NCBI GenBank assembly: GCA_026396275.1
Contig: JAPLXC010000004.1
Span: 1,193 to 65,192 of the forward strand
Direction: 5' to 3'
DNA: 64,000 nucleotides
Origin: Candidatus Moraniibacteriota bacterium
GTDB taxonomy: Bacteria; Patescibacteriota; Minisyncoccia; Moranbacterales; JAPLXC01
Part shown: in pieces, positions 1 to 64,000 of the stretch
Position numbering within the stretch: the first letter of the stretch is position 1
Layout of the letters: each line of letters starts with the position of its first letter
Notes under the pieces: generated by a model
What the model saw: the letters and a program-made list of their open reading frames with translations, nothing else
The model's database searches: none
What the model was told of the DNA's origin: nothing
Made by a program: the position numbers and the translations under genes

Positions 1-18
1 TCACTCGGCGGCAATTAT

Positions 19-225
19 TTGGATGTTGAAAAAGGAGGAATTATTTGCAAGCACTGCCGTGGCGGAAGGCAGAACGCTATAGGTACCGGGGACAATACTG
101 TGAAGCTCATCCGGATTTTTTCCCGCAATAAAATTTCCTCTCTTCAAAAACTACGAGTTCAAAGAAAAGAAATTGATGAACTAAATGCGATTTCCCAGAA
201 GTTTCTTGAGTGGGTCGTAAAGTAG
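19..225 (+). CDS. C-terminal fragment of an upstream ORF with a CxxC motif; function unknown
   Basis: ORF runs to the window edge. Peptide contains CKHC. No recognisable family. Confidence 0.3.
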   Translation: MDVEKGGIICKHCRGGRQNAIGTGDNTVKLIRIFSRNKISSLQKLRVQRKEIDELNAISQKFLEWVVK

Positions 226-246
226 CTTTTTACGATGCTCTTTTTG

Positions 247-255
247 TGTTATAAT
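247..255 (+). promoter_or_regulatory. Extended -10 element (TGtTATAAT) upstream of the 287 ORF
   Basis: tgttataat lies about 30 nt before the start codon. The -35 is weak. Confidence 0.3.
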
Positions 256-286
256 TTACATACTAAAACTAAAGCGAATATGAATT

Positions 287-2209
287 ATGTCCTTGGGAGA
301 TCTAAATAAGGAACTCTATAATCCCAATTCAGATGCGGGAGAAAAAACTCATAAAAAGAGCCGATTTGACCCGGAACTTTCACCCCAGAACGATAGCCAG
401 GAATTTCAGAAAAAGGAGATGTGGATAAAAGGAAAAAAAGGACTAACTCCCGATCAGAAAAAAATAATTAAGCGAGGATTATGGGCAGTCGGCAGTATAG
501 TTCTTTTGGGTCTTCTCACCCTGGCTGTTTACGAAATCAGGAGGTCGGCTTTCAATGAGGAGAAAACGACCATAGGCCTAGAGGGGCCGACAGTTATTGA
601 CAGCACTCAGCCTGCTCAGTACATCATCCGTTATAAAAATGGTAATCGCGTTGATCTTAAAGATGCAGTGATCCGTTTGAACTACCAGGAAAATTTCCAG
701 CCGGAGGAAGCGGCAAACCTGAAAACCATAAACGCCAGCAATAGCCAGATCTACATTGGCACTATTAAGGCCCATTTCGAAGGTACAATTGAACTAAAAG
801 GGAAGTTTTACGCTCCCCAGGACTATATTGTTTATCTCCGGGCTACTCTTAGCTATACTCCTTCAAATTTCAACAGCACTTTCGAAGCCCAAAACCAGCT
901 GGGTGTCAGTGTGCAGACATCTCCTATTTTTTTGGAAATCGCCGCTCCCTTGGAAGCAGCTAGCGGAAATAGGGTGGAATATGTCATTGATTACAAAAAT
1001 CTCGGCACTCGGAATTTTTCCGATGTGCGGATTAAAGCCGAATACCCGGAAGGATTTCTGTTTTCTTCCGCGGAGCCGCAGCTGTCGGAGGGAAATAACT
1101 TCTGGTACATTGGAAAACTTGACCCCCAACAGGGGGGGAAAATAAAAATCCAGGGAACGTTACAAGGCGCGCGAAGCGAAGAGAAAAAAATAAATGTTTT
1201 CGCGGGTTCATTGAGCAGCAGCGGGCAGTTTCTTATTTACACTCAAAGTGACAAAACCACTAAAATAATCGTTTCACCTTTAAGTATAACGCAGTCAGTT
1301 AACAATCAGCGAAGTCCTTCAGTGAACGTGGGCGAAGAGCTTTACTACGTGCTAAAGTACCAAAATGAAGGCGAGATTGGACTACGGGACGTGATTATAA
1401 CCCTGGAAATCAAAAGTTTAGCGCTTAATTTTTCCAAACTTAAATTAGGAAATGGATTTTACGACCGGACTCACCAGACAATTACCTGGAAGGCCCCGGA
1501 TTTTCCTCAACTGACTAATCTGGGTCCGGGAGAAGGAGGGGAAATCAGGTTTTCCGTTCCGGTAACGAGTCAGATTCCCGTGGACAACGAAAACGACAAA
1601 AATTTTACCGTCACATCAACCGCTAAAATCGACAGCCCTGACATTCCGACTCCTCTTGGATCGAATAAGATTATCGATAGCGATACGCTTGAATTTAAAT
1701 TAAACTCCAAAGTTATCCTGGAAACCCTTGGATATTACGCTGATCCCAACATTCCTAACTCCGGACCGGTTCCCCCGCAAGTGGGGAAAGAGACAACTTA
1801 TACTATTCACTGGAAGATTACTAACGTCAATAACGATATTGCTGATACAAGGGTCGTATCTTCGCTTTCCACCGGCGTGAAGTGGACCGGAAAGATATAT
1901 CCAGAAAGTGAAAATATCGCCTTTAATGAGCGCACTAATCAAATAATTTGGGAAGTAGGAAAACTTAAAAACGGTATTGGAATTTTAAACCCCAAACGGG
2001 AAATAAGTTTTCAGGTAAGCATTATCCCCCAAATAAACCAGGCAGGACAGGAAGCGCTTCTACTTACTCCCTCGATTCTAACAGCCAAAGACCTCTTTAC
2101 TGGGGAAGAATTACGAGCTGAAACGCCAAAGAAGAACACGCTGTTACCAGAGGACGTTAGCATTGGCGGGAATTATAAGGTGGAAAATCCCGGTAATGAA
2201 CCCGGCTGA
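287..2209 (+). CDS. Membrane-anchored surface protein with about four tandem ~100-aa beta-sandwich repeats (DUF11-like conserved repeat domain)
   Basis: N-terminal TM helix (GLWAVGSIVLLGLLTLAVY). Recurring repeat pattern Y.I.YKN.G ... W.IG.L..G..G.I.F seen four times. Confidence 0.6.
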   Translation: MSLGDLNKELYNPNSDAGEKTHKKSRFDPELSPQNDSQEFQKKEMWIKGKKGLTPDQKKIIKRGLWAVGSIVLLGLLTLAVYEIRRSAFNEEKTTIGLEGPTVIDSTQPAQYIIRYKNGNRVDLKDAVIRLNYQENFQPEEAANLKTINASNSQIYIGTIKAHFEGTIELKGKFYAPQDYIVYLRATLSYTPSNFNSTFEAQNQLGVSVQTSPIFLEIAAPLEAASGNRVEYVIDYKNLGTRNFSDVRIKAEYPEGFLFSSAEPQLSEGNNFWYIGKLDPQQGGKIKIQGTLQGARSEEKKINVFAGSLSSSGQFLIYTQSDKTTKIIVSPLSITQSVNNQRSPSVNVGEELYYVLKYQNEGEIGLRDVIITLEIKSLALNFSKLKLGNGFYDRTHQTITWKAPDFPQLTNLGPGEGGEIRFSVPVTSQIPVDNENDKNFTVTSTAKIDSPDIPTPLGSNKIIDSDTLEFKLNSKVILETLGYYADPNIPNSGPVPPQVGKETTYTIHWKITNVNNDIADTRVVSSLSTGVKWTGKIYPESENIAFNERTNQIIWEVGKLKNGIGILNPKREISFQVSIIPQINQAGQEALLLTPSILTAKDLFTGEELRAETPKKNTLLPEDVSIGGNYKVENPGNEPG

Positions 2210-2227
2210 AAAATGGATAAAGCATAA

Positions 2228-3355
2228 ATGCTCAAAATAATTTCCCATAAAAACGGGAGAAGAATAGGAAAACTGGAGACGAAAAGCGGAGCAATAAATA
2301 CTCCGTTTTTTATGCCGGATGCGACGAGAGGATTTGCGAAGTCTCTTGGTAAAGAGGATTTGGAAAAAATCGGCGTTGGGCCGATGGTGGTAAACACTTA
2401 TCATCTTTATCTTCAACCGGGAATTGACCTAATTAAAAAAGCCGGCGGGATAAATAAATTTATGAACTGGGAGGCACCGCTTCTCTCTGACAGTGGAGGC
2501 TATCAGATCTTTTCACTCATTCACAAAAATCCGGAAATGGGAAAAATCACGGACGACAAAGTGATTTTCAAATCGCCGCTTGACGGAAAAGAACATGAAT
2601 TCACTCCGGAGGAGGCGATTCAAATCCAATTTGACTTAGGTGTTGATATGATGGTGGTGCTGGATGACTGCCCGCCGAATAGTTATCCCAAAGAGAAAAT
2701 AGAAGAAGCCGTGAAGCGGACAATAGGGTGGGCGAAAAGATGCAAAGAAGAATATAACAGACAATTAAGAGTGAGAAATGAGAAGTTGAAAAGAAGGCCG
2801 TTAATATTTGGGGTAATTCAAGGCGGGACATATAAGGATTTGCGGAAATATTGCGCTGAAGAGTTAATTGAAATTGGATTTGATGGACTGGGTTTCGGCG
2901 CGCGGCACCATGATGAAAAAGGAAATTTAATGGAAGAATTACTTAAATTTACCGCCAATTTAATACCAGAAAATTATTTGCGTTTTGCTTTGGGAGTTGG
3001 AACGCCGGAAGATATTGTACAATGTGCGGTAATGGGATGGGACATATTTGATTGTGTGATTCCCACCCGTGAAGGCCGTCATGGCAAATTGTTTATTTGG
3101 AAAAGTGACCCAAATGACGCGAATTTTCATCCGAATGGCCCGAATGGATTTTATGAAACCGTAAACATTAATAATGAAAAGTTTAAAACAGATCTTTCGC
3201 CAGTAGATGAACATTGCGATTGTGAACTTTGCCAAAATTACAGCCGGGCATATCTAAGTCATTTGTTCAAAGCGGGCGACCCATTAGCAATGCGCCTGGC
3301 GACAATTCACAATTTGCGGTTTTATCTGCGGCTTATGAAACAGTTACAGTCTTGA
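2228..3355 (+). CDS. tgt: Queuine tRNA-ribosyltransferase
   Basis: LSDSGGYQIFSL motif and the zinc site CDCELC...H are both present. Confidence 0.9.
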   Translation: MLKIISHKNGRRIGKLETKSGAINTPFFMPDATRGFAKSLGKEDLEKIGVGPMVVNTYHLYLQPGIDLIKKAGGINKFMNWEAPLLSDSGGYQIFSLIHKNPEMGKITDDKVIFKSPLDGKEHEFTPEEAIQIQFDLGVDMMVVLDDCPPNSYPKEKIEEAVKRTIGWAKRCKEEYNRQLRVRNEKLKRRPLIFGVIQGGTYKDLRKYCAEELIEIGFDGLGFGARHHDEKGNLMEELLKFTANLIPENYLRFALGVGTPEDIVQCAVMGWDIFDCVIPTREGRHGKLFIWKSDPNDANFHPNGPNGFYETVNINNEKFKTDLSPVDEHCDCELCQNYSRAYLSHLFKAGDPLAMRLATIHNLRFYLRLMKQLQS

Positions 3356-3433
3356 TTTTAGAAACCGTTAAACAGCGGTATTTTGCAAAAATGCTTCCAG
3401 TTGTTAAAATTGATGTAATAAGCAAAAAGAGAA

Positions 3434-4744
3434 ATGGTAAACCCAGTCATCACAATAGAAAATCTTCGCGTTATCTACAACCAGGGAAAATCCAACGAAA
3501 CCCGTTCTCTGGACGGAGTCAATCTTAAAATATTTCCCCGGGAGTACATTATCGTTCACGGTCCTTCTGGTTGTGGCAAATCAACCCTTCTTTATTCTAT
3601 CGCCGGATTGCAAGCACCGACCTATGGAGAAGTGACAATTGAAGACAAAAAACTTTCTCAAATGAAAGAGCGGGAAAAAGTGGAACTTCATCAGGTGGGA
3701 GTGGGAATGATTTTTCAGGCCTTCTATTTAATTTCCTCATTGAGTGTGATTGATAATGTTTGCCTCCCCCGGGTTTTTCGCGGTGAAGATCCGGAAAAAA
3801 GAAAAAGTGATGCCTTGGTGCTTCTGCGCCGGTTTGGAATTGCGGAGCAAGCCAATAAATTCCCCGGCCAGCTTTCCGGAGGGCAAAAACAGCGAGTAGC
3901 AATCGCTCGCGCTCTAATAAATAACCCCCAGATTATTTTGGCCGATGAGCCCGTGGGAAATTTAGATAGTGAGTCAGCGGAAAGTGTGCTCCAGATCCTA
4001 AAGGAACTAAATGAAGTCGACAAAAGAACGATAATTATGGTTACTCATAACTCTGAATATTTGCATTATGCTGATCGAGTGATTCACATGAAAGATGGGA
4101 TCATTGTCAGCTTGGAAGTAATTGAAGAAAAAAGACCTATCTCAGTGGTGAAAGAAGAAGTAGCCATTCAACCTGAAGAAATTTCCACTGATTTAAAACT
4201 ATTAATGCGAATGTTTAAAAATCTTTCTCCTCAACAAGCCGGGGTCTTGATTGTTCCTTTTAAGGCCAAACAGCTTCTTTCTCACGTGGTGTCAGAATTT
4301 ACTGAAGAACAGCTGACTTCAGCGGAAAATTATTTGAAAGAGTTTCTCTTTCGCAATATCGATATCAAGGAACTGGAAAAAAGCTTGGATCTTGATTATG
4401 ACGAAGGCGGAGCCGGATGGAATAAAAGAAGAGCCATTGCCTTTGCCCAGCGAGTAAGACAAATAATGAATCAGGTAGAGGCGCTCACAGCTAATCCGGA
4501 AACCGCTGCCAACACTTTTTCTGACTATCTTCTTGAACACTTTAATATTAAACTCAGCGATGATATCAAATTGCGGTTTCGCTCCTTTATTAAGTTAAGA
4601 ATTGACAATAAAATAGACCGTTTCAGCTTGCAGCAGCGTTTGGATACCCCCAAGATATTAGGAGGAATAGGACTGTATAAAACAACAGCTGAGAAAGTAG
4701 TGCGGGAGATAGAAGTGGTAATGTTGCTTAAATATTCAGCTTAA
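3434..4744 (+). CDS. ABC transporter ATP-binding protein (FtsE/MacB/LolD-like) with an unusual ~200-aa C-terminal extension
   Basis: Walker [10 protein letters not shown], signature [15 protein letters not shown] and Walker B ILADEP are present. The C-terminal half has no recognisable motif. Confidence 0.85.
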
Positions 4745-4747
4745 ACT

Positions 4748-5962
4748 ATGAAATTTTCCGATATTTTCAAACTTTCAACCAGAATGTTCAAAGCGAGAAC
4801 TTCGCGCACGCTTCTTACGATTTTAGGCATGAGTATTGGAATCGGTGCTATTTTATTCCTGGTATCGCTTGGATACGGCTTGCAGAAAACCTTACTTAAT
4901 AAGATCACTACTTCCGACGCGCTGCTTACTCTGGATGTGACTGAAGCCAAATCAGCAACCGTTTTTCTTAATCGCGAGACCCTCAAAGTGATGGCAGAAA
5001 TGGAAGGGGTAGGGGAAGTAAGTCCCGCTTATCAGTTGAACGCCCAGGGACGCCTTGGCGATCTTTCAGCTGATTTTTCTGCCGTAGTGGTAAAGCCGTC
5101 ATTTCTAAAATTGGGGGGATATCGGGTAAGTCAGGGGCGCTTACTGAATGACGAAAGTCCTCAGGAAATTGTGGTTACTTCAACGGTCTCCCGCGTATTT
5201 GGGAAAAATGCGGATGAGATAATTGGAAAAGAAATAAAGTTTAGTTTTTTGGTGCCCGAGCAGGACAAAACAGGAGAAGTATCAAAAAATTCGCAAGTCA
5301 AGACAAAACGGGTGGAATCCGACAAAGCATACGTAGTAGCCGGCGTCATTGAAGGGGAGGATAGCATTATATATATCAATTCCAAGTCCCTTGATAATTT
5401 TTCCATTGATCATTTTAGCCAGGTTAAAGTGAAATGCAGAACGAATCAGGCGTTGGGGTTAGTTCGGGATCAGCTCATTAGCCAGGGATTTTTAGTATCG
5501 GCACTTTCCGATACGGTTGAGGAAGCAAACAAAGTGTTCAGGGCCATTCAGATTGTGCTAATGCTCTTTGGAGTTGTTGCTCTTGTAGTAAGCGCTATCG
5601 GGATGTTTAACACAATGACTATTGCTCTTTTGGAGCGGACGGAGGAAATCGGGATAATGAAGTCCATTGGCGCTTCCAATGCGGGAATATCTTTAATATT
5701 CGTTATGGAATCGGCTATTATGGGATTTTTGGGAGGAGTATGCGGTGTTTTTATCGGCTTTGTCAGCGGGGAGGTTTTTAATGGACTGATAAATTTTATT
5801 GCCCGGCGTTTTGGAGGAGAATCAGTGGACTTGTTCTACATTCCTTTGTGGTTCGTGCTACTTATCATTCTTTTTGCCGGTTTTGTTGGCTTTTCCACCG
5901 GGTTTATTCCGGCCAGACGGGCAAGCCACATTGATCCTCTGGAAGCTTTGAGGTATAAGTAA
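4748..5962 (+). CDS. FtsX/MacB-family ABC permease with a large extracytoplasmic domain
   Basis: One N-terminal TM, then a ~220-aa loop, then three C-terminal TMs. Translationally coupled to the ATPase (4-nt gap). Confidence 0.8.
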   Translation: MKFSDIFKLSTRMFKARTSRTLLTILGMSIGIGAILFLVSLGYGLQKTLLNKITTSDALLTLDVTEAKSATVFLNRETLKVMAEMEGVGEVSPAYQLNAQGRLGDLSADFSAVVVKPSFLKLGGYRVSQGRLLNDESPQEIVVTSTVSRVFGKNADEIIGKEIKFSFLVPEQDKTGEVSKNSQVKTKRVESDKAYVVAGVIEGEDSIIYINSKSLDNFSIDHFSQVKVKCRTNQALGLVRDQLISQGFLVSALSDTVEEANKVFRAIQIVLMLFGVVALVVSAIGMFNTMTIALLERTEEIGIMKSIGASNAGISLIFVMESAIMGFLGGVCGVFIGFVSGEVFNGLINFIARRFGGESVDLFYIPLWFVLLIILFAGFVGFSTGFIPARRASHIDPLEALRYK

Positions 5963-5966
5963 AGCT

Positions 5967-6806
5967 ATGAAAATTCTTAGCGGAAAAAGAGCAGCTCTAA
6001 AAATATTAAATAATCTTGAAGTCAACATCAGGAAATTACCCGCCGCTCCCGGACTGGCAGTGCTTTTAATTGGAGACGATAAACCCTCACATTTATATGC
6101 CCGCTTAAAACAGGAAGCAGCAAAAAAAATAGGAGTTCGTTTTTATCTTGTTAAATTTAAAGAGAATGCTGCCGAGAGAAAAATTATTGAGAAAATATCA
6201 GTGCTTAACAAAAACGGAAAAATAAACGGAATTATAGTTCAGCTTCCACTGCCCTCAAAATTCAACGCACGGAGAATTATCAAAGCCATTGATCCGGAAA
6301 AAGACGTAGACGGATTTCATCCGGAAAATATGAAGCTGTTTTTGAAAAGCAAAGAAAGATTCTGGCCGGTTTTTCCGCGGGCAATTGTTAAACTGATTGA
6401 AGAAAGTCGTCTTAAACTTTTAGGAAAAAAAGCAGTGGTTTTAGCAAATTCGCAAAGTTTCGGGAAGATAATGGTGGCAGCTTTAGGGAAGAAAAAAATA
6501 AGAGCCAAATATATCTTGTTTAAAAAAGTTAAGGAGAATGTTAAGTTAATCAAAAAAGCAGACATCATTGTGGTTGCAATGGGAATTCCAAATCTCGTAA
6601 AAGGGAAAATGATTAAAGAGGGTGCAGTAGTAGTTGACGGAGGAATTACGAAAAGAGGAAAGAAGGTACTAGGAGATGTTGATCGAGAGTCCGTAAAATA
6701 CGTGGCTTCCTATCTTTCCCCGGTTCCCGGAGGAGTTGGGCCAGTAACGGTAGCCTGCCTTTTTTGGAATGTTTACTTAGCCACTAAAGAACAACTCAAG
6801 GATTAA
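5967..6806 (+). CDS. folD: Bifunctional methylenetetrahydrofolate dehydrogenase/cyclohydrolase
   Basis: FolD family motifs: LLIGDDKPSHLY, GIIVQLPLP and a C-terminal GGVGPVTVA. Confidence 0.85.
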   Translation: MKILSGKRAALKILNNLEVNIRKLPAAPGLAVLLIGDDKPSHLYARLKQEAAKKIGVRFYLVKFKENAAERKIIEKISVLNKNGKINGIIVQLPLPSKFNARRIIKAIDPEKDVDGFHPENMKLFLKSKERFWPVFPRAIVKLIEESRLKLLGKKAVVLANSQSFGKIMVAALGKKKIRAKYILFKKVKENVKLIKKADIIVVAMGIPNLVKGKMIKEGAVVVDGGITKRGKKVLGDVDRESVKYVASYLSPVPGGVGPVTVACLFWNVYLATKEQLKD

Positions 6807-6937
6807 GAGATTAAGTAAAAAACTGATTGTTCCAGATAACTACGATCGCTGCCAAGTAGAATAATTGTTTTTGGCAAAGTCGGCTTTATAAAATCTTCCT
6901 TTTGACGGAGGGTTTTTTTGTTGATAAACTTAATAGT

Positions 6938-9889
6938 ATGGAAAAATACAACTCGCGGAAAATAGAGAAAAAGTGGCAGAAGAAATGGGAAGAAAGCGGA
7001 ATTTACAAGAATTACAAAAAAGACAAGAAATTCTACGCTCTTGATATGTTTCCTTATACCTCCGGCGAGGGTTTGCACGTGGGCCATCCGAGAGGATACA
7101 TCGCCACTGATGTCGTTTCCCGTTTCAAGATGCTTCAGGGAGCAAGCGTTCTTCATCCGATGGGATGGGACGCTTTTGGCTTGCCAACAGAAAATTACGC
7201 CATCGAGCATAAAATTCACCCGCGGATCGTGACCGAAAAAAATATTTCTGTTTTTAAAAAACAGCTTCAAATGTTTGGTTTTACCTATGATTGGGATCGG
7301 GAGATTAATACAACGGATCCGGGATATTACAAATGGACGCAGTGGATTTTTTTGAAAATGTTTGAAAAAGGACTGGCTTATGAGTCGAACGAGCCGATTA
7401 ACTGGTGCCCCTCCTGCAAGACAGGGCTGGCGCTGGAGGATTTGGAAAAAGGATTATGCGAACGTTGCGGAACGCAGGTAGTGCAGAAAAAAATGAGACA
7501 GTGGGTTTTAAGGATGACAAATTATGCTGATCGTCTGCTTTACGATCTGGACAGCGAAGATCTAGATTGGGAGGAGCAGATTTTAGAACAACAAAGAAAC
7601 TGGATCGGGAGAAGCGAGGGAACAGAGTTCAAGATGCCAGTTGTCATTGCGAGCGAAGCAAAGCAATCTCGTACAGAAGAATCAAATTCAGAGATTGCCG
7701 CGTCGCCTTCGGCTCCTCGCAATGACATCTATATTGAAGTTTATACCACCCGTCTGGATACGGCCTTTGGGATGACATATGCAGTAGTAGCACCGGAACA
7801 TCCAATCGTCGCTTCGCTTCTCAAAATCAAAAATCAAAAATCAAAAATCAAAAATATTGAAGAAATTAGAAATTATATAATCCGGTCACAGAATAAAACA
7901 GAGCTGGAAAGAATGGAGGCAAAGGAAAAAACAGGAATGGAAATTAAAGGAATAAAAGTTATAAATCCTTTCACTAATGAGGAAATTCCGTTATTTGTTG
8001 CCGATTATGTTTTAGGCCACTACGGCACCGGCGCAGTGATGGCTGTGCCAGCACACGATGAAAGGGACTGGGAATTTGCGAGGAAATATAATTTACCCAT
8101 AAAACAATCAATCGTTCCAAATTACAGAGAATATGAAACTACAATAAAGACCCTAAATGCACTTAGAGAAATCTATAGAGCAGCTGAAAAAAAAGACTTA
8201 AGATTTTGGCTACTTGGCGGACTAGCTTGCGCTTTTTATGCGGGAATAATTTATAGGGAACACAATGATTTAGATTTAATTACCGAAAATGAAAATGACC
8301 GTATTAAAATGTTTCAATTATTGGAAAATTTGGGATTTAAAAAAATAAAGGAGAAAAAAATATCAGAAAATCTCATCAACTTTGTTTATCAACGAGGAGA
8401 AATTGAAGTTGATATTGGACCCAATCAAGGCGAATTTGGTTTGGCTGGTGATTTTGAGGAAGATATTAAATATCTAGGAGAATACCAGTCAAGAGTATTA
8501 AGCAAACGATTTGTCAAAAGTTTTAAAGAATATCAGTTGAAGACTAGAGATGAAAAAAAAGACCAAATAGACGTGGAATATTTAAGTGGTAAAGTTTTGA
8601 TTGATGATGAAGTATTGGTTAATTCTGAAAAATATTCAGGACTAACTTCCCAAAAAGCCCGAGAGGAAATGGCAAAGTGGCTGGAGAAACAAAGAATCGG
8701 CAAGAAAAAAATAAATTACAAAATGCGTGACTGGGTGTTTTCCAGACAGCGTTACTGGGGAGAACCCATTCCCATAATTCACTGCGAGAAATGCGGTGCA
8801 GTAGGGGTGCCGGAGAAGGAATTGCCTGTTACTTTGCCGGATGTTGAAAGTTACGAGCCGACCGGGACGGGCGAATCGCCACTGGCGAATATCAAAGATT
8901 GGGTGAACACCACTTGTCCCAAATGCGGCGGACCGGGAAAAAGAGAAACCAATACTATGCCTCAATGGGCGGGCTCCTCCTGGTATTATCTTCGCTACAT
9001 TGATTCAAAAAATGAAAAGGAACTTGTTGGAAAAAAAGAAGAAAAAAAGTGGATGCCGGTGGATCTCTATGTGGGCGGGATAGAACACGCTACTCGTCAT
9101 CTTCTCTACGCACGATTCTGGCACAAGTTTTTATACGATATTGGTGTTGTTTCCACAAAAGAGCCGTTTAAAAAATTAGTTCACGTCGGGCTCATTGGCG
9201 GAGAGGACGGCAGAAAAATGTCCAAGCGCTGGGGCAATGTCGTCAGTCCTAACGACGTGATAGAACAATTCGGAGCGGACTCAATCAGATTGTATGAAAT
9301 GTTTATGGGGCCTTTCACCCAGGGTATTTCATGGAGTACGGCAGGGGTAAGTGGGATGAGGAGATTTTTGGAGAAAGTATGGAAATCGCAAAATCGAATT
9401 ATGAATTACGAATCAGGAATTAAGAATAACGTTGAAAATTTATTGCATAAGACAATCAAAAAAATAACAGAAGATATAGAAAATTTCCGATTTAATACCG
9501 CACTAAGCTCGATGATGATATATATTAATCAACTTGAGAAACAAAAGAAAATATCCATGATTCATTATTCACAATTCCTAATTCTATTGAGTCCCTTCGC
9601 CCCCCATATCGCCGAAGAGCTATGGGAGAAACTAGGACACAAAGAAAGCATATTCCGGCAGTCCTGGCCGAAGCATAATCCGCAATTGATAAAAGACGAG
9701 GAAATAGATCTGGTAATCCAAGTCAATGGAAAAGTCCGCGACACTGTTAAAGTATCAGCCGATATTTCCGAAGATGAAGCGAAAAAACTAGCCTTTGAAA
9801 ATCAAAAAGCAAAAACCTTTACAAAGGAAAAAGTAATTAAAAAGGTCATTTTTGTAAAAGGCAAGTTAATTAATATCGTAGTTTCTTAG
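6938..9889 (+). CDS. leuS: Leucyl-tRNA synthetase with an embedded ~165-aa nucleotidyltransferase-like domain and two short repeat-derived insertions
   Basis: HIGH motif (HVGHPRGY), KMSKR, and the zinc ribbon CPSCK...CERCG are present. Likely start is the second Met (MEKYNSRKIEKKW). An extra segment with W..GG...R.H.D.D motif lies between the CP1 domain and the body. Confidence 0.9.
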   Translation: MEKYNSRKIEKKWQKKWEESGIYKNYKKDKKFYALDMFPYTSGEGLHVGHPRGYIATDVVSRFKMLQGASVLHPMGWDAFGLPTENYAIEHKIHPRIVTEKNISVFKKQLQMFGFTYDWDREINTTDPGYYKWTQWIFLKMFEKGLAYESNEPINWCPSCKTGLALEDLEKGLCERCGTQVVQKKMRQWVLRMTNYADRLLYDLDSEDLDWEEQILEQQRNWIGRSEGTEFKMPVVIASEAKQSRTEESNSEIAASPSAPRNDIYIEVYTTRLDTAFGMTYAVVAPEHPIVASLLKIKNQKSKIKNIEEIRNYIIRSQNKTELERMEAKEKTGMEIKGIKVINPFTNEEIPLFVADYVLGHYGTGAVMAVPAHDERDWEFARKYNLPIKQSIVPNYREYETTIKTLNALREIYRAAEKKDLRFWLLGGLACAFYAGIIYREHNDLDLITENENDRIKMFQLLENLGFKKIKEKKISENLINFVYQRGEIEVDIGPNQGEFGLAGDFEEDIKYLGEYQSRVLSKRFVKSFKEYQLKTRDEKKDQIDVEYLSGKVLIDDEVLVNSEKYSGLTSQKAREEMAKWLEKQRIGKKKINYKMRDWVFSRQRYWGEPIPIIHCEKCGAVGVPEKELPVTLPDVESYEPTGTGESPLANIKDWVNTTCPKCGGPGKRETNTMPQWAGSSWYYLRYIDSKNEKELVGKKEEKKWMPVDLYVGGIEHATRHLLYARFWHKFLYDIGVVSTKEPFKKLVHVGLIGGEDGRKMSKRWGNVVSPNDVIEQFGADSIRLYEMFMGPFTQGISWSTAGVSGMRRFLEKVWKSQNRIMNYESGIKNNVENLLHKTIKKITEDIENFRFNTALSSMMIYINQLEKQKKISMIHYSQFLILLSPFAPHIAEELWEKLGHKESIFRQSWPKHNPQLIKDEEIDLVIQVNGKVRDTVKVSADISEDEAKKLAFENQKAKTFTKEKVIKKVIFVKGKLINIVVS
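7643..7726. mobile_element. MITE-like palindromic element family A (GTCATTGCGAGCGAAGC...CTCGCAATGAC), 84 nt, in-frame inside leuS
   Basis: Terminal inverted repeats gtcattgcgag / ctcgcaatgac. Encodes VIASEAKQS... in the leuS frame and SLRGAEGDAAIS on the opposite strand, the usual signature of this repeat family. Confidence 0.6.
7823..7855. repeat. (AAAATCA)x4 heptamer tandem repeat, in-frame in leuS
   Basis: Direct read. Encodes KIKNQKSKIKN. Same repeat occurs in rnhB and the GT4 gene at 48093. Confidence 0.7.
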
Positions 9890-9890
9890 C

Positions 9891-10547
9891 ATGAGAGTAA
9901 TTTATCTTGATCTTAATGACGAACATAAATTTAATTTGGCAATTTCTGAAGCAGTTCAATATTTAAAAGAGGGTAAAATTATTATTTATCCAACAGACAC
10001 AATTTACGGAATGGGGTGCGACGCGTTTTGCGAAAGAGCGATAGATAAAATTTTTTCCATCAAGGGGCGGGAAAATATGAAGCCGCTCTCTATTCTCGTG
10101 AAAGACATTGAAGAAATAAGAAAATATTCATTTGTTGACAGCAAAAGAGAAAAAATTATTTCTGCTCTGCTCCCCGGCCCTTTCACTCTCATTCTTCCGG
10201 AGGCAAAAAATATTCCCAAACTGGTAACTGGCGGAAAAAACGCCATCGGAGTAAGAATTCCAGACAATCCTATTACCAAGAAGCTTTTGAAAAGCTTTGA
10301 GCGTCCCATAGTCAGCACTTCAGTGAATATCTCCGGCAGAGAGCCCCTAAGCGACCCGTTTAAAATCGTTGAGGAATTCAAGATTAAAAAAATTCGGCCG
10401 GATTTAATTCTGGACTGCGGAAAAATTCCTAACGCGCGCCCCTCGGTCATCGTGGACATAACCAGAGAAAACCCGCAGATAAAAAGGAGTGAAATATTGA
10501 GCGTTCAAGAAGTTAGAAAACTGTTGCAAAAATTAAGCGCGCTTTAA
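9891..10547 (+). CDS. tsaC: L-threonylcarbamoyladenylate synthase (YrdC/Sua5 domain)
   Basis: YrdC motifs IIIYPTDTIYGMGCDA ... SIKGRENMKPLSILV. Confidence 0.8.
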   Translation: MRVIYLDLNDEHKFNLAISEAVQYLKEGKIIIYPTDTIYGMGCDAFCERAIDKIFSIKGRENMKPLSILVKDIEEIRKYSFVDSKREKIISALLPGPFTLILPEAKNIPKLVTGGKNAIGVRIPDNPITKKLLKSFERPIVSTSVNISGREPLSDPFKIVEEFKIKKIRPDLILDCGKIPNARPSVIVDITRENPQIKRSEILSVQEVRKLLQKLSAL

Positions 10548-10577
10548 CGCTAAATACAAAGTACCGGAACTAAAATT

Positions 10578-12407
10578 ATGTGCGGAATTATTGGCTACAC
10601 CGGAAAACAAAACGCAGCCCCTATTCTAATTGAAGGACTAAAACGTCTTGAGTACCGCGGCTATGACAGCGCCGGCTTAGCAGTGGTTAATAATGGAAAA
10701 ATTTTTGAGTCCAAAGCAGTCGGTAAAGTGGCAGAACTCGAAAATAAAATAAACGGGAAAAATATTTCCGGAACTGCCGGCATTGCTCATACCCGCTGGG
10801 CGACTCACGGGAAACCCAGCGATCAAAACTCGCATCCTCATAGTGATTGCCGGGGTGAAATTTATCTGGTTCACAATGGAATTATCGAAAACTACAAGGA
10901 GTTAAAAGACAAGCTTGCTAAAAAAGGTCACAAATTTTCTTCAGAAACGGACAGTGAAATTATTGCCCACCTTATTGAAGAACTGACCAAAAAAATGGAT
11001 TTTGAAGAAGCAGTTATTGAAGCGCTTAAAAATCTAAAAGGTACTTATGGCTTGGCAATCATAAATAAAAAATTTCCAAGAAGAATTATCGCCGCCAGAA
11101 TGGGAAGTCCCTTAGTAATCGGTCTGGGCCACAATGAAAATATTATCGCTTCGGATGTTTCGGCCATAGTGCGGCATACGGATAAAGTAATTTATCTTGA
11201 AGATGGAGAGGTGGCAACAATCGAGCCGGATAATTACGAAGTAACAAACATCAAAAAGCAAAAAGTTGACAAGAAAATAACAAAACTTGATTGGACGATT
11301 GAAAAGGCCCAGAAGGGGGGATTTGCCCATTTTATGCTCAAAGAAATTTTTGAGCAGCCGGAAGTGGTAGGAAACGCCACTCGTGGGCGATTGGTTGTTC
11401 CTGAAGGAATGGCGAAACTTGGGGGCCTGCGTGATGTTTCTGAAAGATTGCGGGAGTTGGAGAGAATAATCATAGTCAGTTGTGGAACATCATATTATGC
11501 CGGACTGGTCGGAGAATATATGCTGGAAGAATATGCCGGGATTCCCGTTGAAGTAGAATACGCCAGCGAATTCCGTTATCGCAAGCCAATTCTTGATAAA
11601 AACACGGCAGTACTGGCCATTTCCCAATCGGGAGAAACAGCTGATACTTTAGCTGCCATTCGGGAGGCAAAAAACAAAGGAGCGCTGACTCTCGGAATTG
11701 TAAATGTCGTTGGGTCAACTATTGCCCGTGAAACAGACGCTGGGGTCTACAATCATGCCGGTCCGGAAATTGGAGTAGCTTCAACGAAGTCGCTTACCTC
11801 GCAGTTAAGCGTTTTAGTACTGATAACCTTGCTTATGGGGCGCCAAAGAGCAATGTCATATGTTATGGGAAAAAGAATTGCCAGTGAAATGGCAAAAATC
11901 CCCAAACTTATTTCGACGATTCTCAAAAAATCAAACGAGGTTAAAAAAATTGCCAAGAAATACGCAAAATACGAAAACTTTTTGTATATGGGAAGAAAAT
12001 ATAATTATCCGATTGCCTGCGAAGGAGCACTCAAGATTAAAGAAATTTCCTATATCCACGCCGAGGGCTACCCGTCAGGTGAGATGAAACACGGACCAAT
12101 CGCCCTAATTTCCGAAAATTTCCCTTCAGTGTTTATAGTTCCCCGTGACAGCGTTTACGAAAAAAACCTAAGCGGAATGCAGGAAATTAAAGCCAGAGAA
12201 GGTTCCATTATCACCGTAGCTACGCAAGGTGACAAAAAAATCAGAAAAATCGCCGATGACGTTATTTATATTCCTAAGACACTGGAGATGCTTACTCCAC
12301 TTTTATCAATTGTTCCATTACAACTGCTGGCTTACTATGTAGGAACTCTCAAGGGCTACGATGTTGATAAGCCGAGAAATTTGGCAAAAAGTGTGACGGT
12401 TGAGTAG
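10578..12407 (+). CDS. glmS: Glutamine--fructose-6-phosphate aminotransferase
   Basis: N-terminal MCGIIGY (Ntn Cys), two SIS domains, C-terminal ...KSVTVE. Confidence 0.9.
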   Translation: MCGIIGYTGKQNAAPILIEGLKRLEYRGYDSAGLAVVNNGKIFESKAVGKVAELENKINGKNISGTAGIAHTRWATHGKPSDQNSHPHSDCRGEIYLVHNGIIENYKELKDKLAKKGHKFSSETDSEIIAHLIEELTKKMDFEEAVIEALKNLKGTYGLAIINKKFPRRIIAARMGSPLVIGLGHNENIIASDVSAIVRHTDKVIYLEDGEVATIEPDNYEVTNIKKQKVDKKITKLDWTIEKAQKGGFAHFMLKEIFEQPEVVGNATRGRLVVPEGMAKLGGLRDVSERLRELERIIIVSCGTSYYAGLVGEYMLEEYAGIPVEVEYASEFRYRKPILDKNTAVLAISQSGETADTLAAIREAKNKGALTLGIVNVVGSTIARETDAGVYNHAGPEIGVASTKSLTSQLSVLVLITLLMGRQRAMSYVMGKRIASEMAKIPKLISTILKKSNEVKKIAKKYAKYENFLYMGRKYNYPIACEGALKIKEISYIHAEGYPSGEMKHGPIALISENFPSVFIVPRDSVYEKNLSGMQEIKAREGSIITVATQGDKKIRKIADDVIYIPKTLEMLTPLLSIVPLQLLAYYVGTLKGYDVDKPRNLAKSVTVE

Positions 12408-12567
12408 ATTATAGTGTTATCCCTTAAGGAACAGCGACTTTACGGTGTGAATAAAACGAATCTTACAAAAAAGATCAGGCGAGAACCCTGTTCTTTAATT
12501 TTCTTAATATTTAGATTATTCCACTTGGCAACGATCGCGGCTATCTGGAATAATCAGTTTTTTTACT

Positions 12568-13011
12568 TTATTCTCCGATAATCTGCAAAGCGATTTTTCG
12601 CGGGCGGGAACGGTCAAGTTCTACGGCAAAAATTCTTTGCCAAGTTCCCAGTTGAAGCTGATTCTTAACGATGTTGAGAAAAGTCGAAGTGGGGAGATGA
12701 ATGGATTTCACGTGAGCGTGGCCGTTGGAGCATTCATTGTCGCACATGTTAACAGTACGGATTTCAAAATTGTCGTGAAGATATTTATAGGTTCGGGGCG
12801 CCAATCTTTCCAAAAGCACTTTCATGTCCTTGATGAGCAATGGTTCAGCTTCGTTGACGATAATGGCCATGGTAGTATGGAGCGACTGGATATTTATCAC
12901 TCCGTTTTTGATACCGGCTTCTTTTATTTTCTTCTGGATTTTTTCGGTGACGTCGATGAAATCCAGAGTAGCGTTAGTCTTAAGGTTAATAATGTGATTA
13001 ATGATTTTCAT
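12568..13011 (-). CDS. YjbQ/UPF0047 family protein (secondary thiamine-phosphate synthase-like)
   Basis: Length and motifs (NGHAHVKS, LQLGTWQRIF) fit the YjbQ family. Confidence 0.55.
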   Translation of the reverse strand: MKIINHIINLKTNATLDFIDVTEKIQKKIKEAGIKNGVINIQSLHTTMAIIVNEAEPLLIKDMKVLLERLAPRTYKYLHDNFEIRTVNMCDNECSNGHAHVKSIHLPTSTFLNIVKNQLQLGTWQRIFAVELDRSRPRKIALQIIGE

Positions 13012-13128
13012 AGCTGTGCTTAATTATTATAATATCCGTTATTATAATCCTTTTTGGATAGAATTTAAAGATTTTGTCAAGATGGCAATGATTTTGATTT
13101 TTCCTTGAATTAACAATATAATGGCCTT

Positions 13129-13965
13129 ATGCTAAGCGAAGTTTTGCAATCAGTAGTGCTGGGAGTTGTACAGGGATTAGGAGAGTTTTTGCCAATTTCT
13201 TCAACGGCCCATTTAATACTTGTACCCTATTTTTTCTGCTGGAAAGATCTGGGATTGGCTTTTGACGTGGCGCTGCATATCGGGACGCTCATTGCCGTAT
13301 TAGCATATTTTTATTCTGATTGGATTAAAATTTTTGATCTGGCGATTGATAATTTAAAATTAAAAAAAGCAATTTGCAATAATTCACTATCCCGCGGCCG
13401 CGGGATAATGTACAATCGGAATTTATTGTGGTTTTTGGTTATTGCCACCATCCCTGGGATACTAGCTGGATATTTTTTGGAAGAAAAAGCGGAAACAATT
13501 TTTCGCAGTCCCTTGCTTATCGCGTTCACGCTGGCTTTTTTTGGACTCATACTCTATCTGGTTGACCGCCGCGTTCAGCATAAAAAAACACTGGGAGAAA
13601 TCACTTCTTTAGATTCAATTATTATCGGCCTCTCTCAAGCCATAGCTATTATTCCGGGAATTTCTCGATCCGGTGCCACTATTACGGCGGGGCTTTTCCA
13701 AAAATTGGACCGGGTAAATGCTGCTCGGTTTTCATTTCTTCTTTCCACTCCGATAATTTTCGGGGCGGCAGTGTTTAAGCTTCCTCACCTTTTTCGCGAA
13801 GGAATAAATATTGCCATGGCAGTCGGCGTGCTAACCTCCGCCATTAGCGGATACCTAGCGATAAAATATCTTTTGAAATTCGTACAGAAATCAAGCTATG
13901 CAATTTTCTTTTGGTATCGCTTGGTATTGTCACTGGCAATAGTTCTTGTTTATTTTTTGAAGTAG
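13129..13965 (+). CDS. uppP: Undecaprenyl-diphosphatase
   Basis: GLGEFLPISSTAHL motif and a multi-TM profile. Confidence 0.85.
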   Translation: MLSEVLQSVVLGVVQGLGEFLPISSTAHLILVPYFFCWKDLGLAFDVALHIGTLIAVLAYFYSDWIKIFDLAIDNLKLKKAICNNSLSRGRGIMYNRNLLWFLVIATIPGILAGYFLEEKAETIFRSPLLIAFTLAFFGLILYLVDRRVQHKKTLGEITSLDSIIIGLSQAIAIIPGISRSGATITAGLFQKLDRVNAARFSFLLSTPIIFGAAVFKLPHLFREGINIAMAVGVLTSAISGYLAIKYLLKFVQKSSYAIFFWYRLVLSLAIVLVYFLK

Positions 13966-13973
13966 TTTCGCAG

Positions 13974-14209
13974 TGGGCACACCAAGATTCGAACTTGGGA
14001 CCTCGTCATTATCAGCTTGCCCCGCACTAAAATTCAATCTTTGTTTATACTTTTAGTGGGCGATGGAAGACTCGAACTTCCGACCTCGTCATTATCAGTG
14101 ACGCGCTCTAACCAACTGAGCTAATCGCCCAAATACTTCTTGAATTTTTAGTGCGGGGTGAACGCTCTATGCCTGCCGGCAGGCAGGTAACCAACTGAGC
14201 TATGTGCCC
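13974..14209 (-). tRNA. Interrupted tRNA-Ile(GAT)-like gene: 5' part (14163..14209) and 3' part (13974..14019) separated by ~139 nt that contain a complete tRNA-Ile. Possible intron-containing or split tRNA, or a pseudogene
   Basis: The 5' part reads GGGCACATAGCTCAGTTGGTTA, then a 20-nt insert holding a 16-nt perfect palindrome, then GAGCG. The 3' part reads CTGATAATGACGAGGTCCCAAGTTCGAATCTTGGTGTGCCCA. Acceptor (GGGCACA/TGTGCCC) and T-stem pair perfectly. The insert is flanked by CCCCGCACTAAAA / TTTTAGTGCGGGG. The 5' strand of the anticodon stem is not cleanly recoverable. Confidence 0.4.
14057..14130 (-). tRNA. tRNA-Ile (anticodon GAT), intact, nested inside the interrupted tRNA locus
   Basis: Manual fold: acceptor GGGCGAT/ATCGCCC, D-arm GCTC-AGTTGGTTA-GAGC, anticodon arm CGTCA-CTGATAA-TGACG, T-arm GGAAG-TTCGAGT-CTTCC, discriminator A. 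No encoded CCA. Confidence 0.85.
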
Positions 14210-14216
14210 TTATCCG

Positions 14217-14289
14217 TGGACCGTGCCGGAATCGAACCGGCTGCCTCCGCAGTGCAAATGCGGCGCTCTACCAGGTGAGCTAACGGCCC
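14217..14289 (-). tRNA. tRNA-Ala (anticodon TGC)
   Basis: Manual fold: GGGCCGT-TA-GCTC-ACCTGGT-AGAGC-G-CCGCA-TTTGCAC-TGCGG-AGGCA-GCCGG-TTCGATT-CCGGC-ACGGTCC-A. Confidence 0.85.
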
Positions 14290-14365
14290 TGCGAGAGGCT
14301 TATACTTAATAAAATAACACTAAAAGCTATTATAACCAATTTTTTCAATTTGTCCAGATCCCAAT

Positions 14366-14393
14366 TTGACAAAAAATCTGCTTATTATACAAT
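14366..14393 (+). promoter_or_regulatory. Candidate sigma70-type promoter (TTGACA-16-TACAAT) for secE-nusG, followed by a short GC hairpin (14402..14420)
   Basis: Consensus hexamers read directly, then aagccctcggggcttttt. Confidence 0.35.
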
Positions 14394-14515
14394 AATGTAA
14401 AAGCCCTCGGGGCTTTTTAAAAAAGGGCATAATCTCGAAACCCGCAACCTGAAACCTAAAAATCAACATATCAATATGTTTGAATCCAAATGGTTACAGG
14501 TTACAGGCTACAGGA

Positions 14516-14704
14516 ATGATTAATAAAGTTGTCACATTTATAAAAGAAGCACGGATTGAACTGAAAAAAGTTAACTGGCCGTCAAAAAAGCAAACTATTA
14601 ACTACACACTGATAGTTATTGGAATAAGCTTGGCAGTAGCGGCTTTTTTGGGAGGGCTGGATTATGTGTTTGGATATTTATTGAAGGTATTTATTATCAA
14701 ATAG
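14516..14704 (+). CDS. secE: Preprotein translocase subunit SecE
   Basis: 63 aa with one C-terminal TM (TLIVIGISLAVAAFLGGLDYVF). Immediately upstream of nusG. Start chosen at MINKVV. Confidence 0.75.
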   Translation: MINKVVTFIKEARIELKKVNWPSKKQTINYTLIVIGISLAVAAFLGGLDYVFGYLLKVFIIK

Positions 14705-14795
14705 ATAACTCGAATATCCCGAAAAATTAAACCGAATGACCCGAAAATTTTTTCGAATCATTCGGGTAATAATTCGCAGATTCGGGTTATATTAC
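14703..14795. repeat. Tandem degenerate AATTCGGGTA / CGAAT..CCCGAA motif array just upstream of nusG
   Basis: Four to five imperfect copies read directly. A related array lies at 40600..40670. Confidence 0.5.
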
Positions 14796-14799
14796 AAAA

Positions 14800-15345
14800 A
14801 TGGCGAAGCAAACGCAACATCACGGAAGAGCTTGGTATGTAATCCATACTTATTCCGGATATGAAGATAACGTCTCGCGCAATTTGCGCCAGCGTATTGA
14901 ATCAATGGATATGCAGGATTTGATTTTTGACGTGATTGTGCCTAAGGAAAAGAAGATTAAGATTAAAAACGGAAAAAGGGCAGTAATTGAAGAAAGAATT
15001 TATCCCGGCTATGTTCTGGTAGAAATGATCGTGACTGATGCTTCCTGGTACGTGGTGCGCAATACTCCTAATGTAACCGGCTTTATTGGATTGGGAACAA
15101 CTCCGACGCCGGTTGATCCAAAAGAAATAGAACTGCTCAAAAAGCGGATGGGCGTGGCCGAGCCGAAATACAAGATTGACGTGAAGCCGGGAGACGCCGT
15201 GAAAATAAATGATGGACCGTTTAAAGATTTTGACGGTAAAATTCAGGAAGTTGACGAGGAAAAAGGAAAAATCAAAGTGCTAGTATCGATATTTGGAAGA
15301 GAAACACCGGTAGAATTGGACTTTTTACAGGTGAAGAAGATTTAG
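14800..15345 (+). CDS. nusG: Transcription termination/antitermination factor NusG
   Basis: NGN domain (WYVIHTYSGYE) and C-terminal KOW (GDAVKINDGPFKDFDGKIQEVD). Confidence 0.9.
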   Translation: MAKQTQHHGRAWYVIHTYSGYEDNVSRNLRQRIESMDMQDLIFDVIVPKEKKIKIKNGKRAVIEERIYPGYVLVEMIVTDASWYVVRNTPNVTGFIGLGTTPTPVDPKEIELLKKRMGVAEPKYKIDVKPGDAVKINDGPFKDFDGKIQEVDEEKGKIKVLVSIFGRETPVELDFLQVKKI

Positions 15346-15507
15346 TAGGTATGGCTATCCCGCACCAATTCCGAACATAGTTTTACGTAAAGTAAAGTTA
15401 TATCCACGGAATCGCCTGCGGCTTAGTTCTGGTAATTATTAAATTTTTACAATGAATTAGTGCGGGATGCTCATTTTTTTAGCTACTCACTACGCTCATA
15501 GACAAAA

Positions 15508-15930
15508 ATGGCAAAGAAAATCAAAACAGTGGTAAAATTGCAAATTCCAGCCGGAAAAGCTACTCCAGCTCCTCCTATTGGGCCGGCCTTAGGCCAGCAT
15601 GGACTGAATATCCAGGATTTTTGCGTGAAATTTAACGAAAAGACAAAAGACAAAGGAGAAGATGTTATTCCAGTGGAAATCACCATTTACGAGGACCGGA
15701 CTTTTGAATTTATTATGAAAACTCCTCCGGCGGCGGAACTTCTCAAAAAAGCGGCTGGCATTGAAAAAGGAGCGGCTAATCCCTTGAAAGACAAGGCGGG
15801 AAAAGTGACCAAAGAGCAAATTCGCCAAATTGCCCAAACCAAAATGGCCGATCTTAATGCCAATGATATTGAAGGAGCGGAAAAAATTGTAGAAGGGACG
15901 GCAAGGAGCATGGGGATAAAAATAGAGTAA
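15508..15930 (+). CDS. rplK: 50S ribosomal protein L11
   Basis: [27 protein letters not shown]. Confidence 0.9.
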
Positions 15931-16012
15931 TTCTCTACGAAGTACGAACGCCTACGAAACTACGAAAATATAAATTAAAGTTCGTAATTTCGTAAATTTC
16001 GTAATTTGTAGA
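15931..16012. repeat. Intergenic TACGAA/TTCGTA repeat palindrome (rplK-rplA leader). Member of a dispersed AATTCTCTACGAA...TACGAA motif family
   Basis: taattctctacgaagtacgaacgcctacgaaactacgaaaat ... agttcgtaatttcgtaaatttcgtaatttgtag. The two arms are roughly complementary. Confidence 0.5.
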
Positions 16013-16020
16013 CACATCGT

Positions 16021-16695
16021 ATGAAACGCGGAAAGAAGTATAAAACTGTCGCGGAAAAAATTGATAAGAATAAATCTTATCCTATTGATGAGGCGGTTAA
16101 GCTTGTCAGGGAAAAAAAAATCGCCAAATTCGATGAATCAGTCGAAATTCATATTAAGCTTTCCATTGATACCAAAAAGGGCGAAGAGCAAGTGCGGGGA
16201 ACTGTAGTTCTTCCTCACGGAACGGGAAAAAGCAAAAAGGTGGCGGTCATTACTTCAACCAAGGTAAGGGAAGCCAAAGATGCAAAAGCGGATATTGTCG
16301 GTGGCGAAGAAATGATAACCAAACTAAAAAGCGGAAAATTCAACTTTGATGTTTTAGTAGCCACTCCCGAAATGATGCCGCGCCTGGCTTCAATCGCCAA
16401 GATTCTGGGACCCAAGGGACTGATGCCCAGCCCCAAAACGGAAACCGTTACGGAAAAAGTGAAAGAAACAGTAGAAATGCTTAAAAAAGGAAAAGTCAAT
16501 TTCAAAAACGATGACACTGGAAACATCCATCAAATAATCGGCAAAGTTTCTTTTACTGAGGAGCAGCTCAAAGGAAATTTTGAAGCATTTCTGGAAGCAG
16601 TTAAAAAAGCAAAACCAGCTACAGTGAAAGGAAAATTTATTAAGTCAATTTCAGTTTGTTCCACAATGGGCCCGGGAATTAAAATTGGGATATAG
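16021..16695 (+). CDS. rplA: 50S ribosomal protein L1
   Basis: Typical L1 N-terminus and length, following rplK. Confidence 0.9.
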   Translation: MKRGKKYKTVAEKIDKNKSYPIDEAVKLVREKKIAKFDESVEIHIKLSIDTKKGEEQVRGTVVLPHGTGKSKKVAVITSTKVREAKDAKADIVGGEEMITKLKSGKFNFDVLVATPEMMPRLASIAKILGPKGLMPSPKTETVTEKVKETVEMLKKGKVNFKNDDTGNIHQIIGKVSFTEEQLKGNFEAFLEAVKKAKPATVKGKFIKSISVCSTMGPGIKIGI

Positions 16696-16717
16696 AATTA
16701 AGAATTATAGATATGCA

Positions 16718-16743
16718 AAAAGATGCTTGAAAGCATCTTTTTA
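16718..16743 (+). terminator. Rho-independent terminator after rplA
   Basis: agatgctt-ga-aagcatct stem followed by TTTT. Confidence 0.5.
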
Positions 16744-16814
16744 AATTTGTTGACATTTATGATTTAATATTTTAGGATGTTATGAAGCTCTTTAAAATAA
16801 AAGGGAGGTAAAAA

Positions 16815-17831
16815 ATGAATATAAAGGTAAGGAAGATAAGGGAAGATGCTAAAGTTCCAATTAGGGCATCTGATGGTGCAGTAGGATATGATGTTTTTGC
16901 TTCAAGGGTACTGGATAAATTTACCAAGGAAGTAATTCAGGATTTGCCGGTAGAAATACTTGGTGGCGCTAGTGTATTAATCGGTATTGGAGTAAAAATG
17001 GCTGTGCCCTGGCCGTATGAGTGCCAAGTTAGACCCAGGAGTGGTCTTGCGAGTAAATTTGACATCGAACTTTCTAATTCTCCAGGAACAATAGATCCCG
17101 ACTTCAGGGGCGAAGCAGGTGTTCTTTTGAGAAATAGAGGAAAAGAAACTTTTGTTGTGGAAAAGAATATGAGAATTGCTCAATTAATTTTCTCTAAAGT
17201 CGAAATCCCGATTTTAGAAGAAACGAAAGAGCTCCCTGCAACTAGGAGGGGAACTGGCGGTTTTGGATCAACAGGACTTCATGGAGATGGATTAGGGACT
17301 GATGAATATAATGAATACATAAAAGAAATGGATAGGTATTATATGAGAGTGGTTCTTGCAGTAGCGGATCGCTCCACATGTGTCAGGGGGGTAAAAAAAG
17401 TAAATGGTAAATATGAAAGAGATAAAAAGGGAAAATTGGTTGGCCAGAATCGCAGATTCGGTTGTGTGATTGTGAAGAATGATAATATCCTTGCTCAAGG
17501 TTTTAATGACCAATATTACGGTTCTCCAAAATGTGCTGACGCAGGATGTTTGAGGGAGGAGTTGAATATTCCCTCTGGTACGCAAATTGAAAAATGCAGA
17601 GCAATGCATGCCGAGTGGTGGGCATTCACTAATGCAGGTAAAATGGATAGCTCGCCGACACTTAAAGGTGCTACTGTCTATGTCAATGCGGAACCATGCG
17701 AAATATGCGCAAAGATGATTGTTGGTTTTGAGATTGATACAGTTGTTTTACTAAAAGGTATTTATCCAACTAATGGCATCAGGATTTTAAAAGAAGGAGG
17801 AGTGAATATAAGGTATATTGAAATTAATTAA
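16815..17831 (+). CDS. Fusion protein: N-terminal dUTPase-like domain plus C-terminal dCMP/cytidine deaminase zinc-binding domain
   Basis: N-terminal half has dUTPase motifs (GYDVFAS, GTIDPDFRGE, RRGTGGFGSTG). C-terminal half has the deaminase signature HAEWWA...PCEICAKMI. Confidence 0.7.
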   Translation: MNIKVRKIREDAKVPIRASDGAVGYDVFASRVLDKFTKEVIQDLPVEILGGASVLIGIGVKMAVPWPYECQVRPRSGLASKFDIELSNSPGTIDPDFRGEAGVLLRNRGKETFVVEKNMRIAQLIFSKVEIPILEETKELPATRRGTGGFGSTGLHGDGLGTDEYNEYIKEMDRYYMRVVLAVADRSTCVRGVKKVNGKYERDKKGKLVGQNRRFGCVIVKNDNILAQGFNDQYYGSPKCADAGCLREELNIPSGTQIEKCRAMHAEWWAFTNAGKMDSSPTLKGATVYVNAEPCEICAKMIVGFEIDTVVLLKGIYPTNGIRILKEGGVNIRYIEIN

Positions 17832-17840
17832 GACCTAGAA

Positions 17841-17875
17841 AGGCTCTTAGTTTGAATAAACTAAGAGCTTTTTCC
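17841..17875 (+). terminator. Rho-independent terminator
   Basis: gctcttag / ctaagagc stem followed by TTTTT. Confidence 0.5.
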
Positions 17876-17891
17876 TTTATTAAGCCGTTTT

Positions 17892-17920
17892 TTGACAAGT
17901 TTGGCTAAAGGCGGTACAAT
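17892..17920 (+). promoter_or_regulatory. Candidate sigma70 promoter TTGACA-17-TACAAT
   Basis: Read directly, 25 nt upstream of the dCMP deaminase start. Confidence 0.45.
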
Positions 17921-17944
17921 GAAATAACTGATTACTAACTTCCT

Positions 17945-18469
17945 ATGGCTAAAAAAGCTTTAAAAAAGAAAAATAAAAAGAGCGAGGAAAAGTATATTCG
18001 TCCGTCTTGGGATGAGTATTTTTTAGATCTAGTAGAAGCTGTTGGAAAAAGAGCTACCTGTGATAGAGGGAGAACAAGCTGTATAATTGTTCGCGAAAAA
18101 AGAATTCTTTCCACCGGTTATGTCGGTTCACCAATCGGAGCCAAGCACTGCGACGATGCGGGGCATGAGATACACACGGTTATCCAAGAGGATGGCACTC
18201 AATCTCGGCATTGCATCAGAACCAGCCACGCGGAGCAGAATGCTATTGCCAATGCTGCCAGATTCGGTATGCCTCTGGAAGGCGGAACACTTTATGCCCA
18301 TATGGCTCCCTGCTACACTTGCGCCAAAATGATTATAAACTCCGGGATAAAAAGAGTGGTCTGCCGGGTTGATTATCATGGCGCCAAACGCGCTAAAGAA
18401 ATTTTCAAGGAATGCGGGATTGAATTTGAACAGATTGAAGATAAAATGCAAACTTATAAAGATATGTAA
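17945..18469 (+). CDS. dCMP deaminase (ComEB-type)
   Basis: HAEQNAI...PCYTCAKMIINSGIKRVV. Confidence 0.8.
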   Translation: MAKKALKKKNKKSEEKYIRPSWDEYFLDLVEAVGKRATCDRGRTSCIIVREKRILSTGYVGSPIGAKHCDDAGHEIHTVIQEDGTQSRHCIRTSHAEQNAIANAARFGMPLEGGTLYAHMAPCYTCAKMIINSGIKRVVCRVDYHGAKRAKEIFKECGIEFEQIEDKMQTYKDM

Positions 18470-18531
18470 TTCAAACGTACTACTTTTTCTGGTGTATGCT
18501 AAAAAAGCAGCACGCTTACAAAAAGTCAAAA

Positions 18532-19083
18532 ATGAGAAAAATAATCGCCATACTTGGATTACCCGGAGCTGGTAAAACCGAAGTTATAAATTATCTTATA
18601 AAAAAATACAACTGGCCGAAAGTTTATTTTGGCGATGTTACTTTTGATGAAGTTAAAAGGCGCGGATTGGAAATAAATGAGAAAAATGAAAGAACGGTGC
18701 GAGAAGATTTGCGCGCAAAATATGGAAGGTTGCATTATGCGTCGCAGGTAATAAAAAAGATTGAAGCGTTGCCGTCCGACACAAATGTCCTTGTGGAGAG
18801 TTTATACGACTGGAGGGAATATCTTTTTTTCAAAGAAAAATTTGGAAAGGAATTTATGACAATTGCGACTTATGCTTCGCCTGAAACTAGGTATGAGAGG
18901 CTGTCAAAAAGGCCAGAAAGGCCATTGACTCCGGAAGTAGCCCAAAGCCGGGATTATGCTCAAATTGAGAATCTTTTTCAAGCCGGACCAATTGCGATGG
19001 CGAATTATACCATAAATAATGAAGGTACATTTGAAGAACTTTATAGTCAGGTTGATGAGATAATAGAAAATATAAATAAATGA
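18532..19083 (+). CDS. P-loop deoxynucleoside monophosphate kinase-like protein (resembles phage T4 gp1-type dNMP kinase)
   Basis: Walker [12 protein letters not shown]. The C-terminal [16 protein letters not shown] resembles, from my memory of the T4 gp1 sequence, its C-terminal segment. The ORF could start earlier, at 18496. Confidence 0.5.
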
Positions 19084-19874
19084 AACAATATCTAGATTTA
19101 TTGCAAAAAATAATGGAAGAAGGGGTTAACAAAGAAAATAGAACCGGTATTGATACAAGAAGTATTTTTGGTTATCAATTGCGTTTTAATCTGGAAGAAG
19201 GATTTCCGCTTCTTACGACCAAAAAAATGCATCTGAAGTCCATTATTCACGAACTAATTTGGTTTTTGAAAGGCGAAACGAATATAAAATATCTTCACGA
19301 CAATGGAGTAACGATCTGGGACGAGTGGGCGAATGAAAAAGGGGAACTCGGTCCGGTTTATGGCTATCAATGGCGGCACTGGAAAAAATATGAGGGAGGG
19401 GAAGTTGACCAGATCAGCGAGGCGATTGAAAAAATAAAAAACAAGCCAAATGACCGAAGAATAATAGTGAGCGCCTGGAATGTTGGGGAAATTGAAAAAA
19501 TGGCGCTCCCTCCCTGCCATTTATTATTTCATTTTTATGTAGCCGATGGAAAATTATCCTGTCTAATGTATCAGCGAAGCTGTGATACTTTTCTGGGAGT
19601 GCCGTTCAATATTGCATCTTATGCACTTCTTACTATGATGTTTGCGCAGGTTTGCAGTTTGAAACCGGGAGAATTCGTACATATTTTGGGTGATACCCAT
19701 ATCTATCATAATCATTTTGATCAAGTGAAACTGCAATTAAGCCGGGAACCAAAAAAACTGCCGACTATGAAAATCAATCCGAAAGTGAAAAATATTTTTG
19801 ATTTTAAATACGAAGATTTTACACTGGAAGGATATGATCCCCATCCGGCGATTAAAGCGCCAATCGCGGTTTAG
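19080..19874 (+). CDS. thyA: Thymidylate synthase
   Basis: [51 protein letters not shown]. Confidence 0.9.
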
Positions 19875-19878
19875 AAAT

Positions 19879-19934
19879 GTCACTCCGGGCTTGATCCGGA
19901 ATCTAATTAGATTCTGAAACAAGTTCAGAATGAC
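19879..19934. mobile_element. MITE-like palindromic element family B (GTCA[CT]TCCGG...CCGGAATCTA...GAATGAC), thyA-folA spacer
   Basis: gtcactccgggcttgatccggaatctaattagattctgaaacaagttcagaatgac. Nested hairpins. Confidence 0.55.
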
Positions 19935-19947
19935 ATATTAAAATGTA

Positions 19948-20436
19948 ATGAAATCGACTATCTCTATCATCGCAGCTATTGCCGAAAAAAATCGGGCTAT
20001 CGGCAAAGATAATAAATTGCTTTGGCATATTCCGGAAGACCTAAGACGTTTTAAAAATCTCACCACTGGACACGCAATAATAATGGGGCAAAAAACTTTT
20101 GAGTCGCTTGGAAAACCTCTGCCAAACCGCACCAATATTGTTATTTCGAACAATCCCGATTTTAATCCCCAAAATGTTATTGTGACAAGATCAATTGAAG
20201 AATCTCTGAAAAAAGCTAGGGAAATAGAGAAAGAAGAAATATTTATTTGTGGCGGAGGATTAATTTACCGACAATTTCTACTACTGGCTGACAAATTGTA
20301 TTTAACTATTATTGAAGGAAACTTTGAAGCTGATACTTTTTTTCCAGATTATTCGGAGTTTAGTAAAATTGTTAAAGAAGAAAAAAGTTCAGATGAGAAA
20401 TATAATTATAAATTTGTGGAGTTAGTCAGAGAATAA
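19948..20436 (+). CDS. folA: Dihydrofolate reductase
   Basis: ISIIAAIAEKNRAIGKDNKLLWHIPEDLRRFKNLTTGHAIIMGQKTFESLG. Confidence 0.85.
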   Translation: MKSTISIIAAIAEKNRAIGKDNKLLWHIPEDLRRFKNLTTGHAIIMGQKTFESLGKPLPNRTNIVISNNPDFNPQNVIVTRSIEESLKKAREIEKEEIFICGGGLIYRQFLLLADKLYLTIIEGNFEADTFFPDYSEFSKIVKEEKSSDEKYNYKFVELVRE

Positions 20437-20440
20437 AAAT

Positions 20441-21055
20441 ATGAAAAAAAACAAGAAACGGAGATTGTTCATTGTCTTTGAAGGACTTGATGGTTCCGGC
20501 CAGACAACGCAAATAAACTTATTAGAAAAATATCTAAAATTAAAAGGAAAAAAAGTGCATATGACAGCTGAACCATCAAGCAGTTTAATTGGCGGATTAA
20601 TTCGGGCAGTTTTGACGCATCATTGGAAATTGAGCAACACCGGATTACAGCTTCTCTATTGCGCTGACAGGGCGCATCATCTTGAAACAGAAGTGTACCC
20701 GGCGCTTGCGAAAGGAAATATCGTGTTATCAAGCCGCTACTTTTTTTCAACCATCGCCTTTGGCTCTTTGAATAATGACACTAGATGGCTGGAAAAAATC
20801 AATGAAAAATTTCCAAAACCTGATGTCACTTTTTTCATCAATGTTTCTCCAAAAGAGTGCATTAAAAGATTAGATCTTTCAAGATTCAGAAAAGAAATTT
20901 TTGAAAAGGAGGAAAAAATGGGAAAGGTCTTAAGAACCTATATTAAAATAGGTAAAAACAAAAAATATAAAAATTTCTTTACTATCAACGGGGAACAGCC
21001 CGTCGAAAAAATTTCACAGGATGTAATTAAAATTATTGACAAATTTATTAGATAA
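20441..21055 (+). CDS. tmk: Thymidylate kinase
   Basis: P-loop FEGLDGSGQTTQ and the DR..H LID region. Confidence 0.85.
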   Translation: MKKNKKRRLFIVFEGLDGSGQTTQINLLEKYLKLKGKKVHMTAEPSSSLIGGLIRAVLTHHWKLSNTGLQLLYCADRAHHLETEVYPALAKGNIVLSSRYFFSTIAFGSLNNDTRWLEKINEKFPKPDVTFFINVSPKECIKRLDLSRFRKEIFEKEEKMGKVLRTYIKIGKNKKYKNFFTINGEQPVEKISQDVIKIIDKFIR

Positions 21056-21129
21056 TATTACACTAAAAAGCCGATAATTTTGTAAGGAAGAAATAAAAGC
21101 TTTTTGAAAATTTAAGGAGGTGGGAGAAG

Positions 21130-21852
21130 ATGATTTTTGAAGATAGTAATACTGTTATGGTTAATGGCCGGATTGATGATGGTTACAGAGAAGCAATGCT
21201 TCTTTGCGTGAGAAATGGCTGGGATTTTGTAGTAAAAGGCGGGAGTTATGTCGGGCAAATTAGAAAACAGTTGGAAAATGTCCAGATAATAATAGGGGAT
21301 CCGAGTAAAAGACCGCTGGCTCCAGTTTTGCCGCCTGGAATTCCCGCCAGTACCAGTGATGAAAAAATAGATAAATATTTTGCCGAATATCTGATGAGCA
21401 CCGAGGTCAAAGAAAATGAGGAATATACCTATGGCACCTACATTGTTCCACAAGTTCCGAAAATAATCGAAATATTGAATAAGGCAAAAGGAAACACTAA
21501 TCAGGCCTGCATAAGCATCGGGGATATTAATTCAATTAATCTTCCTGATCCACCCTGTTTAAAGCTTATAAGCTTTAAGGTTGTAAAAGGAAAATTGATT
21601 ATGACAGTTTTTTTTAGATCTTGGGACTTATATGCAGGTCTGCCAGAAAATCTGGGAGGGCTGCAACTACTCAAAGAATTTGTTTTTGCTCATCTCGATT
21701 TTGAGTGCTCTGACGGGAAAATGATTGCTTATAGCGACGGGCTTCACCTCTATGAACAGTACTTTGATTTAGTAAATGTTCTGAATGTGGATAAAGTTGT
21801 TATTAGCAAAATAGCGGCAAAAGATAAGGAGGAATTTTCAAAAACTCTTTAG
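21130..21852 (+). CDS. Divergent thymidylate synthase-superfamily paralog (candidate pyrimidine nucleotide hydroxymethylase/methylase)
   Basis: Catalytic-core motifs retained: PPCLKLISFKV (PPC nucleophile), GKLIMTVFFRSWDLYAGLPEN (compare QRSxDxxLGxPFN), DGLHLY. The N-terminal ~95 aa are unrelated to ThyA. Confidence 0.5.
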   Translation: MIFEDSNTVMVNGRIDDGYREAMLLCVRNGWDFVVKGGSYVGQIRKQLENVQIIIGDPSKRPLAPVLPPGIPASTSDEKIDKYFAEYLMSTEVKENEEYTYGTYIVPQVPKIIEILNKAKGNTNQACISIGDINSINLPDPPCLKLISFKVVKGKLIMTVFFRSWDLYAGLPENLGGLQLLKEFVFAHLDFECSDGKMIAYSDGLHLYEQYFDLVNVLNVDKVVISKIAAKDKEEFSKTL

Positions 21853-21916
21853 TTGCAAAAAGGTCGACATCCGTCGGCCTTTATTTTTTTGACCAGTATG
21901 ATAAGATAAAATTGAT

Positions 21917-22474
21917 TTGAAGACAAGCCATTTTATGAAAAGGAGAAATATCGAAGTTGAAATTAGGAGTTTTATTTCCAAAGAGGAATATGATGAATTA
22001 CTGAAATTTTTTGAAGAGAGAGGAAAGCTAATTAGCAAAGACAAGCAGGAAACTTATTATTTTAAAGGACTGTGGGATCTGCGGATCCAAAAGAATAATT
22101 TTTATTCAAAGATCTGGTTCAAGAAAGGAAAAATTCATGACGACTTCCGGGAAGAAATTGAAATAAAATTTGATAGCGGTGATTTTAATGAATTAAAAAA
22201 ATTGTTTGATGCTCTTGGTTATAAGGTCGATATAAAATGGCTGCGAACTAGACATACTTTCAGATGGCAGGGAATTACAGTAACAGTTGATTTTACCAAA
22301 GGATACGGCTATATTATTGAGCTGGAAAAAATGACAAGGAGAATAGAAAAGGAAAAAGTAGTCAAGCTACTAAAAGGAAAGTTAAAAATGCTTAGCATTC
22401 GAGAAACGCCGCGGGAGGTGTTTGAGAAAAAATTTCAGTTTTATAAGAAGAATTGGGAAAAACTAGCCAAATGA
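21917..22474 (+). CDS. CYTH-domain protein (triphosphate tunnel metalloenzyme family)
   Basis: N-terminal EVEIR acidic motif and beta-rich size fit CYTH. Weak. Confidence 0.45.
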   Translation: MKTSHFMKRRNIEVEIRSFISKEEYDELLKFFEERGKLISKDKQETYYFKGLWDLRIQKNNFYSKIWFKKGKIHDDFREEIEIKFDSGDFNELKKLFDALGYKVDIKWLRTRHTFRWQGITVTVDFTKGYGYIIELEKMTRRIEKEKVVKLLKGKLKMLSIRETPREVFEKKFQFYKKNWEKLAK

Positions 22475-22896
22475 AAATTTTTGTCAAAAAACTTGAGCCC
22501 GAGGCAAAGATTCCTTCCTACGCCCATCCCGGAGACGCCGGAATGGATTTGTATTCTCTGGAAAACGTGAATATAAAACCAGGAGAAAGAGTTTCTTGCC
22601 GAACCGGAATTGCGATACAAATCCCGGGTGGCTATGCCGGGCTCATTTGGGACAAAAGCGGAATTGCTTGGAATGGTGGAATTAAAACAGTAGCAGGAGT
22701 AATTGACAGTGGTTATCGGGGTGAAGTCGGAATTGTTCTTGTTAATTTAGGTCATAAAGATTATAAAATAAACAAAGGCGACAAGATTGCCCAAATGCTT
22801 ATACAGAAAGTTGAGGATCCGGAAATTATTGAAGCAGAGAACCTAGAAGAAAGTGCCAGGGGCAACGGAAGATTTGGAAGCACAGGAGTAAGCTGA
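22471..22896 (+). CDS. dut: dUTP diphosphatase
   Basis: AGVIDSGYRGEVGIVLVN and RGNGRFGSTG. Its ATGA start overlaps the preceding stop. Confidence 0.9.
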   Translation: MKIFVKKLEPEAKIPSYAHPGDAGMDLYSLENVNIKPGERVSCRTGIAIQIPGGYAGLIWDKSGIAWNGGIKTVAGVIDSGYRGEVGIVLVNLGHKDYKINKGDKIAQMLIQKVEDPEIIEAENLEESARGNGRFGSTGVS

Positions 22897-22984
22897 AATA
22901 ATATGAAATACATATCAGTAATAGGAATGGAAGTCCACCCTGTAAAGTCACGAGGCATGACCACGGGGCAAGTATTGAACTTAT

Positions 22985-24490
22985 ATGAGTAAATACAAAG
23001 CCACAATTGGCATGGAGGTTCATGTCGAGCTCAAAACAAAGAGCAAGATGTTTTGTGATTCTAAAAACGCGATGGGAGAGGAAAAAAAGCCCAACGTTCA
23101 TATCTGCCCGGTTTGCACGGGCCAGCCCGGCACTCTTCCGGTTCCCAATCGCCAGGCAATAGAATTTGTGCAGCTGGCCGGGTTAGCATTGAATTGCGAA
23201 ATTGCAAAAGAATCCAAATTTGACCGCAAAAATTATTTTTATCCCGATCTTCCCAAGGGCTACCAAATTTCACAGTACGATCAGCCGTTATGTAGAAGTG
23301 GAAAATTAGAAATGGGGAGCGGGAAGATTATCGGAATTACGAGGATTCACTTAGAAGAAGATACGGGAAAATTAATACACCCCGTAAAATCGCTTCGCGA
23401 TAACGGGGCAAGCCCCGCCGGGGCAGGTTATACTTTAGTAGATTTTAACCGGGCTGGAGTGCCACTTATGGAACTAGTGACGGAACCGGATATTGAATCC
23501 GGAGCCGAGGCGCGATTATTTTGTCAAAAACTCCAGCAAATTTGCCGCTATCTTGAAATTTCCGAAGCCGATATGGAAAAAGGGCACATGCGCTGCGAAG
23601 CTAACATCTCGCTATACAAAGAAGGCGAAAATAAGCTAAGTGGAGTTAAAGTGGAAGTAAAAAATATCAACTCTTTCAAGTTTGTTGAGAAAGCTATTGA
23701 TTATGAAATTAAAAGACAAACTGAAATTTTAGAGAAAGGTGAAAAAGTAATTCAGGAAACTAGAGGCTATGACAGCAACAAAAATATTACTGTATCCCAG
23801 CGAACCAAAGAATCAGCTCATGATTACCGCTACTTTCCCGAACCAGATATTCCGCCACTGAAGTTTACTGAAGATTATATTAATAACTTGCGCGCTAAAC
23901 TCCCGGAACTTCCCGATGCCAAAAAGAAAAGATTAATCGCGGAATATAATTTATCTTCGGAAAATGTTGAGGTAATAGTCAGCGATAAGGGTTTGGCGGA
24001 TTACTTTGAACAGGTAGTTTCAGAAATTAAAGAAAAAAGGGAAAGCAGTGAAGTATGTGCGGATGAAAATAAATGCGTTAAACTTTCGGCCAACTATATC
24101 GTCAGCGAACTGCAAAAGCATCTGATTCGCGACGGGGTGACGGTTAGGGACATAAAAATCACTCCGGAAAACTACGCGGAACTTGTAGGTTTTATCGCGG
24201 ATGGGAAGATAAGTTCCAGTGCTGCCCAGACAGTCCTTGAAGAAATGTACAAAACCGGCGGAGATCCATCACAGATAATCAAGGCCAAAAACTTGGCCCA
24301 AGTCAGCGATGAAAGTGAGTTAGACAAAACTATCCAACAGGTGCTTGACAAAAATACTCAATCAATGGAGGATTATAAAAAGGGGAAAGCCAATGCGTTG
24401 CAGTTTTTGATAGGCCAAGTAATGGCAAAAACCGGCGGCCGGGCTAATCCCAAAATGGTGGCAAAAATACTAAAAATTAAATTGAACTAA
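22985..24490 (+). CDS. gatB: Asp/Glu-tRNA(Asn/Gln) amidotransferase subunit B
   Basis: IGMEVHVELKT...CPVCTGQPGTLP and a C-terminal GatB/YqeY tail. Confidence 0.9.
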   Translation: MSKYKATIGMEVHVELKTKSKMFCDSKNAMGEEKKPNVHICPVCTGQPGTLPVPNRQAIEFVQLAGLALNCEIAKESKFDRKNYFYPDLPKGYQISQYDQPLCRSGKLEMGSGKIIGITRIHLEEDTGKLIHPVKSLRDNGASPAGAGYTLVDFNRAGVPLMELVTEPDIESGAEARLFCQKLQQICRYLEISEADMEKGHMRCEANISLYKEGENKLSGVKVEVKNINSFKFVEKAIDYEIKRQTEILEKGEKVIQETRGYDSNKNITVSQRTKESAHDYRYFPEPDIPPLKFTEDYINNLRAKLPELPDAKKKRLIAEYNLSSENVEVIVSDKGLADYFEQVVSEIKEKRESSEVCADENKCVKLSANYIVSELQKHLIRDGVTVRDIKITPENYAELVGFIADGKISSSAAQTVLEEMYKTGGDPSQIIKAKNLAQVSDESELDKTIQQVLDKNTQSMEDYKKGKANALQFLIGQVMAKTGGRANPKMVAKILKIKLN

Positions 24491-24494
24491 AAAT

Positions 24495-24842
24495 ATGCCA
24501 AATCGAGAAATTATAACGCCAGAGGCGTCAGAGATAGACAAGAAAAAACCTCGTGTTGAAAGCGAGAACATTGGTCGATTGGCCAAGGCGATTTATTGCA
24601 TGATAGAAGATTCTGTGGCAATTTTAAGAGAAAAGGGCAATGAGGAAACGCTACTTAAAGAAATAAAAGAGAAAATAGATAATTCAGACATAGTAGTTAC
24701 TTTTTTGACTTTCCAGGAAATAAGAGATTATATAGAGGATATGAAAAACAAAGACTTAAGGAACAAAGACAAAGAAATCAAATATGAATATTTTTCCGGC
24801 ATCTTGGATAAAGTGGAAAAGATGTATAATCCTAGCAACTAA
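24495..24842 (+). CDS. Hypothetical protein
   Basis: ORF coupled to gatB. No motif recognised. Confidence 0.4.
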   Translation: MPNREIITPEASEIDKKKPRVESENIGRLAKAIYCMIEDSVAILREKGNEETLLKEIKEKIDNSDIVVTFLTFQEIRDYIEDMKNKDLRNKDKEIKYEYFSGILDKVEKMYNPSN

Positions 24843-24878
24843 GTTTGGCATTAGATTACGTAATAAAAGGAGGTGAAA

Positions 24879-25037
24879 ATGGCAGGGCCATTATTGACAG
24901 AAAAGCAATTAAGGCAAAACAAAAAATGTGTCTGTAGGAGATGCAGTCATTGCCACTCAAAGATATGCAAAGGTTGTGAAAATCCTGAAGTAAGTAAGAA
25001 AAATTGCAACGATAATTGCAATGTATACTTAAAGTAA
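24879..25037 (+). CDS. 52-aa cysteine-rich small peptide (10 Cys; zinc-ribbon or metal-binding or RiPP-like)
   Basis: Strong SD aaaggaggtgaaaATG. Peptide MAGPLLTEKQLRQNKKCVCRRCSHCHSKICKGCENPEVSKKNCNDNCNVYLK. A terminator follows immediately. Not in the ORF track because it is under 60 aa. Confidence 0.35.
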   Translation: MAGPLLTEKQLRQNKKCVCRRCSHCHSKICKGCENPEVSKKNCNDNCNVYLK

Positions 25038-25078
25038 AAAAATAGGTCTCGATATTAATCGAGACCTTAAAAATTTTA
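25036..25078. terminator. Bidirectional rho-independent terminator (ggtctcgat-atta-atcgagacc with A/T runs on both sides)
   Basis: Read directly. Shared by the small Cys-rich ORF (+) and miaA (-). Confidence 0.6.
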
Positions 25079-26002
25079 TTTTAAGAATTTTTCACTTGCT
25101 TCCTTAATTTTCTTATAACTTTCTAGCCATTCAACTCTTTTGTCTTTCCTGAACCATGTCATTTGCCGTCTGGCGTAGTTTTTAATTTCTTGATAAAGTT
25201 TTTCTTTCATTTCCTGAAGTCCTATTTTCTTTTGCAGATACAGCGCAATCCAGTGATATTCAAGGCCGAAACTTTCCAGCCGTTTCCATCTTACGCCATA
25301 TTTAAAATGCAAATCTTTTACTTCCTTTATCATTCCCTGATAGAATCTTTTTTCTAACCGAACTTTGATATTTTTGTGCAATTTTTCTTTTGGCAGTTTT
25401 ATTCCAATCTGAAGAAATTGGAAATTGGAAATTGGAAATTGGAAATTTGGTTTTGGGACATATCCCAAAACTTTGGCTATCTCAATTGCCCTAATCAACC
25501 TCACTTTATTATTTTTGTCAATATTTTTCGCTCTTTCGAAATCTAATTTTTGAAGCATTTTAAATAATGTTTCCGCGGACCTGTTGCGTAACTTGTTACG
25601 TAACTCTTTATTGGGCGCAACGGCGGGGAACTGGACATTATCCATAATGGCTTTGATCCAAAATCCTGTCCCGCCGCAAATAATAGGCAATTTACCGCGT
25701 TTTAAAAGAGCAGGGATAATTTTGTCAACTGCTTTTTTAAATTTTGCTACATTATATTCAGTTTTTGGGCTAACAATATCTATCATGTAGTGGGTAATTC
25801 CTTCGGATATAAATGTTTTATGCTTCATGTTGCATGTTCCATGAATCTTGCCTGTTCCTATGTCCATATGACGATATACTTGCCGGCTGTCAGCTGAAAT
25901 CACCTCGCCGCCGAATTTTTTGGCAAGTTTAATCGCAACGTCAGACTTGCCGCTGGAAGTTGGCCCCAATATTACAATAATTTTACCACTCGAATTTTTC
26001 AT
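25076..26002 (-). CDS. miaA: tRNA dimethylallyltransferase
   Basis: ILGPTSSGKSDVAIKLAKKFGGEVISADSRQVY. Likely start is MKNSSGKIIV (ATG at 26002 rather than the TTG at 26020). Contains two repeat-derived in-frame insertions. Confidence 0.9.
   Translation of the reverse strand: MKNSSGKIIVILGPTSSGKSDVAIKLAKKFGGEVISADSRQVYRHMDIGTGKIHGTCNMKHKTFISEGITHYMIDIVSPKTEYNVAKFKKAVDKIIPALLKRGKLPIICGGTGFWIKAIMDNVQFPAVAPNKELRNKLRNRSAETLFKMLQKLDFERAKNIDKNNKVRLIRAIEIAKVLGYVPKPNFQFPISNFQFLQIGIKLPKEKLHKNIKVRLEKRFYQGMIKEVKDLHFKYGVRWKRLESFGLEYHWIALYLQKKIGLQEMKEKLYQEIKNYARRQMTWFRKDKRVEWLESYKKIKEASEKFLK
25414..25448. repeat. (GAAATTG)x4-5 heptamer tandem repeat, in-frame in miaA (encodes NFQFPISNFQF)
   Basis: Direct read. 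The complementary heptamer CAATTTC array is in rnhB. Confidence 0.7.
25813..25869. repeat. ATG-rich dispersed repeat (ATGTTTTATGCTTCATGTTGCATGTTCCATG), in-frame in miaA
   Basis: Near-identical strings at 47940..47968, 50862..50893 and 27215..27262. Confidence 0.45.
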
Positions 26003-26012
26003 ACTAAATGAA

Positions 26013-26048
26013 ATATGCAAATCCTTGCATATGCAAGGATTTGCATAT
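26013..26048. promoter_or_regulatory. Perfect 36-nt palindrome ATATGCAAATCCTTGCAT|ATGCAAGGATTTGCATAT in the miaB-miaA spacer
   Basis: Both halves checked against each other. 10 nt upstream of the miaA start. Confidence 0.5.
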
Positions 26049-26066
26049 GGACGCTAAGGGGGCGTA

Positions 26067-27440
26067 TTATGATAAAATTCCCTCTAAATTCCAAATGTTA
26101 GCTTTAATAATTTTAATTTTGACAAATTTGCCAACGAGATTTTTTTGAGCGCTTTTAAATTTTACATTCTTCATTGTTCTGGTTCTGCCGAAATAAAATC
26201 CATCTTTTTGGCTGTCTATTATGACTTTAAATATTTTTCCCAAATAATTTTTATTATTCTCAAATGCCGTAATTTTCAGAATTTCATTCAAAAATTTTTC
26301 CCGCCTTTCTTTTTCTTTTTTGGAAACATTATCTTTCATCTTCCAAGCGGCGGTTCCCGGGCGGGGAGAAAATTGGCCAAAGTAAACCATATCATATTTG
26401 ACTTTTCTCATAATTTCAGCGGATTTGGCAAATTGTTTTCTGGTTTCCCCGGGAAAACCAACAATTATGTCAGAGGTTATCGCATATAAAACTCCCGGCT
26501 TGTATTTAGTAAACGCGGATTTAATTTTTTTAATCAGTCCCGGATAATGTCTGGCCGTATAGTTTCTGTTCATTCTTCTTAGTATTTCGTCGTCTCCGGC
26601 CTGGATGGGAAGATGCACATATTCACAAACTTTTTCGCATTTAGCAATTGTCTTAATCAATTCATCTGACATATCTTTCGGGTGGCTGGTTAGAAAATGA
26701 ATCCAGAAATTGCCGGAGATAGCATTTATTTTTTTAAGAAGCTTGGAAAAGTTTATTTTTCTATAATTATAAGAATTCGCGTTTTGTCCAAGTAAAATAA
26801 TTTCTTTATATCCCTTTTTCACTAAAACTCTGACTTCCTTAATAATTTCCTTTGCCGGACGGGAAATTTCCCTCCCTCGGGCATAGGGGACAACGCAATA
26901 AGAGCAAAAGTTGTTGCAGCCGGTCATGATCGGCACGAAGGCAGAATATTTTGTGTTGTATTTTGGCTCAATGTTTAGGTAATTGTCATTGCGAGGGAGC
27001 CCGTCAAAGGCGGATAAACTCCGCGACCGTGGTAATCCTGTAGATTTATCATCATTTAAATTATCTAGAGATTGCTTCCACCGCCAAGGTGAGGTCGCAA
27101 TGACAGACAAAATTTTTTCCGGGAATTCTTTTATTCCACAAAACAAATCAACTTTATCTTTTAACCTTCTCTGCACATCTTTTCTATTTGCCAAGCACCC
27201 GGTTAAAACAATAATCTTTTTTGTTCTATGTTTTGTGTTCCATGTTGTAAGATTATGTATTTGTCCATAAACCCGATCCTCTGCGCTTTGGCGCACGCCG
27301 CAGGTGTTGAAAATCACCAGATTGGCCTCATTGATATTTTTCCCTGGCTTAAATTTATGCAATTCCAAAAATGCCGCAATTCGTTCAGAATCGCTATAAT
27401 TCATCTGACAACCAAAGGTTTTAATAAAATATTTTTTCAT
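26067..27440 (-). CDS. miaB: tRNA-i6A37 methylthiotransferase (MiaB family, radical SAM)
   Basis: N-terminal MTTase domain (FGCQMN), radical SAM CNNFCSYC, TRAM C-terminus. Confidence 0.9.
   Translation of the reverse strand: MKKYFIKTFGCQMNYSDSERIAAFLELHKFKPGKNINEANLVIFNTCGVRQSAEDRVYGQIHNLTTWNTKHRTKKIIVLTGCLANRKDVQRRLKDKVDLFCGIKEFPEKILSVIATSPWRWKQSLDNLNDDKSTGLPRSRSLSAFDGLPRNDNYLNIEPKYNTKYSAFVPIMTGCNNFCSYCVVPYARGREISRPAKEIIKEVRVLVKKGYKEIILLGQNANSYNYRKINFSKLLKKINAISGNFWIHFLTSHPKDMSDELIKTIAKCEKVCEYVHLPIQAGDDEILRRMNRNYTARHYPGLIKKIKSAFTKYKPGVLYAITSDIIVGFPGETRKQFAKSAEIMRKVKYDMVYFGQFSPRPGTAAWKMKDNVSKKEKERREKFLNEILKITAFENNKNYLGKIFKVIIDSQKDGFYFGRTRTMKNVKFKSAQKNLVGKFVKIKIIKANIWNLEGILS
26985..27104. mobile_element. 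MITE-like palindromic element (family A-related, GTCATTGCGAG...GTCGCAATGAC), 120 nt in-frame in miaB
   Basis: Terminal inverted repeats. Encodes a 40-aa insert (SPWRWKQSLDNLNDDKSTGLPRSRSLSAFDGLPRNDNY) ahead of the radical-SAM cysteine motif. Confidence 0.55.
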
Positions 27441-27451
27441 TCAATTTATAT

Positions 27452-27516
27452 GTCATTCCGGACTCCAATCCGGAATCTAGTTAATTTTACTGGATTCCCG
27501 CCTGCGCGAGAATGAC
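27452..27516. mobile_element. MITE family B copy, 12 nt upstream of the miaB start codon
   Basis: gtcattccggactccaatccggaatctag...ctggattcccgcctgcgcgagaatgac. Confidence 0.55.
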
Positions 27517-27630
27517 AGTTAAAATTGCTTGACAGCTAAAGGTTTTGATGAAATACTTCATGGAAGTTTCTTTAACAAACAAGTATTCATTAGGATACTT
27601 AATAATAAAACTAAAATCAAGGGAGGATAA

Positions 27631-27897
27631 ATGAAGCCGGGAGTTTTAGAACGTAAGATAAGAAAGATAGTAGAATATTCAAGAGACAAACAGCCGATGT
27701 TAAGAATCATCAAAAATAATGGTGAATCAAAATTCGGCGAATATATTCAATTAGGAATCATTGAAGGCGGCGGAAGAGCTCTCTTTACCAGAGATTCGGG
27801 GATCAGCGTTTATCCCTTGCGTGAGATTTCTGGCGTAGAATATATTTCAAAAAGTATAGCATGTTATGCATTAAACCGATCGCTGATTTTTAATTAA
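27631..27897 (+). CDS. Hypothetical small protein
   Basis: Strong SD (caagggagga). No motif. Confidence 0.4.
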   Translation: MKPGVLERKIRKIVEYSRDKQPMLRIIKNNGESKFGEYIQLGIIEGGGRALFTRDSGISVYPLREISGVEYISKSIACYALNRSLIFN

Positions 27898-27928
27898 AAG
27901 TTTCAGTGAAAATCAAAGGAGGAGGAAA

Positions 27929-28210
27929 ATGGAGAAAAAACAAATGCAAAAAGAAATAAAAGAAATTATTAAAAGAAATGGTGCTTTTCCTGCCCTAGTT
28001 GTTTTGACTAAGAAAGGTCTTTTGATTCTTGGTGAGCTTCAAGCATTATACTCAGACAGATTGGCGCTAAGAAAGTTTAATACGCCTCCAGAACAAGCAG
28101 AAGGTTGGACATTTATAACGCATTCAGCTGTTGAAAAAATAAAACATGTGCCGCAGATTGAATTGATTAATATGATCAACAATCTTGAATCTTGCTGTCT
28201 TGTTTGGTAA
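27929..28210 (+). CDS. Hypothetical small protein
   Basis: Strong SD (aaaggaggagga). No motif. Confidence 0.4.
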   Translation: MEKKQMQKEIKEIIKRNGAFPALVVLTKKGLLILGELQALYSDRLALRKFNTPPEQAEGWTFITHSAVEKIKHVPQIELINMINNLESCCLVW

Positions 28211-28377
28211 AATATGCGCCATTTAAATGTACGCAGAAAGTAAAAATAAGCCGACGGAAAATCCGCTCAGCTTTCTTTTTTGTCCAAATTTCTGATAAGT
28301 AACTATTCGCGCGAATAGTTACCAGTACTTTATTCGATGTTACACTTAACGTCGGCCGACAGTATGTGTAGTAAGAG

Positions 28378-30333
28378 TTATTTCTTTTCTGTGATTTCTT
28401 TGGTAATTTTTTCAATAAATTTCTCCAATTTCATAGTTTCCTGATTTCTATTATCTCTTTCTCTAACGTTCACACTATCACTTCCCATTTCTTTTTCTCC
28501 AACCACTAGCATATATGGGATTTTTTGCTTTTCGGCATCGCTGATGCGTTTGCCTAGTGTCTCGGATTGGTTGCTAATTTGAGAGCGAATATTATTAGCT
28601 AATAGAAGCGAATTAATTTTTTCAGCGTATCTAGAAAACTTTTCTGAAATTGGGATAATTACCGCCTGAACAGGAGAGAGCCAAACGGGAAAAGCGCCGG
28701 CAAAGTGTTCCGTAATAATTCCAATGAATCTTTCAAAAGCGCCAAAGATGGCAGCGTGAATCATCACCGGCGTTTTTTTCTTTCCGTCTTTATCTACATA
28801 TTCTATCTCAAACCTTTGGGGAAGTTGAAAGTCAAGCTGAATGGTAGCTAGTTGCCAAGAGCGGCCCAAGGCGTCTTTAATGTCAATATCAATTTTCGGC
28901 CCGTAAAAGACACCCTCTTTATCTTTTATTTCGTATTTAACTCTTTCTTTCTTAAGCGCATCTTCTAAATCTTTTTCAGCTTCATTCCAAGTCCTAATAT
29001 CTCCCATAAAATCATCTGGCCGGGTGGAAAGATAAAATTTCGGCTCAATTCCAAAACAACCATAGTATTCTCGCGTCATCTTGAGCAATATCCTGATTTC
29101 TTCTTTAACCTGATTTTTGGAGAGAAAAATGTGCGAGTCATCCTGGGTAATTTGGCGAACACGCAAAAGGCCGTTAAGCTCACCCGATTTTTCGTTGCGC
29201 ATCACATGGCCGATCTCCGTATATCTTATTGGAAGTTCTTTGTACGACCTTTGTTTTTCCTGGTAAATTTTTATATTAAAAGGACAGTCCATTGGCTTGA
29301 TAACATACTTATTACTGTCGACTTCGAAGTGAAACATGCTTTCTTTATAATGCTCCCAGTGGCCGGAGATTTCCCAAAGTTTTCTTTTAGCCAGGATCGG
29401 CGTCTGTATTTCTTCATAACCGTATTTCTTACGTATGTTTTTTCCTAATTGTTCTAGTTCGTTCCAGATAATCATTCCCTTGGGATGCCAGAAAGCCGAA
29501 CCGGGAGATTCAGGGTGAAAGGAATATAAATCCAAATCTTTCCCCAGTTTTTTGTGGTCTCTTTTTTCAGCTTCTTCCATATTTTTCAAATAATCATTCA
29601 GCTCTTTTTTGGTTTGAAAAACCACGCCATAAATTCTTTGCAATTGCTTGTTTTTTTCATCGCCTTTCCAATAAGCGCCGGAGATTTTGGTAAGTTTAAT
29701 CGCGTCGGGATTTATTTCGCCAGTAGAATCCAAATGTGGTCCTGTACAAAGATCGACGAAGCCCCCAGTTTTATAAATTGTTACCATCACCGATTTTTTT
29801 TCTTTTGACAGTATACTCCGATCGGAGCATACTGTTATATTAGCAGAAATGTCATTTAGAAGTTCGACTTTATATGGCTGGCCGGCTTTTTTGAAATGTT
29901 TAATGGCATTCTCGGCTGTGATTTCTTGCCTCTCAAATGGATAATTAGCTTTAATGATTTTTTTCATTTTTTCCTCCAGGATTTCCAGGTCTTCGGGAAT
30001 GAGAGTCCGCGGCAAATCAAAATCGTAATAAAAACCATTTTCAATAGCCGGGCCTATCCCAAATTTGGCTTCGGGAAACATTTCCAAAACCGCCGCGGCA
30101 AGAACATGCGAAGCCGAGTGCCTTAAAATTTCTAGATCGCTATTTTTTTTGCTTAACATATTTTCATTATAGCTAAAAAATAAAAGACCTAAAAACATAG
30201 GTCCTGGGCCCCGATGTAACTTCGGGGGGTTCCACCCAAGTTGTCCGATGTAACCATCAAACCACTCTTTAAGCTGTTGCGCCAGCTTCTGCGGAAACTC
30301 GACGGTTGGTAGCCGTGTCATTGTTTCATTCAA
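28378..30333 (-). CDS. thrS: Threonyl-tRNA synthetase
   Basis: TGS domain, editing-domain HxxxH (HSASHVLAAAV), class II core, C-terminal anticodon-binding domain. Confidence 0.9.
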   Translation of the reverse strand: MNETMTRLPTVEFPQKLAQQLKEWFDGYIGQLGWNPPKLHRGPGPMFLGLLFFSYNENMLSKKNSDLEILRHSASHVLAAAVLEMFPEAKFGIGPAIENGFYYDFDLPRTLIPEDLEILEEKMKKIIKANYPFERQEITAENAIKHFKKAGQPYKVELLNDISANITVCSDRSILSKEKKSVMVTIYKTGGFVDLCTGPHLDSTGEINPDAIKLTKISGAYWKGDEKNKQLQRIYGVVFQTKKELNDYLKNMEEAEKRDHKKLGKDLDLYSFHPESPGSAFWHPKGMIIWNELEQLGKNIRKKYGYEEIQTPILAKRKLWEISGHWEHYKESMFHFEVDSNKYVIKPMDCPFNIKIYQEKQRSYKELPIRYTEIGHVMRNEKSGELNGLLRVRQITQDDSHIFLSKNQVKEEIRILLKMTREYYGCFGIEPKFYLSTRPDDFMGDIRTWNEAEKDLEDALKKERVKYEIKDKEGVFYGPKIDIDIKDALGRSWQLATIQLDFQLPQRFEIEYVDKDGKKKTPVMIHAAIFGAFERFIGIITEHFAGAFPVWLSPVQAVIIPISEKFSRYAEKINSLLLANNIRSQISNQSETLGKRISDAEKQKIPYMLVVGEKEMGSDSVNVRERDNRNQETMKLEKFIEKITKEITEKK

Positions 30334-30375
30334 TTAATTGTAGTATATTAAAAATATTCAAAAAATGCAATATTT

Positions 30376-31161
30376 ATGATCAATGTCAAAAATCTCACCA
30401 AAAAATTCGGCGATTTCGTCGCTGTGGATAATTTTTCTTTTTCAGTTAACAAAGGGGAAATTTTTGCGTTTTTAGGGCCGAATGGCGCCGGGAAAACTAC
30501 CACCATAAAAATATTTACGACGCTCCTTCAGCCGACGAGCGGGAAAGTTTTGATAAACGGCTTTGATCCGGTGGAAAATCCGGATGACGTACGCTGTTCT
30601 TTTGGAATTACTTTTCAGGACCAGAGTTTGGATGATGAGCTTACGGCTTATGAAAATATGGAATTTCACGGAGTACTTTACGGCATTCCCAAAGTAACTC
30701 GCCGAACCAGGATTGAAGAATTGTTAAAGATTGTCGAGCTTTGGAAAAGAAAGGATGATTTGGTCAAAGAATTTTCCGGCGGAATGAAAAGACGGCTGGA
30801 AATTGCCCGCGGGCTTCTTCATCACCCGAAAATTTTATTTTTGGACGAACCAACATTAGGACTTGATCCGCAAACACGAACTCTCATTTGGAATTATATT
30901 AAAAACTTGAATGAGAAAGAAAAAATTACCGTTTTTTTTACGACGCACTATATGGAAGAAGCCGAAAAAGTAGCAGATCGAATCGCCATCATTGATCACG
31001 GAAAAATTATATCGGAAGGTACCGCGCAGGAATTAAAGTTAAAAACCAACACAATATCACTTGAGGACGCATTTCTTGCTCTCACCGGTGAAACTATCCG
31101 CGACGAAGGCGGGACGGCAATCGAAAGATTAAGAACGGCGAGAAAAGTGTGGAGAAGATAA
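30376..31161 (+). CDS. ABC transporter ATP-binding protein (ABC-2/DrrA-like)
   Basis: GPNGAGKTTT, SGGMKRRLEIARGL, LFLDEPT. Confidence 0.85.
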   Translation: MINVKNLTKKFGDFVAVDNFSFSVNKGEIFAFLGPNGAGKTTTIKIFTTLLQPTSGKVLINGFDPVENPDDVRCSFGITFQDQSLDDELTAYENMEFHGVLYGIPKVTRRTRIEELLKIVELWKRKDDLVKEFSGGMKRRLEIARGLLHHPKILFLDEPTLGLDPQTRTLIWNYIKNLNEKEKITVFFTTHYMEEAEKVADRIAIIDHGKIISEGTAQELKLKTNTISLEDAFLALTGETIRDEGGTAIERLRTARKVWRR

Positions 31162-31292
31162 TATTGAAAATTTCTAATTACTAATTTCTAATGTCTAATC
31201 AAATCCCAATTTAGGAATGAACAAACTAATAAAATTTTAGACATTATCATTTCAAGTATTGGTTATTAATCAGAAATCAGGTCAATTATAAA

Positions 31293-32057
31293 TTGGACAT
31301 TATGAACATAGTGAATATTATATATATTCTCTGGCTTCGGCAGGTGAAAAGATATTGGCGTTCGAAGCCCAGAATGATCGGCTCTTTAGGCCAGCCAATA
31401 TTGTTTCTGGTGGCTCTGGGTTTTGGCTTCGGTCCGATTTATCAGTGTGCGGGCGGAGGAAATTACATCGAATTTTTAGCGCCGGGCATTATTGCCATGA
31501 GTATCATCTTCACCGCCATGTTCACTGGTATTGAAGTCATTTACGACCGTCAGTTCGGGTTTTTGAAAGAAACGCTGGTGGCTCCGGTGCCGCGCTGGGC
31601 TATAATGTTTGGCCGGACTCTGGGCGGAGCAACAGTCGCAGCCTTGCAGGGAATTGTGGTTTTTATAATATCGCTTTTCATCGGATTCCGGCCGGAAATA
31701 GCGGCGCAGTCGCTTCTGGCTTTGGTTTTTATGGTATTAATTGCGATTTTTTTCACCGCCTTTGGAACAGCCATTGCTTCGCGCCTCGAAGATATGCAGG
31801 CCTTTCCTTTGATAATCAACTTTCTTATTATGCCTCTTTTCTTTCTTTCCGGAGCGCTTTTCCCGATAGAAAATGTTTCAGGGGCATTGCATACAATTAC
31901 AAGCTTCAATCCACTCTCCTACGGCGTGGACGGTATTCGCGGGGCGCTGACAAATCAAATTCATTTCGGCTTCACAAGTGATTTTACTTTTTTAATCATC
32001 GTGACTTTTCTGGTACTGGCAATTGGAACATATCTTTTTTCAAAGGTTGAGGTTTGA
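31293..32057 (+). CDS. ABC-2 family transporter permease
   Basis: Six predicted TMs. Follows the ATPase. Confidence 0.7.
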   Translation: MDIMNIVNIIYILWLRQVKRYWRSKPRMIGSLGQPILFLVALGFGFGPIYQCAGGGNYIEFLAPGIIAMSIIFTAMFTGIEVIYDRQFGFLKETLVAPVPRWAIMFGRTLGGATVAALQGIVVFIISLFIGFRPEIAAQSLLALVFMVLIAIFFTAFGTAIASRLEDMQAFPLIINFLIMPLFFLSGALFPIENVSGALHTITSFNPLSYGVDGIRGALTNQIHFGFTSDFTFLIIVTFLVLAIGTYLFSKVEV

Positions 32058-32166
32058 GTTTACTGAATTTTAAGAAGTGGTAGAATAGGATTAACTAATA
32101 ACTTACTACTAACTACTAGCTGCTTCCGCCAAAGGCGGATTCTCCCCTGGCGAAAACAACAACCAT

Positions 32167-33363
32167 ATGCCAGAAGAATTCAAAATCAAAAACGAGGATG
32201 TAATGCCTATGAAAAAAAGCAAGAAACCAGTGATAATTATTAGCACGGTTATTGTAGTGATTTTAGCGCTTGGCGCGCTGGGATATTTCGGCTGGAAATA
32301 CTATTCAGGAAAGCAAACACAGCTTAATGAGCTGAAACAGCAATTGGAAAATCTTAAGAAAGAATCGGAAAACCTGGCCGGCCAGGCAACTACGCAGGAA
32401 AATCAAGCGGGAAATGAAGGACAGAGTGAAGAAACGGCGGACGAATATGCCGGCTGGAATATTTATACCAATTCAGAAGTAGGATATCAGCTGAAATATC
32501 CGGCTGACTGGACAGTAAAAGAAACAAGCGAACATAGTGAGATTCTGGATAAGTATGTGAAATATGTGACTTTGTATACTCCTGGCAAGAAATATTTTCT
32601 TCACTGGGGGCTGAAATACAAGGGTGATAATTTTGGAGCCACCGACCGTACGGGACTGGGCGCCGGGGATTTTATAAATACCGGAAAGAAAATTGCGATT
32701 CTCGGAACAGAAGTGGATGTGGTGAAGCAGGTGTATAAAGGTGAAACCCAGGAAATGTTTTTTCCTAATGCCGGGGAAACTAAAACTTCCGACGGAAAAT
32801 ACTCTTTTGTAAATTCATTTACATATAACACAACTCACAAATCAACCGATCCGGATCTGGCCGGAATTCCGGAGGAAAAACTAGCCGAAAAAATTCTTAT
32901 ATCGGTAAAAATTATTCCGCGCACGGCCGTTCAAACCGGCTGCGCTTCAACTTTGACTGCTTCTGATAAATTGGCGATAAAAACCTGGAAAACTTATAAA
33001 AACGACAAATACGACTATTCCTTTAAGTACCCGGCCGATTGGACTTACGACAAAGTAAGCGATAAGCTTATAAATTTTGAGGGAAATGATGACGTTGTTT
33101 TTTCTTGGCGAAGCGAAGAGATGACAGCACTGGGATACGAGGGCTGGGAACTGGACACAACAAAAAATTTGAAAGTAGCCTGCCAAAGCGCGAAATCGAC
33201 TTATCTTGAACAAGGAGATGAGCGGATGATTTTCACCCAATTTAAAAAAGATAGTATCAACCATATGACCAACTTCGGTTACAAATACATCGGCGCCTCG
33301 CTTTCCAGCGACATGGTGGAGATGTATGACTTAATTTTGAAAAGTGTGGAATTTAGTGATTAG
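32167..33363 (+). CDS. Membrane-anchored hypothetical protein with a coiled-coil linker and two YxxKYPADWT repeat domains
   Basis: TM VIIISTVIVVILALGALGYFGW, then two ~120-aa repeats each containing KYPADWT. Confidence 0.5.
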   Translation: MPEEFKIKNEDVMPMKKSKKPVIIISTVIVVILALGALGYFGWKYYSGKQTQLNELKQQLENLKKESENLAGQATTQENQAGNEGQSEETADEYAGWNIYTNSEVGYQLKYPADWTVKETSEHSEILDKYVKYVTLYTPGKKYFLHWGLKYKGDNFGATDRTGLGAGDFINTGKKIAILGTEVDVVKQVYKGETQEMFFPNAGETKTSDGKYSFVNSFTYNTTHKSTDPDLAGIPEEKLAEKILISVKIIPRTAVQTGCASTLTASDKLAIKTWKTYKNDKYDYSFKYPADWTYDKVSDKLINFEGNDDVVFSWRSEEMTALGYEGWELDTTKNLKVACQSAKSTYLEQGDERMIFTQFKKDSINHMTNFGYKYIGASLSSDMVEMYDLILKSVEFSD

Positions 33364-36300
33364 TAAATGTCAATCCTTCCTTCTGGAATAACACTTTTTA
33401 ATTCTTCTTTCAGTTTACCATTGTCTTTGATGCAGTATGGGGTCTCCAGTTTAGACCCGTTGATATTAAGATAAATCTTCATTGCTCCCAGCTCGCATTG
33501 ATCAAAGAAACGAGATAGCTTTTTAATGGTTTCCTGCTGGGAATGAGAAGGAAGAGTGATGACTAGCTTTTTCCTTTCTTTATTGTAACCGCTGCTGGTC
33601 TTTTGGATTGACTGGACTCTTTTGAAATTATCCAAATCCTGCTGGCTTATAATCTTCGCCTCATCCGCTATTAATTTAAACACACCCTCCTTATCGGAAA
33701 GTTTTCCTTCAACAATTACTATTCTATCTTCCTCCCATACTCCTGACGTTCTTTCCAGAACCTTGGGAAAAACAAGAATCTCAAGCCGCCCCTGCAAGTC
33801 CTCGATGGTCACGAAAAGCATGGTACTGTTTTGGTTTCTCACGTGAACCTTTTGAATTCTGCTTATCACTCCGCCGAGGCGGACTTTGCCGCCAACCATT
33901 TTTTTGTCGAGAGACCGGATAGGAATAACCGTTTTTTCCAGGTACTCGCGAAAATCAGAAACAGGGTGATCGCTGACGTAAAGCCCCAAAAGTTCTTTTT
34001 CCCACCCGAGCTTTTGTTTTTTAGTGGCCGGTTCAGTAGCAACCAGCGGAATAGTGGGGGGAGCAAGAATTGAATCACTAAACAAGCTTGATTGATTGGA
34101 ACAACGTGACTTTTGAATATTGCGGGAAAAGATTAGGATGTTTTCTAAACTGGCAAGCAATTGATTGCGCTCGCCTAATTCGTCGAGAGCTCCAACTTTA
34201 ATCAATGATTCCAGAGATTTTTTGTTCAGGTCCTTGTGCTGAATGCGCTCGGTGAAATCAGCAATACTCTTGTATTTTCCGCTGCGCTTCCTTTCCTCGA
34301 CAACTTCATGGGCTATGGTATGACCGACATTTTTTATGGCATTAAGCCCAAAGCGAATCCGTTCCACCTTGTCTTCTCCGATAATCACCGCAAATTCCTC
34401 AAAACTTTCATTAACGTTGGGAGGAAGGACTTCTAGTCCCATTTCAGTGGTTTCGGCGACTTCAATGGCGATCCGGTCGATGTCATCCTGGTCGGAAGTG
34501 AGAAGCGCTGCCATAAATTCAGCCGGGAAGTGGGCTTTGAGATAAGCTGTTTGGTATCCGATAAGCGCGTAACAAGCGGCATGAGACCGGTTGAAACCAT
34601 AGCCAGCAAAGGGCTCAATAAAATCAAAAACCTTTTCAGCGATTTTCTTTCCAATTCCGTTGCGGACGCAGCCCTCAACAAACTTGATCCTTTGCTGTCT
34701 GATTAGTTCGGGAATCTTTTTGCCCATCGCTTTCCGGAGAACATCGGCTTCTCCGAGAGTGAAACCGGCCAGGTCTCTGGCGATCTGCATAATTTGTTCT
34801 TGGTAAACCGCGACGCCGTAGGTGTTTTTGAGAATTGGTTCCAGTTTGGGATGAAGATAGTTGATTTTTTTCTTTCCGTGTTTTCCGGCTATGAAATCCG
34901 GAATCCACTCCATGGGTCCCGGACGGAAAAGCGCCACCATGGCGATAATATCTTCAAAGTTAGTCGGCTTGAGCTGCTTCAGATACCGCTTCATTCCCGA
35001 ACTCTCCAACTGAAATACCCCGGTGGTCTTGGCTTCTTGGAGAAGCTGATAAGTTTTTTTGTCATCCAAGGGGATATCGTCAATGTTAATATCAATATTT
35101 TTTATTTTGCGCACGATTCGAAGCGCGTTTTGAATAATAGTGAGGTTTTTAAGCCCCAGAAAATCCATCTTCAAAAGTCCGATTTTTTCCACGTAGCTTG
35201 ATTTAGTGGAAGAAGAATATTGGGTAACTGTCCCTTCCTTTTTCCCGGCGATTTTCTGAAGAGGGGAATATTCCGTTACCGGATTTTTCGTAATTACCAC
35301 TCCGCAGGCGTGCATTGAAGCGTGACGGGCCACTCCCTCTAGGCGCCGGGCGCTGTCAATGAGTTTTTTAGCGGCGGGGTCGGACTGGTATAATTGCCTG
35401 AATTCACTGGCTTGATCCAGCGCGTCTTCAATAGAAGAAAAAATCGGGATCATTTTAGCCGCTTTGTCGCAAAAATCGTAAGGGTATCCTAGGGCTCGGC
35501 CGGCATCGCGGATAGCGGCGCGCGCCGCCATTGTTCCAAAAGTGATGATTTGGGCCACTTGATCATGCCCATATTTTTGGCGCACATAATCAATTACTTC
35601 GTCGCGCCGATCATCAGCAAAATCCATATCAATATCGGGCATTGAGATTCTTTCCGGGTTGAGAAAGCGTTCGAATAAGAGATTATATTTAATAGGATCA
35701 ATATTGGTTATTCCAATAAGATAAGAAACCAAGCTTCCCGCAGCGCTTCCCCGGCCAGGTCCGACAACGATTTTGTTTTGTTTGGCCCAGTTGACAAAGT
35801 CCTGGACGATCAGAAAATACGAAGCAAAAGCGGTCTTTTCTATGACCGAGAGCTCATATTCCATTCGCTGGCGGTGTTCTTCAGTAAACCCTTTTCCGAA
35901 TCTTTTTTCCAGTCCTTCTTCAGCAAGATGCCGAAGATAACTCTCTGGAGTAAAACCAGAAGGGACTTCTATTTCAGGCAGAATGGTTTTTCCCAAGTGA
36001 AGTTCAAAGTTAATTTGATCTACTATTTTTTGAGTGTTCGCGAGGGCTTCCGGAATATGCCGGAAGGTCTCTTTCAGTTCCGCCGGCGTTCTCATTGAAA
36101 GATCAAAAGCAGTGAGATTCATCCGGTCTTTTTCCTGAACCTTCCGGTTGGTTTGAATGCAAATCAGAATATCCTGAATCGGCGAGTCGTCCTTTTGCAC
36201 GTAATGAACATCGCTAGTGGCAACAACCGGAATTCCGGTCTCGCGGGAAATTTTTATTATCCCCTCGCTGGCAATTTTTTGCGCCGGATAATTTGGATGA

Positions 36301-36848
36301 TCTTGCAATTCCAAAAAGAAATTACCCCGGCCAAAAATTTTTTCGTATTCCAGGGCTGCCTGCTTCGCCCTTTCATATTTACCAGAAACAATATGGGAAG
36401 GAATTTCTCCCTCGATGCAGCCGCTAAGGCCTATCAAGCCCTCTGAATGGCGGCGCAGAATTTCTTTATCAATCCTGGGCTTGTAATAAAACCCTTCAAG
36501 ATGGGATACGGAAATAAGTTTCATTAAGTTTTTGTATCCCTTCTCGTTTTTAACTAAAAGGATGAGATGATAACGAAGACGGTCTTCGGCAGTCGGATTT
36601 TTATTGGCCAGCCCATTGGGAGCCAGATACATCTCGCAGCCGATGATCGGTTTTATTCCCCGCTCTTTGGCTTTAATGAAAAATTCCACGGCGCCATAGA
36701 GCACTCCGTGGTCAGTGAGAGCCAGGGAGTCCATGCCCAGTTCCTTGGCGCGATCAAGAAGCTCGTCGATTTTGGCGAGACCGTCGAGAAGAGAATAATG
36801 AGAGTGGACATGTAAATGAGTGAATTTGGGTTTTGCGGTTTCGGACAT
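33360..36848 (-). CDS. dnaE: DNA polymerase III alpha subunit
   Basis: PHP domain HLHVHSHYSLLDG, polymerase core, OB fold. 1162 aa. Confidence 0.9.
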   Translation of the reverse strand: MSETAKPKFTHLHVHSHYSLLDGLAKIDELLDRAKELGMDSLALTDHGVLYGAVEFFIKAKERGIKPIIGCEMYLAPNGLANKNPTAEDRLRYHLILLVKNEKGYKNLMKLISVSHLEGFYYKPRIDKEILRRHSEGLIGLSGCIEGEIPSHIVSGKYERAKQAALEYEKIFGRGNFFLELQDHPNYPAQKIASEGIIKISRETGIPVVATSDVHYVQKDDSPIQDILICIQTNRKVQEKDRMNLTAFDLSMRTPAELKETFRHIPEALANTQKIVDQINFELHLGKTILPEIEVPSGFTPESYLRHLAEEGLEKRFGKGFTEEHRQRMEYELSVIEKTAFASYFLIVQDFVNWAKQNKIVVGPGRGSAAGSLVSYLIGITNIDPIKYNLLFERFLNPERISMPDIDMDFADDRRDEVIDYVRQKYGHDQVAQIITFGTMAARAAIRDAGRALGYPYDFCDKAAKMIPIFSSIEDALDQASEFRQLYQSDPAAKKLIDSARRLEGVARHASMHACGVVITKNPVTEYSPLQKIAGKKEGTVTQYSSSTKSSYVEKIGLLKMDFLGLKNLTIIQNALRIVRKIKNIDINIDDIPLDDKKTYQLLQEAKTTGVFQLESSGMKRYLKQLKPTNFEDIIAMVALFRPGPMEWIPDFIAGKHGKKKINYLHPKLEPILKNTYGVAVYQEQIMQIARDLAGFTLGEADVLRKAMGKKIPELIRQQRIKFVEGCVRNGIGKKIAEKVFDFIEPFAGYGFNRSHAACYALIGYQTAYLKAHFPAEFMAALLTSDQDDIDRIAIEVAETTEMGLEVLPPNVNESFEEFAVIIGEDKVERIRFGLNAIKNVGHTIAHEVVEERKRSGKYKSIADFTERIQHKDLNKKSLESLIKVGALDELGERNQLLASLENILIFSRNIQKSRCSNQSSLFSDSILAPPTIPLVATEPATKKQKLGWEKELLGLYVSDHPVSDFREYLEKTVIPIRSLDKKMVGGKVRLGGVISRIQKVHVRNQNSTMLFVTIEDLQGRLEILVFPKVLERTSGVWEEDRIVIVEGKLSDKEGVFKLIADEAKIISQQDLDNFKRVQSIQKTSSGYNKERKKLVITLPSHSQQETIKKLSRFFDQCELGAMKIYLNINGSKLETPYCIKDNGKLKEELKSVIPEGRIDIY

Positions 36849-36854
36849 AATTCG

Positions 36855-36990
36855 TGTTTAAAAAATCCCAATTTCAAAACCCAAATGTCAAATAAAATCC
36901 AAAAAATTAAAAATAAAAAACGGCCTTATGGAGCGTTTAAAAAATCTTGGAAATTTGAGCTTTGAAATTTGACATTTTTTTATTCTATCC
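36855..36990. repeat. Long AT-rich imperfect palindrome (AAATCCCAATTTCAAA / GAAATTTGAGCTTTGAAATTTGACA arms) upstream of dnaE
   Basis: The arms are roughly reverse-complementary. Related to the element at 39012..39135. Confidence 0.45.
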
Positions 36991-37015
36991 TCATTCCCCG
37001 GGTTGCCCCTTTGGA

Positions 37016-37065
37016 GTTTGCAGGGTAGTTCTCTACGAATTACTAATCACATACGAATGTACGAA
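37016..37065. repeat. TACGAA motif family copy (ttctctacgaattactaatcacatacgaatgtacgaatc)
   Basis: Nearly identical in reverse complement to 46843..46880, upstream of mreB. Confidence 0.5.
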
Positions 37066-37428
37066 TCCGTGATTTGATTATAGCAGGTTTGGGGAAAAAG
37101 AAAAGAAGCGACGGTTTATATGTCGCTTCTAGCGGTTTTTAAACAAGGAATGCTTCACATTACCAAGGCGTCCTTCTTCGGGTTTTACTCTCAATTTTGC
37201 CAATATCAGTTGGTAATTTGTTCAGTTCCACCATTTTTTCGTAGAAGCTTTTTAAGCTTCTTCCGGAGGCCTTTAATGCTTCGTGCAAATAAAGAATTAT
37301 AACTGCCGGAAGAAGGATAATTAATCCTGCTAATACTTTTAAAACTTCTATCGGATGAAGGTACCACCTATAACTTTTCATTAGTTCCTCCTTTGCTGTG
37401 AACTTATTTAAGATGTTATAATAAATTT

Positions 37429-38142
37429 ATGAAAAAGTCAACCTTTGAACTAGAAAATAAATTATTGAATGATGGCTATGATTTTATTATCGGCATTGAT
37501 GAGGCGGGGAGAGGGCCATTGGCGGGCCCCGTCGTTGCTGCTGCAACGATAACCCGCAATTTCCAATTTCCAAATCTCAATTTCCAAAAAAATGTCAAAT
37601 GTCAAATGTCAAATGTCAAGATGTTTGATCTTATCCGCGATTCAAAAACCTTATCTGCGAAGCAGCGGGAAAAATTATTTGATTTCATTCAAGAACACTT
37701 TTACGTAGGGATCGGAATTTGCGATCACCGGACAATTGACAAGGTAAATATTTTGCAAGCGAGTTTTTTGGCGATGAAAGCGGCCCTATCAGACCTGAAA
37801 TCAAAAATCAAAAATCAAAAATCAAAATTACAATTTAAAAATCAAAAAGAAATATTAGACACCAGGTACAAAATACCAGATACAAAATACATAGTACTCG
37901 TTGATGGCAAGCACAAAATTCCCAATTTTTCCCATAAGCAAAAAAATATCGTCAGCGGTGACAAACTTGTGAAATCCATTTCCGCTGCTTCAATTGCGGC
38001 TAAAGTCACCCGTGACCGGATAATGTTGAAAATGCATAAAAAATATCCACACTATGGATTTAGATTAAAAAAGCATGGACCTTGCCGAATTCACCGGAAA
38101 AGTTTTAAGCCGGTAGAAAAACTTGTCAAAGCAAAGAAATGA
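37429..38142 (+). CDS. rnhB: Ribonuclease HII, with two in-frame heptamer-repeat insertions
   Basis: IIGIDEAGRGPLAGPVVAAA. Insertions at 37557..37619 and about 37795..37842. Confidence 0.85.
   Translation: MKKSTFELENKLLNDGYDFIIGIDEAGRGPLAGPVVAAATITRNFQFPNLNFQKNVKCQMSNVKMFDLIRDSKTLSAKQREKLFDFIQEHFYVGIGICDHRTIDKVNILQASFLAMKAALSDLKSKIKNQKSKLQFKNQKEILDTRYKIPDTKYIVLVDGKHKIPNFSHKQKNIVSGDKLVKSISAASIAAKVTRDRIMLKMHKKYPHYGFRLKKHGPCRIHRKSFKPVEKLVKAKK
37557..37619. repeat. Nine consecutive heptamers (CAATTTC x2, CAAATCT, CAATTTC, CAAAAAA, ATGTCAA x4), 63 nt, in-frame in rnhB
   Basis: Direct read. Encodes NFQFPNLNFQKNVKCQMSNVK. Confidence 0.7.
37795..37842. repeat. (TCAAAAA)n heptamer tandem repeat in-frame in rnhB
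   Basis: Encodes KSKIKNQKSKLQFKNQK. Same unit as in leuS and GT4. Confidence 0.7.
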
Positions 38143-38188
38143 TGATAACTTAACAATGTAGCCATTAACAGTTTAGCAATTTACGATT

Positions 38189-38395
38189 ATGTCTGTACCA
38201 AAGCAGCGTCATACTAAAGGCAGAAGAGATCGAAAAAGGAAAAGATTCACAGTTCGCGCCAAGAAAATGCAAACTTGCCCGAAATGCTCAAAACCGGTGC
38301 TCCCTCACCGCGTTTGTTTGGTATGCGGTTATTATAAAGGAAGGGAAATCATGGACACGCTTAAAAAGTCAAAAGGCAAAAAAGTAAAAAAATAG
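38189..38395 (+). CDS. rpmF: 50S ribosomal protein L32 (zinc-ribbon type)
   Basis: MSVPKQRHTKGRRDRKR and CPKC...CLVCG. Confidence 0.7.
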   Translation: MSVPKQRHTKGRRDRKRKRFTVRAKKMQTCPKCSKPVLPHRVCLVCGYYKGREIMDTLKKSKGKKVKK

Positions 38396-38419
38396 AGATG
38401 ACTCCCCGCACCAAATTCC

Positions 38420-38510
38420 GTTAATTCTCTACGAACTACGAATTTTTACGAATGTACGAATCTTGGTTGTTTTATTTTTTCGTACTTTAGTACTTGTTCG
38501 TAATTCTTAG
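38420..38510. repeat. TACGAA motif family copy (aattctctacgaactacgaatttttacgaatgtacgaatc ... ttcgtactttagtacttgttcgtaattc)
   Basis: Shares aattctctacgaa with 15931 and 37020. Confidence 0.5.
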
Positions 38511-38518
38511 GCAACTTC

Positions 38519-39010
38519 ATGGCAAATAGACATCTTCAGCGTTCCGTGGCGATGCAGTCCCTTTTTGAGTGGGATTTTCAAGGGCGCAAAAATGAAGAAG
38601 TGCCAGAGATTGTCGAACGCAATGTTCAAGAATTTGCTTCCGGACTGGAGGATTCCAGTTTTGTCAAATCACTGGTGGAGGGAGTCCTAAAAAACCGCGA
38701 TAAAATAGACGCTTTAATAGAAAAATGCGCTCCCGAGTGGCCGCTGGACCAGGTGACGGCCGTGGATCGCAATATTCTGCGGCTGGGGATTTATGAGCTG
38801 ATGTTTGGCAATTATGAGGAGGTTCCTCCCAAAGTGGCTATAAATGAGGCAATTGAGCTGGCTAAGACCTTTGGAGGGGAAAATTCCGCCCGGTTTGTCA
38901 ATGGTGTGCTGGGAACAATTTATCGGGAAATGGGAGAGCCCCTTAAAGACGATGATGGCCAGAAGAGAAAACAAAAAGCGGAAGAAATAAAGAAAAATAG
39001 TGGAAAATAG
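38519..39010 (+). CDS. nusB: Transcription antitermination factor NusB with a Lys/Glu-rich C-terminal tail
   Basis: NusB core [17 protein letters not shown]...[15 protein letters not shown]. Confidence 0.75.
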
Positions 39011-39011
39011 T

Positions 39012-39135
39012 TAATTTTTTAAATCCGAAATCCCAAGCTCAAATTTCAAATAAAATCCAAAATCCCAAATCTAAAATTTATTAATTTGGAATTGGAATTT
39101 CATTTGGCATTTGGATTTTGAACTTTGGATTTATC
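39012..39135. repeat. Long AT-rich imperfect palindrome in the nusB-rnc spacer
   Basis: aaatccaaaatcccaaatctaaaattt ... tttggaattggaatttcatttggcatttggatttt. Confidence 0.45.
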
Positions 39136-39141
39136 ATCTTT

Positions 39142-39825
39142 ATGATTGAAAATCTTTCCAAAAAGCTCGGAGTAAAGTTTAAAAATCAGGATTTGCTTCA
39201 GTCGGCGGTGACTCATCGCTCTTACCTTAATGAAAATCGTAGTTACGGAATAGAGCATAATGAACGGCTCGAGTTTCTGGGTGACGCGGTTTTGGAATTG
39301 ATTATCACTGAATACTTGTATAAAACTTACTCCAACCCTGAAGGAGAGCTAACTAGCTGGAGATCGGCTTTGGTCAATGGAGAAAATCTGGCAAAAATCG
39401 CCGGAGAGCTGGGAGTGGAAGAATTCCTACTTATGAGCAAAGGTGAAGCCAAGGATACGGGGAGAGCCCGTCAATATTTGCTGGCCAATGCTCTGGAAGC
39501 CATTATTGGAGCGATCTATCTTGACAGAGGATACCAGGAAGTCCAGCAATTTGTTTTGAAGTACATCGTGGCAAATTTAGACGAGGTATTGAAGAAAGGA
39601 CTTTATCTTGACGCGAAAAGCGTTTTTCAGGAAAAGTCCCAGGAGGAAGAAAAGATCACCCCTTCCTACCGGGTGCTAGAGGAATGGGGGCCCGACCATG
39701 ACAGGCATTTTGTGGTAGGCGTGTTTCTTGGTGAAGAGTTGATTGCCAAAGGGGAAGGAAAGTCAAAGCAGGAAGCCCAGCGGGAGGCGGCAAAAAAAGG
39801 ATTGGAAGTTAAAAGATGGATGTAG
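39142..39825 (+). CDS. rnc: Ribonuclease III
   Basis: ERLEFLGDAVLEL signature and a C-terminal dsRBD. Confidence 0.85.
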   Translation: MIENLSKKLGVKFKNQDLLQSAVTHRSYLNENRSYGIEHNERLEFLGDAVLELIITEYLYKTYSNPEGELTSWRSALVNGENLAKIAGELGVEEFLLMSKGEAKDTGRARQYLLANALEAIIGAIYLDRGYQEVQQFVLKYIVANLDEVLKKGLYLDAKSVFQEKSQEEEKITPSYRVLEEWGPDHDRHFVVGVFLGEELIAKGEGKSKQEAQREAAKKGLEVKRWM

Positions 39826-40032
39826 TAGATACTAAGATACTGGGATATTAGGATATTCATTGAAGTTTGTAGAAATTAAAGGGGAGAAGTTATCCACAAT
39901 TGATGAAAAATTATATTTTGCTATAATTAACCTAATAGAACAGGGAAGAACAAATTTTAAAAGGAGGACTTGAGGGGTGCATAGTCATGACGCATTTTTG
40001 TTTTTTAACAATAAAAAAGGAGAGAGAATATT

Positions 40033-40215
40033 ATGCCCGAAAATTGGTGGTATCTTATTTTTGAAACTTTTCTAAACCCTGTCAAGTTGATAACTGGTGT
40101 AATAGTTGTGGCGCTAACCTACGTTGTCCTATATTTCATATTCGGCCGCGATAAAAAATCCTGTTTATTGAAAGGAGGTGATTACGGTAAAAAAGCCAGA
40201 GGGAAAATGTTGTAA
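40033..40215 (+). CDS. 60-aa small membrane peptide with a basic C-terminal tail (toxin- or bacteriocin-like)
   Basis: SD aaaaaggagagag. TM VKLITGVIVVALTYVVLYFIF, then KKSCLLKGGDYGKKARGK. Confidence 0.35.
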   Translation: MPENWWYLIFETFLNPVKLITGVIVVALTYVVLYFIFGRDKKSCLLKGGDYGKKARGKML

Positions 40216-40524
40216 GATTCATCATGTTGTTTACTGGATTTATGTGCTACGCTCTAATCTTGCAAGATTAGAGCGTAATAAATTTTTCATTAAAAGGAGG
40301 TCACCATGATTTTTACAAGGATTTTCAAAAAAATTGCAACTAAAAATTCTTTGTAAAAGGAGGTGATCGGGCAACGGCTATCAGAAGTAGACGACCCAAT
40401 CTAGACGGATAACCGGTTTATAAAAAAGAGAGGTGAAATTTAATTTAGGCCGTTCGTGCCAAATTTGACTGGTTATTTCGCAACCAGGGGGCAGAGCGCT
40501 TCCTTGGAGATTTCAAAAGATAGA

Positions 40525-40549
40525 GGGCTGGATTTATCCAGCCCTTTTT
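40525..40549 (+). terminator. Rho-independent terminator closing the small-ORF locus
   Basis: gggctggat-tta-tccagccc followed by TTTTT. Confidence 0.5.
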
Positions 40550-40599
40550 AAATTGTTCGACAGCTTGAAAAATGGTACAATAGTTCCATACGAATAATA

Positions 40600-40670
40600 A
40601 TTCAGATGATATCCAAATTAAGAACGAATTCGGATAGTAATTCGGATATAATTCGGGTAGGAATTCGTAT
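40600..40670. repeat. Tandem AATTCGGRTA array (four copies) immediately upstream of the aminoacylase gene
   Basis: gaattcggatagtaattcggatataattcgggtaggaattcgtatc. Confidence 0.5.
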
Positions 40671-40672
40671 CT

Positions 40673-42262
40673 ATGTACGACATAATAATCAAAAACGGGA
40701 AGATTATTGACGGTACCGGCCAGCCGATGTTTGCGGCTGACATTGGAATTAAAGAGAGCAAAATAAAAGAAATAGGAGATCTCCATAATGAAAACGCGGA
40801 GGTTGTTATCAATGCTGAAAATCACTATGTGGCGCCGGGATTTATTGACGTCAATAACCACTCTGATACCTACTGGAGGATTTTTCTGGATCCGGAACTC
40901 CCGAGTTTGATTTATCAGGGAATCACCACCGTTGTTGGTGGAAACTGCGGATCGTCACTGGCTCCCTTAGTCAATCAGGAAATTATTCAAGCAATTCAAA
41001 AATGGGCGGATATCCGAAAGGTCAATCTTAACTGGCTGACCATGAAGGATTTCCTGGCGGAGATAGAGTGCCGAAAGCCCTCTGTTAATTTCGCCACTTT
41101 GGTGGGCCACAGCACGCTGCGCAGGGGACTGCTTGGCAATGAAGTCAGGAGTTTGAACACGGAGGAGTTGAAAATAATGAAAAGGATGCTGAAAAACGCT
41201 CTGAAAGAAGGAGCCCTTGGTCTTTCCACGGGCTTGGTTTATACTCATGCCAAATTGGCCTCCGAAAAAGAAATTGCTGAAATTGCCGAAGTCGTCAGCA
41301 GCTACGGGGGCGTGTATACGACTCACGTTCGGGGAGAATCCCAGGAGCTTTTGGAAGCAGTCGAAGAAGCAATCAAGACCGCTTCAGCCACGGGAGTGAA
41401 ATTGCAGATCTCCCACCTCAAGGCGATTGGCGAAAAGAATTGGCACTTGATGGATGAAGCGCTAAATCTTATTGAAACCGCCCGCACCAGCGGAATTGAC
41501 GTGAACTTTGATGTTTATCCTTACACCGTAACGGGTTCGGTTCTTTATATCCTTCTTCCTGACTGGGTAGCGGAAGGAGGAAAAAGGGCGATGATCCACC
41601 GGCTCAAAGACCCTAATATTCGCGTGCGGGTATTGCGGGAAATGGAAGAGGATAATTTTGATTATTCCAAAGTCGTCATTTCCATTTCTCCTTTGGATAA
41701 AACCCTCACGAGAAAAAGAGTTGTTGATATTGCCCGGGCGCAGGAAAAAACGGTTGAGGAAATAATTGTTGATCTTTTAATAGCCAGCGAGGGAAGAGTC
41801 ATAACGATGATGGACGTGTTGAGTGAGAAAAATGTGGCCAAAGCCATTCAGCATCCTTTTTCCATAATTTCCTCCAACGGCGCGGGGTACAGCATAGAGC
41901 ATAGCGAATCAGGAGAAGTGGTTCACCCCCGCAATTTCGGATCGTTCCCCCGGGTGCTGGCCCGCTATGTCCGGGAAAAAGGGATTTTAAGTTGGGAGGA
42001 AGCCATTCACAAGATGAGCAGCAAACCGGCGGAGAAATTCGGGATTAAAAAGCGTGGCGTACTTGAAAAAGGAAATGTCGCTGATGTTATTGTCTTTCAT
42101 CCGGAGGATATTCAGGATCTGGCTACTCCGGAAAATCCCTATCAATATTCACAAGGGATGCAGTGGGTCATTATAAATGGAGAAGTGGTAATGGAAAAAG
42201 GGAATTATTTGGGCAAAAGGGCGGGAGAAGTGATCAGAAGATCTTCGTCAAGGTGGTTTTGA
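40673..42262 (+). CDS. N-acyl-D-amino-acid deacylase family amidohydrolase
   Basis: MYDIIIKNGKIIDGTG ... APGFIDVNNHSD metal-binding start. 529 aa. Confidence 0.75.
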   Translation: MYDIIIKNGKIIDGTGQPMFAADIGIKESKIKEIGDLHNENAEVVINAENHYVAPGFIDVNNHSDTYWRIFLDPELPSLIYQGITTVVGGNCGSSLAPLVNQEIIQAIQKWADIRKVNLNWLTMKDFLAEIECRKPSVNFATLVGHSTLRRGLLGNEVRSLNTEELKIMKRMLKNALKEGALGLSTGLVYTHAKLASEKEIAEIAEVVSSYGGVYTTHVRGESQELLEAVEEAIKTASATGVKLQISHLKAIGEKNWHLMDEALNLIETARTSGIDVNFDVYPYTVTGSVLYILLPDWVAEGGKRAMIHRLKDPNIRVRVLREMEEDNFDYSKVVISISPLDKTLTRKRVVDIARAQEKTVEEIIVDLLIASEGRVITMMDVLSEKNVAKAIQHPFSIISSNGAGYSIEHSESGEVVHPRNFGSFPRVLARYVREKGILSWEEAIHKMSSKPAEKFGIKKRGVLEKGNVADVIVFHPEDIQDLATPENPYQYSQGMQWVIINGEVVMEKGNYLGKRAGEVIRRSSSRWF

Positions 42263-42362
42263 AATAAATCAAAAATTAAAATGCAAAAATCAAAATGACA
42301 ATGCAAAGTCCAAAAAGAATAATTTTCTTTTTATATTTTAATTTGTCATTCCTGCCCGCCGG
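42262..42362. repeat. AAAATCA / AAATG-CAA heptamer-family intergenic copy followed by a family-B-like half element with a 20-nt perfect palindrome CCTGCCCGCCGGCGGGCAGG
   Basis: Read directly. The palindrome resembles the D-loop insert of the interrupted tRNA. Confidence 0.45.
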
Positions 42363-42383
42363 CGGGCAGGTTGAATTATTATT

Positions 42384-43790
42384 ATGGATTTAACTTTCTT
42401 CAAAAACAAAAGGGTTACCGTTTTTGGTTTGGGATTGCAGGGAGGAGGAGTAGGAACGGTAAAATTCTTGGTAAAGCAGGGAGCACGGGTAATAGTTACC
42501 GATATCAAAGCCAAGGAACAGCTGGTCCCTTCGCTCGAAGCTCTCAAGGGGCTGAAAGGCGTTGAATTTGTTTTAGGCCAGCATCACCGGGAAGATTTCA
42601 TCAAAGTGGATATGGTAGTGAAAACCCCTCCTGTTCCCTGGAACAATGAATATGTAAAACTGGCGCTAGCTCATAACATTCCGGTGGAGATGGACTCCAG
42701 TTTGTTTTTTAAGTTCTGCAAAAATCCTATTATCGGAGTGACTGGTACGAAAGGAAAGACAACAACAGCCACACTAATTTATGAGATTTTGAAACTGGCC
42801 GGGAAAAATCCCGTGAAGGTCGGAATCGGCCAGGCATCCGTGCTGGATAGATTAGAACTCTTAAAAAAGGATTCGGTGGTGGTGTTTGAACTGTCCAGTT
42901 GGCGGCTGTCGGCTTTGGGAAAAGCGCAAATGAGTCCTCACATCGCGGTGATTAAGAATATTCTTCCTGACCATCTTAACTATTATAGAACCATTGACGA
43001 CTATCTGACTGACAAAGAAAATATTTTCCTTTATCAGAAACCCAAGGACTTTCTGATTATCAATGAAGACGATGAAAGGTTGAGAGAATCATCTAAAAAG
43101 GCCAAGTCGCAGATAATCAGATTTTCCGGACGTCCGATCAAGGAGGGGAAAGCGGTATTTCGCGAAGACAATTTTATTTATCTTAACGACGGCGTGGATA
43201 CCAAGAAACTTGTAGATATTAAAGATATTAAGATTCCCGGCGAGCATAATATTTATAACATTATGGCTGCCGCTGCCGCCGCCTATGTTTACGGAATACC
43301 AATTGAGCAAATAAAAAAGGCAGTAGTCGATTTTTTCGGCGTTCCGCACCGGCTGGAATTCGTGAGAGAACTTCGCGGCGTTCGCTATTTCAACGACACG
43401 GCGGCGACCATTCCTGATGCGATGATGAGTGCCCTTGAGTCATTTGTGGAGCCGATTGTTCTAATCGCCGGCGGAACTGACAAGAAACTGGATTTTTCCC
43501 GGGCCGGAGAAGAGATTTTAAAGAAAGTTAAATATCTGGTACTCCTTAAAGGCGATGCAACAGAAAAACTTCTGGAGTGTATTGGAAAAAATTTACCCGA
43601 GAAAGAAAAAGGACAGAGCATAGAATTTGAAGTGGTTGATTCCATGCAAAGGGCGGTAGAGCTGGCTTCTCAAAAAGCAGAAGAAGGGGATGTCGTGCTT
43701 CTTTCGCCGGGAGCGGCGAGCTTTGGATTATTTTTAAACGAGTTTGACCGCGGAGATAAGTTCCGGGAGGCGGTTAACACTATTGAGTAG
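42384..43790 (+). CDS. murD: UDP-N-acetylmuramoylalanine--D-glutamate ligase
   Basis: Rossmann N-domain GLGLQGGGVGTV, Mur ligase P-loop GVTGTKGKTTT. Confidence 0.9.
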   Translation: MDLTFFKNKRVTVFGLGLQGGGVGTVKFLVKQGARVIVTDIKAKEQLVPSLEALKGLKGVEFVLGQHHREDFIKVDMVVKTPPVPWNNEYVKLALAHNIPVEMDSSLFFKFCKNPIIGVTGTKGKTTTATLIYEILKLAGKNPVKVGIGQASVLDRLELLKKDSVVVFELSSWRLSALGKAQMSPHIAVIKNILPDHLNYYRTIDDYLTDKENIFLYQKPKDFLIINEDDERLRESSKKAKSQIIRFSGRPIKEGKAVFREDNFIYLNDGVDTKKLVDIKDIKIPGEHNIYNIMAAAAAAYVYGIPIEQIKKAVVDFFGVPHRLEFVRELRGVRYFNDTAATIPDAMMSALESFVEPIVLIAGGTDKKLDFSRAGEEILKKVKYLVLLKGDATEKLLECIGKNLPEKEKGQSIEFEVVDSMQRAVELASQKAEEGDVVLLSPGAASFGLFLNEFDRGDKFREAVNTIE

Positions 43791-43825
43791 CTTAAATACA
43801 ACCAGAGCGAAGTGAATTCCAAAGG

Positions 43826-43854
43826 TTGACAAAAGGTGAAAATTGGCCTATAAT
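43826..43854 (+). promoter_or_regulatory. Strong sigma70 promoter TTGACA-17-TATAAT
   Basis: Perfect consensus hexamers, about 60 nt upstream of the SCP-domain ORF. Confidence 0.5.
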
Positions 43855-43914
43855 AGATATAAGAACAAGTAAAAGGGTGTTTCTAGGGTGAAACGCCTTT
43901 TTTGATTTTTTGCT

Positions 43915-44532
43915 ATGAAAAGCCATTTTCAGAGCATTTTTAGGATAAGAAGTCCAAAGCTGCTAGTTGCAACAGCCGTTCTTTTCGGCATGCTTGTGTT
44001 CTTTCAAGCCCAACCGGTTTGGGCTAGCGAAGTAACGGTTCAAAATATTATTCAACTGGTAAATAAAGAGAGAATCTCACAAGGACTGGATGCGCTAACA
44101 GAAAACTCGCTGCTTTCGCAAGCAGCCCGGGAGAAAGTCAGTGATATGGTCAAAAATAATTATTTTTCCCATACTTCGCCAAGTGGAATATCTCCCTGGC
44201 ACTGGGTAGAAAAAAGCGGCTACGATTACAAGTATGCAGGAGAGCTCCGGCTGTGGGAGTTGTCCGCTCACTGGAAAATGAACCAGCCAAGCAACCGGTG
44301 GAAGAAAAAACGGCCAGTCAGGAGAAAAGCCAATCACTTATTCCTTTGTCAAAAAGCTTGTATTTTGAGCAGGTTGGAGAGGTTAAAAAAACGGAAACAG
44401 GATGCGCCAATGGACTGTGTTATTTTAACCAGGCCAATAGCTTGTTTTATCCGGAAAGAAAAATTTCAGAAGAAGCAGCTTGGCTTGTGGCCGTGGTCGT
44501 TCTTCTGCTTTCCATTATTTTCAATGCGATAA
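43915..44532 (+). CDS. Secreted CAP/SCP (YkwD-like) domain protein; the reading frame appears disrupted mid-gene (possible frameshift or pseudogene)
   Basis: Signal/TM N-terminus and the first half of an SCP domain (VNKERISQGLDALTENSLLSQAAREKVSDMVKNNYFSHTSPSG). After YAGE the frame degenerates. The +1 frame (44253..44627) carries a linker and two C-terminal TM helices. Confidence 0.4.
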   Translation: MKSHFQSIFRIRSPKLLVATAVLFGMLVFFQAQPVWASEVTVQNIIQLVNKERISQGLDALTENSLLSQAAREKVSDMVKNNYFSHTSPSGISPWHWVEKSGYDYKYAGELRLWELSAHWKMNQPSNRWKKKRPVRRKANHLFLCQKACILSRLERLKKRKQDAPMDCVILTRPIACFIRKEKFQKKQLGLWPWSFFCFPLFSMR

Positions 44533-44743
44533 CGCTTTCCCGCCAGAATAGCCACAATCCTTTCATTGCCGCTAATACCGTAATCTTGCTTATGGTTTTA
44601 ACATCGGTGATTTTCTGGAAGATGTAGCTACATGTTAGAGCAAGGAGAGAGTAATAATGCTGAATAATGACTTTTTAATATAGCGGAAACCGGTTCCTTA
44701 ACATAAAAACATAAACAAAAAAGGGGAATATAAAAAAACTTTA

Positions 44744-44820
44744 AAGGCAAGAATCCTTGCCTTTCCCTTTAAGTAGGGAAATAATATTAAAAAGAAACGA
44801 TCCAGAATCGTTTCTTTTTT
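44744..44820 (+). terminator. Two tandem rho-independent terminators
   Basis: ggcaagaatccttgcc followed by ttt, and gaaacgatccagaatcgtttc followed by tttttt. Confidence 0.5.
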
Positions 44821-45003
44821 GTTCTCCTCCGCTCAAATACCCAGCGGCTTGCCGCGGGGATAAAGGCGAAAGATATTAAAGAAGTTCCAGTGATAATAAA
44901 AGGGCTTTGGCGAATTTCGCTAGACACCTCGCAGCTTAACTGCGAGGAGCTTCATTTTGCGGTTTCTTGAAAAAAATAGAAAGGTAGAATATACTAAAGA
45001 AGT

Positions 45004-46317
45004 ATGGAACAATTCGAGATTATCGGTGGGAAAAAGCTAAAAGGGGCGGTAACAGTTAACAGCTCTAAGAATGCAGCTGTTGCTTTATTAATGGCATCTC
45101 TTATTAATAAGGGGAAAACTACACTTAAAAATGTGCCCCAAATTGAAGAAGTTAACCGGCTAGTCGAGGTGCTTAAAAGCATTGGAGTAAAAATTTCGGC
45201 AAAAGGCAGGAATCTTGAGATAACTTCACCGGAAAAAATTGAAATTGGAAAAATTAACAGAACATCGGCGAAAAAGACAAGATCAATCGTTCTTATGATC
45301 GGAGCATTAGCGGGAAAATTGAAAAATTATACTATTCCCCAATGTGGGGGATGCCGCCTGGGCAGCAGAACTGTTGTTCCTCACTTTATGGCTCTTAAAA
45401 ATCTCGGATTGATAATTAGTACAAACAGTAAGGGTTTTAGGGTCAATTCAAAAAAACTTAAACCGGCGGAAAAAATTGTCCTTTATGAAACGGGTGACAC
45501 AGCTACCGAAAACGCGCTTTTGGCAGCCGCTCAAGCAAAAGGAAAAACAACAATAAAATTAGCATCAGCTAATTATATGGTCCAAGACCTTTGCTTCCTG
45601 CTTGAAAAAATGGGAGTGAAGATAAAAGGAATAGGAACAGGAACACTTGAGGTTTATGGTATGAGAAATATAAAAAAGGATGTGGTTTATAAAATTAGTG
45701 AGGATCCAATAGAAGCCATGTTTTTTCTTTCCATCGCGGCTACTTGTCAGGCAAATCTGAAAGTAAAAAGATGCCCGATTGATTTTTTGGACCTTGAACT
45801 CTTAAAACTTTCCAAAATGGGATTACGCTATAAAATAGTAAGACGCTATGCATCCGGAAATGGGAAAACGAAATTGGCCGATATCGTAACATGGCCTTCA
45901 AAGCTAGTGGCGCTTGAGGACAAAATTCATCCTCTTCCTTCAGCGGGGATAAATATAGACAACCTCCCGTTCTTTGTCCCTATTGCCTGCGTGGCTAGAG
46001 GAAAAACACTTATTCATGACTGGGTTTATGAAAATAGAGCGATTTATTTTACGGAACTTAATAAGCTGGGAGCGCGGGTAACCCTTCTTGATACTCATAG
46101 AGTAAATATTGAAGGACCTGCGAAATTAAAAGGTTCGAAAATTTTATGCCCGCCGGCGCTTCGCCCAGCGGCGATAATTCTAGTCGCCATGCTCGCGGCC
46201 AAAGGTAAGTCAATTTTAAAAGGCGTTTATCCGATAAATAGGGGATATGAAAATTTGGAAGAACGGCTCAAAAAAATCGGAGCAGATATAAAATTTTTTT
46301 CAAACAATGAAAAATAA
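45004..46317 (+). CDS. murA: UDP-N-acetylglucosamine 1-carboxyvinyltransferase
   Basis: EPSP/MurA fold. N-terminal FEIIGGKKLKGAVTVNSSKNAAVALL, Cys-containing active-site loop QCGGCRLGSR. Confidence 0.9.
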   Translation: MEQFEIIGGKKLKGAVTVNSSKNAAVALLMASLINKGKTTLKNVPQIEEVNRLVEVLKSIGVKISAKGRNLEITSPEKIEIGKINRTSAKKTRSIVLMIGALAGKLKNYTIPQCGGCRLGSRTVVPHFMALKNLGLIISTNSKGFRVNSKKLKPAEKIVLYETGDTATENALLAAAQAKGKTTIKLASANYMVQDLCFLLEKMGVKIKGIGTGTLEVYGMRNIKKDVVYKISEDPIEAMFFLSIAATCQANLKVKRCPIDFLDLELLKLSKMGLRYKIVRRYASGNGKTKLADIVTWPSKLVALEDKIHPLPSAGINIDNLPFFVPIACVARGKTLIHDWVYENRAIYFTELNKLGARVTLLDTHRVNIEGPAKLKGSKILCPPALRPAAIILVAMLAAKGKSILKGVYPINRGYENLEERLKKIGADIKFFSNNEK

Positions 46318-46762
46318 AACGCAAAACTTAATACCAGGAAAAGATTGTATTGGGGTCGAAGGAGGCGTCTTGATTTTTAATAAAAAAGGCGAGGTACTTT
46401 TGATGAAACGGAGTAAAAATTCCAAGAATGAAGCTGATTGGTGGTCGAAACCCGGCGGAGCAGTGGATTTTAATGAAAAAGCAATAGATGCGATGAAAAG
46501 GGAAATAAAAGAAGAATTGAATGTTGATATAAATATCTGGGGCTATTTGCCGCATACTGATCATATTATAAGAAGAGAAAAGCAGCACTGGGTAGCTATA
46601 AATTATTTAACAAACATAAAAAAGGGGAAACTGAAAATAATGGAACCACATAAGTGTGAAGAAATCAGATGGTTTAGCATGAAAAAATTGCCAAAAAGAA
46701 TTACTCAAACTGCTAGAGAACCAATTAAGAATTATTTGGCGGGGAAATTTATCAAGTTATAG
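46307..46762 (+). CDS. NUDIX hydrolase
   Basis: NUDIX box GGAVDFNEKAIDAMKREIKEELN. Confidence 0.75.
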   Translation: MKNKTQNLIPGKDCIGVEGGVLIFNKKGEVLLMKRSKNSKNEADWWSKPGGAVDFNEKAIDAMKREIKEELNVDINIWGYLPHTDHIIRREKQHWVAINYLTNIKKGKLKIMEPHKCEEIRWFSMKKLPKRITQTAREPIKNYLAGKFIKL

Positions 46763-46766
46763 TAGT

Positions 46767-46833
46767 GTCATTCCCGCGGAAGCGGGAATCCAGTATTTAT
46801 CTTTCTGGATTCCGGCTCGGAGGCCGGAATGAC
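46767..46833. mobile_element. MITE family B copy (gtcattcccgcggaagcgggaatccag ... ggattccggctcggaggccggaatgac)
   Basis: Terminal GTCATTC/GAATGAC plus two internal hairpins. Spurious antisense ORF 46768..47085 ends in ...GFPLPRE. Confidence 0.55.
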
Positions 46834-46842
46834 ATAATTATA

Positions 46843-46880
46843 TGATTCGTATATTCGTAAGTGATTAGTAATTAGTAGCC
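46843..46880. repeat. TACGAA-family motif upstream of mreB (gattcgtatattcgtaagtgattagtaattagtag)
   Basis: Near-identical to the reverse complement of 37020..37060, upstream of dnaE. Confidence 0.5.
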
Positions 46881-46882
46881 GT

Positions 46883-47896
46883 ATGAGTTTATTTGTCCGA
46901 AAAATTGGAATTGATCTGGGGACAGCCAATACTCTGGTTTTTGTTCCTGGGCGCGGAGTGGTCATCAACGAGCCATCAGTGGTGGCCATTTCTATTTTAG
47001 AAAATGAAGTGCTAGCAGTAGGAAACCAGGCAAAAGAAATGCTCGGGCGCACTCCGGACTCAATCGTCGCTAGCCGTCCTCTCAAAGACGGAGTAATCGC
47101 CGATTACCGGATAACCGAGGCAATGCTCAAATATTTCATCAACAAAGTGACTGGCAAAGTTCGTATTTTCCGTCCAGAGGTGATGATTTCCATTCCGGCG
47201 GGAATTACTTCAACTGAACGCCGGGCAGTCGTTGATGCCGCTATCAAAGCCGGAGCGAAAGCCGCCTACATCGTGAAAGAGCCATTGCTTGCGGCTATTG
47301 GTGCGGGAGTTCCCATTCACAGCGCCCAGGGAAATATGATAATTAACACCGGCGGCGGCACCACGGAAATTGCCATTATCTCACTGGGAGGAGTAGTGGC
47401 GGCTCACAGCGCTCGGGTAGGCGGCAACAAACTCGACCAGGCCATTTCCGACTACGTTAAGCGCAAATACGGTTTGGCAATCGGAGAAAGAACCGCCGAA
47501 GAAATAAAAATAAGCATCGGATCAGCTATTGCTCAAGTTAAAGAAGAATATATCGAGGTCCGCGGCCGCGACTTGATGGGAGGGCTTCCCAAAATGATCC
47601 GGGTATCTTCCAATGAAGTGACAGAAGCCATTCAGGATGAATTGCGTGAAATTATTAATGCCATCAAAAAGGTCTTTCAGGAAACACCACCGGAACTGGC
47701 GGCAGATGTTATTGATAAGGGAATGGTGCTTTCGGGAGGAAGCGCTCTGCTTCGCAATTTCGACCAGCTGATCACTAAAACAATAGGAGTTCCCTGTTAC
47801 GTGGCCGACGATCCTCTGTTTTGCGTGATAAAAGGGATTGGAATAGCTCTGGATAATTTGGAGGTGTACAAAAGGACAATAATGCTGACGAAATAA
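46883..47896 (+). CDS. mreB: Rod shape-determining protein MreB
   Basis: IGIDLGTANTLVF... actin-fold motifs. 337 aa. Confidence 0.9.
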   Translation: MSLFVRKIGIDLGTANTLVFVPGRGVVINEPSVVAISILENEVLAVGNQAKEMLGRTPDSIVASRPLKDGVIADYRITEAMLKYFINKVTGKVRIFRPEVMISIPAGITSTERRAVVDAAIKAGAKAAYIVKEPLLAAIGAGVPIHSAQGNMIINTGGGTTEIAIISLGGVVAAHSARVGGNKLDQAISDYVKRKYGLAIGERTAEEIKISIGSAIAQVKEEYIEVRGRDLMGGLPKMIRVSSNEVTEAIQDELREIINAIKKVFQETPPELAADVIDKGMVLSGGSALLRNFDQLITKTIGVPCYVADDPLFCVIKGIGIALDNLEVYKRTIMLTK

Positions 47897-47968
47897 TTCA
47901 TATAACATATAACATGAAACATGTAACAGAATAATTGTTTTATGTTTTATGCTTTATGCTTCATGTTG
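47897..47968. repeat. ATG-rich repeat family (CATATAACATATAACATGAAACATG ... ATGTTTTATGCTTTATGCTTCATGTTG)
   Basis: Partner copy at 50837..50893. Its 3' end supplies the annotated N-terminus (MFYALCFM) of the GT4 ORF. Confidence 0.5.
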
Positions 47969-49186
47969 ATTGGCATTGATGCTTCCCGGGCTTTTATTAA
48001 AAACCGCACGGGAATTGAGGAATATTCTTATCAAGTAATCAGAAACCTGGTCCCGCTACTTAAAGATGATCAGGTTGTTTTATATGTGAGAAAAAATCAA
48101 AAATCAAAAATCAAAAATCAAAATGTCAATGTAAAAATTAAAATTATTAAATTTCCCTTTTTATGGACTCAATTAGGTTTGTCGCTGGAAATGCTGTTTC
48201 ACCCCGTTGACGTATTGTTTATCCCGGCGCATACGGTACCGATAATCCATTCCAAAAATACAATCGTGACAATCCACGGACTGGAATATGAATTTTTCCC
48301 GCGGGCTTATTCTTTTTGGGAAAGATTATATATGCGCTGGTCGATAAGAAATTCGTGCCGGTGGGCAAAAAAAATAATCGCGGTTTCAAATAATACTAAA
48401 AAAGATTTAATGAGATTGTATAAGGTGCCGGAAGAGAAGATTGAAGTTATTTATGAAGGCTATGAGGATTGTCATTCCGGGCTTGACCCGGAATCTAGTC
48501 TAAAAAACTTAGATGCTACACTGGATTCCCGTTTTCACGGGAATGACAAATATTTATTATTCATCGGCCGATTAGAAGAACGCAAAAATATAGTTGGTAT
48601 TATTAGGGCCTTTGAGATATTAAAAAAGCAACATAAAATTCCGCACAAATTAATACTCGCCGGAAAATTCGGTTATGGTGAAGATAAAATAAAAAATTAT
48701 ATTTCCAAATCGTCTTATAAGTCCGAGATAATTACGCCTGGATATATTAGCGAAGAAGAAAAATGGGAACTTTTAAAAAATTCCGACGTATTTTTATTCC
48801 CGACTTTTTATGAAGGTTTTGGCCTGCCGATTCTTGAAGCCCAAAGCGCGGGAGTGCCGGTGGTGGCGGGTAATAATTCGTCAATACTGGAGATCACTAC
48901 AGTATCTGCCTCCCCTCAGATGAGGGGAGGAAATGAAGGAGGGGAGTTGAAAAAAACATATGATCAGCCCCTCACTCTTAATCCCTCTCCCCATTTGGGG
49001 CGAGGGGGAGTAGAGTCCACACTTTTAGTGAATCCTCATAACCCCGAAAAAATTGCCGAAGCAGCCTATAAGCTTATTTCTAACAAGGCCTTGAGAGATG
49101 ATATAATACAAAGAGGCTATGAGAATGTGAAGAGGTTTGGGTGGGGAAAGTGCGCTGATCAAATTGCTAAATTATTAACAAAATAA
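47963..49186 (+). CDS. Glycosyltransferase family 1 (GT4), carrying three in-frame repeat or MITE insertions
   Basis: EGFGLPILEAQSAGVPVVAG. Start is probably the internal Met (MLIGID), since the upstream codons come from a repeat. Confidence 0.8.
   Translation: MLIGIDASRAFIKNRTGIEEYSYQVIRNLVPLLKDDQVVLYVRKNQKSKIKNQNVNVKIKIIKFPFLWTQLGLSLEMLFHPVDVLFIPAHTVPIIHSKNTIVTIHGLEYEFFPRAYSFWERLYMRWSIRNSCRWAKKIIAVSNNTKKDLMRLYKVPEEKIEVIYEGYEDCHSGLDPESSLKNLDATLDSRFHGNDKYLLFIGRLEERKNIVGIIRAFEILKKQHKIPHKLILAGKFGYGEDKIKNYISKSSYKSEIITPGYISEEEKWELLKNSDVFLFPTFYEGFGLPILEAQSAGVPVVAGNNSSILEITTVSASPQMRGGNEGGELKKTYDQPLTLNPSPHLGRGGVESTLLVNPHNPEKIAEAAYKLISNKALRDDIIQRGYENVKRFGWGKCADQIAKLLTK
48093..48150. repeat. (AAAATCA)x4 plus an ATGTCAA-like heptamer repeat in-frame in GT4
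   Basis: Encodes KNQKSKIKNQNVNVKIKI. Confidence 0.7.
48471..48547. mobile_element. MITE family B copy inserted in-frame in GT4 (encodes CHSGLDPESSLKNLDATLDSRFHGNDK)
   Basis: gtcattccgggcttgacccggaatctag ... ctggattcccgttttcacgggaatgac. Confidence 0.55.
48903..49015. mobile_element. GC-rich multi-hairpin palindromic insertion in-frame in GT4 (cctcccctcagatgaggggagg ... ccctctccccatttggggcgaggggg)
   Basis: Local GC spike. Encodes SASPQMRGGNEGGELKKTYDQPLTLNPSPHLGRGGVES, interrupting the GT-B C-terminal domain. Confidence 0.5.
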
Positions 49187-49243
49187 AAAAGGAGCAAGTT
49201 CGATTACATAAACTTGCCCCTTACTCCGGTTGTTTCTATTGAT

Positions 49244-49570
49244 CTAACATCGAAATCCGTTGAACCAGAAATTTAACATACGCCATGCCATTTGTATAAT
49301 GATACCAATTACGAAAAGTATAGCAAAAAAAGCATATGCAAGTGGATAAACTAAGAAGAAAACCCATTTTGATGATTTAAAATCTGATTCTGAAAATTCC
49401 TTTTTTTGGCTTTCTCGTAAGCGATCCACATATCTTTCTGGTTTTCCTGATTCTTTCCAAGAAGCAAATACATGTGCTACTGGGAATGCCCATCTTGCAT
49501 AAAAACCTACAGAAATAAGTCCGAGCAATAAATATGCAGGGATGATATATACAAACGGAATTCCTAACAT
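49244..49570 (-). CDS. Small integral membrane protein (3 TM), hypothetical
   Basis: Hydrophobic segments. Sits between the two GT4 genes. Confidence 0.5.
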   Translation of the reverse strand: MLGIPFVYIIPAYLLLGLISVGFYARWAFPVAHVFASWKESGKPERYVDRLRESQKKEFSESDFKSSKWVFFLVYPLAYAFFAILFVIGIIIQMAWRMLNFWFNGFRC

Positions 49571-49642
49571 ATTGTCCTCCTAAAGAACTAGAATTTTGAA
49601 ATCTAACCTAGCAAGATTTCAATAGACAATAATAGCATACCC

Positions 49643-50857
49643 ATGCAAAAAAGTCAAGCCCGTAAAGATGCTTCGCATCCATGGGCCAAGGAATTAAAAG
49701 TAGCTCTTATTCACGATTTTCTCCTTTACCCTGGCGGGGCGGAGAGGGTTTTGGAAGTGCTCGCGGAGATGTTTCCGGAAGCGCCTATTTATACGTTACT
49801 TTATGATCCGGAAAAAATGAGGGGGAAGTTTTCCGGTAAGGACATTCGCGTTTCATATCTCCAGAAATTTCCTAAGTTTTTACGCAAACGCTACCAGTGG
49901 CTTCTGCCGCTTTTCCTGGTTGTTCCGGAAACGTTCGATCTTCGCGATTTTGATCTGGTAATATCGTCTTCCGGCGCCTGGTCAAAAGGAATTGTTACCA
50001 AGCTCAATACCATTCATATCGCCTACATTCACTCGCCGATGCGCTTTGTGTGGGACTATAACGAGCGGTACCTAAAAGAACAAGGACAAAAGAAAATCTG
50101 CTTATTAAAAAGGTTTATTTTAAGCTACGCCCGCCTCTGGGATCGCCTGGCAGCCGACCGGCCGGATTATTTGATCGCTAATTCGAAGTACACACAGGAA
50201 AGGATAAAAAAATATTACCGGCGTGAAAGCACGGTTATTTACCCGCCGGCATATATTGATGTCGTTGCGAGAAGCGAAGCGGCGCGGCAATCTCGTTCAA
50301 ATAAGGATAGTGTTATTACTCCGGGGTCCCTCGATTTTGCTCGGGACGAAGAGAAATTCTTTCTCGTCGTTTCCCGTCTCTCTCCCTACAAAAAAGTTGA
50401 CGTTGCGGTCGAGGCCTTCAATAAACTAGAACTGCCTTTAGTTGTTATTGGAGAAGGGAAGCAGGAAAAGTACCTGAAGCTAATCGCTCGAGGAAATATT
50501 CAGATACTGGGCTGGCAGAATGATGAAACAGTAGAGCGTTATTATTCAGGTGCCCGGGCTTTTATATTTCCCGCCGAAGACGACTTTGGCATTACGATGG
50601 TTGAAGCAATGAGTCATGGTATTCCAGTAATTGCCTATGGCAAGGGCGGGGCAATAGAGATAGTTCAAGAGGCAGTTACCGGAGAGTTTTTTCATGCCCA
50701 AACGCCGGAAGTTCTGGCTGACGGAGTGAGAAGATTTATGGAGAAGGAAAAAAAATATGATAAGGAAAAGATAAGAAAAAAAGCGGAGGAATTCAGTAAG
50801 GAGAAATTTAAGAAAGAGTTCAGGGAGTTTGTAAATCATATAACATATAACGTATAA
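49643..50857 (+). CDS. Glycosyltransferase family 1 (GT4) with an in-frame MITE family A insertion
   Basis: FPAEDDFGITMVEAMSHGIPVIAYGKGG. Confidence 0.8.
   Translation: MQKSQARKDASHPWAKELKVALIHDFLLYPGGAERVLEVLAEMFPEAPIYTLLYDPEKMRGKFSGKDIRVSYLQKFPKFLRKRYQWLLPLFLVVPETFDLRDFDLVISSSGAWSKGIVTKLNTIHIAYIHSPMRFVWDYNERYLKEQGQKKICLLKRFILSYARLWDRLAADRPDYLIANSKYTQERIKKYYRRESTVIYPPAYIDVVARSEAARQSRSNKDSVITPGSLDFARDEEKFFLVVSRLSPYKKVDVAVEAFNKLELPLVVIGEGKQEKYLKLIARGNIQILGWQNDETVERYYSGARAFIFPAEDDFGITMVEAMSHGIPVIAYGKGGAIEIVQEAVTGEFFHAQTPEVLADGVRRFMEKEKKYDKEKIRKKAEEFSKEKFKKEFREFVNHITYNV
50261..50375. mobile_element. MITE family A copy (gtcgttgcgagaagcgaagcggcgcggcaatctcg ...) in-frame in the second GT4
   Basis: Encodes VVARSEAARQSRSNKD. 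Antisense frame reads SLREAKRRGNL. Right boundary approximate. Confidence 0.5.
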
Positions 50858-50893
50858 CCTTTTTGTTTTATGTTATATGTTTCATGCTTTATG
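50837..50893. repeat. ATG-rich repeat family copy overlapping the GT4 stop and the holB start
   Basis: catataacatataacgtataac ... gttttatgttatatgtttcatgctttatg. Confidence 0.5.
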
Positions 50894-51811
50894 AATATAA
50901 TTGGCCATCAAAAAATACTAAATTTACTGGATCGAAGCTTAAAGCGGGACAGTATTTCCCAGGCCTATCTTTTTGCCGGCCCAGAGTCAGTAGGGAAATT
51001 TACCATTGCCCAGGAATTTGCCAAAAGCGCAATTAACGGAACTGATTTTATCTCATCAGTCAGCCGTAAAAGAGATGAAAAAAGCCGACCCCTTTTAGAT
51101 TTAATAATCGTGGAACCCGAGAAAGAAGAAAAAAGGGGAATTACAAAGGAAAAGGAAATAAAAATAGAGCAAATACGGAAAGCCCGGAAAAACCTTCTGC
51201 TTTTTCCTTTTCAGAGAAAATATAAAGTGTTAATCGTAGACAATGCGCACCGAATGAATGAAGCATCCCAAAACGCGTTGCTGAAAATTTTGGAAGAACC
51301 CAACTCCACCTCCGTTATTATTTTAGTCACCCATGATGAATCAAGAATTCTGCCCACGCTTAAATCGAGATGTCAAAAAATATTATTTTCCCTCGTCAGT
51401 GAAGAAAAAATAAAAAAAGGTCTTGAGAAAAAAGGAATGCTGGTTAGCAACGAGCTTATTTCCTTGTCTCTCGGTCGTCCCGGAATAGCTCTGACTATCA
51501 GCGATAAAAGGGAAGAGTTTCTTTTGAGGCAGGAAGCATTGGAACAGCTCCAGGGCCTTCCGGCGCAAAGCTTAAACCAGCGGCTGGAAATGGCGGAAGA
51601 ATTGTCAAAAAACATAGTTAAGACGGCAAAAAAATTAGAGCTGTGGATCTGGATAACGCGTTTGCAGGGACTGAAAGAATTTCAGCGGAAGGAGCAATCC
51701 GGCCAGAAGAATTTCAGCCGGGCTGAACTAATTGAAAAAAGCCTTTCTGTTCTTCAGCAGACCAATGCCAATAGCCGTCTGGTGCTGGAGAATTTATTAA
51801 TAAATCTTTGA
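50891..51811 (+). CDS. holB: DNA polymerase III delta-prime subunit
   Basis: AAA+ clamp-loader fold: GPESVGKFTIAQEFAK ... NALLKILEEP ... SRC. Start probably MNIIGHQ. Confidence 0.8.
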   Translation: MNIIGHQKILNLLDRSLKRDSISQAYLFAGPESVGKFTIAQEFAKSAINGTDFISSVSRKRDEKSRPLLDLIIVEPEKEEKRGITKEKEIKIEQIRKARKNLLLFPFQRKYKVLIVDNAHRMNEASQNALLKILEEPNSTSVIILVTHDESRILPTLKSRCQKILFSLVSEEKIKKGLEKKGMLVSNELISLSLGRPGIALTISDKREEFLLRQEALEQLQGLPAQSLNQRLEMAEELSKNIVKTAKKLELWIWITRLQGLKEFQRKEQSGQKNFSRAELIEKSLSVLQQTNANSRLVLENLLINL

Positions 51812-51812
51812 A

Positions 51813-52742
51813 ATGGTCTTTTGGAGAAATAGAAAAAAAGATTCAAAAAAAATCCTTCTGCGCAAAAGCACTCGAGAGTTTCCGCGCCGCTCTTTCGATG
51901 ACCCACCCCGATTTTTAAAAGTGCTTTATTATATTTTGCTGATGCTGTTTTTGGGGGTAACAGTATATGTTTTCTTTTTTTCTTCCTTTCTTCAAGTAAA
52001 GTCGTTCGCAATAAAGGGAATAAAAAGTTTGCCTTCCGAGGAAGTCCTGAGAAAAATAACTTCTCCGCTGGAGGGGAATTATCTGGGGTTTGTTCCCAGG
52101 AATAATTTGGTCTTGATTTCTGAAGAAAAACTGAAAAGTGATCTCTCGCGCCAGTTTCGAAGGATTAAATCAGTGGAAATCAAAAAGTCCTTTCCCGATC
52201 TTTTAGCAATAAACATTGAAGAGAGGGTATCACTAGTTCTCTGGTGCTCGGGAGGCCCCTGCTATCTAGTTGACGAACAGGGATACGCCTATAATAATGC
52301 TGACCTCGATTCTCCGGAAGTAACCCAGAATAATTTAATCCGGCTGGTTGATATAAGTGCCCAGCCAGTAAACATCGGCGAACGCTTGCTCAGTAGCGAG
52401 TATCTGAATTTTGTGATTGCCGCCAGAGAAGCCCTTAAGAAAGAGTTAGGTATAGAGCTATCCGATGAGTTTCAAACAAGATCGCGTTTTGCGGAAGAAA
52501 TTCAGATTGAGACATCCGAGGGCTGGAAGGCATATCTTTCCAGTCAGCTGCCTCTTAATCAGTCGGTAAGGACGCTCAAAACCTTTCTGGAGGAAGAAGT
52601 TGATTCATCAAAACGCGGCCGCTTGGAATACGTGGATTTGCGGGTGAATAATAAAGTTTATTATAAAATGAAAGAAGAAGATAAAAGTCAAAATGTTTCG
52701 GAGGATAAATCAGAGGATAAGAAAGGAAAATCCGAGGAGTGA
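51813..52742 (+). CDS. FtsQ/DivIB-like cell division protein (N-terminal TM plus POTRA)
   Basis: TM YYILLMLFLGVTVYVFFF, then a POTRA-like segment QVKSFAIKGIKSL. Confidence 0.5.
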   Translation: MVFWRNRKKDSKKILLRKSTREFPRRSFDDPPRFLKVLYYILLMLFLGVTVYVFFFSSFLQVKSFAIKGIKSLPSEEVLRKITSPLEGNYLGFVPRNNLVLISEEKLKSDLSRQFRRIKSVEIKKSFPDLLAINIEERVSLVLWCSGGPCYLVDEQGYAYNNADLDSPEVTQNNLIRLVDISAQPVNIGERLLSSEYLNFVIAAREALKKELGIELSDEFQTRSRFAEEIQIETSEGWKAYLSSQLPLNQSVRTLKTFLEEEVDSSKRGRLEYVDLRVNNKVYYKMKEEDKSQNVSEDKSEDKKGKSEE

Positions 52743-52780
52743 GTAATAAAGTTTCCTAAAGTTGAACTTTAGAATTTACT

Positions 52781-54598
52781 TTACTTTGCCGGAATGTAAT
52801 AGATGAAAATTGAGTCGCCGGCCCGGGCGTAAGGCGAATATGACTTCAGCCACTCGTAGCTTTTTTCTCCCGGCTGTTTTGCCTTGCTGATGTTTTCCAT
52901 CAAGAAACCGGCGGAGATGGCGTACCATCCTGCTTCGGGATTATTACCGGAATGCCAGGGGATAAAAGCGTTGCCAAAATAATAGCCGGGATTCGATCCG
53001 CCGAAGTAATCAATGCGGATTTTGCTGATGGGGTCTTGCGGATGTGATTGATTGTAATCGCTGACCCAATTCCGCAGCCGCTTCAGATCCTGCCCCCAGT
53101 CAGCGTTTGAATCCGTGACGTACTTATATCCATTCTTCGGTCCTCCCACCAGTTGGTTAAAATAAGAAAGATAGCTGGGAAAGAATATTAACGGTTCCAA
53201 TACAATCCAGATTACCAATCCCGCCAGGATTATTTTGAAGGTCTTTTTGGTTGTTTCGGAGTTGGCGCTTTTGATCCAATCAAATACTTTTTTGGAGACC
53301 AGAACATAGGCAAAGGGAAGAATGGGAAATAAATGGCGAAAACCAATATTAAGATTGCCGGTAATGCTAAGGTAGACATAGAGAGCGATAAAAGCCAGCA
53401 TTGTGTAATAGGCGACTCCGGTTTGCAGATAAAATTTAATTGTTCCTCCGATTTTTGCCAATATATTACCCGGGTAGGAAAATATGTTTTTTACGGTCTG
53501 AAAAATAGCTAAACCCGCCGCAGCCAGGAGAAGCAGAAGGAAAGGAATTGTTTCTTTAATAAGAAATACTACGGGGAAGTAAGCCGGGGAAGCATGATTG
53601 GAAACATTTCCCAGGAAGTAATAAGTATTGCCTCCTTCCACGCGCACAAAGACCATAAAGACGCCCAGAAAATATTCACTCAAGGGCTTGAGAAAAGAAA
53701 TAGCGCTCATTTTAATAACAATGGATTTAGAAATAATTCCCATTCCGGAATCGGAAAAAACTGCTTTGGAAATATCCTGGACTTTTTCAGCCGGCATATT
53801 AAAGGTGTTGTAAAAGTACACAATCCAAATTATTGCGAAGCAGATGATAATAATAAGCATATACTTCCCAACGTACTCCCAAATTTTTGCCCAGCGGAAT
53901 CGAGAGTCGCTTCTCTGGTCGAAACCCGGCTTCTTTTTCGCCAGCGCGTAGGTGATTGCAATGATTCCAAAAACAGGAAAGAGGAGAACGCCGGAAAACT
54001 TGGCCAGTTCCGCCAGAGCCAGGAATACGCCGGCCAGCACGGTGTTTTTCCAGTTCGGGTTTTTGACGAATTTTACGAAGAAGTAAAAAGCGATAAAAAT
54101 AAAAGCAGCGATTCCAATATCCGTGGTAACGTAATGATTGTGGCCCAGAATGTTGGGGTCAAAAGCGTAAAGAACAAGGGCAAAAAGTCCGGCGGCGGTT
54201 CCGGCCAGTTCTTTCGTCCAGCGGAAGATGAAAAATCCCAAAAGCAATGCAACCAGCAAAATCGGAACCCGCGACCAAAAAGTAATCGCGTCAGCGTTAT
54301 TTTGATGGATGAATTTATTTCCTAGATTCCATTGCTCGTTGACACCGCTCATCCAAGCCGGATCATCAGTCGGGAACTTGACGTTGAGAAAAAGCAAAGG
54401 AATGCCGGCCAGATCCTTGAGAAGGGGCGGATGTTCGGGGTTAAGCCGCATGTCGTTGTATTTCACGTAGGTGTAAGCTGAGGGAATATGCGCCTGTTCA
54501 TCCATTGTTGTTGACTCCTGGGAAAAAACTATCAGGGAAACGGCAAAAAACCAGCCGAGAATTGCCAAAACAATGAAGGTGGAATATTTTTTAAGCAT
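52781..54598 (-). CDS. GT-C family membrane glycosyltransferase (PMT/ArnT-like, lipid-carrier dependent)
   Basis: More than 10 TMs. N-terminal loop motif PEHPPLLKDLAGIPL. Confidence 0.7.
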   Translation of the reverse strand: MLKKYSTFIVLAILGWFFAVSLIVFSQESTTMDEQAHIPSAYTYVKYNDMRLNPEHPPLLKDLAGIPLLFLNVKFPTDDPAWMSGVNEQWNLGNKFIHQNNADAITFWSRVPILLVALLLGFFIFRWTKELAGTAAGLFALVLYAFDPNILGHNHYVTTDIGIAAFIFIAFYFFVKFVKNPNWKNTVLAGVFLALAELAKFSGVLLFPVFGIIAITYALAKKKPGFDQRSDSRFRWAKIWEYVGKYMLIIIICFAIIWIVYFYNTFNMPAEKVQDISKAVFSDSGMGIISKSIVIKMSAISFLKPLSEYFLGVFMVFVRVEGGNTYYFLGNVSNHASPAYFPVVFLIKETIPFLLLLLAAAGLAIFQTVKNIFSYPGNILAKIGGTIKFYLQTGVAYYTMLAFIALYVYLSITGNLNIGFRHLFPILPFAYVLVSKKVFDWIKSANSETTKKTFKIILAGLVIWIVLEPLIFFPSYLSYFNQLVGGPKNGYKYVTDSNADWGQDLKRLRNWVSDYNQSHPQDPISKIRIDYFGGSNPGYYFGNAFIPWHSGNNPEAGWYAISAGFLMENISKAKQPGEKSYEWLKSYSPYARAGDSIFIYYIPAK

Positions 54599-54613
54599 AG
54601 TGGTTTGGTAATT

Positions 54614-56212
54614 TTAATTTATAATTACGGCTATAAAATCCGAAGGATAGCCGGGTCTTGAGTCAATTTTTTCCACTTTGGCGTTAGGATAAAATGTTTT
54701 CAGCCGGTCAATAACACCTTGATTGTAGCCCATAAGGATAATAACCATAGGTTTTTCAAGCACAATATCAGAACCGCGTTTTAAAAATATCACTTCTCCT
54801 GCCTTCCGGTAGGTCAGGTATTTAATCACATGAGCGCTGATAGGAAGACCGTCTTCCATAATCTTGCCGCTTCCGTTGACGAAAACATATTTGTGAATGG
54901 AAGCCGGGGTGCTATTGAGGTAAAGCGACATATTTTTCAGGTTTTCATTAAACTGTCCGTGCTGTTCCGGCCGGTGATTCCAAAATACGAAATATTTAAT
55001 TGTCTCGGTGGCGCCTATAGAGATAAAAGCGATGGCAAGGAGAGAAATGACAGAGAGTTTGAAAAAGTATCCTGCCCGTCCTGCTCTTCCCAAAACCCAC
55101 AGGATGGAGATGGTGGCAATGATAAAAACCACCGGCATTGTTCCAATTGAACGCAAAGCATGAGGAAGCCCTTCAGCAGTGAGAAACTCCGGCATAAGCA
55201 TCACCACAAACCAGGCCAAAAGAAAAAGATAAATCTCAAATTTTTTGTCCCGGACACCGTGACGGAAACGCAAAATGAGAAGGTGCGCGGTCTTTATCAC
55301 CAGATATATCAGCCCGGTTAGGAAGAAAAATCCCGCAATCGGATTAAGAATGGGATAAGGCGGGTAATTATGCCGCCAGTTCTGGTCGCCCCAGAAATTG
55401 TATTTTATCAAACTTAATCCCAAACTTTTTCCCAGTGTTTCGAAAAGATGCCCTTTGTTGACTTCGGAGGAAAACACCGAAATGCTGCCGGAGCGGGACT
55501 GAAAATGTTCCGGGTGTTTGACAAAATCGTAAAGCATGGGAGAAACCACAACCAAAATGGCAATAGCAAAAACAATAATTGGCTTCCAATTTTCCTTAAG
55601 AAAATTTTTCCGGTTGATAAGAAGAATTATAAAGAGTGATACCAAAATAAGAGGAGCAATCCGAAAGGCGATATAAGTGTGGAATCCCAGTCCGAAAATA
55701 AGACCGGCTAAAATAAAATTTAAATAATGTTTCGTCCGCAGGCCGCGGAAGAGGAAATAAAAAGAGAAAGTGAGTAAAAAAGGGACCATAATTGCCCGGA
55801 AAGAAATGCGGGAAAAATTAATGGCCCAAAAGGAGAAGGCCAGAAGATACGCGGCAATCAGCCCCGATCGGGTGCTGCGAAACAGCTCCTTTGTCAGAAG
55901 ATAGATTCCTAAAACGGTTAGTGTTCCGAAAAGAATTGACCAAAACTTAATCCCCAGTATGGTATTCCCGAATATTTTAATGGAAAAGGAGATAAGGTTC
56001 ATAAATAATCCCTCCCGGCCATAGTTGTTGGTGTAAAAAATTTTGTAATCGCCGGTTTCATTGGCTAAAATCGCATCGGTGCCGTTCACTGATTCGTCGG
56101 GATAAATGCCGGCCGGGATACTGTCGATTTTATAAATTCGCAAAAACAGGGCAGTCAAAACTATCGCTGAAATCAATATCGCGTTGGCAATTTTTTCATT
56201 TCTGTTTTTCAT
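54614..56212 (-). CDS. GT-C family membrane glycosyltransferase (GT39/ArnT-like)
   Basis: Multi-TM. First-loop motif IYPDESVNGTDA. Confidence 0.7.
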   Translation of the reverse strand: MKNRNEKIANAILISAIVLTALFLRIYKIDSIPAGIYPDESVNGTDAILANETGDYKIFYTNNYGREGLFMNLISFSIKIFGNTILGIKFWSILFGTLTVLGIYLLTKELFRSTRSGLIAAYLLAFSFWAINFSRISFRAIMVPFLLTFSFYFLFRGLRTKHYLNFILAGLIFGLGFHTYIAFRIAPLILVSLFIILLINRKNFLKENWKPIIVFAIAILVVVSPMLYDFVKHPEHFQSRSGSISVFSSEVNKGHLFETLGKSLGLSLIKYNFWGDQNWRHNYPPYPILNPIAGFFFLTGLIYLVIKTAHLLILRFRHGVRDKKFEIYLFLLAWFVVMLMPEFLTAEGLPHALRSIGTMPVVFIIATISILWVLGRAGRAGYFFKLSVISLLAIAFISIGATETIKYFVFWNHRPEQHGQFNENLKNMSLYLNSTPASIHKYVFVNGSGKIMEDGLPISAHVIKYLTYRKAGEVIFLKRGSDIVLEKPMVIILMGYNQGVIDRLKTFYPNAKVEKIDSRPGYPSDFIAVIIN

Positions 56213-56433
56213 TGGTTTGTGTTTTTAGCCGTGTTTCTCCGCCTACGCAGAAGACCGCGGACATGAGACCGGGGATGAATGTTATATAACTCTTCTGCTT
56301 CGACGGATTTCACTCCGCCGAAGAAAAAGGCAATACCGGATGCGCAAGTTTGCGGAGATTCATTTTCCTACTCCATTATAGCATAAATTTCTGATTATTT
56401 GGTTATGCACACGCATTCATCGCGAAGCGCTTT

Positions 56434-56444
56434 TGTGGTATAAT
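56434..56444 (+). promoter_or_regulatory. Extended -10 (TGTGGTATAAT) in the 300-nt divergent intergenic region. A perfect hairpin agagacc-t-ggtctct follows at 56479..56494
   Basis: Read directly. Confidence 0.35.
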
Positions 56445-56510
56445 TGAATCAAACAAACGAAGTAAGATTTAAGCCAATAGAGACCTGGTCTCTCTTTTGG
56501 GATTTGAAAA

Positions 56511-59402
56511 ATGAAAGATAAAGGAAATATTATTAATGTATATTCGAGCGATCAAGGAAAAAACAGGCCCCGTCTTTTCGACATGCTTAAGGAAAATTCC
56601 GGTTCTGGTGAGAAAATAACTAGTGAGGAGAAAAAATTACCTGAAAAAAGCGTTGGGGCAACTTCAGGTTCGGAATTTAAACCGCTGGAGAAGCCAAGCG
56701 GAATTGATTCCGAAAAGGGGATAGAAAGTGAACAGCTAAAAGCCGTTCCGGAAAAACCGTTTGATGAGAAGCAAAAAGAGCGGCTGCTTAGTAAGGAAAA
56801 TAAAATATTTTTAGATGATTTTAAAGAAAAGATTGAAAAAGGAATCCTGAAAAAACTTAACAAATCGGATGAGAAAGAAAATGAAAAATTGGAAGCTAAA
56901 AAAATTAGTAAAGCGCTAGAAACCCTTTCTGTACTCAATAAAGGCAGAACATTAGCAATCGAGAGAGGTGATAATTGGTCAGATATTAATATTCGCAAGA
57001 CGCAACCGGATGAGGTTGAGGAATTAAGTCCAGAAGGATTAAAATTAGTTCTGTCCAAAGAAGAAGAATACAATGCAGGACTAAGAAAATTAAGTGAAAA
57101 AAAGGAAAAAGAAAAAGAATTAACAAAAAGGGATAAGGGAAAGAAAGAAGGAAAGAAAATAACTTTCAAAACAAAAAAAGAAACTAAGCAAGTTAAAGAA
57201 GAAAAAACCGAACTGTTAAAGAGTTCTATTGTTGTGGCCCTAGAAAAAACTAGCGGAATGCCGCAGGAGAGTATTAAGAAGGAGAAAGAAGCTGATAAGG
57301 AAACACCAGAAACATCTACAGCGAAGGAAGATATAAGCGCTGAAGACGCAAAAAAACGCAACGAGGAATATATCCGCAAGCACCGGGAGGAAATGAAAGA
57401 TTATCACCCTCGTATGAAGGCGGAAGAGGTTGAAAGAAAAAGAGCGGAAAAAGCCCAGAAAGAAATTGAAGCTACAGAATCAGATAAAGAAAAGGCGAAG
57501 CGCGAGTACAAAGAAACGCAGGAAAGGCAGGAAAAATTAAGGCAATCAAAAGAAGAACTAGATCAAGCCCGCCCCGACTATGCCGAGATGGATTATAAAA
57601 AAAGAAAATTATGGATGAATGTGAGAAATTATTTCGGCAATATTATCGGGAAGGGTTGGAAAAGCAGATTTAGGAATGACATAGAAACTGAAAAGGCAAA
57701 AGATTCAAGCGGCGAAGAAAGGGAAGTTATCAAAGACGAGGATGTCGCCTATATGGAAGCGATCTATTACAACAAGCTCTTTAACTACAAAAACGCAGTT
57801 TTGGAAGATATTCGGGAGCGGGGACTTTCCGGAGAAGAAATTAAAAAAGAATTGGCCAAAGAAATACTCTTTTTAGATCACGATGAACCGCTTAATTTAT
57901 GCAATGCCCGCACGCAGGCCAGAACTGAATATCTAAAGCAGGATAAAAGTTTGTTTCATCTAGCGGAAATGACAATTACCAGATTCCTTAATTTCTACAA
58001 CAAGCTCCCGCGCAAAACAAAATGGGCAATCACCGCCGGAGTGTGGGCAAGCGGATCAGCAGCTTTAATTGGCGGAAAAAGGATTTTAGCCGGCCTCATA
58101 ATGGGTGCGGGAACAGCGCAATTTTTAGATGTCGTAGAAAGACAACTTGACTTTCGAAAGTCCCGCAGGGAAACAGAGAAGATGCTAGCGGGATTTGAAG
58201 GAAGAGATGACCAACTGAAGGATTTGGATAAGATTCTTAAAGAAAAAATTTTTCAGTCCGATGCCAAGTTTCAGCGCCGCAAATGGCTGTCATTCTATAA
58301 TAGAGCAGTGGGAACGCTAGTCGCGACTGCAATTTGCTCCGGCGCTATGGCGGAAATTACTCACTGGCTTTCGGAAAAACTGGGACTGGCTGTTCCCGAA
58401 AAACTTCCTTCAGAAGAAAAAGTAACAGCGCCGGAAGGGGCAATAGCACCGGAAGAAACGCCAGCGGAAGTTGTGTCACCGGTGGAACTGGCGGTGGAAA
58501 AGGGAAGCAGTTTGGAGGGGTCAATAATAAATTATCTTGAGCAAAATCCGGATTTAATGGAAAAGTATCAAGGACTTCATGGCGGGCGGGAATTTAATTC
58601 CGGGCAAATCGCCCACCGGATGGCGCTGGAGTGGGCAAAGGATAACCCGAATTTCCCCGAAGGGCCGCCGAGTTTAATCCATCCGGATACTAAAATAACC
58701 ATTGATCCGGAGAATTTAAAGATAATAAATGTTGAAGACCCGCAAGACCTCGGATATTTGCCGGAAAAAGAGGAGTTGGCAGGAAGCGTGCGAGAAAAGA
58801 TAGCTGAAGAAATAAAAAAGCCAGAATTTGCCCGCGCGGTTGAACTTGAGCACGCGGGACTGCGCGAATCCCCGGGTGATTTTGCGGCGGAAATTGACGA
58901 GTTGAACCAAAGCCAGATTGAAGAAGCGGAAAATCGTTTTTCTGAACTGGATCAGGATGTTAAAGAAGCTCAAGAAGATATTCTTCGCCGTTACGATACC
59001 AACTATGACGGGCGCTTGGATGACTGGGAAAAGCAAGACGGAGGCGCGGAGGCGGATCTTGAGCGAATTGAATCAATGGAGCAGCAGAAAGAAATGGAAG
59101 CGGGAAAAATAGAACAACTGGCAAATTCCATCGGTGATTTTAAGTCCAATGTGACGGCACTGCGTAAAGGACTCTCATTGGGTGATATCAATAACTGGAG
59201 CGCAATGAAGAATATGACATTTGAAAATGCGCAGGATACCATGGATATTTCTTTTCGCAAAAAACTTTCTTTGCTAGTCAAGTACTGCCGTGATGAACTC
59301 AAACTGGGAAATACCGCTCGCCCTCGATCCGAGGAGACACTGGAGGAATGGACCCGGAGAATTGCCCGGATTGCTCCGCCAATAAAAGATAAGGCATTTT
59401 AA
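56511..59402 (+). CDS. 963-aa Lys/Glu-rich coiled-coil protein with two central TM helices; hypothetical
   Basis: Long KE-rich low-complexity stretch. TMs WAITAGVWASGSAALIGG and LVATAICSGAMAEITHWL. No enzymatic motif. Confidence 0.6.
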   Translation: MKDKGNIINVYSSDQGKNRPRLFDMLKENSGSGEKITSEEKKLPEKSVGATSGSEFKPLEKPSGIDSEKGIESEQLKAVPEKPFDEKQKERLLSKENKIFLDDFKEKIEKGILKKLNKSDEKENEKLEAKKISKALETLSVLNKGRTLAIERGDNWSDINIRKTQPDEVEELSPEGLKLVLSKEEEYNAGLRKLSEKKEKEKELTKRDKGKKEGKKITFKTKKETKQVKEEKTELLKSSIVVALEKTSGMPQESIKKEKEADKETPETSTAKEDISAEDAKKRNEEYIRKHREEMKDYHPRMKAEEVERKRAEKAQKEIEATESDKEKAKREYKETQERQEKLRQSKEELDQARPDYAEMDYKKRKLWMNVRNYFGNIIGKGWKSRFRNDIETEKAKDSSGEEREVIKDEDVAYMEAIYYNKLFNYKNAVLEDIRERGLSGEEIKKELAKEILFLDHDEPLNLCNARTQARTEYLKQDKSLFHLAEMTITRFLNFYNKLPRKTKWAITAGVWASGSAALIGGKRILAGLIMGAGTAQFLDVVERQLDFRKSRRETEKMLAGFEGRDDQLKDLDKILKEKIFQSDAKFQRRKWLSFYNRAVGTLVATAICSGAMAEITHWLSEKLGLAVPEKLPSEEKVTAPEGAIAPEETPAEVVSPVELAVEKGSSLEGSIINYLEQNPDLMEKYQGLHGGREFNSGQIAHRMALEWAKDNPNFPEGPPSLIHPDTKITIDPENLKIINVEDPQDLGYLPEKEELAGSVREKIAEEIKKPEFARAVELEHAGLRESPGDFAAEIDELNQSQIEEAENRFSELDQDVKEAQEDILRRYDTNYDGRLDDWEKQDGGAEADLERIESMEQQKEMEAGKIEQLANSIGDFKSNVTALRKGLSLGDINNWSAMKNMTFENAQDTMDISFRKKLSLLVKYCRDELKLGNTARPRSEETLEEWTRRIARIAPPIKDKAF

Positions 59403-59433
59403 TTAAAGTAATTTTTTTAATTTTTTAAAATTT

Positions 59434-59745
59434 ATGGACCAATTATCCGACAGCCAGAATCCGGCCGTCAAGCAATTAATCAAAGAGCTGGGCATAGAAA
59501 AACTTCCCCAGGACGCCCAAAGCGACATAATTATCAAAGCGTCAGAAGCGCTTCTCAAGAGAATTTTTCTGGAAACGATGGAACAGTTGGGCGAAGAAAG
59601 CCGGACCCAGTACGAAAAGATGATTATTGACGGCGCCTCGCCGGCCCAAATGGAAGAATTTCTGAAAGCCAGCATTCCAAATTACGAAGGGGTTGTCCAA
59701 AAAGTAATCGATGAGTTTAAAGAGGAAATAAAAGGTAATTTATAA
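59434..59745 (+). CDS. Hypothetical small acidic protein
   Basis: ORF with SD. No motif. Confidence 0.45.
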   Translation: MDQLSDSQNPAVKQLIKELGIEKLPQDAQSDIIIKASEALLKRIFLETMEQLGEESRTQYEKMIIDGASPAQMEEFLKASIPNYEGVVQKVIDEFKEEIKGNL

Positions 59746-59820
59746 CTTAATAACTTAACTGCCTGACTGCCCACAACTCAATTTCAAAGTTTCCGGTTGT
59801 AGGTTGTTAGCGCTTAGTTT

Positions 59821-60255
59821 ATGTCCAACCTCGAACCAATTGAAGAAAAAGATCTTAACATAGAGGGAAAATTCAAAGGCGAGAAAAAAGAGACGCCTCA
59901 ACCAGAGGCAGAAAAAGAAATTTTTAAAATTGAAAAAGAAACGCCGCCTGAAACAAACCCGGCTGAAAAAGAGGGCGCTTACGGAAAAATACTTTCTAAA
60001 ATAAAACAATTGGGCCAGCCGGTTTTAGGCGAGGAAGAAATAAAATCCGACGCCGAGAGTGTTTTTCAAAAGAACGACGCCCAGAGCCAAATCCAGCATC
60101 TGGTGGACATAGCATTGCAAAAAGGAGTAGTCCACGCGGTAAAAGTGGCCAGTCACCTGGAAAATAATTATGTGCTGGATATGTTTCATGATAAACTGCT
60201 AGCAGATGAGCTCCACAAGGCGCTTACTGAAAAAGGACTGATAAAAGATCTGTAA
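59821..60255 (+). CDS. Hypothetical protein
   Basis: ORF only. Confidence 0.45.
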   Translation: MSNLEPIEEKDLNIEGKFKGEKKETPQPEAEKEIFKIEKETPPETNPAEKEGAYGKILSKIKQLGQPVLGEEEIKSDAESVFQKNDAQSQIQHLVDIALQKGVVHAVKVASHLENNYVLDMFHDKLLADELHKALTEKGLIKDL

Positions 60256-60291
60256 ATTGTAAGAAAGTAAAACAAAAATAGCAACAAAAAA

Positions 60292-62781
60292 ATGTTTCCC
60301 TTTGATCTCAACGCGATTTTTATCCCAGCTGTTGCGCTTTTGTCACTGGCAGTGTTTACCAGCGGCGCTTATTTGATGTTTCGCAGCTTTTTTCTTTTCC
60401 GGGCCCAGATCAGTCGTTCTATAAACACGGACTTGGAAGTAGTGCGGGTGTCCCGGCTGATGATAAAGAAAGAGGAACAAGTGAAAGAAGGATGGAAGGA
60501 GGAAATCGGGGCGATGGAACAGCTCTTAACCACACTTTCAAATGTAAAAGAAAGGAAATCATTTTTTTTCCGCTTTCTTTATGACGAACCGAGCATTGTG
60601 TTGGAAATCGCCAAGCCCGCCCAAAGCGAAGAAATATTTTTCTACATTGCCATTCCCAAAAAGTTCAGAGAATCCGTGGAAAAGCAAATCCACGCCTATT
60701 TTCCCAATGCGTCGCTCGAAAAAGTTCCCGATTACACCATTTTTTCCCCAGTTGGCTTTACGGCGGCGGCGGTGCTCACGCTTAAAAACAAATCAGCCCT
60801 TCCCTTCAAGACCTATGAGACAATGGAAGTTGATCCGCTTAATGAACTTTCCAATGCTCTTAGCAAGTTAAAAACTGAAGAAGAAGGAGCGGCCATCCAA
60901 ATTGTGCTTCGGCCGGCCGGCTTGCAGTGGAAAAGCTTCGGCCGGACAATCGCCCATAAAATGCAGCAGGGGAAACGCCTAAGGGATGTTTACTCGCCGT
61001 CTCTTGCCAGAAACTTAAGTAAGGAATTGCGGGGAATGATGGCTAGCACCAGCCAGAAAGAATTTTCTCAAAAAGAAAGAGAGGTAATTCAGCTTACCCC
61101 CGAAGAGCAGGAGCTTATCAAATCAATTGAAAGAAAGTCCAATAAAGTCGGATTCCGGGTTAATATCCGCCTGCTGTCGGCCGCGGCAACTCAACAAAAA
61201 GCCGAAGAAATCCTCTCTCATCTGGAAAACGCCTTTATTCAATTTGAAAACTCTGACATTAATCATCTGGTGGTGAAAAAAAGAGTCAAGGCAAAACGAA
61301 TTGCTTTTAATTACATCTTCAGGGAGTTTAGCGAGCAAGATTCAATTATTCTCAACACCGAAGAAATAGCCAGTATCTATCATTTTCCTATTTCCACCAC
61401 CGAAACGCCGAAAATAAAATGGCTCAAGGCCGGCGCGGCTCCGCCTCCGCCCAACATTCCCGCAAGCGGGATTCTTTTGGGCTACAACGATTATCGCGGG
61501 ATGAAAACGGACATTCGCCTGGCGGAAGATGATCGCCGCCGCCACTTGTATGTTGTCGGGCAGACCGGCACCGGAAAATCCGCCTTTCTTCAGGAAATGG
61601 CTAAGCAGGATGTGAAGAGCGGAAAAGGAGTATGCTTTATTGATCCTCACGGGGATGCGGTGGCTGATATTCTGACGGCCGTGCCCAAAGAACGGGCTGA
61701 AGATGTGATCTTTTTTGATCCTTCCGACAGTGAGCGCCCCTTCGGGCTCAATATGCTGGAATACGACCGCCCGGAGCAGAAAACGTTCGTGATTAATGAG
61801 ATGATTAATATCTTTGACAAACTTTATGATTTGAAACAGACCGGTGGGCCGATGTTTGAACAGTATATGCGAAACGCCATGCTGCTGGTGATGGAAGATC
61901 CGGCTTCCGGGTCAACGCTTATGGAAATTCCCAAGGTTCTGGCCGACGAAAAATTCAGAAGGATGAAGCTGGCCAAATGCGCCAATCCGGTAGTAAGTGA
62001 CTTCTGGCTTAAGGAAGCGGAGAAAGCCGGCGGGGAAGCGGCGCTGGCCAATATGGTGCCCTACATCACTTCCAAACTAACCCAGTTCATCGCCAATGAC
62101 CTGATGCGTCCCATTATCGCCCAGCAGAAAAGCACTCTGAACTTCCGCCAAATTATGGACGAGAAAAAGATTCTTCTCATTAATCTTTCCAAGGGCAAGA
62201 TCGGCGAAATGAACAGCTATCTTTTGGGAATGGTGATCGTGGGAAAAATTCTGATGTCGGCTCTTTCCCGGGTGGATATTCCCGAGAGTGAAAGAGGGGA
62301 CTTTTACCTTTACATTGATGAATTTCAAAACGTGACAACCGATTCCATTTCTCAAATTCTCTCTGAAGCCCGCAAGTACCGCCTCAATCTCACCATGGCT
62401 CATCAGTTTATCGGGCAGCTGCGTGAGGAAATTTCCAAAGCGGTCTTTGGAAACGTGGGATCAATTTGCGCTTTTCGGGTCGGACCGGAGGACGCGGAAT
62501 TTTTGGAAAAGCAATTTGCGCCGATATTCACCGTCAATGATCTAGTAAACGCCGACAATTATAATTGCTTCGTGCGTCTTTTAATTAGCAATGAATCCAC
62601 CAAGCCCTTCAATATGAAGACCTATCCGCCTACCGGCGGCGACCAGGAGGTTGCCAACCATCTCAAAGAACTCTCCCGCCTCAAATACGGCCGCGACGCG
62701 CAAATTGTCAACCGCGAGATTCTGGAACGGATAAAACTGGCCAACACGCCCGGCGAGAACGAACACCTCCCGGCTTTGTAA
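60292..62781 (+). CDS. Membrane-anchored P-loop ATPase of the VirD4/TraG/TraD (type IV coupling protein) / FtsK-HerA superfamily
   Basis: Two N-terminal TMs. Walker A VVGQTGTGKSAF followed by CFIDPHGD and FFDPSDSERPFGLNML. Walker B LYIDEFQNV. ARKYRLNLTMAHQ...QL conserved block. The ~380-aa N-domain is atypical. Confidence 0.6.
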   Translation: MFPFDLNAIFIPAVALLSLAVFTSGAYLMFRSFFLFRAQISRSINTDLEVVRVSRLMIKKEEQVKEGWKEEIGAMEQLLTTLSNVKERKSFFFRFLYDEPSIVLEIAKPAQSEEIFFYIAIPKKFRESVEKQIHAYFPNASLEKVPDYTIFSPVGFTAAAVLTLKNKSALPFKTYETMEVDPLNELSNALSKLKTEEEGAAIQIVLRPAGLQWKSFGRTIAHKMQQGKRLRDVYSPSLARNLSKELRGMMASTSQKEFSQKEREVIQLTPEEQELIKSIERKSNKVGFRVNIRLLSAAATQQKAEEILSHLENAFIQFENSDINHLVVKKRVKAKRIAFNYIFREFSEQDSIILNTEEIASIYHFPISTTETPKIKWLKAGAAPPPPNIPASGILLGYNDYRGMKTDIRLAEDDRRRHLYVVGQTGTGKSAFLQEMAKQDVKSGKGVCFIDPHGDAVADILTAVPKERAEDVIFFDPSDSERPFGLNMLEYDRPEQKTFVINEMINIFDKLYDLKQTGGPMFEQYMRNAMLLVMEDPASGSTLMEIPKVLADEKFRRMKLAKCANPVVSDFWLKEAEKAGGEAALANMVPYITSKLTQFIANDLMRPIIAQQKSTLNFRQIMDEKKILLINLSKGKIGEMNSYLLGMVIVGKILMSALSRVDIPESERGDFYLYIDEFQNVTTDSISQILSEARKYRLNLTMAHQFIGQLREEISKAVFGNVGSICAFRVGPEDAEFLEKQFAPIFTVNDLVNADNYNCFVRLLISNESTKPFNMKTYPPTGGDQEVANHLKELSRLKYGRDAQIVNREILERIKLANTPGENEHLPAL

Positions 62782-62894
62782 CAAAAGGATTCCCAAACAA
62801 AAATTCCTAAAGTCCGGCTTTAGGGATTTTTAAGGTTTCTTACGTTACACTTTATTCCGATCTGGGTGAAGTGTATTAAAAGAATTTACAAATA

Positions 62895-63926
62895 TTATTG
62901 CAAGTTAAGAAAAACCGCTCCACCTTCAGCGGTTATGAAGTAGGCCTTGTTATTTTTGGGATCAATTGAGAGCTGACGGGCGCCTTTGAGAAATTCGTGA
63001 TAGTACTGGGAAATTATTTCTCCGTTTTTCCTCAGCACCACCAGCCGGGAATTGGAAATGTCAAGAACGTATAATTTTTCCATCTGGCGGGTGGTTGCCA
63101 CTTTATCAAAGTGAATGGGTGTGGCGCTTTTTTCCACTGCCAGCTCCTGCTTTTTTCCCCGAAACAACTTTACCAGTTCCGCCCCGGTGGCAAGGTACAC
63201 ATTTTCATCTATGGCGATATCTTCCGCATCACCGAGATTCATCTCTTCTTTTAACCAGTTGGTTTTGGGCCCGAATCCGCCCTCCGCGCGGGGGTAACGG
63301 TATATTTGGTTAGAATTGACGTCAACCAGATAAAGATAGGTAAGATACGAAGCCAAAGATTGAACCTTGGCGTTTTCCGGTATCCCAATTTTATTCTCTT
63401 TAATATCGCGGGAAATGGTGCCAAAGGAGAAAATTTTGTTTCGATCAGTGAGAAGAAAAATCAGTTTAAGGTCCTCCATATAAGTTGAGTCTAGAACATT
63501 TCCGGCTTCTTGAGGCAGAGAAAATTCGCTGGTGCCGCCGTTTTCCTCCCGCTGAATTATTTTTTGCGGCGCGATAAGGAAAAGATTATTATTAGAAAAT
63601 TCGGCGGTGGTTATTTTTTCACTAACAGGAATTACCTCCACCCCGGCGGAAAGATTGATATTTTTATCAGCGGCTAGAACTTCCCGCTGGCTTTTTTCCT
63701 GCGGCACGGCGGGAGGGAAAGTACTTCTTTTATTTTTTATGCCGATTATTACCAGCGGGACGATTAAAATAGCCAGAAGGATAAGGATTCCGTACAGGCG
63801 CTGCTGATAAGTCAGGACGGAAAATGCAGATCTCGCTTTTTTGAGATCAGGAAGAAACTGGCGGGTTTTTTCGCGGAAAGCAGTCAGGGTTACTTTTCCG
63901 AAAGGCGCAAAAATTTTATCCTTCAC
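62895..63926 (-). CDS. Membrane-anchored hypothetical protein
   Basis: N-terminal TM ILILLAILIVPLVIIGI. No motif. Confidence 0.5.
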   Translation of the reverse strand: MKDKIFAPFGKVTLTAFREKTRQFLPDLKKARSAFSVLTYQQRLYGILILLAILIVPLVIIGIKNKRSTFPPAVPQEKSQREVLAADKNINLSAGVEVIPVSEKITTAEFSNNNLFLIAPQKIIQREENGGTSEFSLPQEAGNVLDSTYMEDLKLIFLLTDRNKIFSFGTISRDIKENKIGIPENAKVQSLASYLTYLYLVDVNSNQIYRYPRAEGGFGPKTNWLKEEMNLGDAEDIAIDENVYLATGAELVKLFRGKKQELAVEKSATPIHFDKVATTRQMEKLYVLDISNSRLVVLRKNGEIISQYYHEFLKGARQLSIDPKNNKAYFITAEGGAVFLNLQ

Positions 63927-64000
63927 CTTTTCCGGGCGCTCTGCTGCTTGAGGCGGGGCTGGCGGAATATCAAGCGAATCTTTTCTTCTGGGTCTAAGGC

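Follow-up and report, generated by a model that had tools for sequence, protein, structure and literature searches.

A mosaic dUMP-to-dTTP island with a short thymidylate synthase-fold enzyme in a Candidatus Moranbacteria chromosome

Nine genes at 16815..22896 of the window (the whole 64,000-nucleotide stretch of DNA analyzed) are a mosaic dUMP-to-dTTP island typical of their lineage rather than a transplanted phage toolkit, because relatives carry pyrimidine genes at the same chromosomal site. The shorter of its two thymidylate synthase (TS)-fold enzymes, p7, would, judging by its conserved residues, act on dUMP at C5 to give dTMP or 5-hydroxymethyl-dUMP (5-hmdUMP). With middling confidence, we favor p7 as a non-canonical thymidylate synthase independent of dihydrofolate reductase (DHFR) over p7 as a dUMP hydroxymethylase; we infer its substrate and product, and those of every enzyme below, from gene content, fold, conserved residues and synteny. 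The original prediction, which likened the block to phage DNA-hypermodification toolkits, is as a whole partly supported.

Gene content and chromosomal setting

16717..16742, + strand: terminator-like hairpin 3' of rplA (consensus match only)
16750-16778, + strand: promoter-like site between the rplA hairpin and p1 (consensus match only)
16815..17831, + strand: p1, dUTPase-dCMP deaminase fusion, 338 aa (Pfam and TIGR00576)
17838..17873, + strand: terminator-like hairpin 3' of p1 (consensus match only)
17892-17920, + strand: promoter-like site 5' of p2 (11/12 matches to consensus)
17945..18469, + strand: p2, stand-alone dCMP deaminase (ComEB-like), 174 aa (Pfam, 78 bits)
18532..19083, + strand: p3, P-loop kinase (AAA_17/AAA_18 profile matches), 183 aa from the ATG at 18532
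19080..19874, + strand: p4, canonical thymidylate synthase ThyA, 264 aa (PF00303, 430.6 bits; NF002497, 474.6, cutoff 327)
19948..20436, + strand: p5, dihydrofolate reductase FolA, 162 aa (PF00186, 185.9 bits)
20441..21055, + strand: p6, thymidylate kinase Tmk, 204 aa (PF02223, 149.3 bits; TIGR00041, 152.6, above 83.25)
21130..21852, + strand: p7, short TS-fold enzyme (weak PF00303 match, 31.2 bits, aa 107-216 only)
21859..21882, + strand: strong terminator-like hairpin directly 3' of p7 (10 bp stem with 5 GC pairs, T-run)
21917..22474, + strand: p8, CYTH-domain protein (PF01928, 34.8 bits, above 23.2)
22453..22896, + strand: p9, stand-alone dUTPase (PF00692, 120.2 bits; TIGR00576, 154.1 bits, above 102.55)

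Profile searches (Pfam/NCBIfam) bore out the predicted run of nine consecutive same-strand genes, all genuine with intact ORFs. The predicted housekeeping context is likewise present: the block is flanked by rplK-rplA and gatB, with tRNAs, secE, nusG, rplK and rplA on its 5' side and gatB, miaA, miaB, thrS and dnaE on its 3' side. The window also encodes LeuRS, GlmS, UppP and FolD, and the folD gene means that folate one-carbon metabolism exists. A strong ribosome-binding site, AAGGGAGGT, precedes p1 (consensus match only). Given the hairpins after rplA, p1 and p7 and a promoter-like site ahead of each of p1 and p2, the genes may form three transcription units (p1, p2-p7 and p8-p9) instead of one operon.

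Three proteins would supply dUMP. In p1, a dUTPase domain (aa 12-154, 81 bits) precedes dCMP_cyt_deam_1 (aa 210-313, 66.8 bits), dUMP being the likely product of both, and its TIGR00576 score of 131.6 bits exceeds the cutoff of 102.55. Like the bifunctional dCTP deaminase-dUTPase (DCD-DUT), p1 would convert cytosine deoxynucleotides to dUMP on one polypeptide, but DCD-DUT is a single dUTPase-fold domain acting on dCTP, whereas p1 is a trimeric-type dUTPase fused to a zinc dCMP deaminase. A special status of the fusion and duplications at this locus is not supported: p1 has full-length homologs in at least 120 clusters of Patescibacteria, at 57-79% identity. The p2 protein scores 113 bits against TIGR02571, under the cutoff of 219, and has counterparts of 89-92% identity in two related loci (L012, L153); p9 likely starts at the ATG at 22471, overlapping the p8 stop as ATGA. 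On visual inspection, motif 3 (GxIDxxFRGE / GVIDSGYRGE) and motif 5 (RGxGGFGSTG) are retained in the two dUTPases, as are HAE and PCxxC in the two deaminases. Low identities mark the paralog pairs as old: 31% between the p1 N-terminus and p9, 32% between the p1 C-terminus and p2, and 32% over 117 aa between p4 and p7.

The predicted domain assignments stood except that of p3, which is a UPF0200/AdkA-like kinase with an NMP-kinase fold and not a T4 gp1-like kinase. Its longest ORF begins at 18496, and its nearest known relative is the UPF0200/AdkA-like protein SSO1041 (PDB 3lw7, 3h0k), UPF0200 being a family without assigned function; p3 is probably a pyrimidine (d)NMP kinase partnering the deaminase. 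It was also compared with the kinase domain of the anti-phage dCTP deaminase (NF041025, PADLOC PDLC02373), but here kinase and deaminase are separate genes, in reverse order, in a housekeeping operon, and all scores against that defense model fell far under its cutoff.

In alignment, p4 is collinear with E. coli ThyA and keeps R21, E58, W80/W83, Y94, R126/R127, L143, C146, R166, D169, N177, H207, Y209 and the C-terminus. With ThyA adjoining FolA, the proteins p4, p5, p6, p9 and p2 count, by curated thresholds, as true members of a classical dTMP cycle operon; here, by contrast, a single slot holds every step, together with a dut-dcd fusion, a UPF0200-type kinase and a CYTH protein. Genomes with two synthases include B. 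subtilis (thyA and thyB-dfrA) and M. tuberculosis (thyA and thyX). The B. subtilis pair is a precedent for two TS-fold genes per genome, but the second one here belongs to a separate short family and is no ThyA ortholog. The CYTH protein p8 (alternative ATG at 21938) scores 42.4 bits against TIGR00318, under 57.95, matches PDB 1yem (E 2.2e-8) and has an N-terminal EVEIR in place of the ExExK motif. It is probably a (tri)phosphate hydrolase and is specific to this genome, with no homolog in any related locus compared.

We propose that the island would turn salvaged pyrimidine deoxynucleotides into dTTP. Deamination of dCMP by p2 and by the deaminase domain of p1 would give dUMP, as would the action of p9 and the p1 dUTPase domain on dUTP, and p3 would probably handle a pyrimidine (d)NMP. 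ThyA would then methylate dUMP, FolA would re-reduce the resulting dihydrofolate and Tmk would lead on to dTDP.

A conserved slot in Patescibacteria

The block is the largest version seen of a conserved Patescibacteria dTTP island occupying the slot from rplK/rplA to gatB. Comparison with related genomes, which the original prediction had proposed, revealed a conserved slot of variable content, consistent with its suggestion that a salvage-dependent organism might supply its dTTP in an unusually elaborate way. Between one and nine pyrimidine deoxynucleotide genes occupy it: the p1-type fusion alone (L158-L160), dcd-kinase-fusion-tmk-NUDIX-p7like (L161), SHMT-dcd-kinase-tmk-p7like-dut (L156), versions with ThyX added (L012 and the P0005 contig) and versions with ThyA-DHFR added (L153 and the window). 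The only recurrent neighbors of the p7 family are tmk (the commonest, nine loci) and the p2-type dCMP deaminase (eight loci). At roughly 12 of the 16 cellular loci, no TS-fold gene but the p7 homolog lies next to tmk, dCMP/dCTP deaminase or dUTPase; in three genomes of this lineage and one more distant, p7 shares an operon with a second, complete synthase system. A dUTPase follows the homolog in L012, L153 and L156, its role being filled by MazG or NUDIX elsewhere, and in Firmicutes the homolog lies directly upstream of nrdD.

The active site of p7

The p7 protein, with R45 and the motifs NExYxYG, GNTNQ, DPPCL, FRSWD, PEN and HxY, belongs to a large family of short TS-fold proteins common to Patescibacteria, some Firmicutes and many uncultivated phages. 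Equivalents of ThyA Cys146, Arg166, Ser167, Asp169, Asn177, His207, Tyr209 and Tyr94 occur in 121/121 close homologs. An inactive protein or RNA methyltransferase, weighed in the original prediction, is rejected. Absent are the Trp80/Trp83 folate segment, Phe176, Leu172 and C-terminal lid of ThyA. Where ThyA has folate residues the pocket is aromatic-rich (Y83, F84, Y99, Y101, F162, W165), and an invariant Asn-Gln replaces the Arg126/Arg127 clamp.

Among curated families, p7 scores best against TIGR03283, the methanogen-type thymidylate synthase (p7 aa 14-213 aligned to model positions 7-199 of 201), which likewise lacks the ThyA inserts and is short, about 200-240 aa. However, p7 reaches 76.9 bits against a cutoff of 174.55, and ten family representatives reach 62-98 bits; the p7 family is a sister group in bacteria and phages not known to use methanopterin.

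Position 143 of ThyA has been tied to a methyl versus hydroxymethyl product (PMC13326640). Leu in both true ThyAs aligned, it is Asp in 117/121 close homologs of p7 and in 6/6 hydroxymethylase-type enzymes, of which SPO1 gp29 and T4 gp42 are annotated as such and four are inferred: PhiW-14 gp230 (annotated as similar to SPO1 gp29), Det7 gp108 and Pseudomonas phage Max (assigned by phage group) and a cytosine-type S. salivarius plasmid enzyme. In these alignments, the active site of p7 looks like that of phage dUMP hydroxymethylases.

Possible functions of p7

We favor a thymidylate synthase because p7 homologs are usually the only TS-fold gene beside tmk, deaminase or dUTPase, their catalytic residues are kept and the nearest curated family is TIGR03283. 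Independence from DHFR is favored because the related loci have DHFR only where canonical ThyA adjoins it (window and L153). In the ORFs checked, which made up about half of the large ones in the window, we identified no dTTP- or dTMP-removing enzyme, 5-hmdU DNA kinase (5-HMUDK), aGPT-Pplase or glycosyltransferase; this further favors a thymidylate synthase, and the likeness to a phage toolkit as a unit is not supported. Cys143 of p7 would attack C6 of dUMP, with the one-carbon unit coming from methylene-tetrahydrofolate, phosphate and cofactor bound unlike in ThyA, and FolA not required. The reading is weakened by the Asp at the Leu143 position, by the loss of the ThyA residues and lid that hold folate for hydride transfer, by the four genomes that keep p7 alongside another full synthase system, and because dTMP formation has been demonstrated for no member of the p7 family or its methanogen sister family (PMC9931769, PMC9012536).

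Less probable, though a serious competitor, is that p7 and its family are dUMP hydroxymethylases, with 5-hydroxymethyluracil entering DNA or the nucleotide being used for another product. Cys143 would add to C6 and receive methylene from methylene-tetrahydrofolate, and Asp140 would activate or admit water onto the exocyclic methylene, releasing tetrahydrofolate unchanged; the adjacent Tmk would phosphorylate 5-hmdUMP, and T would be partly replaced where ThyA or ThyX coexists. The Asp(-3)/Asn177 pair of p7 matches exactly the one in the four phage proteins of dUMP hydroxymethylase type (SPO1 gp29, PhiW-14 gp230, Det7 gp108 and phage Max), contrasts with E. coli ThyA and p4, and persists across the family down to 26% identity. 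Loss of the hydride-transfer apparatus also fits, as do the operons in which SHMT heads p7 without DHFR (L156, L012), a closed cycle, the sharing of one operon with ThyA-FolA or ThyX, and the nucleotide pyrophosphatase (dUTPase, MazG, NUDIX or CYTH) that always follows. Phage dUMP hydroxymethylases (SPO1 gp29; Det7/ViI-like, M6-like and PhiW-14 homologs) share with p7 the catalytic Cys and the loss of the Trp80/Trp83 segment. They nevertheless read Lys-Asp-x-x-Cys-Asn where p7 has Pro-Asp-Pro-Pro-Cys-Leu with both clamp arginines lost, and p7 is no closer to them in sequence than to ThyA. As in the phage 5-hmdUTP pre-replicative pathway (PMC8989533), a dCMP deaminase, dUTPase and nucleotide kinase adjoin p7, but p7 is chromosomal, lineage-wide and beside a working ThyA-FolA, with no dTTPase or dTMPase identified among the ORFs checked.

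In viral contigs, homologs of p7 lie among replication and nucleotide genes, once beside thymidine kinase. At L028, L047 and L049, a T4 gp1-type dNMP kinase comes after the homolog. Phage homolog P0085 (59% identical to p7) heads a cluster of Methyltransf_21, P-loop kinase, Amidoligase_2 and glycosyltransferase genes resembling those described around dUMP hydroxymethylases (PMC8989533). However, the kinase and amidoligase of L154 match only hypothetical jumbo-phage proteins and no known hypermodification enzymes, and 129 viral neighbors held no recurrent 5-HMUDK, aGPT-Pplase or glycosyltransferase partner. Being the sole TS-fold gene of the dcd-tmk-dut operon in most cellular loci also speaks against a hydroxymethylase: many Patescibacteria would then make hmdUTP, of which there is no report, and 5-hydroxymethyluracil made this way is known from no bacterial chromosome. 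The predicted hydroxymethyl-pyrimidine chemistry gains in part from the Asp(-3)/Asn177 pair and the P0085 cluster.

It is unlikely that p7 uses a cofactor or substrate outside both models, such as a flavin seated where ThyA binds folate (the arrangement of the ThyA-fold dCMP 5-hydroxylase), for flavin-assisted methylation or C5 hydroxylation of a uracil nucleotide, or a different phosphate state given the lost clamp. The Asn-Gln replacement, the aromatic pocket and the missing DHFR linkage would agree with this. Yet the 5-hydroxy-dCMP synthase changes D169N, N177D and L143E (PMC13326640) are absent, p7 having Asp, Asn and Asp: the flavin-dependent enzymes (phage HY126 AfhB, RB69 gp48; PDB 9iqc/9iqu) carry Asn169 and Asp177, and CMP hydroxymethylase MilA (5jnh) carries Asp177 (cytosine), whereas p7 has the Asn177 of uracil-specific enzymes and 15-16% identity to either group. 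Likeness to 9iqc may reflect only the shared short form without ThyA inserts, no flavin reductase is linked, and SHMT as the first gene of related operons suggests that methylene-tetrahydrofolate is the cofactor.

Origin and meaning of the island

A recently acquired phage or mobile-element cassette is very unlikely: the family occurs in many IMG/VR viral contigs at 50-64% identity, the block is mosaic relative to L153 (p7 93%, dcd 92%; kinase 30%, tmk 31%, ThyA 65%), its P0005 version holds a GIY-YIG homing-endonuclease gene and some family members carry inteins, but synteny of the slot and its core genes, ribosomal and gatB flanks included, extends to distant Patescibacteria, per-gene GC (0.33-0.43) brackets the window mean (0.41), no integrase, repeat or phage structural gene lies beside the block, and the mosaic is better accounted for by swapping of cassettes within a native island than by a single import. 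We propose that p7 would be the ancestral resident TS-fold enzyme, with ThyA-FolA here and ThyX in sister genomes as cassettes inserted between kinase and tmk. Because p7 and a second synthase are kept in the same operon in four genomes, the two would not be redundant. The interest of the island centers on p7, which represents a large branch of the thymidylate synthase family outside its characterized groups.

Gene content and setting of the block

As the original prediction had it, the block consists of nine open reading frames on the + strand, and Pfam and NCBIfam scans upheld its domain list:

16815-22896, + strand: the nine-gene block, p1 to p9
p1: dUTPase-dCMP deaminase fusion
p2: dCMP deaminase
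p3: P-loop kinase
p4: thymidylate synthase, ThyA
p5: dihydrofolate reductase, DHFR (FolA)
p6: thymidylate kinase, Tmk
p7 (21130-21852, + strand): ThyA-superfamily paralog
p8: CYTH protein
p9: dUTPase

The setting is indeed that of cellular housekeeping genes, with secE, nusG, rplK and rplA upstream and gatB, miaA, miaB, thrS and dnaE downstream. Gene p4 encodes a canonical ThyA of 264 amino acids (NCBIfam equivalog NF002497, 474.6 bits, cutoff 327). Tmk (152.6 bits, cutoff 83.25) and the dUTPases of p9 and the p1 N terminus (154.1 and 131.6 bits, cutoff 102.55) likewise exceed their thresholds. For p5, the DHFR assignment passes the Pfam gathering score only (185.9 bits against 25), its best NCBIfam DHFR equivalog, NF008037, scoring 131.1 bits, under the cutoff of 168. 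The CYTH protein p8 matches PF01928 (34.8 bits against 23.2) and falls below the cutoff of the class IV adenylate cyclase model (42.4 bits against 57.95); its N-terminal ExExK motif reads E-V-E-I-R, with Arg replacing Lys, and its gene occurs in the window only among the loci compared. The paralog pairs of the block share just 31 to 32% identity and are therefore not recent duplicates, which rules out recent duplication as their origin.

Terminator-like hairpins lie 3' of rplA, p1 and p7, and promoter-like sites 5' of p1 and p2, an arrangement that suggests three transcription units. The p8 stop codon and the likely p9 start codon share the sequence ATGA (22471-22474), suggesting that the CYTH protein and the dUTPase are translationally coupled. 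An Rfam search found neither a riboswitch nor another cis-element within the block. A role in defense was rejected because p1 to p3 gave only weak, domain-level PADLOC matches to a dCTP deaminase model; p7, p8 and p9 had no PADLOC match to a defense system.

Four further features of the window were recorded:

2228-3355: tRNA-guanine transglycosylase gene, upstream of the block
5967-6806: FolD (methylene-tetrahydrofolate dehydrogenase/cyclohydrolase), upstream of the block
6902-9889: leucyl-tRNA synthetase, 995 amino acids
56511-62781: 963-amino-acid open reading frame without a Pfam match, then a TrwB/VirD4-like coupling protein

The synthetase has a weak extra match to aminoglycoside-2''-adenylyltransferase at residues 421 to 484, inside or beside its editing domain. 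The last segment has a GC content of 0.45 to 0.46 against a window mean of 0.41 and may be mobile or related to secretion.

The kinase p3

The proposal that p3 is a T4 gp1-like dNMP kinase did not hold: p3 had no Pfam match to that family (DNMK, PF21448), nor was T4 gp1 its closest structural neighbor. Instead, its full length matches the UPF0200/AdkA-like protein SSO1041, its closest solved relative (E = 1.6e-9), in both sequence and structure. One database entry, under the name Candidatus Moranbacteria, is 100% identical to p3. A literature search found no functional paper on UPF0200. Models of the anti-phage dCTP deaminase pick up p3 through their kinase half and p2 through their deaminase half, with scores far short of threshold. 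In our reading, p3 partners the deaminase and resembles a pyrimidine (d)NMP kinase; its substrate is inferred.

A lineage-typical island between rplK/rplA and gatB

Synteny in related genomes had been proposed as a check on the block. In contigs bearing close homologs of p7 and p1 (L-numbered loci), the slot from nusG-rplK(-rplA) to gatB-miaA is filled with varying numbers of pyrimidine deoxynucleotide genes, from one to nine when positions 16021-22985 of the window are set beside L012, L013, L153, L156 and L158 to L161; the slot and its pyrimidine genes recur in L014 as well.

Content of the slot in related contigs
L158-L160: dut-dcd fusion alone
L013/L014: dCTP deaminase, tmk, p7-like
L161: dcd, kinase, fusion, tmk, NUDIX, p7-like
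L156: SHMT, dcd, kinase, tmk, p7-like, dut
L012 and the contig of family representative P0005: the L156 set plus ThyX, inserted between kinase and tmk
L153 (p7 93% identical): ThyA-DHFR at the kinase/tmk junction, same as the window

ThyA-FolA and ThyX thus alternate at one same position of the slot, and DHFR was seen solely next to canonical ThyA in the compared loci. Between the window and L153, identity is 93% for p7 and 92% for dcd, 65% for ThyA, 31% for tmk and 30% for the kinase. By these comparisons, the island is a mosaic that exchanges cassettes. SHMT, the head gene of the island in relatives, is absent from the 64-kb window. The island ThyX proteins (L012, 7852-9204; P0005 contig, 3602-4891) are 429 to 450 amino acids long, about twice the usual ThyX length.

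For the p1 fusion, at least 120 clusters of full-length homologs come from Patescibacteria. The earlier interpretation stands in part: an elaborate dTTP supply is borne out, whereas the notion of a phage-like toolkit gives way to an island typical of Patescibacteria, in which neither the widespread fusion nor p3, lacking a match to the T4 gp1 family, is a phage-like rarity. Judged from gene content and synteny, the block is an elaborate yet lineage-typical dTTP island.

The active site of p7

Residues were mapped with phmmer, hhalign and MAFFT, and conservation was counted over 121 close homologs (ThyA numbering follows E. coli ThyA). The protein has the thymidylate synthase alpha/beta fold and keeps the equivalents of ThyA Cys146, Arg166, Ser167, Asp169, Asn177, His207, Tyr209 and Tyr94 as C143, R163, S164, D166, N174, H206, Y208 and Y101, each conserved in 120 or 121 of the 121 sequences. 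Other positions differ: His147 is replaced by Leu, Gln165 by Phe, Cys168 by Trp and Phe176 by Glu, and the L172 equivalent is Ala, Thr or Ser in the p7 family. The phosphate clamp contributed by the partner subunit (Arg126'/Arg127') is missing, with an invariant Asn124-Gln125 (GNTNQA) in its place; so are the W80/W83 folate segment and the ThyA lid, the C terminus being an unrelated helix. Among the ThyA models, p7 passes only PF00303 (31.2 against 24.3 bits, over its C-terminal half) and falls under NF002497 (36.7 against 327) and TIGR03284 (30.9 against 108).

Three residues before the catalytic Cys, where ThyA has Leu143, p7 has Asp (D140), as do 117 of the 121 close homologs. In this superfamily, residue 177 decides between uracil and cytosine, residue 143 tracks methyl versus hydroxymethyl products, and D169N marks 5-hydroxylases (PMC13326640). 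When sequences were fetched and aligned, Asp at -3 with Asn177 was found in SPO1 gp29, Det7 gp108, Pseudomonas phage Max and PhiW-14 gp230, Asp at -3 with Asp177 in T4 gp42 and a Streptococcus salivarius plasmid enzyme, and Leu at -3 in E. coli ThyA and p4. The -3 residue thus separates six hydroxymethylase-type enzymes from two ThyAs, with p7 on the hydroxymethylase side; of the six, SPO1 gp29 and T4 gp42 are annotated as hydroxymethylases in their records, PhiW-14 gp230 is described as similar to that of SPO1, and the other three were classed by phage group or residue pattern. Since D140 and N174 occur as in phage proteins of the dUMP-hydroxymethylase type, p7 carries the dUMP-hydroxymethylase pair. 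Overall similarity does not follow this pair: SPO1 gp29 shares 35% identity with p7 over 96 amino acids, no better than ThyA, and a PHROG search returned weak matches only, with no sequence affiliation to known hydroxymethylases. The closest fold is that of the 5-hydroxy-dCMP synthase (AfhB/RB69 gp48), yet its diagnostic D169N, N177D and L143E are absent from p7, which has D166, N174 and D140.

Spread and affiliation of the p7 family

All 465 word-sharing homologs of p7 are named "thymidylate synthase" by their sources. Among 1.84 billion representatives, a profile search picked out 175 p7-family clusters at E values up to 1e-30, all sharing R45, NExYxYG, GNTNQ, DPPCL, FRSWD, G.N and H.Y. Against the methanogen-type model TIGR03283 (cutoff 174.55), p7 scores 76.9 bits and ten family representatives 62.6 to 97.9 bits, and the best 150 representatives all fall in the p7 family, with no true TIGR03283 member among them. 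Because the ten representatives score below the cutoff, the family is placed by its profile scores as a sister group of TIGR03283, outside it. We know of no member of the wider clade of p7 and archaeal short ThyA with a proven product. The archaeal short ThyA enzymes have never been biochemically identified or purified (PMC9931769, PMC9012536), and literature searches for the p7 family, whether in Patescibacteria or under the label "ThyA-like", came up empty.

Several long representatives (P0266, P0272, P0279, P0291, P0301, P0323, P0341, P0349 and others; 500 to 975 amino acids) match in two or three separated stretches, some breaking directly after the catalytic Cys, a pattern consistent with inteins. 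The NrdD adjoining the p7 homolog of L009 (8720-11872) also appears to bear an intein.

The family is also widespread among uncultivated phages: scanning IMG/VR yielded 55 loci, of which 24 share 50 to 64% identity with p7. No full-length relative was found among cultured GenBank phages, nor a full-length p7-type gene among PLSDB plasmids. Neighborhoods were taken as 10 kb on either side of each match. In the clamp-loader-encoding phage contig L154 (8001-13628; L155 is the same), a p7 homolog of 59% identity heads a row comprising a Methyltransf_21 methyltransferase, a P-loop kinase/ATPase, Amidoligase_2, an HNH endonuclease and a glycosyltransferase. The row has the look of a cluster for hypermodifying DNA bases. 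For its kinase and amidoligase, no resemblance to known 5-hmdU DNA kinases or hypermodification enzymes could be detected. A true T4 gp1-type dNMP kinase (PHROG 139, E = 8e-36), unlike p3, is the next gene (+1) after the p7 homolog in L028, L047 and L049, and one lies near it in L118. Viral L118, L130 and their neighbors hold QueC/QueD/QueE-like 7-deazaguanine genes, a dATP/dGTP diphosphohydrolase domain and GmrSD_C domains; phages of this type bear other DNA-modification functions.

The S. salivarius plasmid match (L162, pSaLI10, record 27274-41885) was rejected as a p7-family member. Its thymidylate synthase-like gene (KDIPC, Asp at 177) is a cytosine-type hydroxymethylase unrelated to the family, followed by a Tmk-like AAA kinase, a possible second thymidylate synthase-like protein, PqqD, a phosphotransferase and a CYTH-NUDIX fusion; the locus is probably a nucleoside natural-product cluster.

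Candidate functions of p7

We give about even chances to p7 being a non-canonical thymidylate synthase. In some 12 of 16 cellular loci, its homolog is the sole gene of the thymidylate synthase fold beside tmk, dCMP/dCTP deaminase and dUTPase, and tmk and the deaminase are the only recurrent neighbors of the family. Homologs in Firmicutes sit 5' of nrdD, those of phages lie amid replication and nucleotide genes, and 129 viral neighbors included no recurrent hypermodification partner. The sister family TIGR03283 is a presumed methanogen synthase, and to our knowledge no bacterium produces 5-hydroxymethyluracil (5hmU) DNA in this way.

An alternative, which we consider less likely, is that p7 acts as a dUMP hydroxymethylase. 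The Asp(-3) signature and the loss of hydride-transfer elements argue for this or at least for a mechanism other than that of ThyA, as do operons with p7 alone, which carry SHMT without DHFR, and four genomes in which p7 shares an operon with ThyA-FolA or ThyX. A nucleotide pyrophosphatase always adjoins p7 or is near it, and T4 gp1-type kinases lie directly 3' in three loci. The same side gains from the row of genes in L154 that the p7 homolog heads, clusters of its kind being known around dUMP hydroxymethylases (PMC8989533). Among the window open reading frames checked, none was a companion that would remove dTTP or dTMP or decorate 5hmU. Taken further, a dUMP hydroxymethylase family would place 5hmU or a derivative in the chromosomal DNA of many ultra-small bacteria, this Moranbacterium among them, a reading we consider rather unlikely; going by its gene content, this organism would then also make dTMP through ThyA. 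In a milder version, the family would add a third mechanism to those of the known thymidylate synthases, with the ThyA fold, no folate oxidation and no need of DHFR. That p7 uses another cofactor or substrate altogether is improbable.

Implications

Patescibacteria, which account for a substantial part of bacterial diversity, rely on salvage, and their thymidylate supply bears on how that dependence is understood. The p7 family carries the name thymidylate synthase throughout, yet it stays below all curated ThyA equivalog thresholds and is without the residues that ThyA needs to bind phosphate and transfer hydride. As a synthase, it would be a new mechanistic variant and would offer a way into the long-unresolved archaeal short ThyA. 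As a hydroxymethylase, it would mean that 5hmU is present in cellular genomes and in many uncultivated phages, with consequences for restriction, sequencing chemistry and phage-host biology, and bacteria would have their first cellular pathway for pre-replicative pyrimidine replacement.

Follow-up and report, generated by a model that had tools for sequence, protein, structure and literature searches.

What does a cell gain by joining a dUTPase to a zinc deaminase in one polypeptide, and is such a polypeptide genuine? Thymidylate supply and the exclusion of dUTP are essential to every cell, and the genes that Patescibacteria keep, and duplicate, are informative because their genomes are tiny. 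The 64 000-nucleotide stretch of Candidatus Moraniibacteriota DNA analysed here (the window) carries a gene of this kind, and the fusion sits beside a complete thymidylate-synthesis gene set. The gene, its signals and its domains are laid out as follows.

16717–16742, + strand: terminator-like hairpin 3′ of rplA, ending the upstream unit
16750–16778, + strand: promoter-like site 5′ of the fusion gene, TTGACA-17-TAGGAT (10/12)
16803–16808: ribosome-binding site of the fusion gene, GGGAGG
16815–17831, + strand: fusion gene, dUTPase plus zinc deaminase, 338 aa, ATG start, continuous ORF
16815–17285, + strand: dUTPase domain, aa 1–157, motifs I–V
17244–17276: motif V, RRGTGGFGSTG, aa 144–154
17277–17300, + strand: short conserved tether from motif V to the first deaminase helix, LHGDGLGT, aa 155–162
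17301–17828, + strand: deaminase domain, aa 163–338, dCMP-deaminase fold
17388–17450, + strand: family-specific 21-aa basic insert, aa 192–212, between R191 and R213/K214, directly before strand 1
17607–17615: HAE of the fused deaminase, aa 265–267
aa 294–298: PCEIC of the fused deaminase
17838–17873, + strand: terminator-like hairpin 3′ of the fusion gene, 16 bp stem

The fusion gene appears to be monocistronic. An earlier note on this DNA had described a single 338-aa polypeptide with complete dUTPase motifs and an HAE/PCxxC site, and this description holds: the ORF is uninterrupted, the motifs match, and a Pfam domain search found both PF00692 (dUTPase, aa 12–154, E 8.6e-23) and PF00383 (dCMP_cyt_deam_1, aa 210–313, E 1.7e-18) in the protein. 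In the AlphaFold2 model pLDDT is low in the arm at aa 148–157, and the first helix of the deaminase begins at aa 163; only about eight residues separate the deaminase from motif V, the mobile arm at the C terminus of the dUTPase. G161 of the tether is invariant among 56 aligned fusions. The full-length model has a pTM of 0.55, with inter-domain geometry that is not confident.

Two neighbouring genes joined by a sequencing or assembly error could conceivably mimic such a protein. Separate dut and dCMP-deaminase genes do lie adjacent and in the same frame in Dulem virus 37, the single such case among phage GenBank records, and one homologue (L082) is seemingly split. However, an identical in-frame junction and the conserved tether are kept in the 120 best database homologues, which come from independent samples, and at approximately 27 genome loci from as many species, while the seeming split in L083 reflects an assembly gap and that in L082 a rearranged junction. 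The missed stop or frameshift that had been suspected near position 17280 is absent. The chance of an artefact is vanishingly small.

The 120 homologues (57–79% identity, 294–377 aa) are all full-length and contain both PF00692 and PF00383. Genome loci of relatives were examined with ±6 kb flanks, and the active form of the fusion was found in approximately 27 of 38 Patescibacteria species genomes, often 3′ of nusG–rplK. It is widespread in Patescibacteria, not a one-off. Outside this lineage the fusion is indeed unusual, as had been proposed: none was found in the PDB, GenBank phage records or IMG/VR, nor in the searchable literature, where ‘Life without dUTPase’ makes no mention of one. The only database name of the fusion proteins is ‘dUTP diphosphatase’, so public annotation leaves out one half of the molecule. 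Candidates for a natural split gene were rejected: the stand-alone insert-bearing deaminases P0121, P0126 and P0133 are N-terminally truncated fusions, and P0130 derives from two contigs, of which L083 has an N-gap and L082 a rearranged junction.

Judged by its motifs and model scores, the fused dUTPase is a canonical enzyme of the trimeric type. It passes both NCBIfam dut models (NF001862, 131.8 bits against a cutoff of 103; TIGR00576, 131.6 against 102.55) and scores 81 with PF00692 (cutoff 22). Motifs I–V (AVGYDV, RPRSGLA, GTIDPDFRGE, RIAQL and RRGTGGFGSTG) are invariant or nearly so in the 56 aligned fusions; motif III carries the catalytic Asp of the family, and the C-terminal motif V is its P-loop-like element. 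The modelled domain matches solved dUTPases with Foldseek E-values of approximately 1e-14 and target-normalised TM-scores of 0.85–0.92. Trimeric dUTPases are homotrimers with arm exchange that hydrolyse dUTP specifically to dUMP and PPi.

The catalytic residues of the fused deaminase (H265/E267 and C295/C298) are invariant in the 56 fusions. The second zinc site of the dCMP deaminase family (PMC3239186) is present as C189, C240, C245 and C261, again invariant, in a Cys4 form common to the fused domain and a stand-alone deaminase subfamily. The domain passes the superfamily model PF00383 (66.8 against a cutoff of 25), and its structural model (pLDDT 90.2) has the fold of the helix-4 division, nearest to solved dCMP deaminases. 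The best Foldseek matches (1vq2, E 2e-12; 2hvw; 4p9e, target-normalised TM-score 0.88; 2w4l) are all dCMP deaminases, with the dual-specificity PBCV-1 enzyme ranked 22nd, and domain-profile matches are to the T4 (3e-13), S-TIM5 (4e-12) and S. mutans (2e-10) dCMP deaminases. From these sequences it is very probable that the fusion is real and that both of its halves are catalytically competent.

Several features nevertheless set the fused domain apart from canonical dCMP deaminases. It scores 46.3 bits with the ComEB equivalog model TIGR02571, far under the cutoff of 219.45. The window protein reads HAEWWA and so lacks the Asn of the family signature HAExNA; this residue is replaced in all 111 homologues (of the 120) in which HAExxA could be matched, by WW in 79 and by EW, EM, WM or others in the rest, whereas the closest stand-alone relatives keep HAEQNA and have no insert. 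The insert lies in the loop directly preceding the strand-1 FG(C/A) floor and contains the conserved basic residues K194 (75%), K195 (96%) and R202 (89%), flanked by R191, R213 and K214, which are common to stand-alone relatives. The G(Y/W)N(A/G) motif of the allosteric/sugar-binding loop gives a mixed picture: it reads GFND in the window and GFNA in the family consensus, with an invariant Asn but Phe for Tyr/Trp. The domain had been labelled a dCMP deaminase. The complete zinc-deaminase site bears out the second word of that label, but dCMP as substrate goes beyond the evidence, given the ComEB score, the lost Asn and the insert.

Downstream of the fusion gene lie the following features.

17892–17920, + strand: near-consensus promoter-like site for the downstream operon, TTGACA-17-TACAAT (11/12)
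17945–18469, + strand: free dCMP deaminase of the ComEB/S. mutans type, 174 aa (PF00383 E 5.7e-22; 2hvv E 1.6e-25)
18496–19083, + strand: P-loop dNMP-kinase-like protein, conserved neighbour of the free deaminase
19080–19874, + strand: thyA, thymidylate synthase, the dUMP consumer
19948–20436, + strand: folA, dihydrofolate reductase
20441–21055, + strand: tmk, dTMP kinase
21130–21852: second thymidylate-synthase-like gene, short, archaeal-type, catalytic residues intact
22471–22896, + strand: second canonical dUTPase, stand-alone, sharing 32% identity with the dUTPase domain of the fusion

The second deaminase gene, said in the earlier note to lie about 100 nt downstream with its own promoter, is separated from the fusion by a 113-nt gap, in which there is indeed a promoter-like site, the best one in the region (11/12), together with a hairpin. 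Only the position and quality of that site count, because the regional total of promoter-like sites does not rise above the shuffle expectation (27 versus 23.8). The free protein has the motifs HAEQNA and PCYTC, with GYVG where GYNG is expected, and scores 113 bits with TIGR02571, also under the cutoff. By these measures it is a canonical dCMP deaminase and a closer family member than the fused domain, which is its divergent paralogue. Both fusion domains have free paralogues within the same gene cluster. Across the loci examined, the window and L003, L006, L008, L010, L017 and L018 have a canonical dCMP deaminase within 6 kb of an active fusion; the window and L018 also encode a second dUTPase; and a free deaminase adjoins a stand-alone dut in L029, L030, L032 and L033.

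We favour, with a probability of roughly 0.4, a coupling of dCTP to dUTP to dUMP on one polypeptide over two parallel dUMP-forming activities. The two-domain enzyme would provide dUMP for the adjacent thymidylate pathway (thyA–folA–tmk): the fused zinc deaminase would convert dCTP (possibly dCMP too) to dUTP, and the tethered dUTPase would at once hydrolyse this to dUMP and PPi, such that dUTP, a mutagenic intermediate, would never be set free. The free ComEB-like deaminase and the dNMP-kinase-like protein may then serve the monophosphate pool, with the second free dUTPase acting in general dUTP sanitation. Because dUTPases form trimers and dCMP deaminases form hexameric rings, the fusion protein is, by analogy, probably a hexamer in which a ring of six deaminase domains carries two dUTPase trimers.

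Several observations point to a triphosphate substrate. Deamination of dCTP and hydrolysis of dUTP are consecutive steps, whereas the dCMP deaminase and dUTPase reactions are not (PMC12088426). The paralogues look non-redundant, because a free dCMP deaminase and a second dUTPase stand beside the active fusion. The departure from dCMP-deaminase signatures (HAExNA Asn, ComEB score and insert) is a further pointer, and the insert appears to be tied to catalysis rather than to domain docking, since the dead variants described below have lost both it and the catalytic residues. In vertebrate CDADC1, a (d)CTP deaminase, the loop before strand 1 (T333–T338, with K337 and T338 preceding V340-G341-A342) binds the α, β and γ phosphates of dCTP, and F393 is regarded by the authors as a ‘sensor’ of bound substrate (PMC12088426). 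By analogy, the basic residues of the insert, which lie in the equivalent loop, may likewise point to a triphosphate. In the modelled structure the very short tether from motif V to the deaminase also counts as a pointer. dCTP activity has been gained several times among zinc deaminases of this fold, in PBCV-1 bi-DCD, XP-12, CDADC1 and anti-phage DCD (PMC12088426, PMC12184417).

Other observations count against dCTP. On an approximate mapping by motif offset, the CDADC1 triphosphate lysines K337, K392, K423, K450 and K452 correspond to T212, E259, A292, V310 and L312; as these lysines are not conserved in the fused domain, they provide no positive evidence on its substrate specificity. The sole new basic position there is K260 (80% basic), which aligns, equally approximately, with CDADC1 F393 and completes the domain's own basic set of K194, K195, R202, K260, R191, R213 and K214. 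The conserved acidic residues E293 and E296 flank a zinc-binding Cys and, unless Mg2+ is bound there, would be repulsive to a triphosphate. Retention of GFNA/GFND, as in regulated dCMP deaminases, also appears to weigh against dCTP, as does the identity of the nearest solved structures to the model, all dCMP deaminases. The dead-domain fusions indicate that the architecture can persist for non-catalytic reasons. Finally, the conserved pairing of a kinase with the free deaminase recalls the two domains combined in anti-phage dCTP deaminases, so the free enzyme could itself be the dCTP-active one.

In a different arrangement, an ordinary dCMP deaminase, possibly regulated by dCTP and dTTP, and an independent dUTPase would act as parallel sources of dUMP, with fusion serving only to have the two expressed and assembled together and to supply ThyA with dUMP locally. 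Such a protein would reproduce in covalent form the contacts seen in the dNTP-synthetase complex of phage T4. This arrangement fits the dCMP-deaminase sequence and fold of the domain, the retained G(F)N(A/D) motif, the sharing of R191, R213 and K214 with stand-alone relatives and the absence of the CDADC1 lysines. Patescibacteria are generally thought to be nucleotide salvagers, and salvage would make dCMP abundant. The neighbouring genes of Dulem virus 37, and the free deaminases beside a stand-alone dut in four of the loci listed above, are in keeping with such an arrangement. However, the fusion would then be fully redundant with the free dCMP deaminase and free dUTPase of the same cluster, and the low ComEB equivalog score speaks against it. 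The universal loss of the HAExNA Asn and the basic phosphate-loop insert would also go unexplained. We regard this arrangement as a serious contender that falls short of an even chance.

A deaminase domain can also outlive its catalysis. In seven related species genomes the fused domain is catalytically dead yet kept (128–141 aa): HAE is missing, PCxxC is mostly missing and neither active-site insert is present, while the dUTPase motifs are intact. The fold is nonetheless the same (hhalign probability 99.95%, E 7.6e-38), and active and dead forms alike keep D173, R333 and the GT..Y tether. On a neighbour-joining tree of dUTPase domains the dead variants are scattered, a pattern suggestive of several losses of catalysis in which the domain was kept. 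In L032 and L033, a stand-alone dUTPase of the same clade ends directly after motif V, so the enzyme is not strictly dependent on the deaminase domain. The series from active fusion through dead-domain fusion to dUTPase alone offers a natural experiment in which a catalytic domain can be followed on its way to becoming a scaffold.

One could propose that the domain chiefly serves the dUTPase, as a scaffold or allosterically: it would pair trimers to make hexamers, keep the motif-V arm ordered or respond to dCTP/dTTP, with its own catalysis secondary or vestigial. The retained dead domains and the residues they share with active forms agree with this, and the inactive deaminase domain used for assembly in CDADC1 provides a precedent. 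However, all catalytic and zinc residues are invariant in the window and the approximately 27 genomes, in proteins down to approximately 50% identity, which implies selection on catalysis, and the dUTPases of L032 and L033 manage without the domain. As a primary function it seems unlikely. Under the favoured dCTP-to-dUMP coupling, a scaffold role of the ring would still explain why a catalytically dead copy is kept in some lineages.

The altered pocket residues after HAE (WW) could instead signal another cytosine nucleotide, such as 5-methyl- or 5-hydroxymethyl-dCTP/dCMP (as in XP-12) or CTP, with a role in base modification or pool sanitation tied to the thymidylate-synthase-like gene. Relatives active on 5mdCTP and CTP are known (PMC12088426). 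Besides the archaeal-type gene at 21130–21852, weak thyA-like matches lie close to the fusion at two loci, L008 and L010, and close to the stand-alone dut of L032. However, the thymidylate-synthase-like protein retains the Asn that specifies uracil (dUMP) rather than cytosine, the window holds no sign of DNA modification, and the dUTPase motifs are canonical for dUTP, which makes this reading improbable. More improbable still is anti-phage nucleotide depletion, in which dCTP would be drained to dUMP upon infection, as by the DCD/AvcD defence deaminases. Anti-phage dCTP deaminase models (NF041025/PADLOC PDLC02373) do match weakly, at 41–51 bits (41 for the NCBIfam model, 45 for PADLOC), but the match covers the generic deaminase core alone and the NCBIfam cutoff of 400 is far off. 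The synteny, moreover, is conserved and housekeeping in character (nusG–rplK upstream, thymidylate genes downstream), the gene has its own strong promoter, and no further defence genes were found nearby.

Returning to the coupled dCTP-to-dUMP reading, we tentatively suggest that the fusion represents an unrecognised enzyme: a zinc dCTP deaminase, derived from a dCMP deaminase by rebuilding of the phosphate loop, that would pass dUTP directly to a tethered dUTPase. It would form a convergent two-domain counterpart of DCD-DUT, with dUTPase trimers capping a deaminase ring that in some lineages would persist as a pseudo-enzyme scaffold; this composite picture is possible rather than probable. Should the fused deaminase act on dCTP, the protein would add a third enzymatic path from that nucleotide to dUMP, independent of the other two, and would be a natural case of two steps coupled covalently about a mutagenic intermediate. 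With dCMP as substrate, the fusion would be a covalent form of contacts known only from multi-enzyme dNTP-synthetase complexes.

[quoted passage not shown] The Chlorovirus PBCV-1 bi-DCD (PDB 7FH4), a zinc dCMP/dCTP deaminase, is a dCMP-deaminase-fold enzyme able to make dUTP and paired with a trimeric dUTPase to yield dUMP for dTTP, but it is separate from the viral dUTPase, lacks the basic insert and is only the 22nd structural match. CDADC1, with one inactive and one active DCTD-like domain, illustrates triphosphate specialisation of this fold through a basic patch that includes the pre-strand-1 loop, and its inactive domain, kept for ring assembly, parallels the dead-domain fusions; unlike the fusion, it has two deaminase domains and no dUTPase, is confined to vertebrates and relies on five lysines that are not conserved here. 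DCD-DUT also offers one polypeptide that could turn a cytosine deoxynucleotide into dUMP without dUTP release, has trimer-based symmetry and feeds thymidylate synthesis. Its two reactions share one zinc-free active site of the dUTPase fold, whereas here two unrelated domains are joined, and the fusion protein scores only 24.3 bits with the dCTP_deam model TIGR02274 (cutoff 92.8). The fusion is not a member of the DCD-DUT family and is at most its functional analogue, built from different parts.

The fusion is a real, conserved polypeptide in which a very short tether joins two domains predicted to be catalytically competent, and its gene lies beside genes for dUMP-consuming enzymes, opening a dense cluster of pyrimidine-deoxynucleotide genes. 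The features of this region are:

16717-16742: hairpin upstream of the fusion gene
16750-16778: promoter-like site upstream of the fusion gene
16803-16808: GGGAGG ribosome-binding site of the fusion gene, before the ATG
16815..17831, + strand: fusion gene, unbroken 338-codon frame with ATG start
17838-17873: terminator-like hairpin (16-bp stem) between the fusion gene and the free deaminase
17892-17920: promoter-like site TTGACA-17-TACAAT before the free deaminase, the best of the region
17945..18469, + strand: free dCMP deaminase, 174 aa (S. mutans dCMP deaminase 2hvv, E 1.6e-25)
18496-19083, + strand: P-loop dNMP-kinase-like protein, beside the free deaminase
after the kinase-like gene: thyA, then folA, then tmk
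21130-21852, + strand: second, short (240 aa) thymidylate-synthase (TS)-like protein, archaeal-type, catalytic residues intact
21917-22474, + strand: CYTH/CyaB-like triphosphate-tunnel protein (Pfam E 1.9e-8; below the NCBIfam cutoff)
22471-22896, + strand: second, stand-alone canonical dUTPase (TIGR00576, 154 bits)

As the earlier note had proposed, the uninterrupted frame places both Pfam domains on a single 338-aa chain, dUTPase at residues 12-154 (E 8.6e-23) and dCMP_cyt_deam_1 at 210-313 (E 1.7e-18). Its reading of complete dUTPase motifs and a HAE/PCxxC zinc site also held. All five dUTPase motifs are present (AVGYDV, RPRSGLA, GTIDPDFRGE, RIAQL and RRGTGGFGSTG), two NCBIfam dUTPase models were passed (131.8, cutoff 103; 131.6, cutoff 102.55), and the zinc-deaminase signature consists of H265-A-E267 and P294-C-E-I-C298. 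C189, C240, C245 and C261 occupy the positions of a second, structural zinc site, typical of dCMP deaminases (Iyer et al. 2011, PMC3239186). The second deaminase, expected about 100 nt downstream with its own promoter, indeed follows after a 113-nt gap that contains the promoter-like site. Bracketed by promoter-like sites and hairpins, the fusion gene looks monocistronic.

A search of 5.8 billion protein sequences yielded 493 relatives of the fusion. The best 120 (57-79% identity, 294-377 aa) cover the query in full and carry both Pfam domains in 120 of 120 cases; their source samples (NCBI, JGI, ENA and Logan) are independent, and any named protein among them is called 'dUTP diphosphatase' and nothing more. 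The fusion is already in databases but mis-annotated. With both domains on one full-length protein in all 120, the suspected frameshift or missed stop was not found, and an artefactual fusion is scarcely credible. Scanning one genome per prokaryotic species gave 38 related Patescibacteria loci, labelled Paceibacterota/Parcubacteria, Uhr-, Buchanan-, Berkel-, Wolfe-, Falkow-, Nealson- and Staskawiczbacteria; the Saccharibacteria or Gammaproteobacteria tags on a few machine-labelled MAGs are probably mislabelling. The active two-domain gene, sought in related genomes as the note had suggested, is present in approximately 27 of the 38. In several loci nusG-rplK directly precedes the dut gene, whether the fused domain is active, dead or missing; in the window, unlike these, rplA lies between rplK and the fusion gene.

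The description of the fusion as unusual is borne out outside Patescibacteria. No solved structure matches the dUTPase-deaminase architecture, the fusion was not found in GenBank phage records, none of 148 relatives in IMG/VR runs on into a deaminase, and full-text literature searches for such fusions, or for dUTPase and deaminase in Patescibacteria, found nothing. So far undescribed, the fusion is therefore common within a single bacterial radiation and, it seems, absent outside it. The closest approach found outside Patescibacteria is in the lemur-gut phage Dulem virus 37 (PP511443.1, 2955-4891), where thyX, a small ORF, dUTPase and dCMP deaminase stand in a row, the last two as separate genes in the same frame, 57 nt apart. 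Candidate stand-alone deaminases of the fused type were rejected as truncated fusions or assembly-gap products. One of these, the database protein P0130 (165 aa), is an artefact of two faulty source contigs (L082, 3475-4498; L083, 3880-4498): one has an N-gap just upstream, where the fusion linker is readable in frame, and the other a rearranged junction following the dUTPase.

In the full-length AlphaFold2 model (pLDDT 86.4, pTM 0.55), the dUTPase core resembles solved dUTPases with target-normalised TM-scores of 0.85-0.92, while how the two domains are placed relative to each other is uncertain at this pTM. The motif-V arm (residues 148-157) has low confidence, in line with a mobile element, and the first deaminase helix begins at residue 163, leaving a tether of approximately 8 residues, in which Gly161 is invariant and 'GT..Y' conserved. 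Modelled by itself, the deaminase domain (pLDDT 90.2, pTM 0.85) is nearest to the T4, S. mutans, S-TIM5 and human dCMP deaminases (E to 2e-12, target-normalised TM-score to 0.88), with the PBCV-1 dual-specificity enzyme at rank 22; the same dCMP deaminases come first in a profile search.

Judged by its sequence, the fused deaminase is a divergent paralogue of the free one, with approximately 32% identity to it and a ComEB score of 46 bits against a cutoff of 219. Among the best 120 homologues, the Asn of HAExNA is replaced in all 111 HAExxA-matched sequences, the xN pair becoming WW in 79 and EW, EM, WM or others in the remainder. A 21-residue basic insert (residues 192-212), between R191 and R213/K214, directly precedes the active-site floor, F-G-C in strand 1. 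The insert is highly conserved (G192, G198, Y200, D203, G206, G210) and adds basic positions K194 (75%), K195 (96%) and R202 (89%); K260 (80% basic) is another family-specific basic residue, and the zinc-binding Cys295 is flanked by the acidic E293 and E296. In a library of 1.8 billion representative proteins, the closest stand-alone relatives have the same Cys4 zinc insert (GC[LI]R..L.IPSG...E.CRA.HAE), retain HAEQNA and lack the basic insert. Human CDADC1, which is dCMP-deaminase-like and dCTP-specific, contacts the alpha and gamma phosphates through K337 and the beta phosphate through T338, in the loop before its V340-G341-A342 floor, and Lys/Arg accumulation around this site is greatest in triphosphate-specific enzymes (PMC12088426). 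By analogy, the basic insert lies in the phosphate-binding loop; CDADC1's five lysines are not reproduced, their motif-offset equivalents being T212, E259, A292, V310 and L312.

Seven related species genomes (dut loci L026, L027, L029, L030, L031, L034 and L035) encode degenerate forms of 283-312 residues (open-frame lengths), in which the dUTPase is intact and the domain after it, 128-141 residues long, is an unmistakable homologue of the deaminase domain (hhalign probability 99.95%, E 7.6e-38). HAE is gone from this homologue, PCxxC usually so, and both active-site inserts, basic and second-zinc, are missing. Same-clade dUTPases at L032 and L033 end straight after motif V; at L036 (Uhrbacteria JACPHY010000008.1, 1973-2680) a 73-residue hydrophobic, transmembrane-like tail replaces the deaminase domain. 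In a crude neighbour-joining tree of dUTPase domains, dead and domain-less forms are scattered among active fusions, which suggests repeated decay. The loss of the basic insert along with the catalytic residues would tie it to catalysis rather than to dUTPase docking. Since dead domains are retained, the deaminase-fold domain probably has some non-catalytic value, most plausibly in assembly. That the fused domain acts mainly as a scaffold or regulator is unlikely; an alignment of 56 fusions shows no variation at any catalytic or zinc-binding residue of either domain.

Each domain of the fusion has a free paralogue within a few kilobases. An active fusion and a free deaminase also lie within 6 kb of each other at L003, L006, L008, L010, L017 and L018, with the kinase-like gene nearby in all of these except L003, and at L018 (Berkelbacteria) a second dUTPase adjoins the kinase and free deaminase. 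The stand-alone dUTPase of the window, 32% identical to the fused one and with K for R in motif II (DKSG), overlaps with its start the end of the CYTH gene, which separates it from the TS-like gene; the ORF as listed begins at TTG 22453. The TS-like protein, beside a canonical thyA, is nearest the methanogen-type TIGR03283 (77 bits against a cutoff of 174). It keeps the catalytic Cys (PPCL), RSxD, the uracil-specifying Asn and HxY, with a divergent N-terminal third, and may function either as another TS or in the manner of a dUMP hydroxymethylase; weak thyA-like matches occur near the dut locus in L008, L010 and L032. The kinase-like protein, kept beside the free deaminase in L006, L008, L010, L017 and L018, has hits to the N-terminal kinase-like part of PADLOC's model for anti-phage dCTP deaminases (E 5.6e-11), to dNMP kinase families in PHROG and to structures of the Sulfolobus SSO1041/AdkA type, so that the gene pair has the domain make-up of the fused defence enzyme. 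Residues 58-61 of the free deaminase read GYVG against G(Y/W)N(A/G) in dCMP deaminases. This Asn-to-Val change recurs in CPR orthologues (L003, L018, L030, L032; GYTG in L006, GYNG in L017) and suggests that the free 'canonical' enzyme likewise has altered allosteric or sugar recognition. A second free-deaminase type stands in for the S. mutans type at L008 (7872-8432), L010 (4779-5330) and L029 (5935-6507), with the motif GYIGAPRKTKDCFER..CLR...IPHG..YE.CRSVH(A/S)E.NA, an insert before FPCF(I/V)CK and a conserved C-terminal extension, DDWIKDW...DD..QFG.

The remaining window is ordinary housekeeping (LeuRS, GlmS, GatB, ThrRS, DnaE, MiaA/MiaB, RNase HII, Mur ligase). LeuRS (6902-9889, + strand, 995 aa) shows, at residues 421-484 after the editing domain, a weak aminoglycoside-2''-adenylyltransferase likeness (Pfam E 2.5e-6, no single stretch significant). 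Genes for tRNA-Ile(GAT) and tRNA-Ala(TGC), a pair usually placed in the 16S-23S spacer, are adjacent at 14056-14130 and 14216-14289 (- strand); Rfam found no rRNA genes within the 64-kb window. A 963-aa ORF (56511-59402, + strand) with no Pfam match and a TrwB/VirD4-like coupling-protein ATPase (60292-62781, + strand) may form a secretion or DNA-transfer module.

Because dUTPases are trimers and dCMP deaminases hexameric rings, the fusion would naturally form hexamers, in which a deaminase ring of six carries two dUTPase trimers. We tentatively favour (probability about 0.4) a coupled dCTP to dUTP to dUMP pathway on one chain, in which the fused deaminase would act on dCTP, and perhaps also dCMP, and the tethered dUTPase would turn the dUTP into dUMP at once. 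dCTP deamination and dUTP hydrolysis are consecutive reactions, the fusion is found together with a canonical dCMP deaminase and a housekeeping dUTPase, the dCMP-deaminase signature residue is gone, a conserved basic insert that vanishes with catalysis has been gained in the phosphate loop, and dCTP activity has arisen several times in this fold. However, no triphosphate site is demonstrable, E293 and E296 are acidic, the GxN motif is kept and the nearest structures are all dCMP deaminases. The main rival, nearly as probable, is that an ordinary dCMP deaminase has been joined to a dUTPase and that dUMP comes from both in parallel. The kinase and free-deaminase pair, moreover, resembles anti-phage dCTP deaminases in domain composition, so the roles of the two deaminases could be reversed. 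Some other cytosine substrate for the fused domain is improbable.

Among known systems, the N-terminal half belongs with the trimeric dUTPases on every testable criterion. For the C-terminal half, the name 'dCMP deaminase' given in the earlier note stands as regards fold, catalytic site and second zinc site, by which it belongs to the dCMP-deaminase/ComEB clade, but not as regards the HAExNA signature and equivalog cutoff; it is best called a divergent subfamily, not a dCMP deaminase in the strict sense. The fusion is not a member of the CDADC1 family or of the anti-phage DCD family, and a role in phage defence is very improbable. Nor does it belong to the DCD-DUT family, although it may work like DCD-DUT. 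The domain combination is new without being a new kind of system; it poses a tidy biochemical question, and its forms, from active to dead, make an instructive pseudo-enzyme series.

Follow-up and report, generated by a model that had tools for sequence, protein, structure and literature searches.

Thymidylate synthesis is usually described as having two solutions, ThyA together with dihydrofolate reductase (DHFR), or the flavin-dependent ThyX. The methanogen-type ThyA (TIGR03283), which presumably includes M. jannaschii MJ0757, is an archaeal enzyme with a short format of ~200–240 aa, without the canonical C-terminal extension. Its in vitro reaction is poorly defined (PMC9012536). Other members of the ThyA superfamily are the T4 gp42 dCMP hydroxymethylase (HMase) and the MilA CMP HMase, pyrimidine hydroxymethylases that belong to phage modification or antibiotic clusters, the phage dUMP hydroxymethylases, and the flavin-dependent 5-hydroxy-dCMP synthases AfhB (phage HY126, PDB 9iqu/9iqc) and RB69 gp48. 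In E. coli ThyA (Ec) numbering, an Asn at position 177 reads uracil and an Asp reads cytosine (PMC8670742, PMC13326640). A bulky hydrophobic residue at the Ec L143 position goes with methylation and D/E with hydroxymethylation, a rule derived from canonical-lineage phage enzymes and not from the clade described here (PMC13326640).

The window analysed here, meaning the whole stretch of 64,000 nucleotides, contains a nucleotide cluster in which all features lie on the + strand. Two suppliers of dUMP, a dUTPase-dCMP deaminase fusion (16815..17831; PF00692 plus PF00383) and a dCMP deaminase that is a core gene of the cluster (17945..18469; PF00383; 88–90% identity to its counterparts in the related genomes L105 and L004), are followed by a P-loop nucleotide kinase (18496..19083; AAA_17/18, weakly similar to archaeal (d)CMP kinase). 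Then come a canonical ThyA of 264 aa that follows E. coli numbering (19080..19874; PF00303, 430.6 bits; NF002497, 474.6 bits, above the cut-off of 327), its partner DHFR, encoded by folA (19948..20436; PF00186, 185.9 bits), and thymidylate kinase, tmk (20441..21055; PF02223, 149 bits). The gene under study, which we call the short TS gene, is an intact ORF of 240 aa plus stop (21130..21852); canonical thyA lies 1.25 kb upstream of it, with folA and tmk in between. Downstream is a dUTPase (22453..22896; PF00692, 120 bits), the start of which overlaps the short TS stop in L105 and L004.

The short TS ORF is a real gene. A strong Shine-Dalgarno sequence, AAGGAGGTG (21114..21122), precedes its ATG by 8 nt, and of the hairpins in the region the one most like a terminator (21859-21882, or 21859..21892 with the T-run; 10-bp stem, 5 GC pairs) follows its stop by 7 nt. 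A promoter-like TTGACA-17-TACACT (21036..21064) matches at 10/12 positions, a consensus match only, in a region where promoter-like sites are no more numerous than in shuffled sequence. Two tRNAs were the only Rfam matches, and no riboswitch was seen near the cluster. The AF2 model of the protein is a single compact domain (mean pLDDT 95.5), and the TS fold spans the full length of its 240 aa.

PF00303 recognizes the short TS over residues 107–216 only (31.2 bits; gathering cut-off, 24.3), and the profiles of the canonical enzyme stay below their cut-offs (TIGR03284, 30.9 vs 108.35; NF002497, 36.7 vs 327). Among named families, TIGR03283 scores highest with the candidate and with 101/101 family representatives; the candidate aligns over nearly the whole model (residues 14–213 with profile positions 7–199 of 201; E = 1.5e-21) at 76.9 bits, below the equivalog cut-off of 174.55. 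The best match among the 101 relatives has an E of 1.2e-31. Since TIGR03283 scores range from 45 to 110 bits against 174.55, the short clade is placed as a sister and not as a member; divergent representatives scanned for methanogen-type ThyA likewise all fell below the TIGR03283 cut-off, and the two named ones are CPR. When the family was compared by hhalign with the window ThyA and the E. coli ThyA sequence (264 aa, collinear with the window ThyA), the alignment had a probability of 98.5% over 217 columns, joining candidate residues 16–240 to Ec 1–239 and pairing GSYxGQxR with Ec LSIFGHQMR and Y99 with Y94, with lower confidence in the N-terminal part.

A preliminary description of this DNA had presented the protein as a second enzyme of the TS fold, highly divergent and next to canonical thyA; this is borne out, the two genes sharing one nucleotide cluster. 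Two of the checks that it proposed, a profile-profile search and an AlphaFold model, both returned ThyA-fold matches. Its view that an unrelated 95-aa segment stands in for the N-terminal third has to be abandoned; TIGR03283, hhalign and the single AF2 domain indicate that this segment is homologous to ThyA. Judged by profile scores, the short TS family forms a separate branch of short proteins within the ThyA superfamily, sister to the methanogen-type ThyA. The latter is archaeal, whereas the short clade occurs in bacteria and phages that, to our knowledge, do not have methanopterin.

With about 17–22% identity to canonical ThyA, the short TS shares its fold, its pathway neighbourhood and its catalytic residues. 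The A2 alignment, built from 101 representatives of clusters formed at 50% identity, and a set of ~100 loci show C143, R163, S164, D166, N174, H206, Y208 and Y99 (Ec C146, R166, S167, D169, N177, H207, Y209 and Y94) to be invariant or nearly so. The nucleophile Cys143 lies in DPPCL (21547..21561), Arg163, Ser164 and Asp166 in FFRSWD (21610..21627), and the uracil-reading Asn174 in GLPEN (21637..21651). The preliminary description was right that the catalytic Cys context and the RSxD block are retained, and all three motifs are where it had placed them. Loss of the nucleophile in orthologues, which it had named as evidence against itself, was not observed: the Cys is present in 101/101 A2 representatives and in all ~100 homologues from the fetched loci, and is absent from only two atypical sequences among 109 tabulated representatives. 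His206 and Tyr208, within HLY (21745..21753), correspond to Ec H207 and Y209, the ligands of the deoxyribose 3'-OH. In EEYTY (E97-Y101; 21418..21432), Y99 aligns with the Ec Y94 base that removes the C5 proton, both Y99 and Y101 are invariant among the 101 representatives, and E97 may stand in for Ec E58. Within the N-terminal beta-strand motif GSYVGQIR (G38-R45; 21241..21264), paired by hhalign with its Ec counterpart as above, G38 is invariant, and S39 and R45 vary little or not at all, among the same representatives.

Other parts of the active site differ from canonical ThyA. Asn124-Gln125 (21499..21504) occupy the position of the Ec Arg126-Arg127 phosphate clamp, and of the four clamp arginines (R21, R126', R127' and R166) R166 alone is kept, with R21 opposite D32 in the lower-confidence N-terminal part of the hhalign alignment. 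A Pro-rich loop opposite Ec 51–63 replaces the E58 helix. By hhalign placement it carries Arg61 (21310..21312), a candidate substitute phosphate ligand that is present in 66/66 Bacillota, 20/22 viral and 9/10 CPR homologues. Leu144 stands at Ec H147, Trp165 at Ec C168 and Glu173 at Ec F176, a folate PABA contact. The hhalign alignment stops at Ec 239 of 264, and the short TS lacks the terminal ~25 residues with which the canonical enzyme closes over folate. [quoted passage not shown]

The short TS gene is constant and under strong purifying selection, while the canonical slot varies. Identity of the short TS is 93% between the window and L105 and 78% between the window and L004 (dN/dS 0.042), compared with window-L105 values of 74% for ThyA, 75% for DHFR and 82% for gatB. 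Across the window, L105 and L004, two genomes have ThyA and DHFR in the canonical slot and the third has ThyX. The horizontal acquisition of thyA in Patescibacteria has been reported (PMC12455944), and the ThyA and DHFR of the window are probably a variable module that was acquired horizontally. Given that the short TS is constrained in genomes that also have ThyA or ThyX, the two may not be redundant.

The family comprises 2302 representative clusters at E <= 1e-3, and its members occur in Patescibacteria, Dethiobacteria/Syntrophomonadaceae and metagenomic phages. The related loci were collected with alignment A1 and are biased to relatives having two exact motifs. Two layouts were found in CPR, nusG-rplK-(dcd or dCMP deaminase)-tmk-X-argS and dCD-kinase-[TS]-tmk-X-dUTPase-gatB, where X is the short TS gene; tmk is the commonest CPR neighbour and adjoins X in 10/13 CPR loci. 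Environmental Saccharibacteria have tmk-X-dcd. In the Saccharibacterium S. epibionticum, folA and thyA flank tmk-dcd, and this thyA, of 313 aa, is the sole TS annotated. In Bacillota, ~35 loci have the order yacL-ispD-ispF-cysE-cysS-X-rlmB-yacP-sigH, and in 7 loci the short TS gene is directly 5' of the gene for the anaerobic RNR NrdD. In other Clostridia, thyX presumably lies between cysS/mrnC and rlmB, an arrangement for which a literature search gave no support. One member (P0154) is a short TS fused to thymidine kinase, and several members contain one or two inteins, elements that typically occur in essential enzymes of replication and nucleotide metabolism. Within flanks of <=8 kb per side in 107 related loci, DHFR was found in L105 only, where it is beside canonical ThyA, as in the window; unlike canonical ThyA, the short TS thus has no DHFR linkage of its own.

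In phage loci, the short TS gene stands alone among replication genes, as is usual for auxiliary TS genes. One phage lineage (L001/L002) has the short TS gene directly followed by genes for a methyltransferase, a P-loop protein and an Amidoligase_2 protein. A search of 50,697 isolate phage genomes gave no close match, only C-terminal ones of canonical type, and PHROGs offered just generic TS families matching the C-terminal half. Modification genes of the dNMP kinase, dTTP/dTMP-removal, 5-HMUDK, AADT and glycosyltransferase types were found neither in the window nor in 22/24 viral loci.

On balance, the short TS is most probably the core dUMP-to-dTMP synthase of its organisms, with a use of cofactor that may be unusual. 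In favour of this are the fold and conserved active site, the purifying selection, the gene neighbourhoods, the thymidine kinase fusion, the inteins and an apparent displacement by folA and thyA in S. epibionticum. The protein is predicted to be an active C5 one-carbon transferase directed at dUMP, and we infer its substrate, donor and product. Cys143 would add to C6 of dUMP, which would be held by Arg163, Ser164, Asn174, His206 and Tyr208, with Arg61 and Arg45 probably replacing the lost R21/R126'/R127' clamp. C5 would then attack a methylene-pterin donor positioned by Asp166, Tyr99 would take off the C5 proton, and reduction of the exocyclic methylene would yield dTMP as the substrate of the adjacent Tmk. 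Several observations stand against the core synthase. Asp140 at Ec L143 is hydroxymethylase-like by the published rule (PMC13326640), elements needed for hydride transfer are lost or changed (C-terminal tail, E58 helix, F176, R126/R127), and the strong constraint beside a canonical ThyA or ThyX could mean a role distinct from theirs. Given the absence of the folate-tail contacts, of the closing C-terminus and of a DHFR linkage, the short TS may not oxidize tetrahydrofolate as ThyA does. We entertain, tentatively, that the short clade is not a folate-oxidizing methylase at all, and is instead either a cellular dUMP hydroxymethylase or a TS with a reductant other than tetrahydrofolate. Reducing equivalents from such a source would explain why DHFR never travels with the short TS.

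The first of these two readings, which we consider unlikely, is that water adds to the exocyclic methylene by way of Asp140 and yields 5-hydroxymethyl-dUMP in parallel to canonical ThyA, the product then being phosphorylated and incorporated into DNA or further processed. The pairing of N174 with D140 matches the phage dUMP hydroxymethylases, which have Asn at Ec177 and an acidic or non-hydrophobic residue at Ec143, and fits the published rule for a uracil substrate and a hydroxymethyl product; T4 gp42 and MilA also have an acidic residue at the latter position. The C-terminal tail is missing as in T4 dCH and MilA, and both are among the top structural matches, although the pyrimidine hydroxymethylases show no sequence-level grouping with the short TS. 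The window cluster looks duplicated, with two dUTPases, two dCMP deaminase domains and two kinases, and its canonical TS coexists with the short TS and is the less constrained of the two. The trio of genes beside the short TS gene in L001/L002 points the same way, since amidoligases occur in putative thymidine-hypermodification clusters (PMC8989533). Outside this one phage lineage, however, no modification genes accompany the short TS gene, and its context is cellular housekeeping, in contrast to that of the known hydroxymethylases: most cellular loci have no other TS-fold gene near dcd/tmk or nrdD. The thymidine kinase fusion also speaks against a hydroxymethylase, as do the non-acidic residues at position 140 in part of the family and the position of the short TS gene in Saccharibacteria, where the cultured Saccharibacterium has ThyA and DHFR. 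We know of no bacterium with hmU DNA.

That the ThyA fold here serves another cofactor chemistry strikes us as improbable. It could take the form of methylation independent of DHFR, with a reduced flavin or another reductant, or of flavin-dependent C5 hydroxylation like that of AfhB and RB69 gp48, which are the best structural match (217–234 aa) at 15% identity. Besides the missing folate-tail contacts and closing C-terminus, it would accommodate Trp165, at Ec C168 and beside the cofactor-binding Asp, and the linkage of DHFR to the family only where canonical ThyA is present (107 loci). A pterin donor suits the conserved Asp166, however, and this nearly invariant residue means that the D169N change diagnostic of the hydroxylases is absent, as is their N177D. 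Hydroxylation also requires O2, and the CPR, Dethiobacteria and nrdD-context hosts are, as we understand, anaerobes.

Transfer of one carbon to another pyrimidine nucleotide (dCMP, CMP or UMP), as suggested in the preliminary description, is very unlikely. Such enzymes do exist in the ThyA superfamily, MilA is a top structural match, and 3/4 of the phosphate-binding arginines are not conserved. The dUMP-reading residues are nonetheless all kept, which argues against a different substrate. The residue at Ec Asn177 (T4 Asp179), which discriminates uracil from cytosine and is Asp in T4 gp42 and MilA, is Asn174, invariant in the 101 A2 representatives and in all fetched loci, and the deoxyribose ligands His206 and Tyr208 are retained; on these grounds we rejected a cytosine or ribonucleotide substrate. 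The neighbours, among them the suppliers of dUMP, all make or use dUMP or dTMP. A redundant, decaying or non-catalytic thyA paralogue, for which the full canonical ThyA 1.25 kb upstream might speak, is scarcely credible and was rejected as contradicted by the conservation data, given the dN/dS of 0.042, an identity to the L105 orthologue above that of gatB or ThyA, invariant catalytic residues, the 2302 clusters of the family and the gene's own Shine-Dalgarno sequence and terminator.

In many CPR bacteria of ultra-small size and in alkaliphilic Firmicutes, the short clade appears to be the core enzyme of the dTMP pathway and to be shuttled by the phages of these organisms. Databases label this large, conserved and uncharacterized clade merely 'thymidylate synthase'. 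A defined reaction would correct metabolic reconstructions, including claims of folate dependency in CPR, and would test the L143 rule, which is used for predicting DNA modifications from phage genomes; it might also explain the biochemically obscure methanogen enzyme. If the short TS is a hydroxymethylase, some CPR bacteria, Dethiobacteria and their phages would make 5-hydroxymethyl-dUMP, and either of the outcomes without folate oxidation, if true, would also bear on the reaction of the methanogen-type ThyA.

The short thymidylate synthase (TS) gene (21130–21852, + strand) is an intact ORF encoding 240 aa, with a strong ribosome-binding site (AAGGAGGTG) 8 nt 5′ of its start and the region's best terminator-like hairpin beginning 7 nt past its stop. 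The motifs DPPCL (21547–21561), FFRSWD (21610–21627) and GLPEN (21637–21651), all on the + strand, were found where the preliminary description had located them, and the gene does lie beside a canonical thyA (19080–19874, +; 264 aa, 430.6 bits, E. coli-like numbering), followed by folA, tmk and then the short TS gene. The window is cellular chromosome of Patescibacteria type, containing tgt, leuS, glmS, uppP, two tRNAs, nusG, rplK, rplA, the nucleotide cluster, gatB and miaA. A 338-aa fusion of dUTPase (N-terminal) and dCMP deaminase (C-terminal; 16815–17831, +), a stand-alone second dCMP deaminase after it (17945–18469, +) and a second dUTPase (22453–22896, +) indicate that dUMP-supplying functions are duplicated in this cluster. 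An inserted gene for a CYTH-domain protein (triphosphate tunnel metalloenzyme; 21917–22474, +) separates the short TS gene from the latter dUTPase, whose start it overlaps by 22 nt; L105 and L004, the closest relatives with this synteny, lack it, and there the short TS stop overlaps the dUTPase start directly. Elsewhere in the window, the 995-aa leucyl-tRNA synthetase (6902–9889, +) shows a weak extra match to PF10706 (aminoglycoside nucleotidyltransferase-like) at residues 421–484, directly after the editing domain.

PF00303 detected the short TS above its gathering threshold (31.2 versus 24.3 bits), at residues 107–216 only, and phmmer against PDB sequences returned exclusively thymidylate synthases, likewise aligned over the C-terminal half. 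The earlier claim that the N-terminal third is an unrelated replacement is refuted by two wider alignments: TIGR03283 (NCBIfam, methanogen-type ThyA) matched residues 14–213 to profile positions 7–199 of 201 (E = 1.5e-21), and a profile–profile alignment of 110 family members with the ThyA proteins of E. coli and of the window (98.5% probability, 217 columns) paired residues 16–240 with E. coli 1–239. The latter alignment matches GSYxGQxR to the E. coli LSIFGHQMR strand, Y99 to Y94 and N124-Q125 to R126-R127. By these alignments, the N-terminal third is homologous to ThyA. The AlphaFold2 model is likewise a single confident domain (mean pLDDT 95.5, pTM 0.91).

Residue roles in E. coli ThyA were taken from the established TS structural literature and from PMC8670742 and PMC13326640. 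The short TS keeps C143 (E. coli C146), R163, S164 and D166 (R166, S167 and D169), N174 (N177), H206 and Y208 (H207 and Y209) and Y99 (Y94). Changed are N124 and Q125 (R126 and R127), D140 (L143), L144 (H147), W165 (C168) and E173 (F176); the helix carrying E58 is replaced by a Pro-rich loop with a conserved Arg61, and the last ~25 residues, which close over folate, are absent. According to published rules, uracil is recognised by Asn at position 177 and cytosine by Asp, methylation correlates with a bulky hydrophobic side chain at 143 and hydroxymethylation with D/E there, and D169N marks flavin-dependent 5-hydroxy-dCMP synthases (PMC8670742, PMC13326640). Applied here, they predict a uracil-reading enzyme that is not a hydroxylase, with a hydroxymethylase-like residue at D140. 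Inspection of the Asn177 site (Asp179 in hydroxymethylases) thus speaks against the suggestion that a different nucleotide is used.

A homologue search yielded 465 matches, the best 120 of which are 57–93% identical, ~240 aa long and, where named, thymidylate synthases from Patescibacteria. Among 1.84 billion cluster representatives, the family profile had 2302 matches at E ≤ 1e-3 and 162 at E ≤ 1e-30. Alignment of 101 representatives of 50%-identity clusters revealed a common signature comprising G38-S39, R45, Y99, Y101, N124, P141-P142-C143-L144, R163-S164-W165-D166, P172, N174, G204, H206 and Y208. TIGR03283 was the top NCBIfam match for all 101, yet none approached its cut-off of 174.55 bits, so the clade is a sister rather than a member of methanogen-type ThyA, its nearest named family, the biochemistry of which is itself unclear (PMC9012536). 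Inteins bearing LAGLIDADG homing endonucleases, one or two per protein, interrupt several family proteins (P0151, P0160, P0175, P0200 and P0224), apparently two in the 975-aa P0224, and the 422-aa P0154 fuses a short TS domain (residues ~4–213) to a thymidine kinase (PF00265, 244–418). A divergent subgroup from Peptococcaceae/Desulfocucumaceae MAGs (L076–L083; 34–37% identical) retains Cys143, Arg163, Asp166 and Asn174 and carries S164V, H206N, Y208R, N124V and Q125K; its ligand may have another sugar-phosphate group.

Loci were fetched using two exact peptide patterns and so represent the family's closer members. A scan of species-representative genomes gave 78 loci, from Patescibacteria/Saccharibacteria, many Bacillota MAGs (labelled Dethiobacter(ia), Syntrophomonadaceae or just Bacillota/Firmicutes), the divergent Peptococcaceae subgroup and a few other phyla. 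CPR loci are arranged as nusG-rplK-(dCTP or dCMP deaminase)-tmk-TS-argS-ileS or dCD-kinase-[canonical TS]-tmk-TS-dUTPase-gatB (TS being the short gene), and tmk adjoins the gene in 10 of 13. Some 35 Bacillota loci share yacL-ispD-ispF-cysE-cysS-TS-rlmB-yacP-sigH-tuf, and in seven Bacillota loci nrdD (anaerobic ribonucleotide reductase) lies directly 3′. In a Dethiobacter MAG (L047, 8720–11872), the NrdD directly after the short TS has 1050 aa and probably contains an intein, to judge by a weak match to LAGLIDADG_3. Phage copies, from 20 IMG/VR loci and several phage-like contigs found by protein look-ups (L001–L003, L106), are 52–68% identical to the window protein and neighbour replication and recombination genes; no close homologue was found among INPHARED isolate phages. 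On a 113-kb phage-like contig, the short TS homologue P0085 is immediately followed by Methyltransf_21, P-loop (Zeta-toxin-like, faint) and Amidoligase_2 proteins (L001, 8001–11565; L002, 439–4003), which may form a pyrimidine hypermodification cassette. Across L001–L107, copies from CPR, phages and Bacillota share on average 52–56% identity between groups, similar to the 61–66% within groups, suggesting strong constraint or exchange among them, possibly via phages.

The L105 cluster reads SHMT-dCD-kinase-ThyA-DHFR-tmk-TS-dUTPase-gatB, while L004 has ThyX in place of ThyA and DHFR. The short TS of the window is 93% identical to that of L105 (dN/dS 0.042) and 78% to that of L004, and GatB 82% and 78%; ThyA (74%) and DHFR (75%) have counterparts in L105 only, whereas tmk (35% and 89%) and a P-loop kinase (34% and 79%) are closer to L004. 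Judging from these identities, this is a recombining cluster in which the short TS is the constant, constrained core and the canonical synthase varies; the mosaic at 18496–21055 points to repeated recombination or horizontal transfer within one operon. In the cultured Saccharibacterium S. epibionticum, folA and a 313-aa thyA, the sole annotated TS, flank tmk-dcd (Tn-seq supplement), and environmental Saccharibacteria have tmk-TS-dcd, with the short gene, at a comparable place, which suggests that analogous genes displaced one another. Horizontal acquisition of thyA in Patescibacteria has been described (PMC12455944). The L004 ThyX (5852–7204) has 450 aa and may reflect a tandem duplication or insertion. 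ThyX is usually about half as long.

We somewhat favour the short TS being the core dUMP-to-dTMP synthase of its hosts, given the conserved dUMP ligands and pterin-binding Asp, its genomic association with tmk, nrdD and genes that supply dUMP, the inteins, the fusion to thymidine kinase, the cellular housekeeping positions and the reciprocal pattern with ThyA and DHFR. Among the 107 fetched loci, ThyX occurs only in L004 and DHFR only in L105, adjoining canonical ThyA. The absence of DHFR from every locus without canonical ThyA is compatible with a dUMP hydroxymethylase, an unlikely reading that still deserves weight, and with non-folate redox chemistry, which we consider rather improbable; a synthase that leaves its pterin unoxidised would agree with it too. 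Action on another pyrimidine nucleotide, as first proposed, is poorly supported, with N174 predicted to read uracil, and seems very improbable. A decaying paralogue, also poorly supported, is scarcely credible. We regard the gene as real and functional. The family is a short, so far uncharacterised ThyA clade whose most likely activity, cofactor use aside, is that of a thymidylate synthase; a non-canonical product or reductant, if true, would raise its interest.
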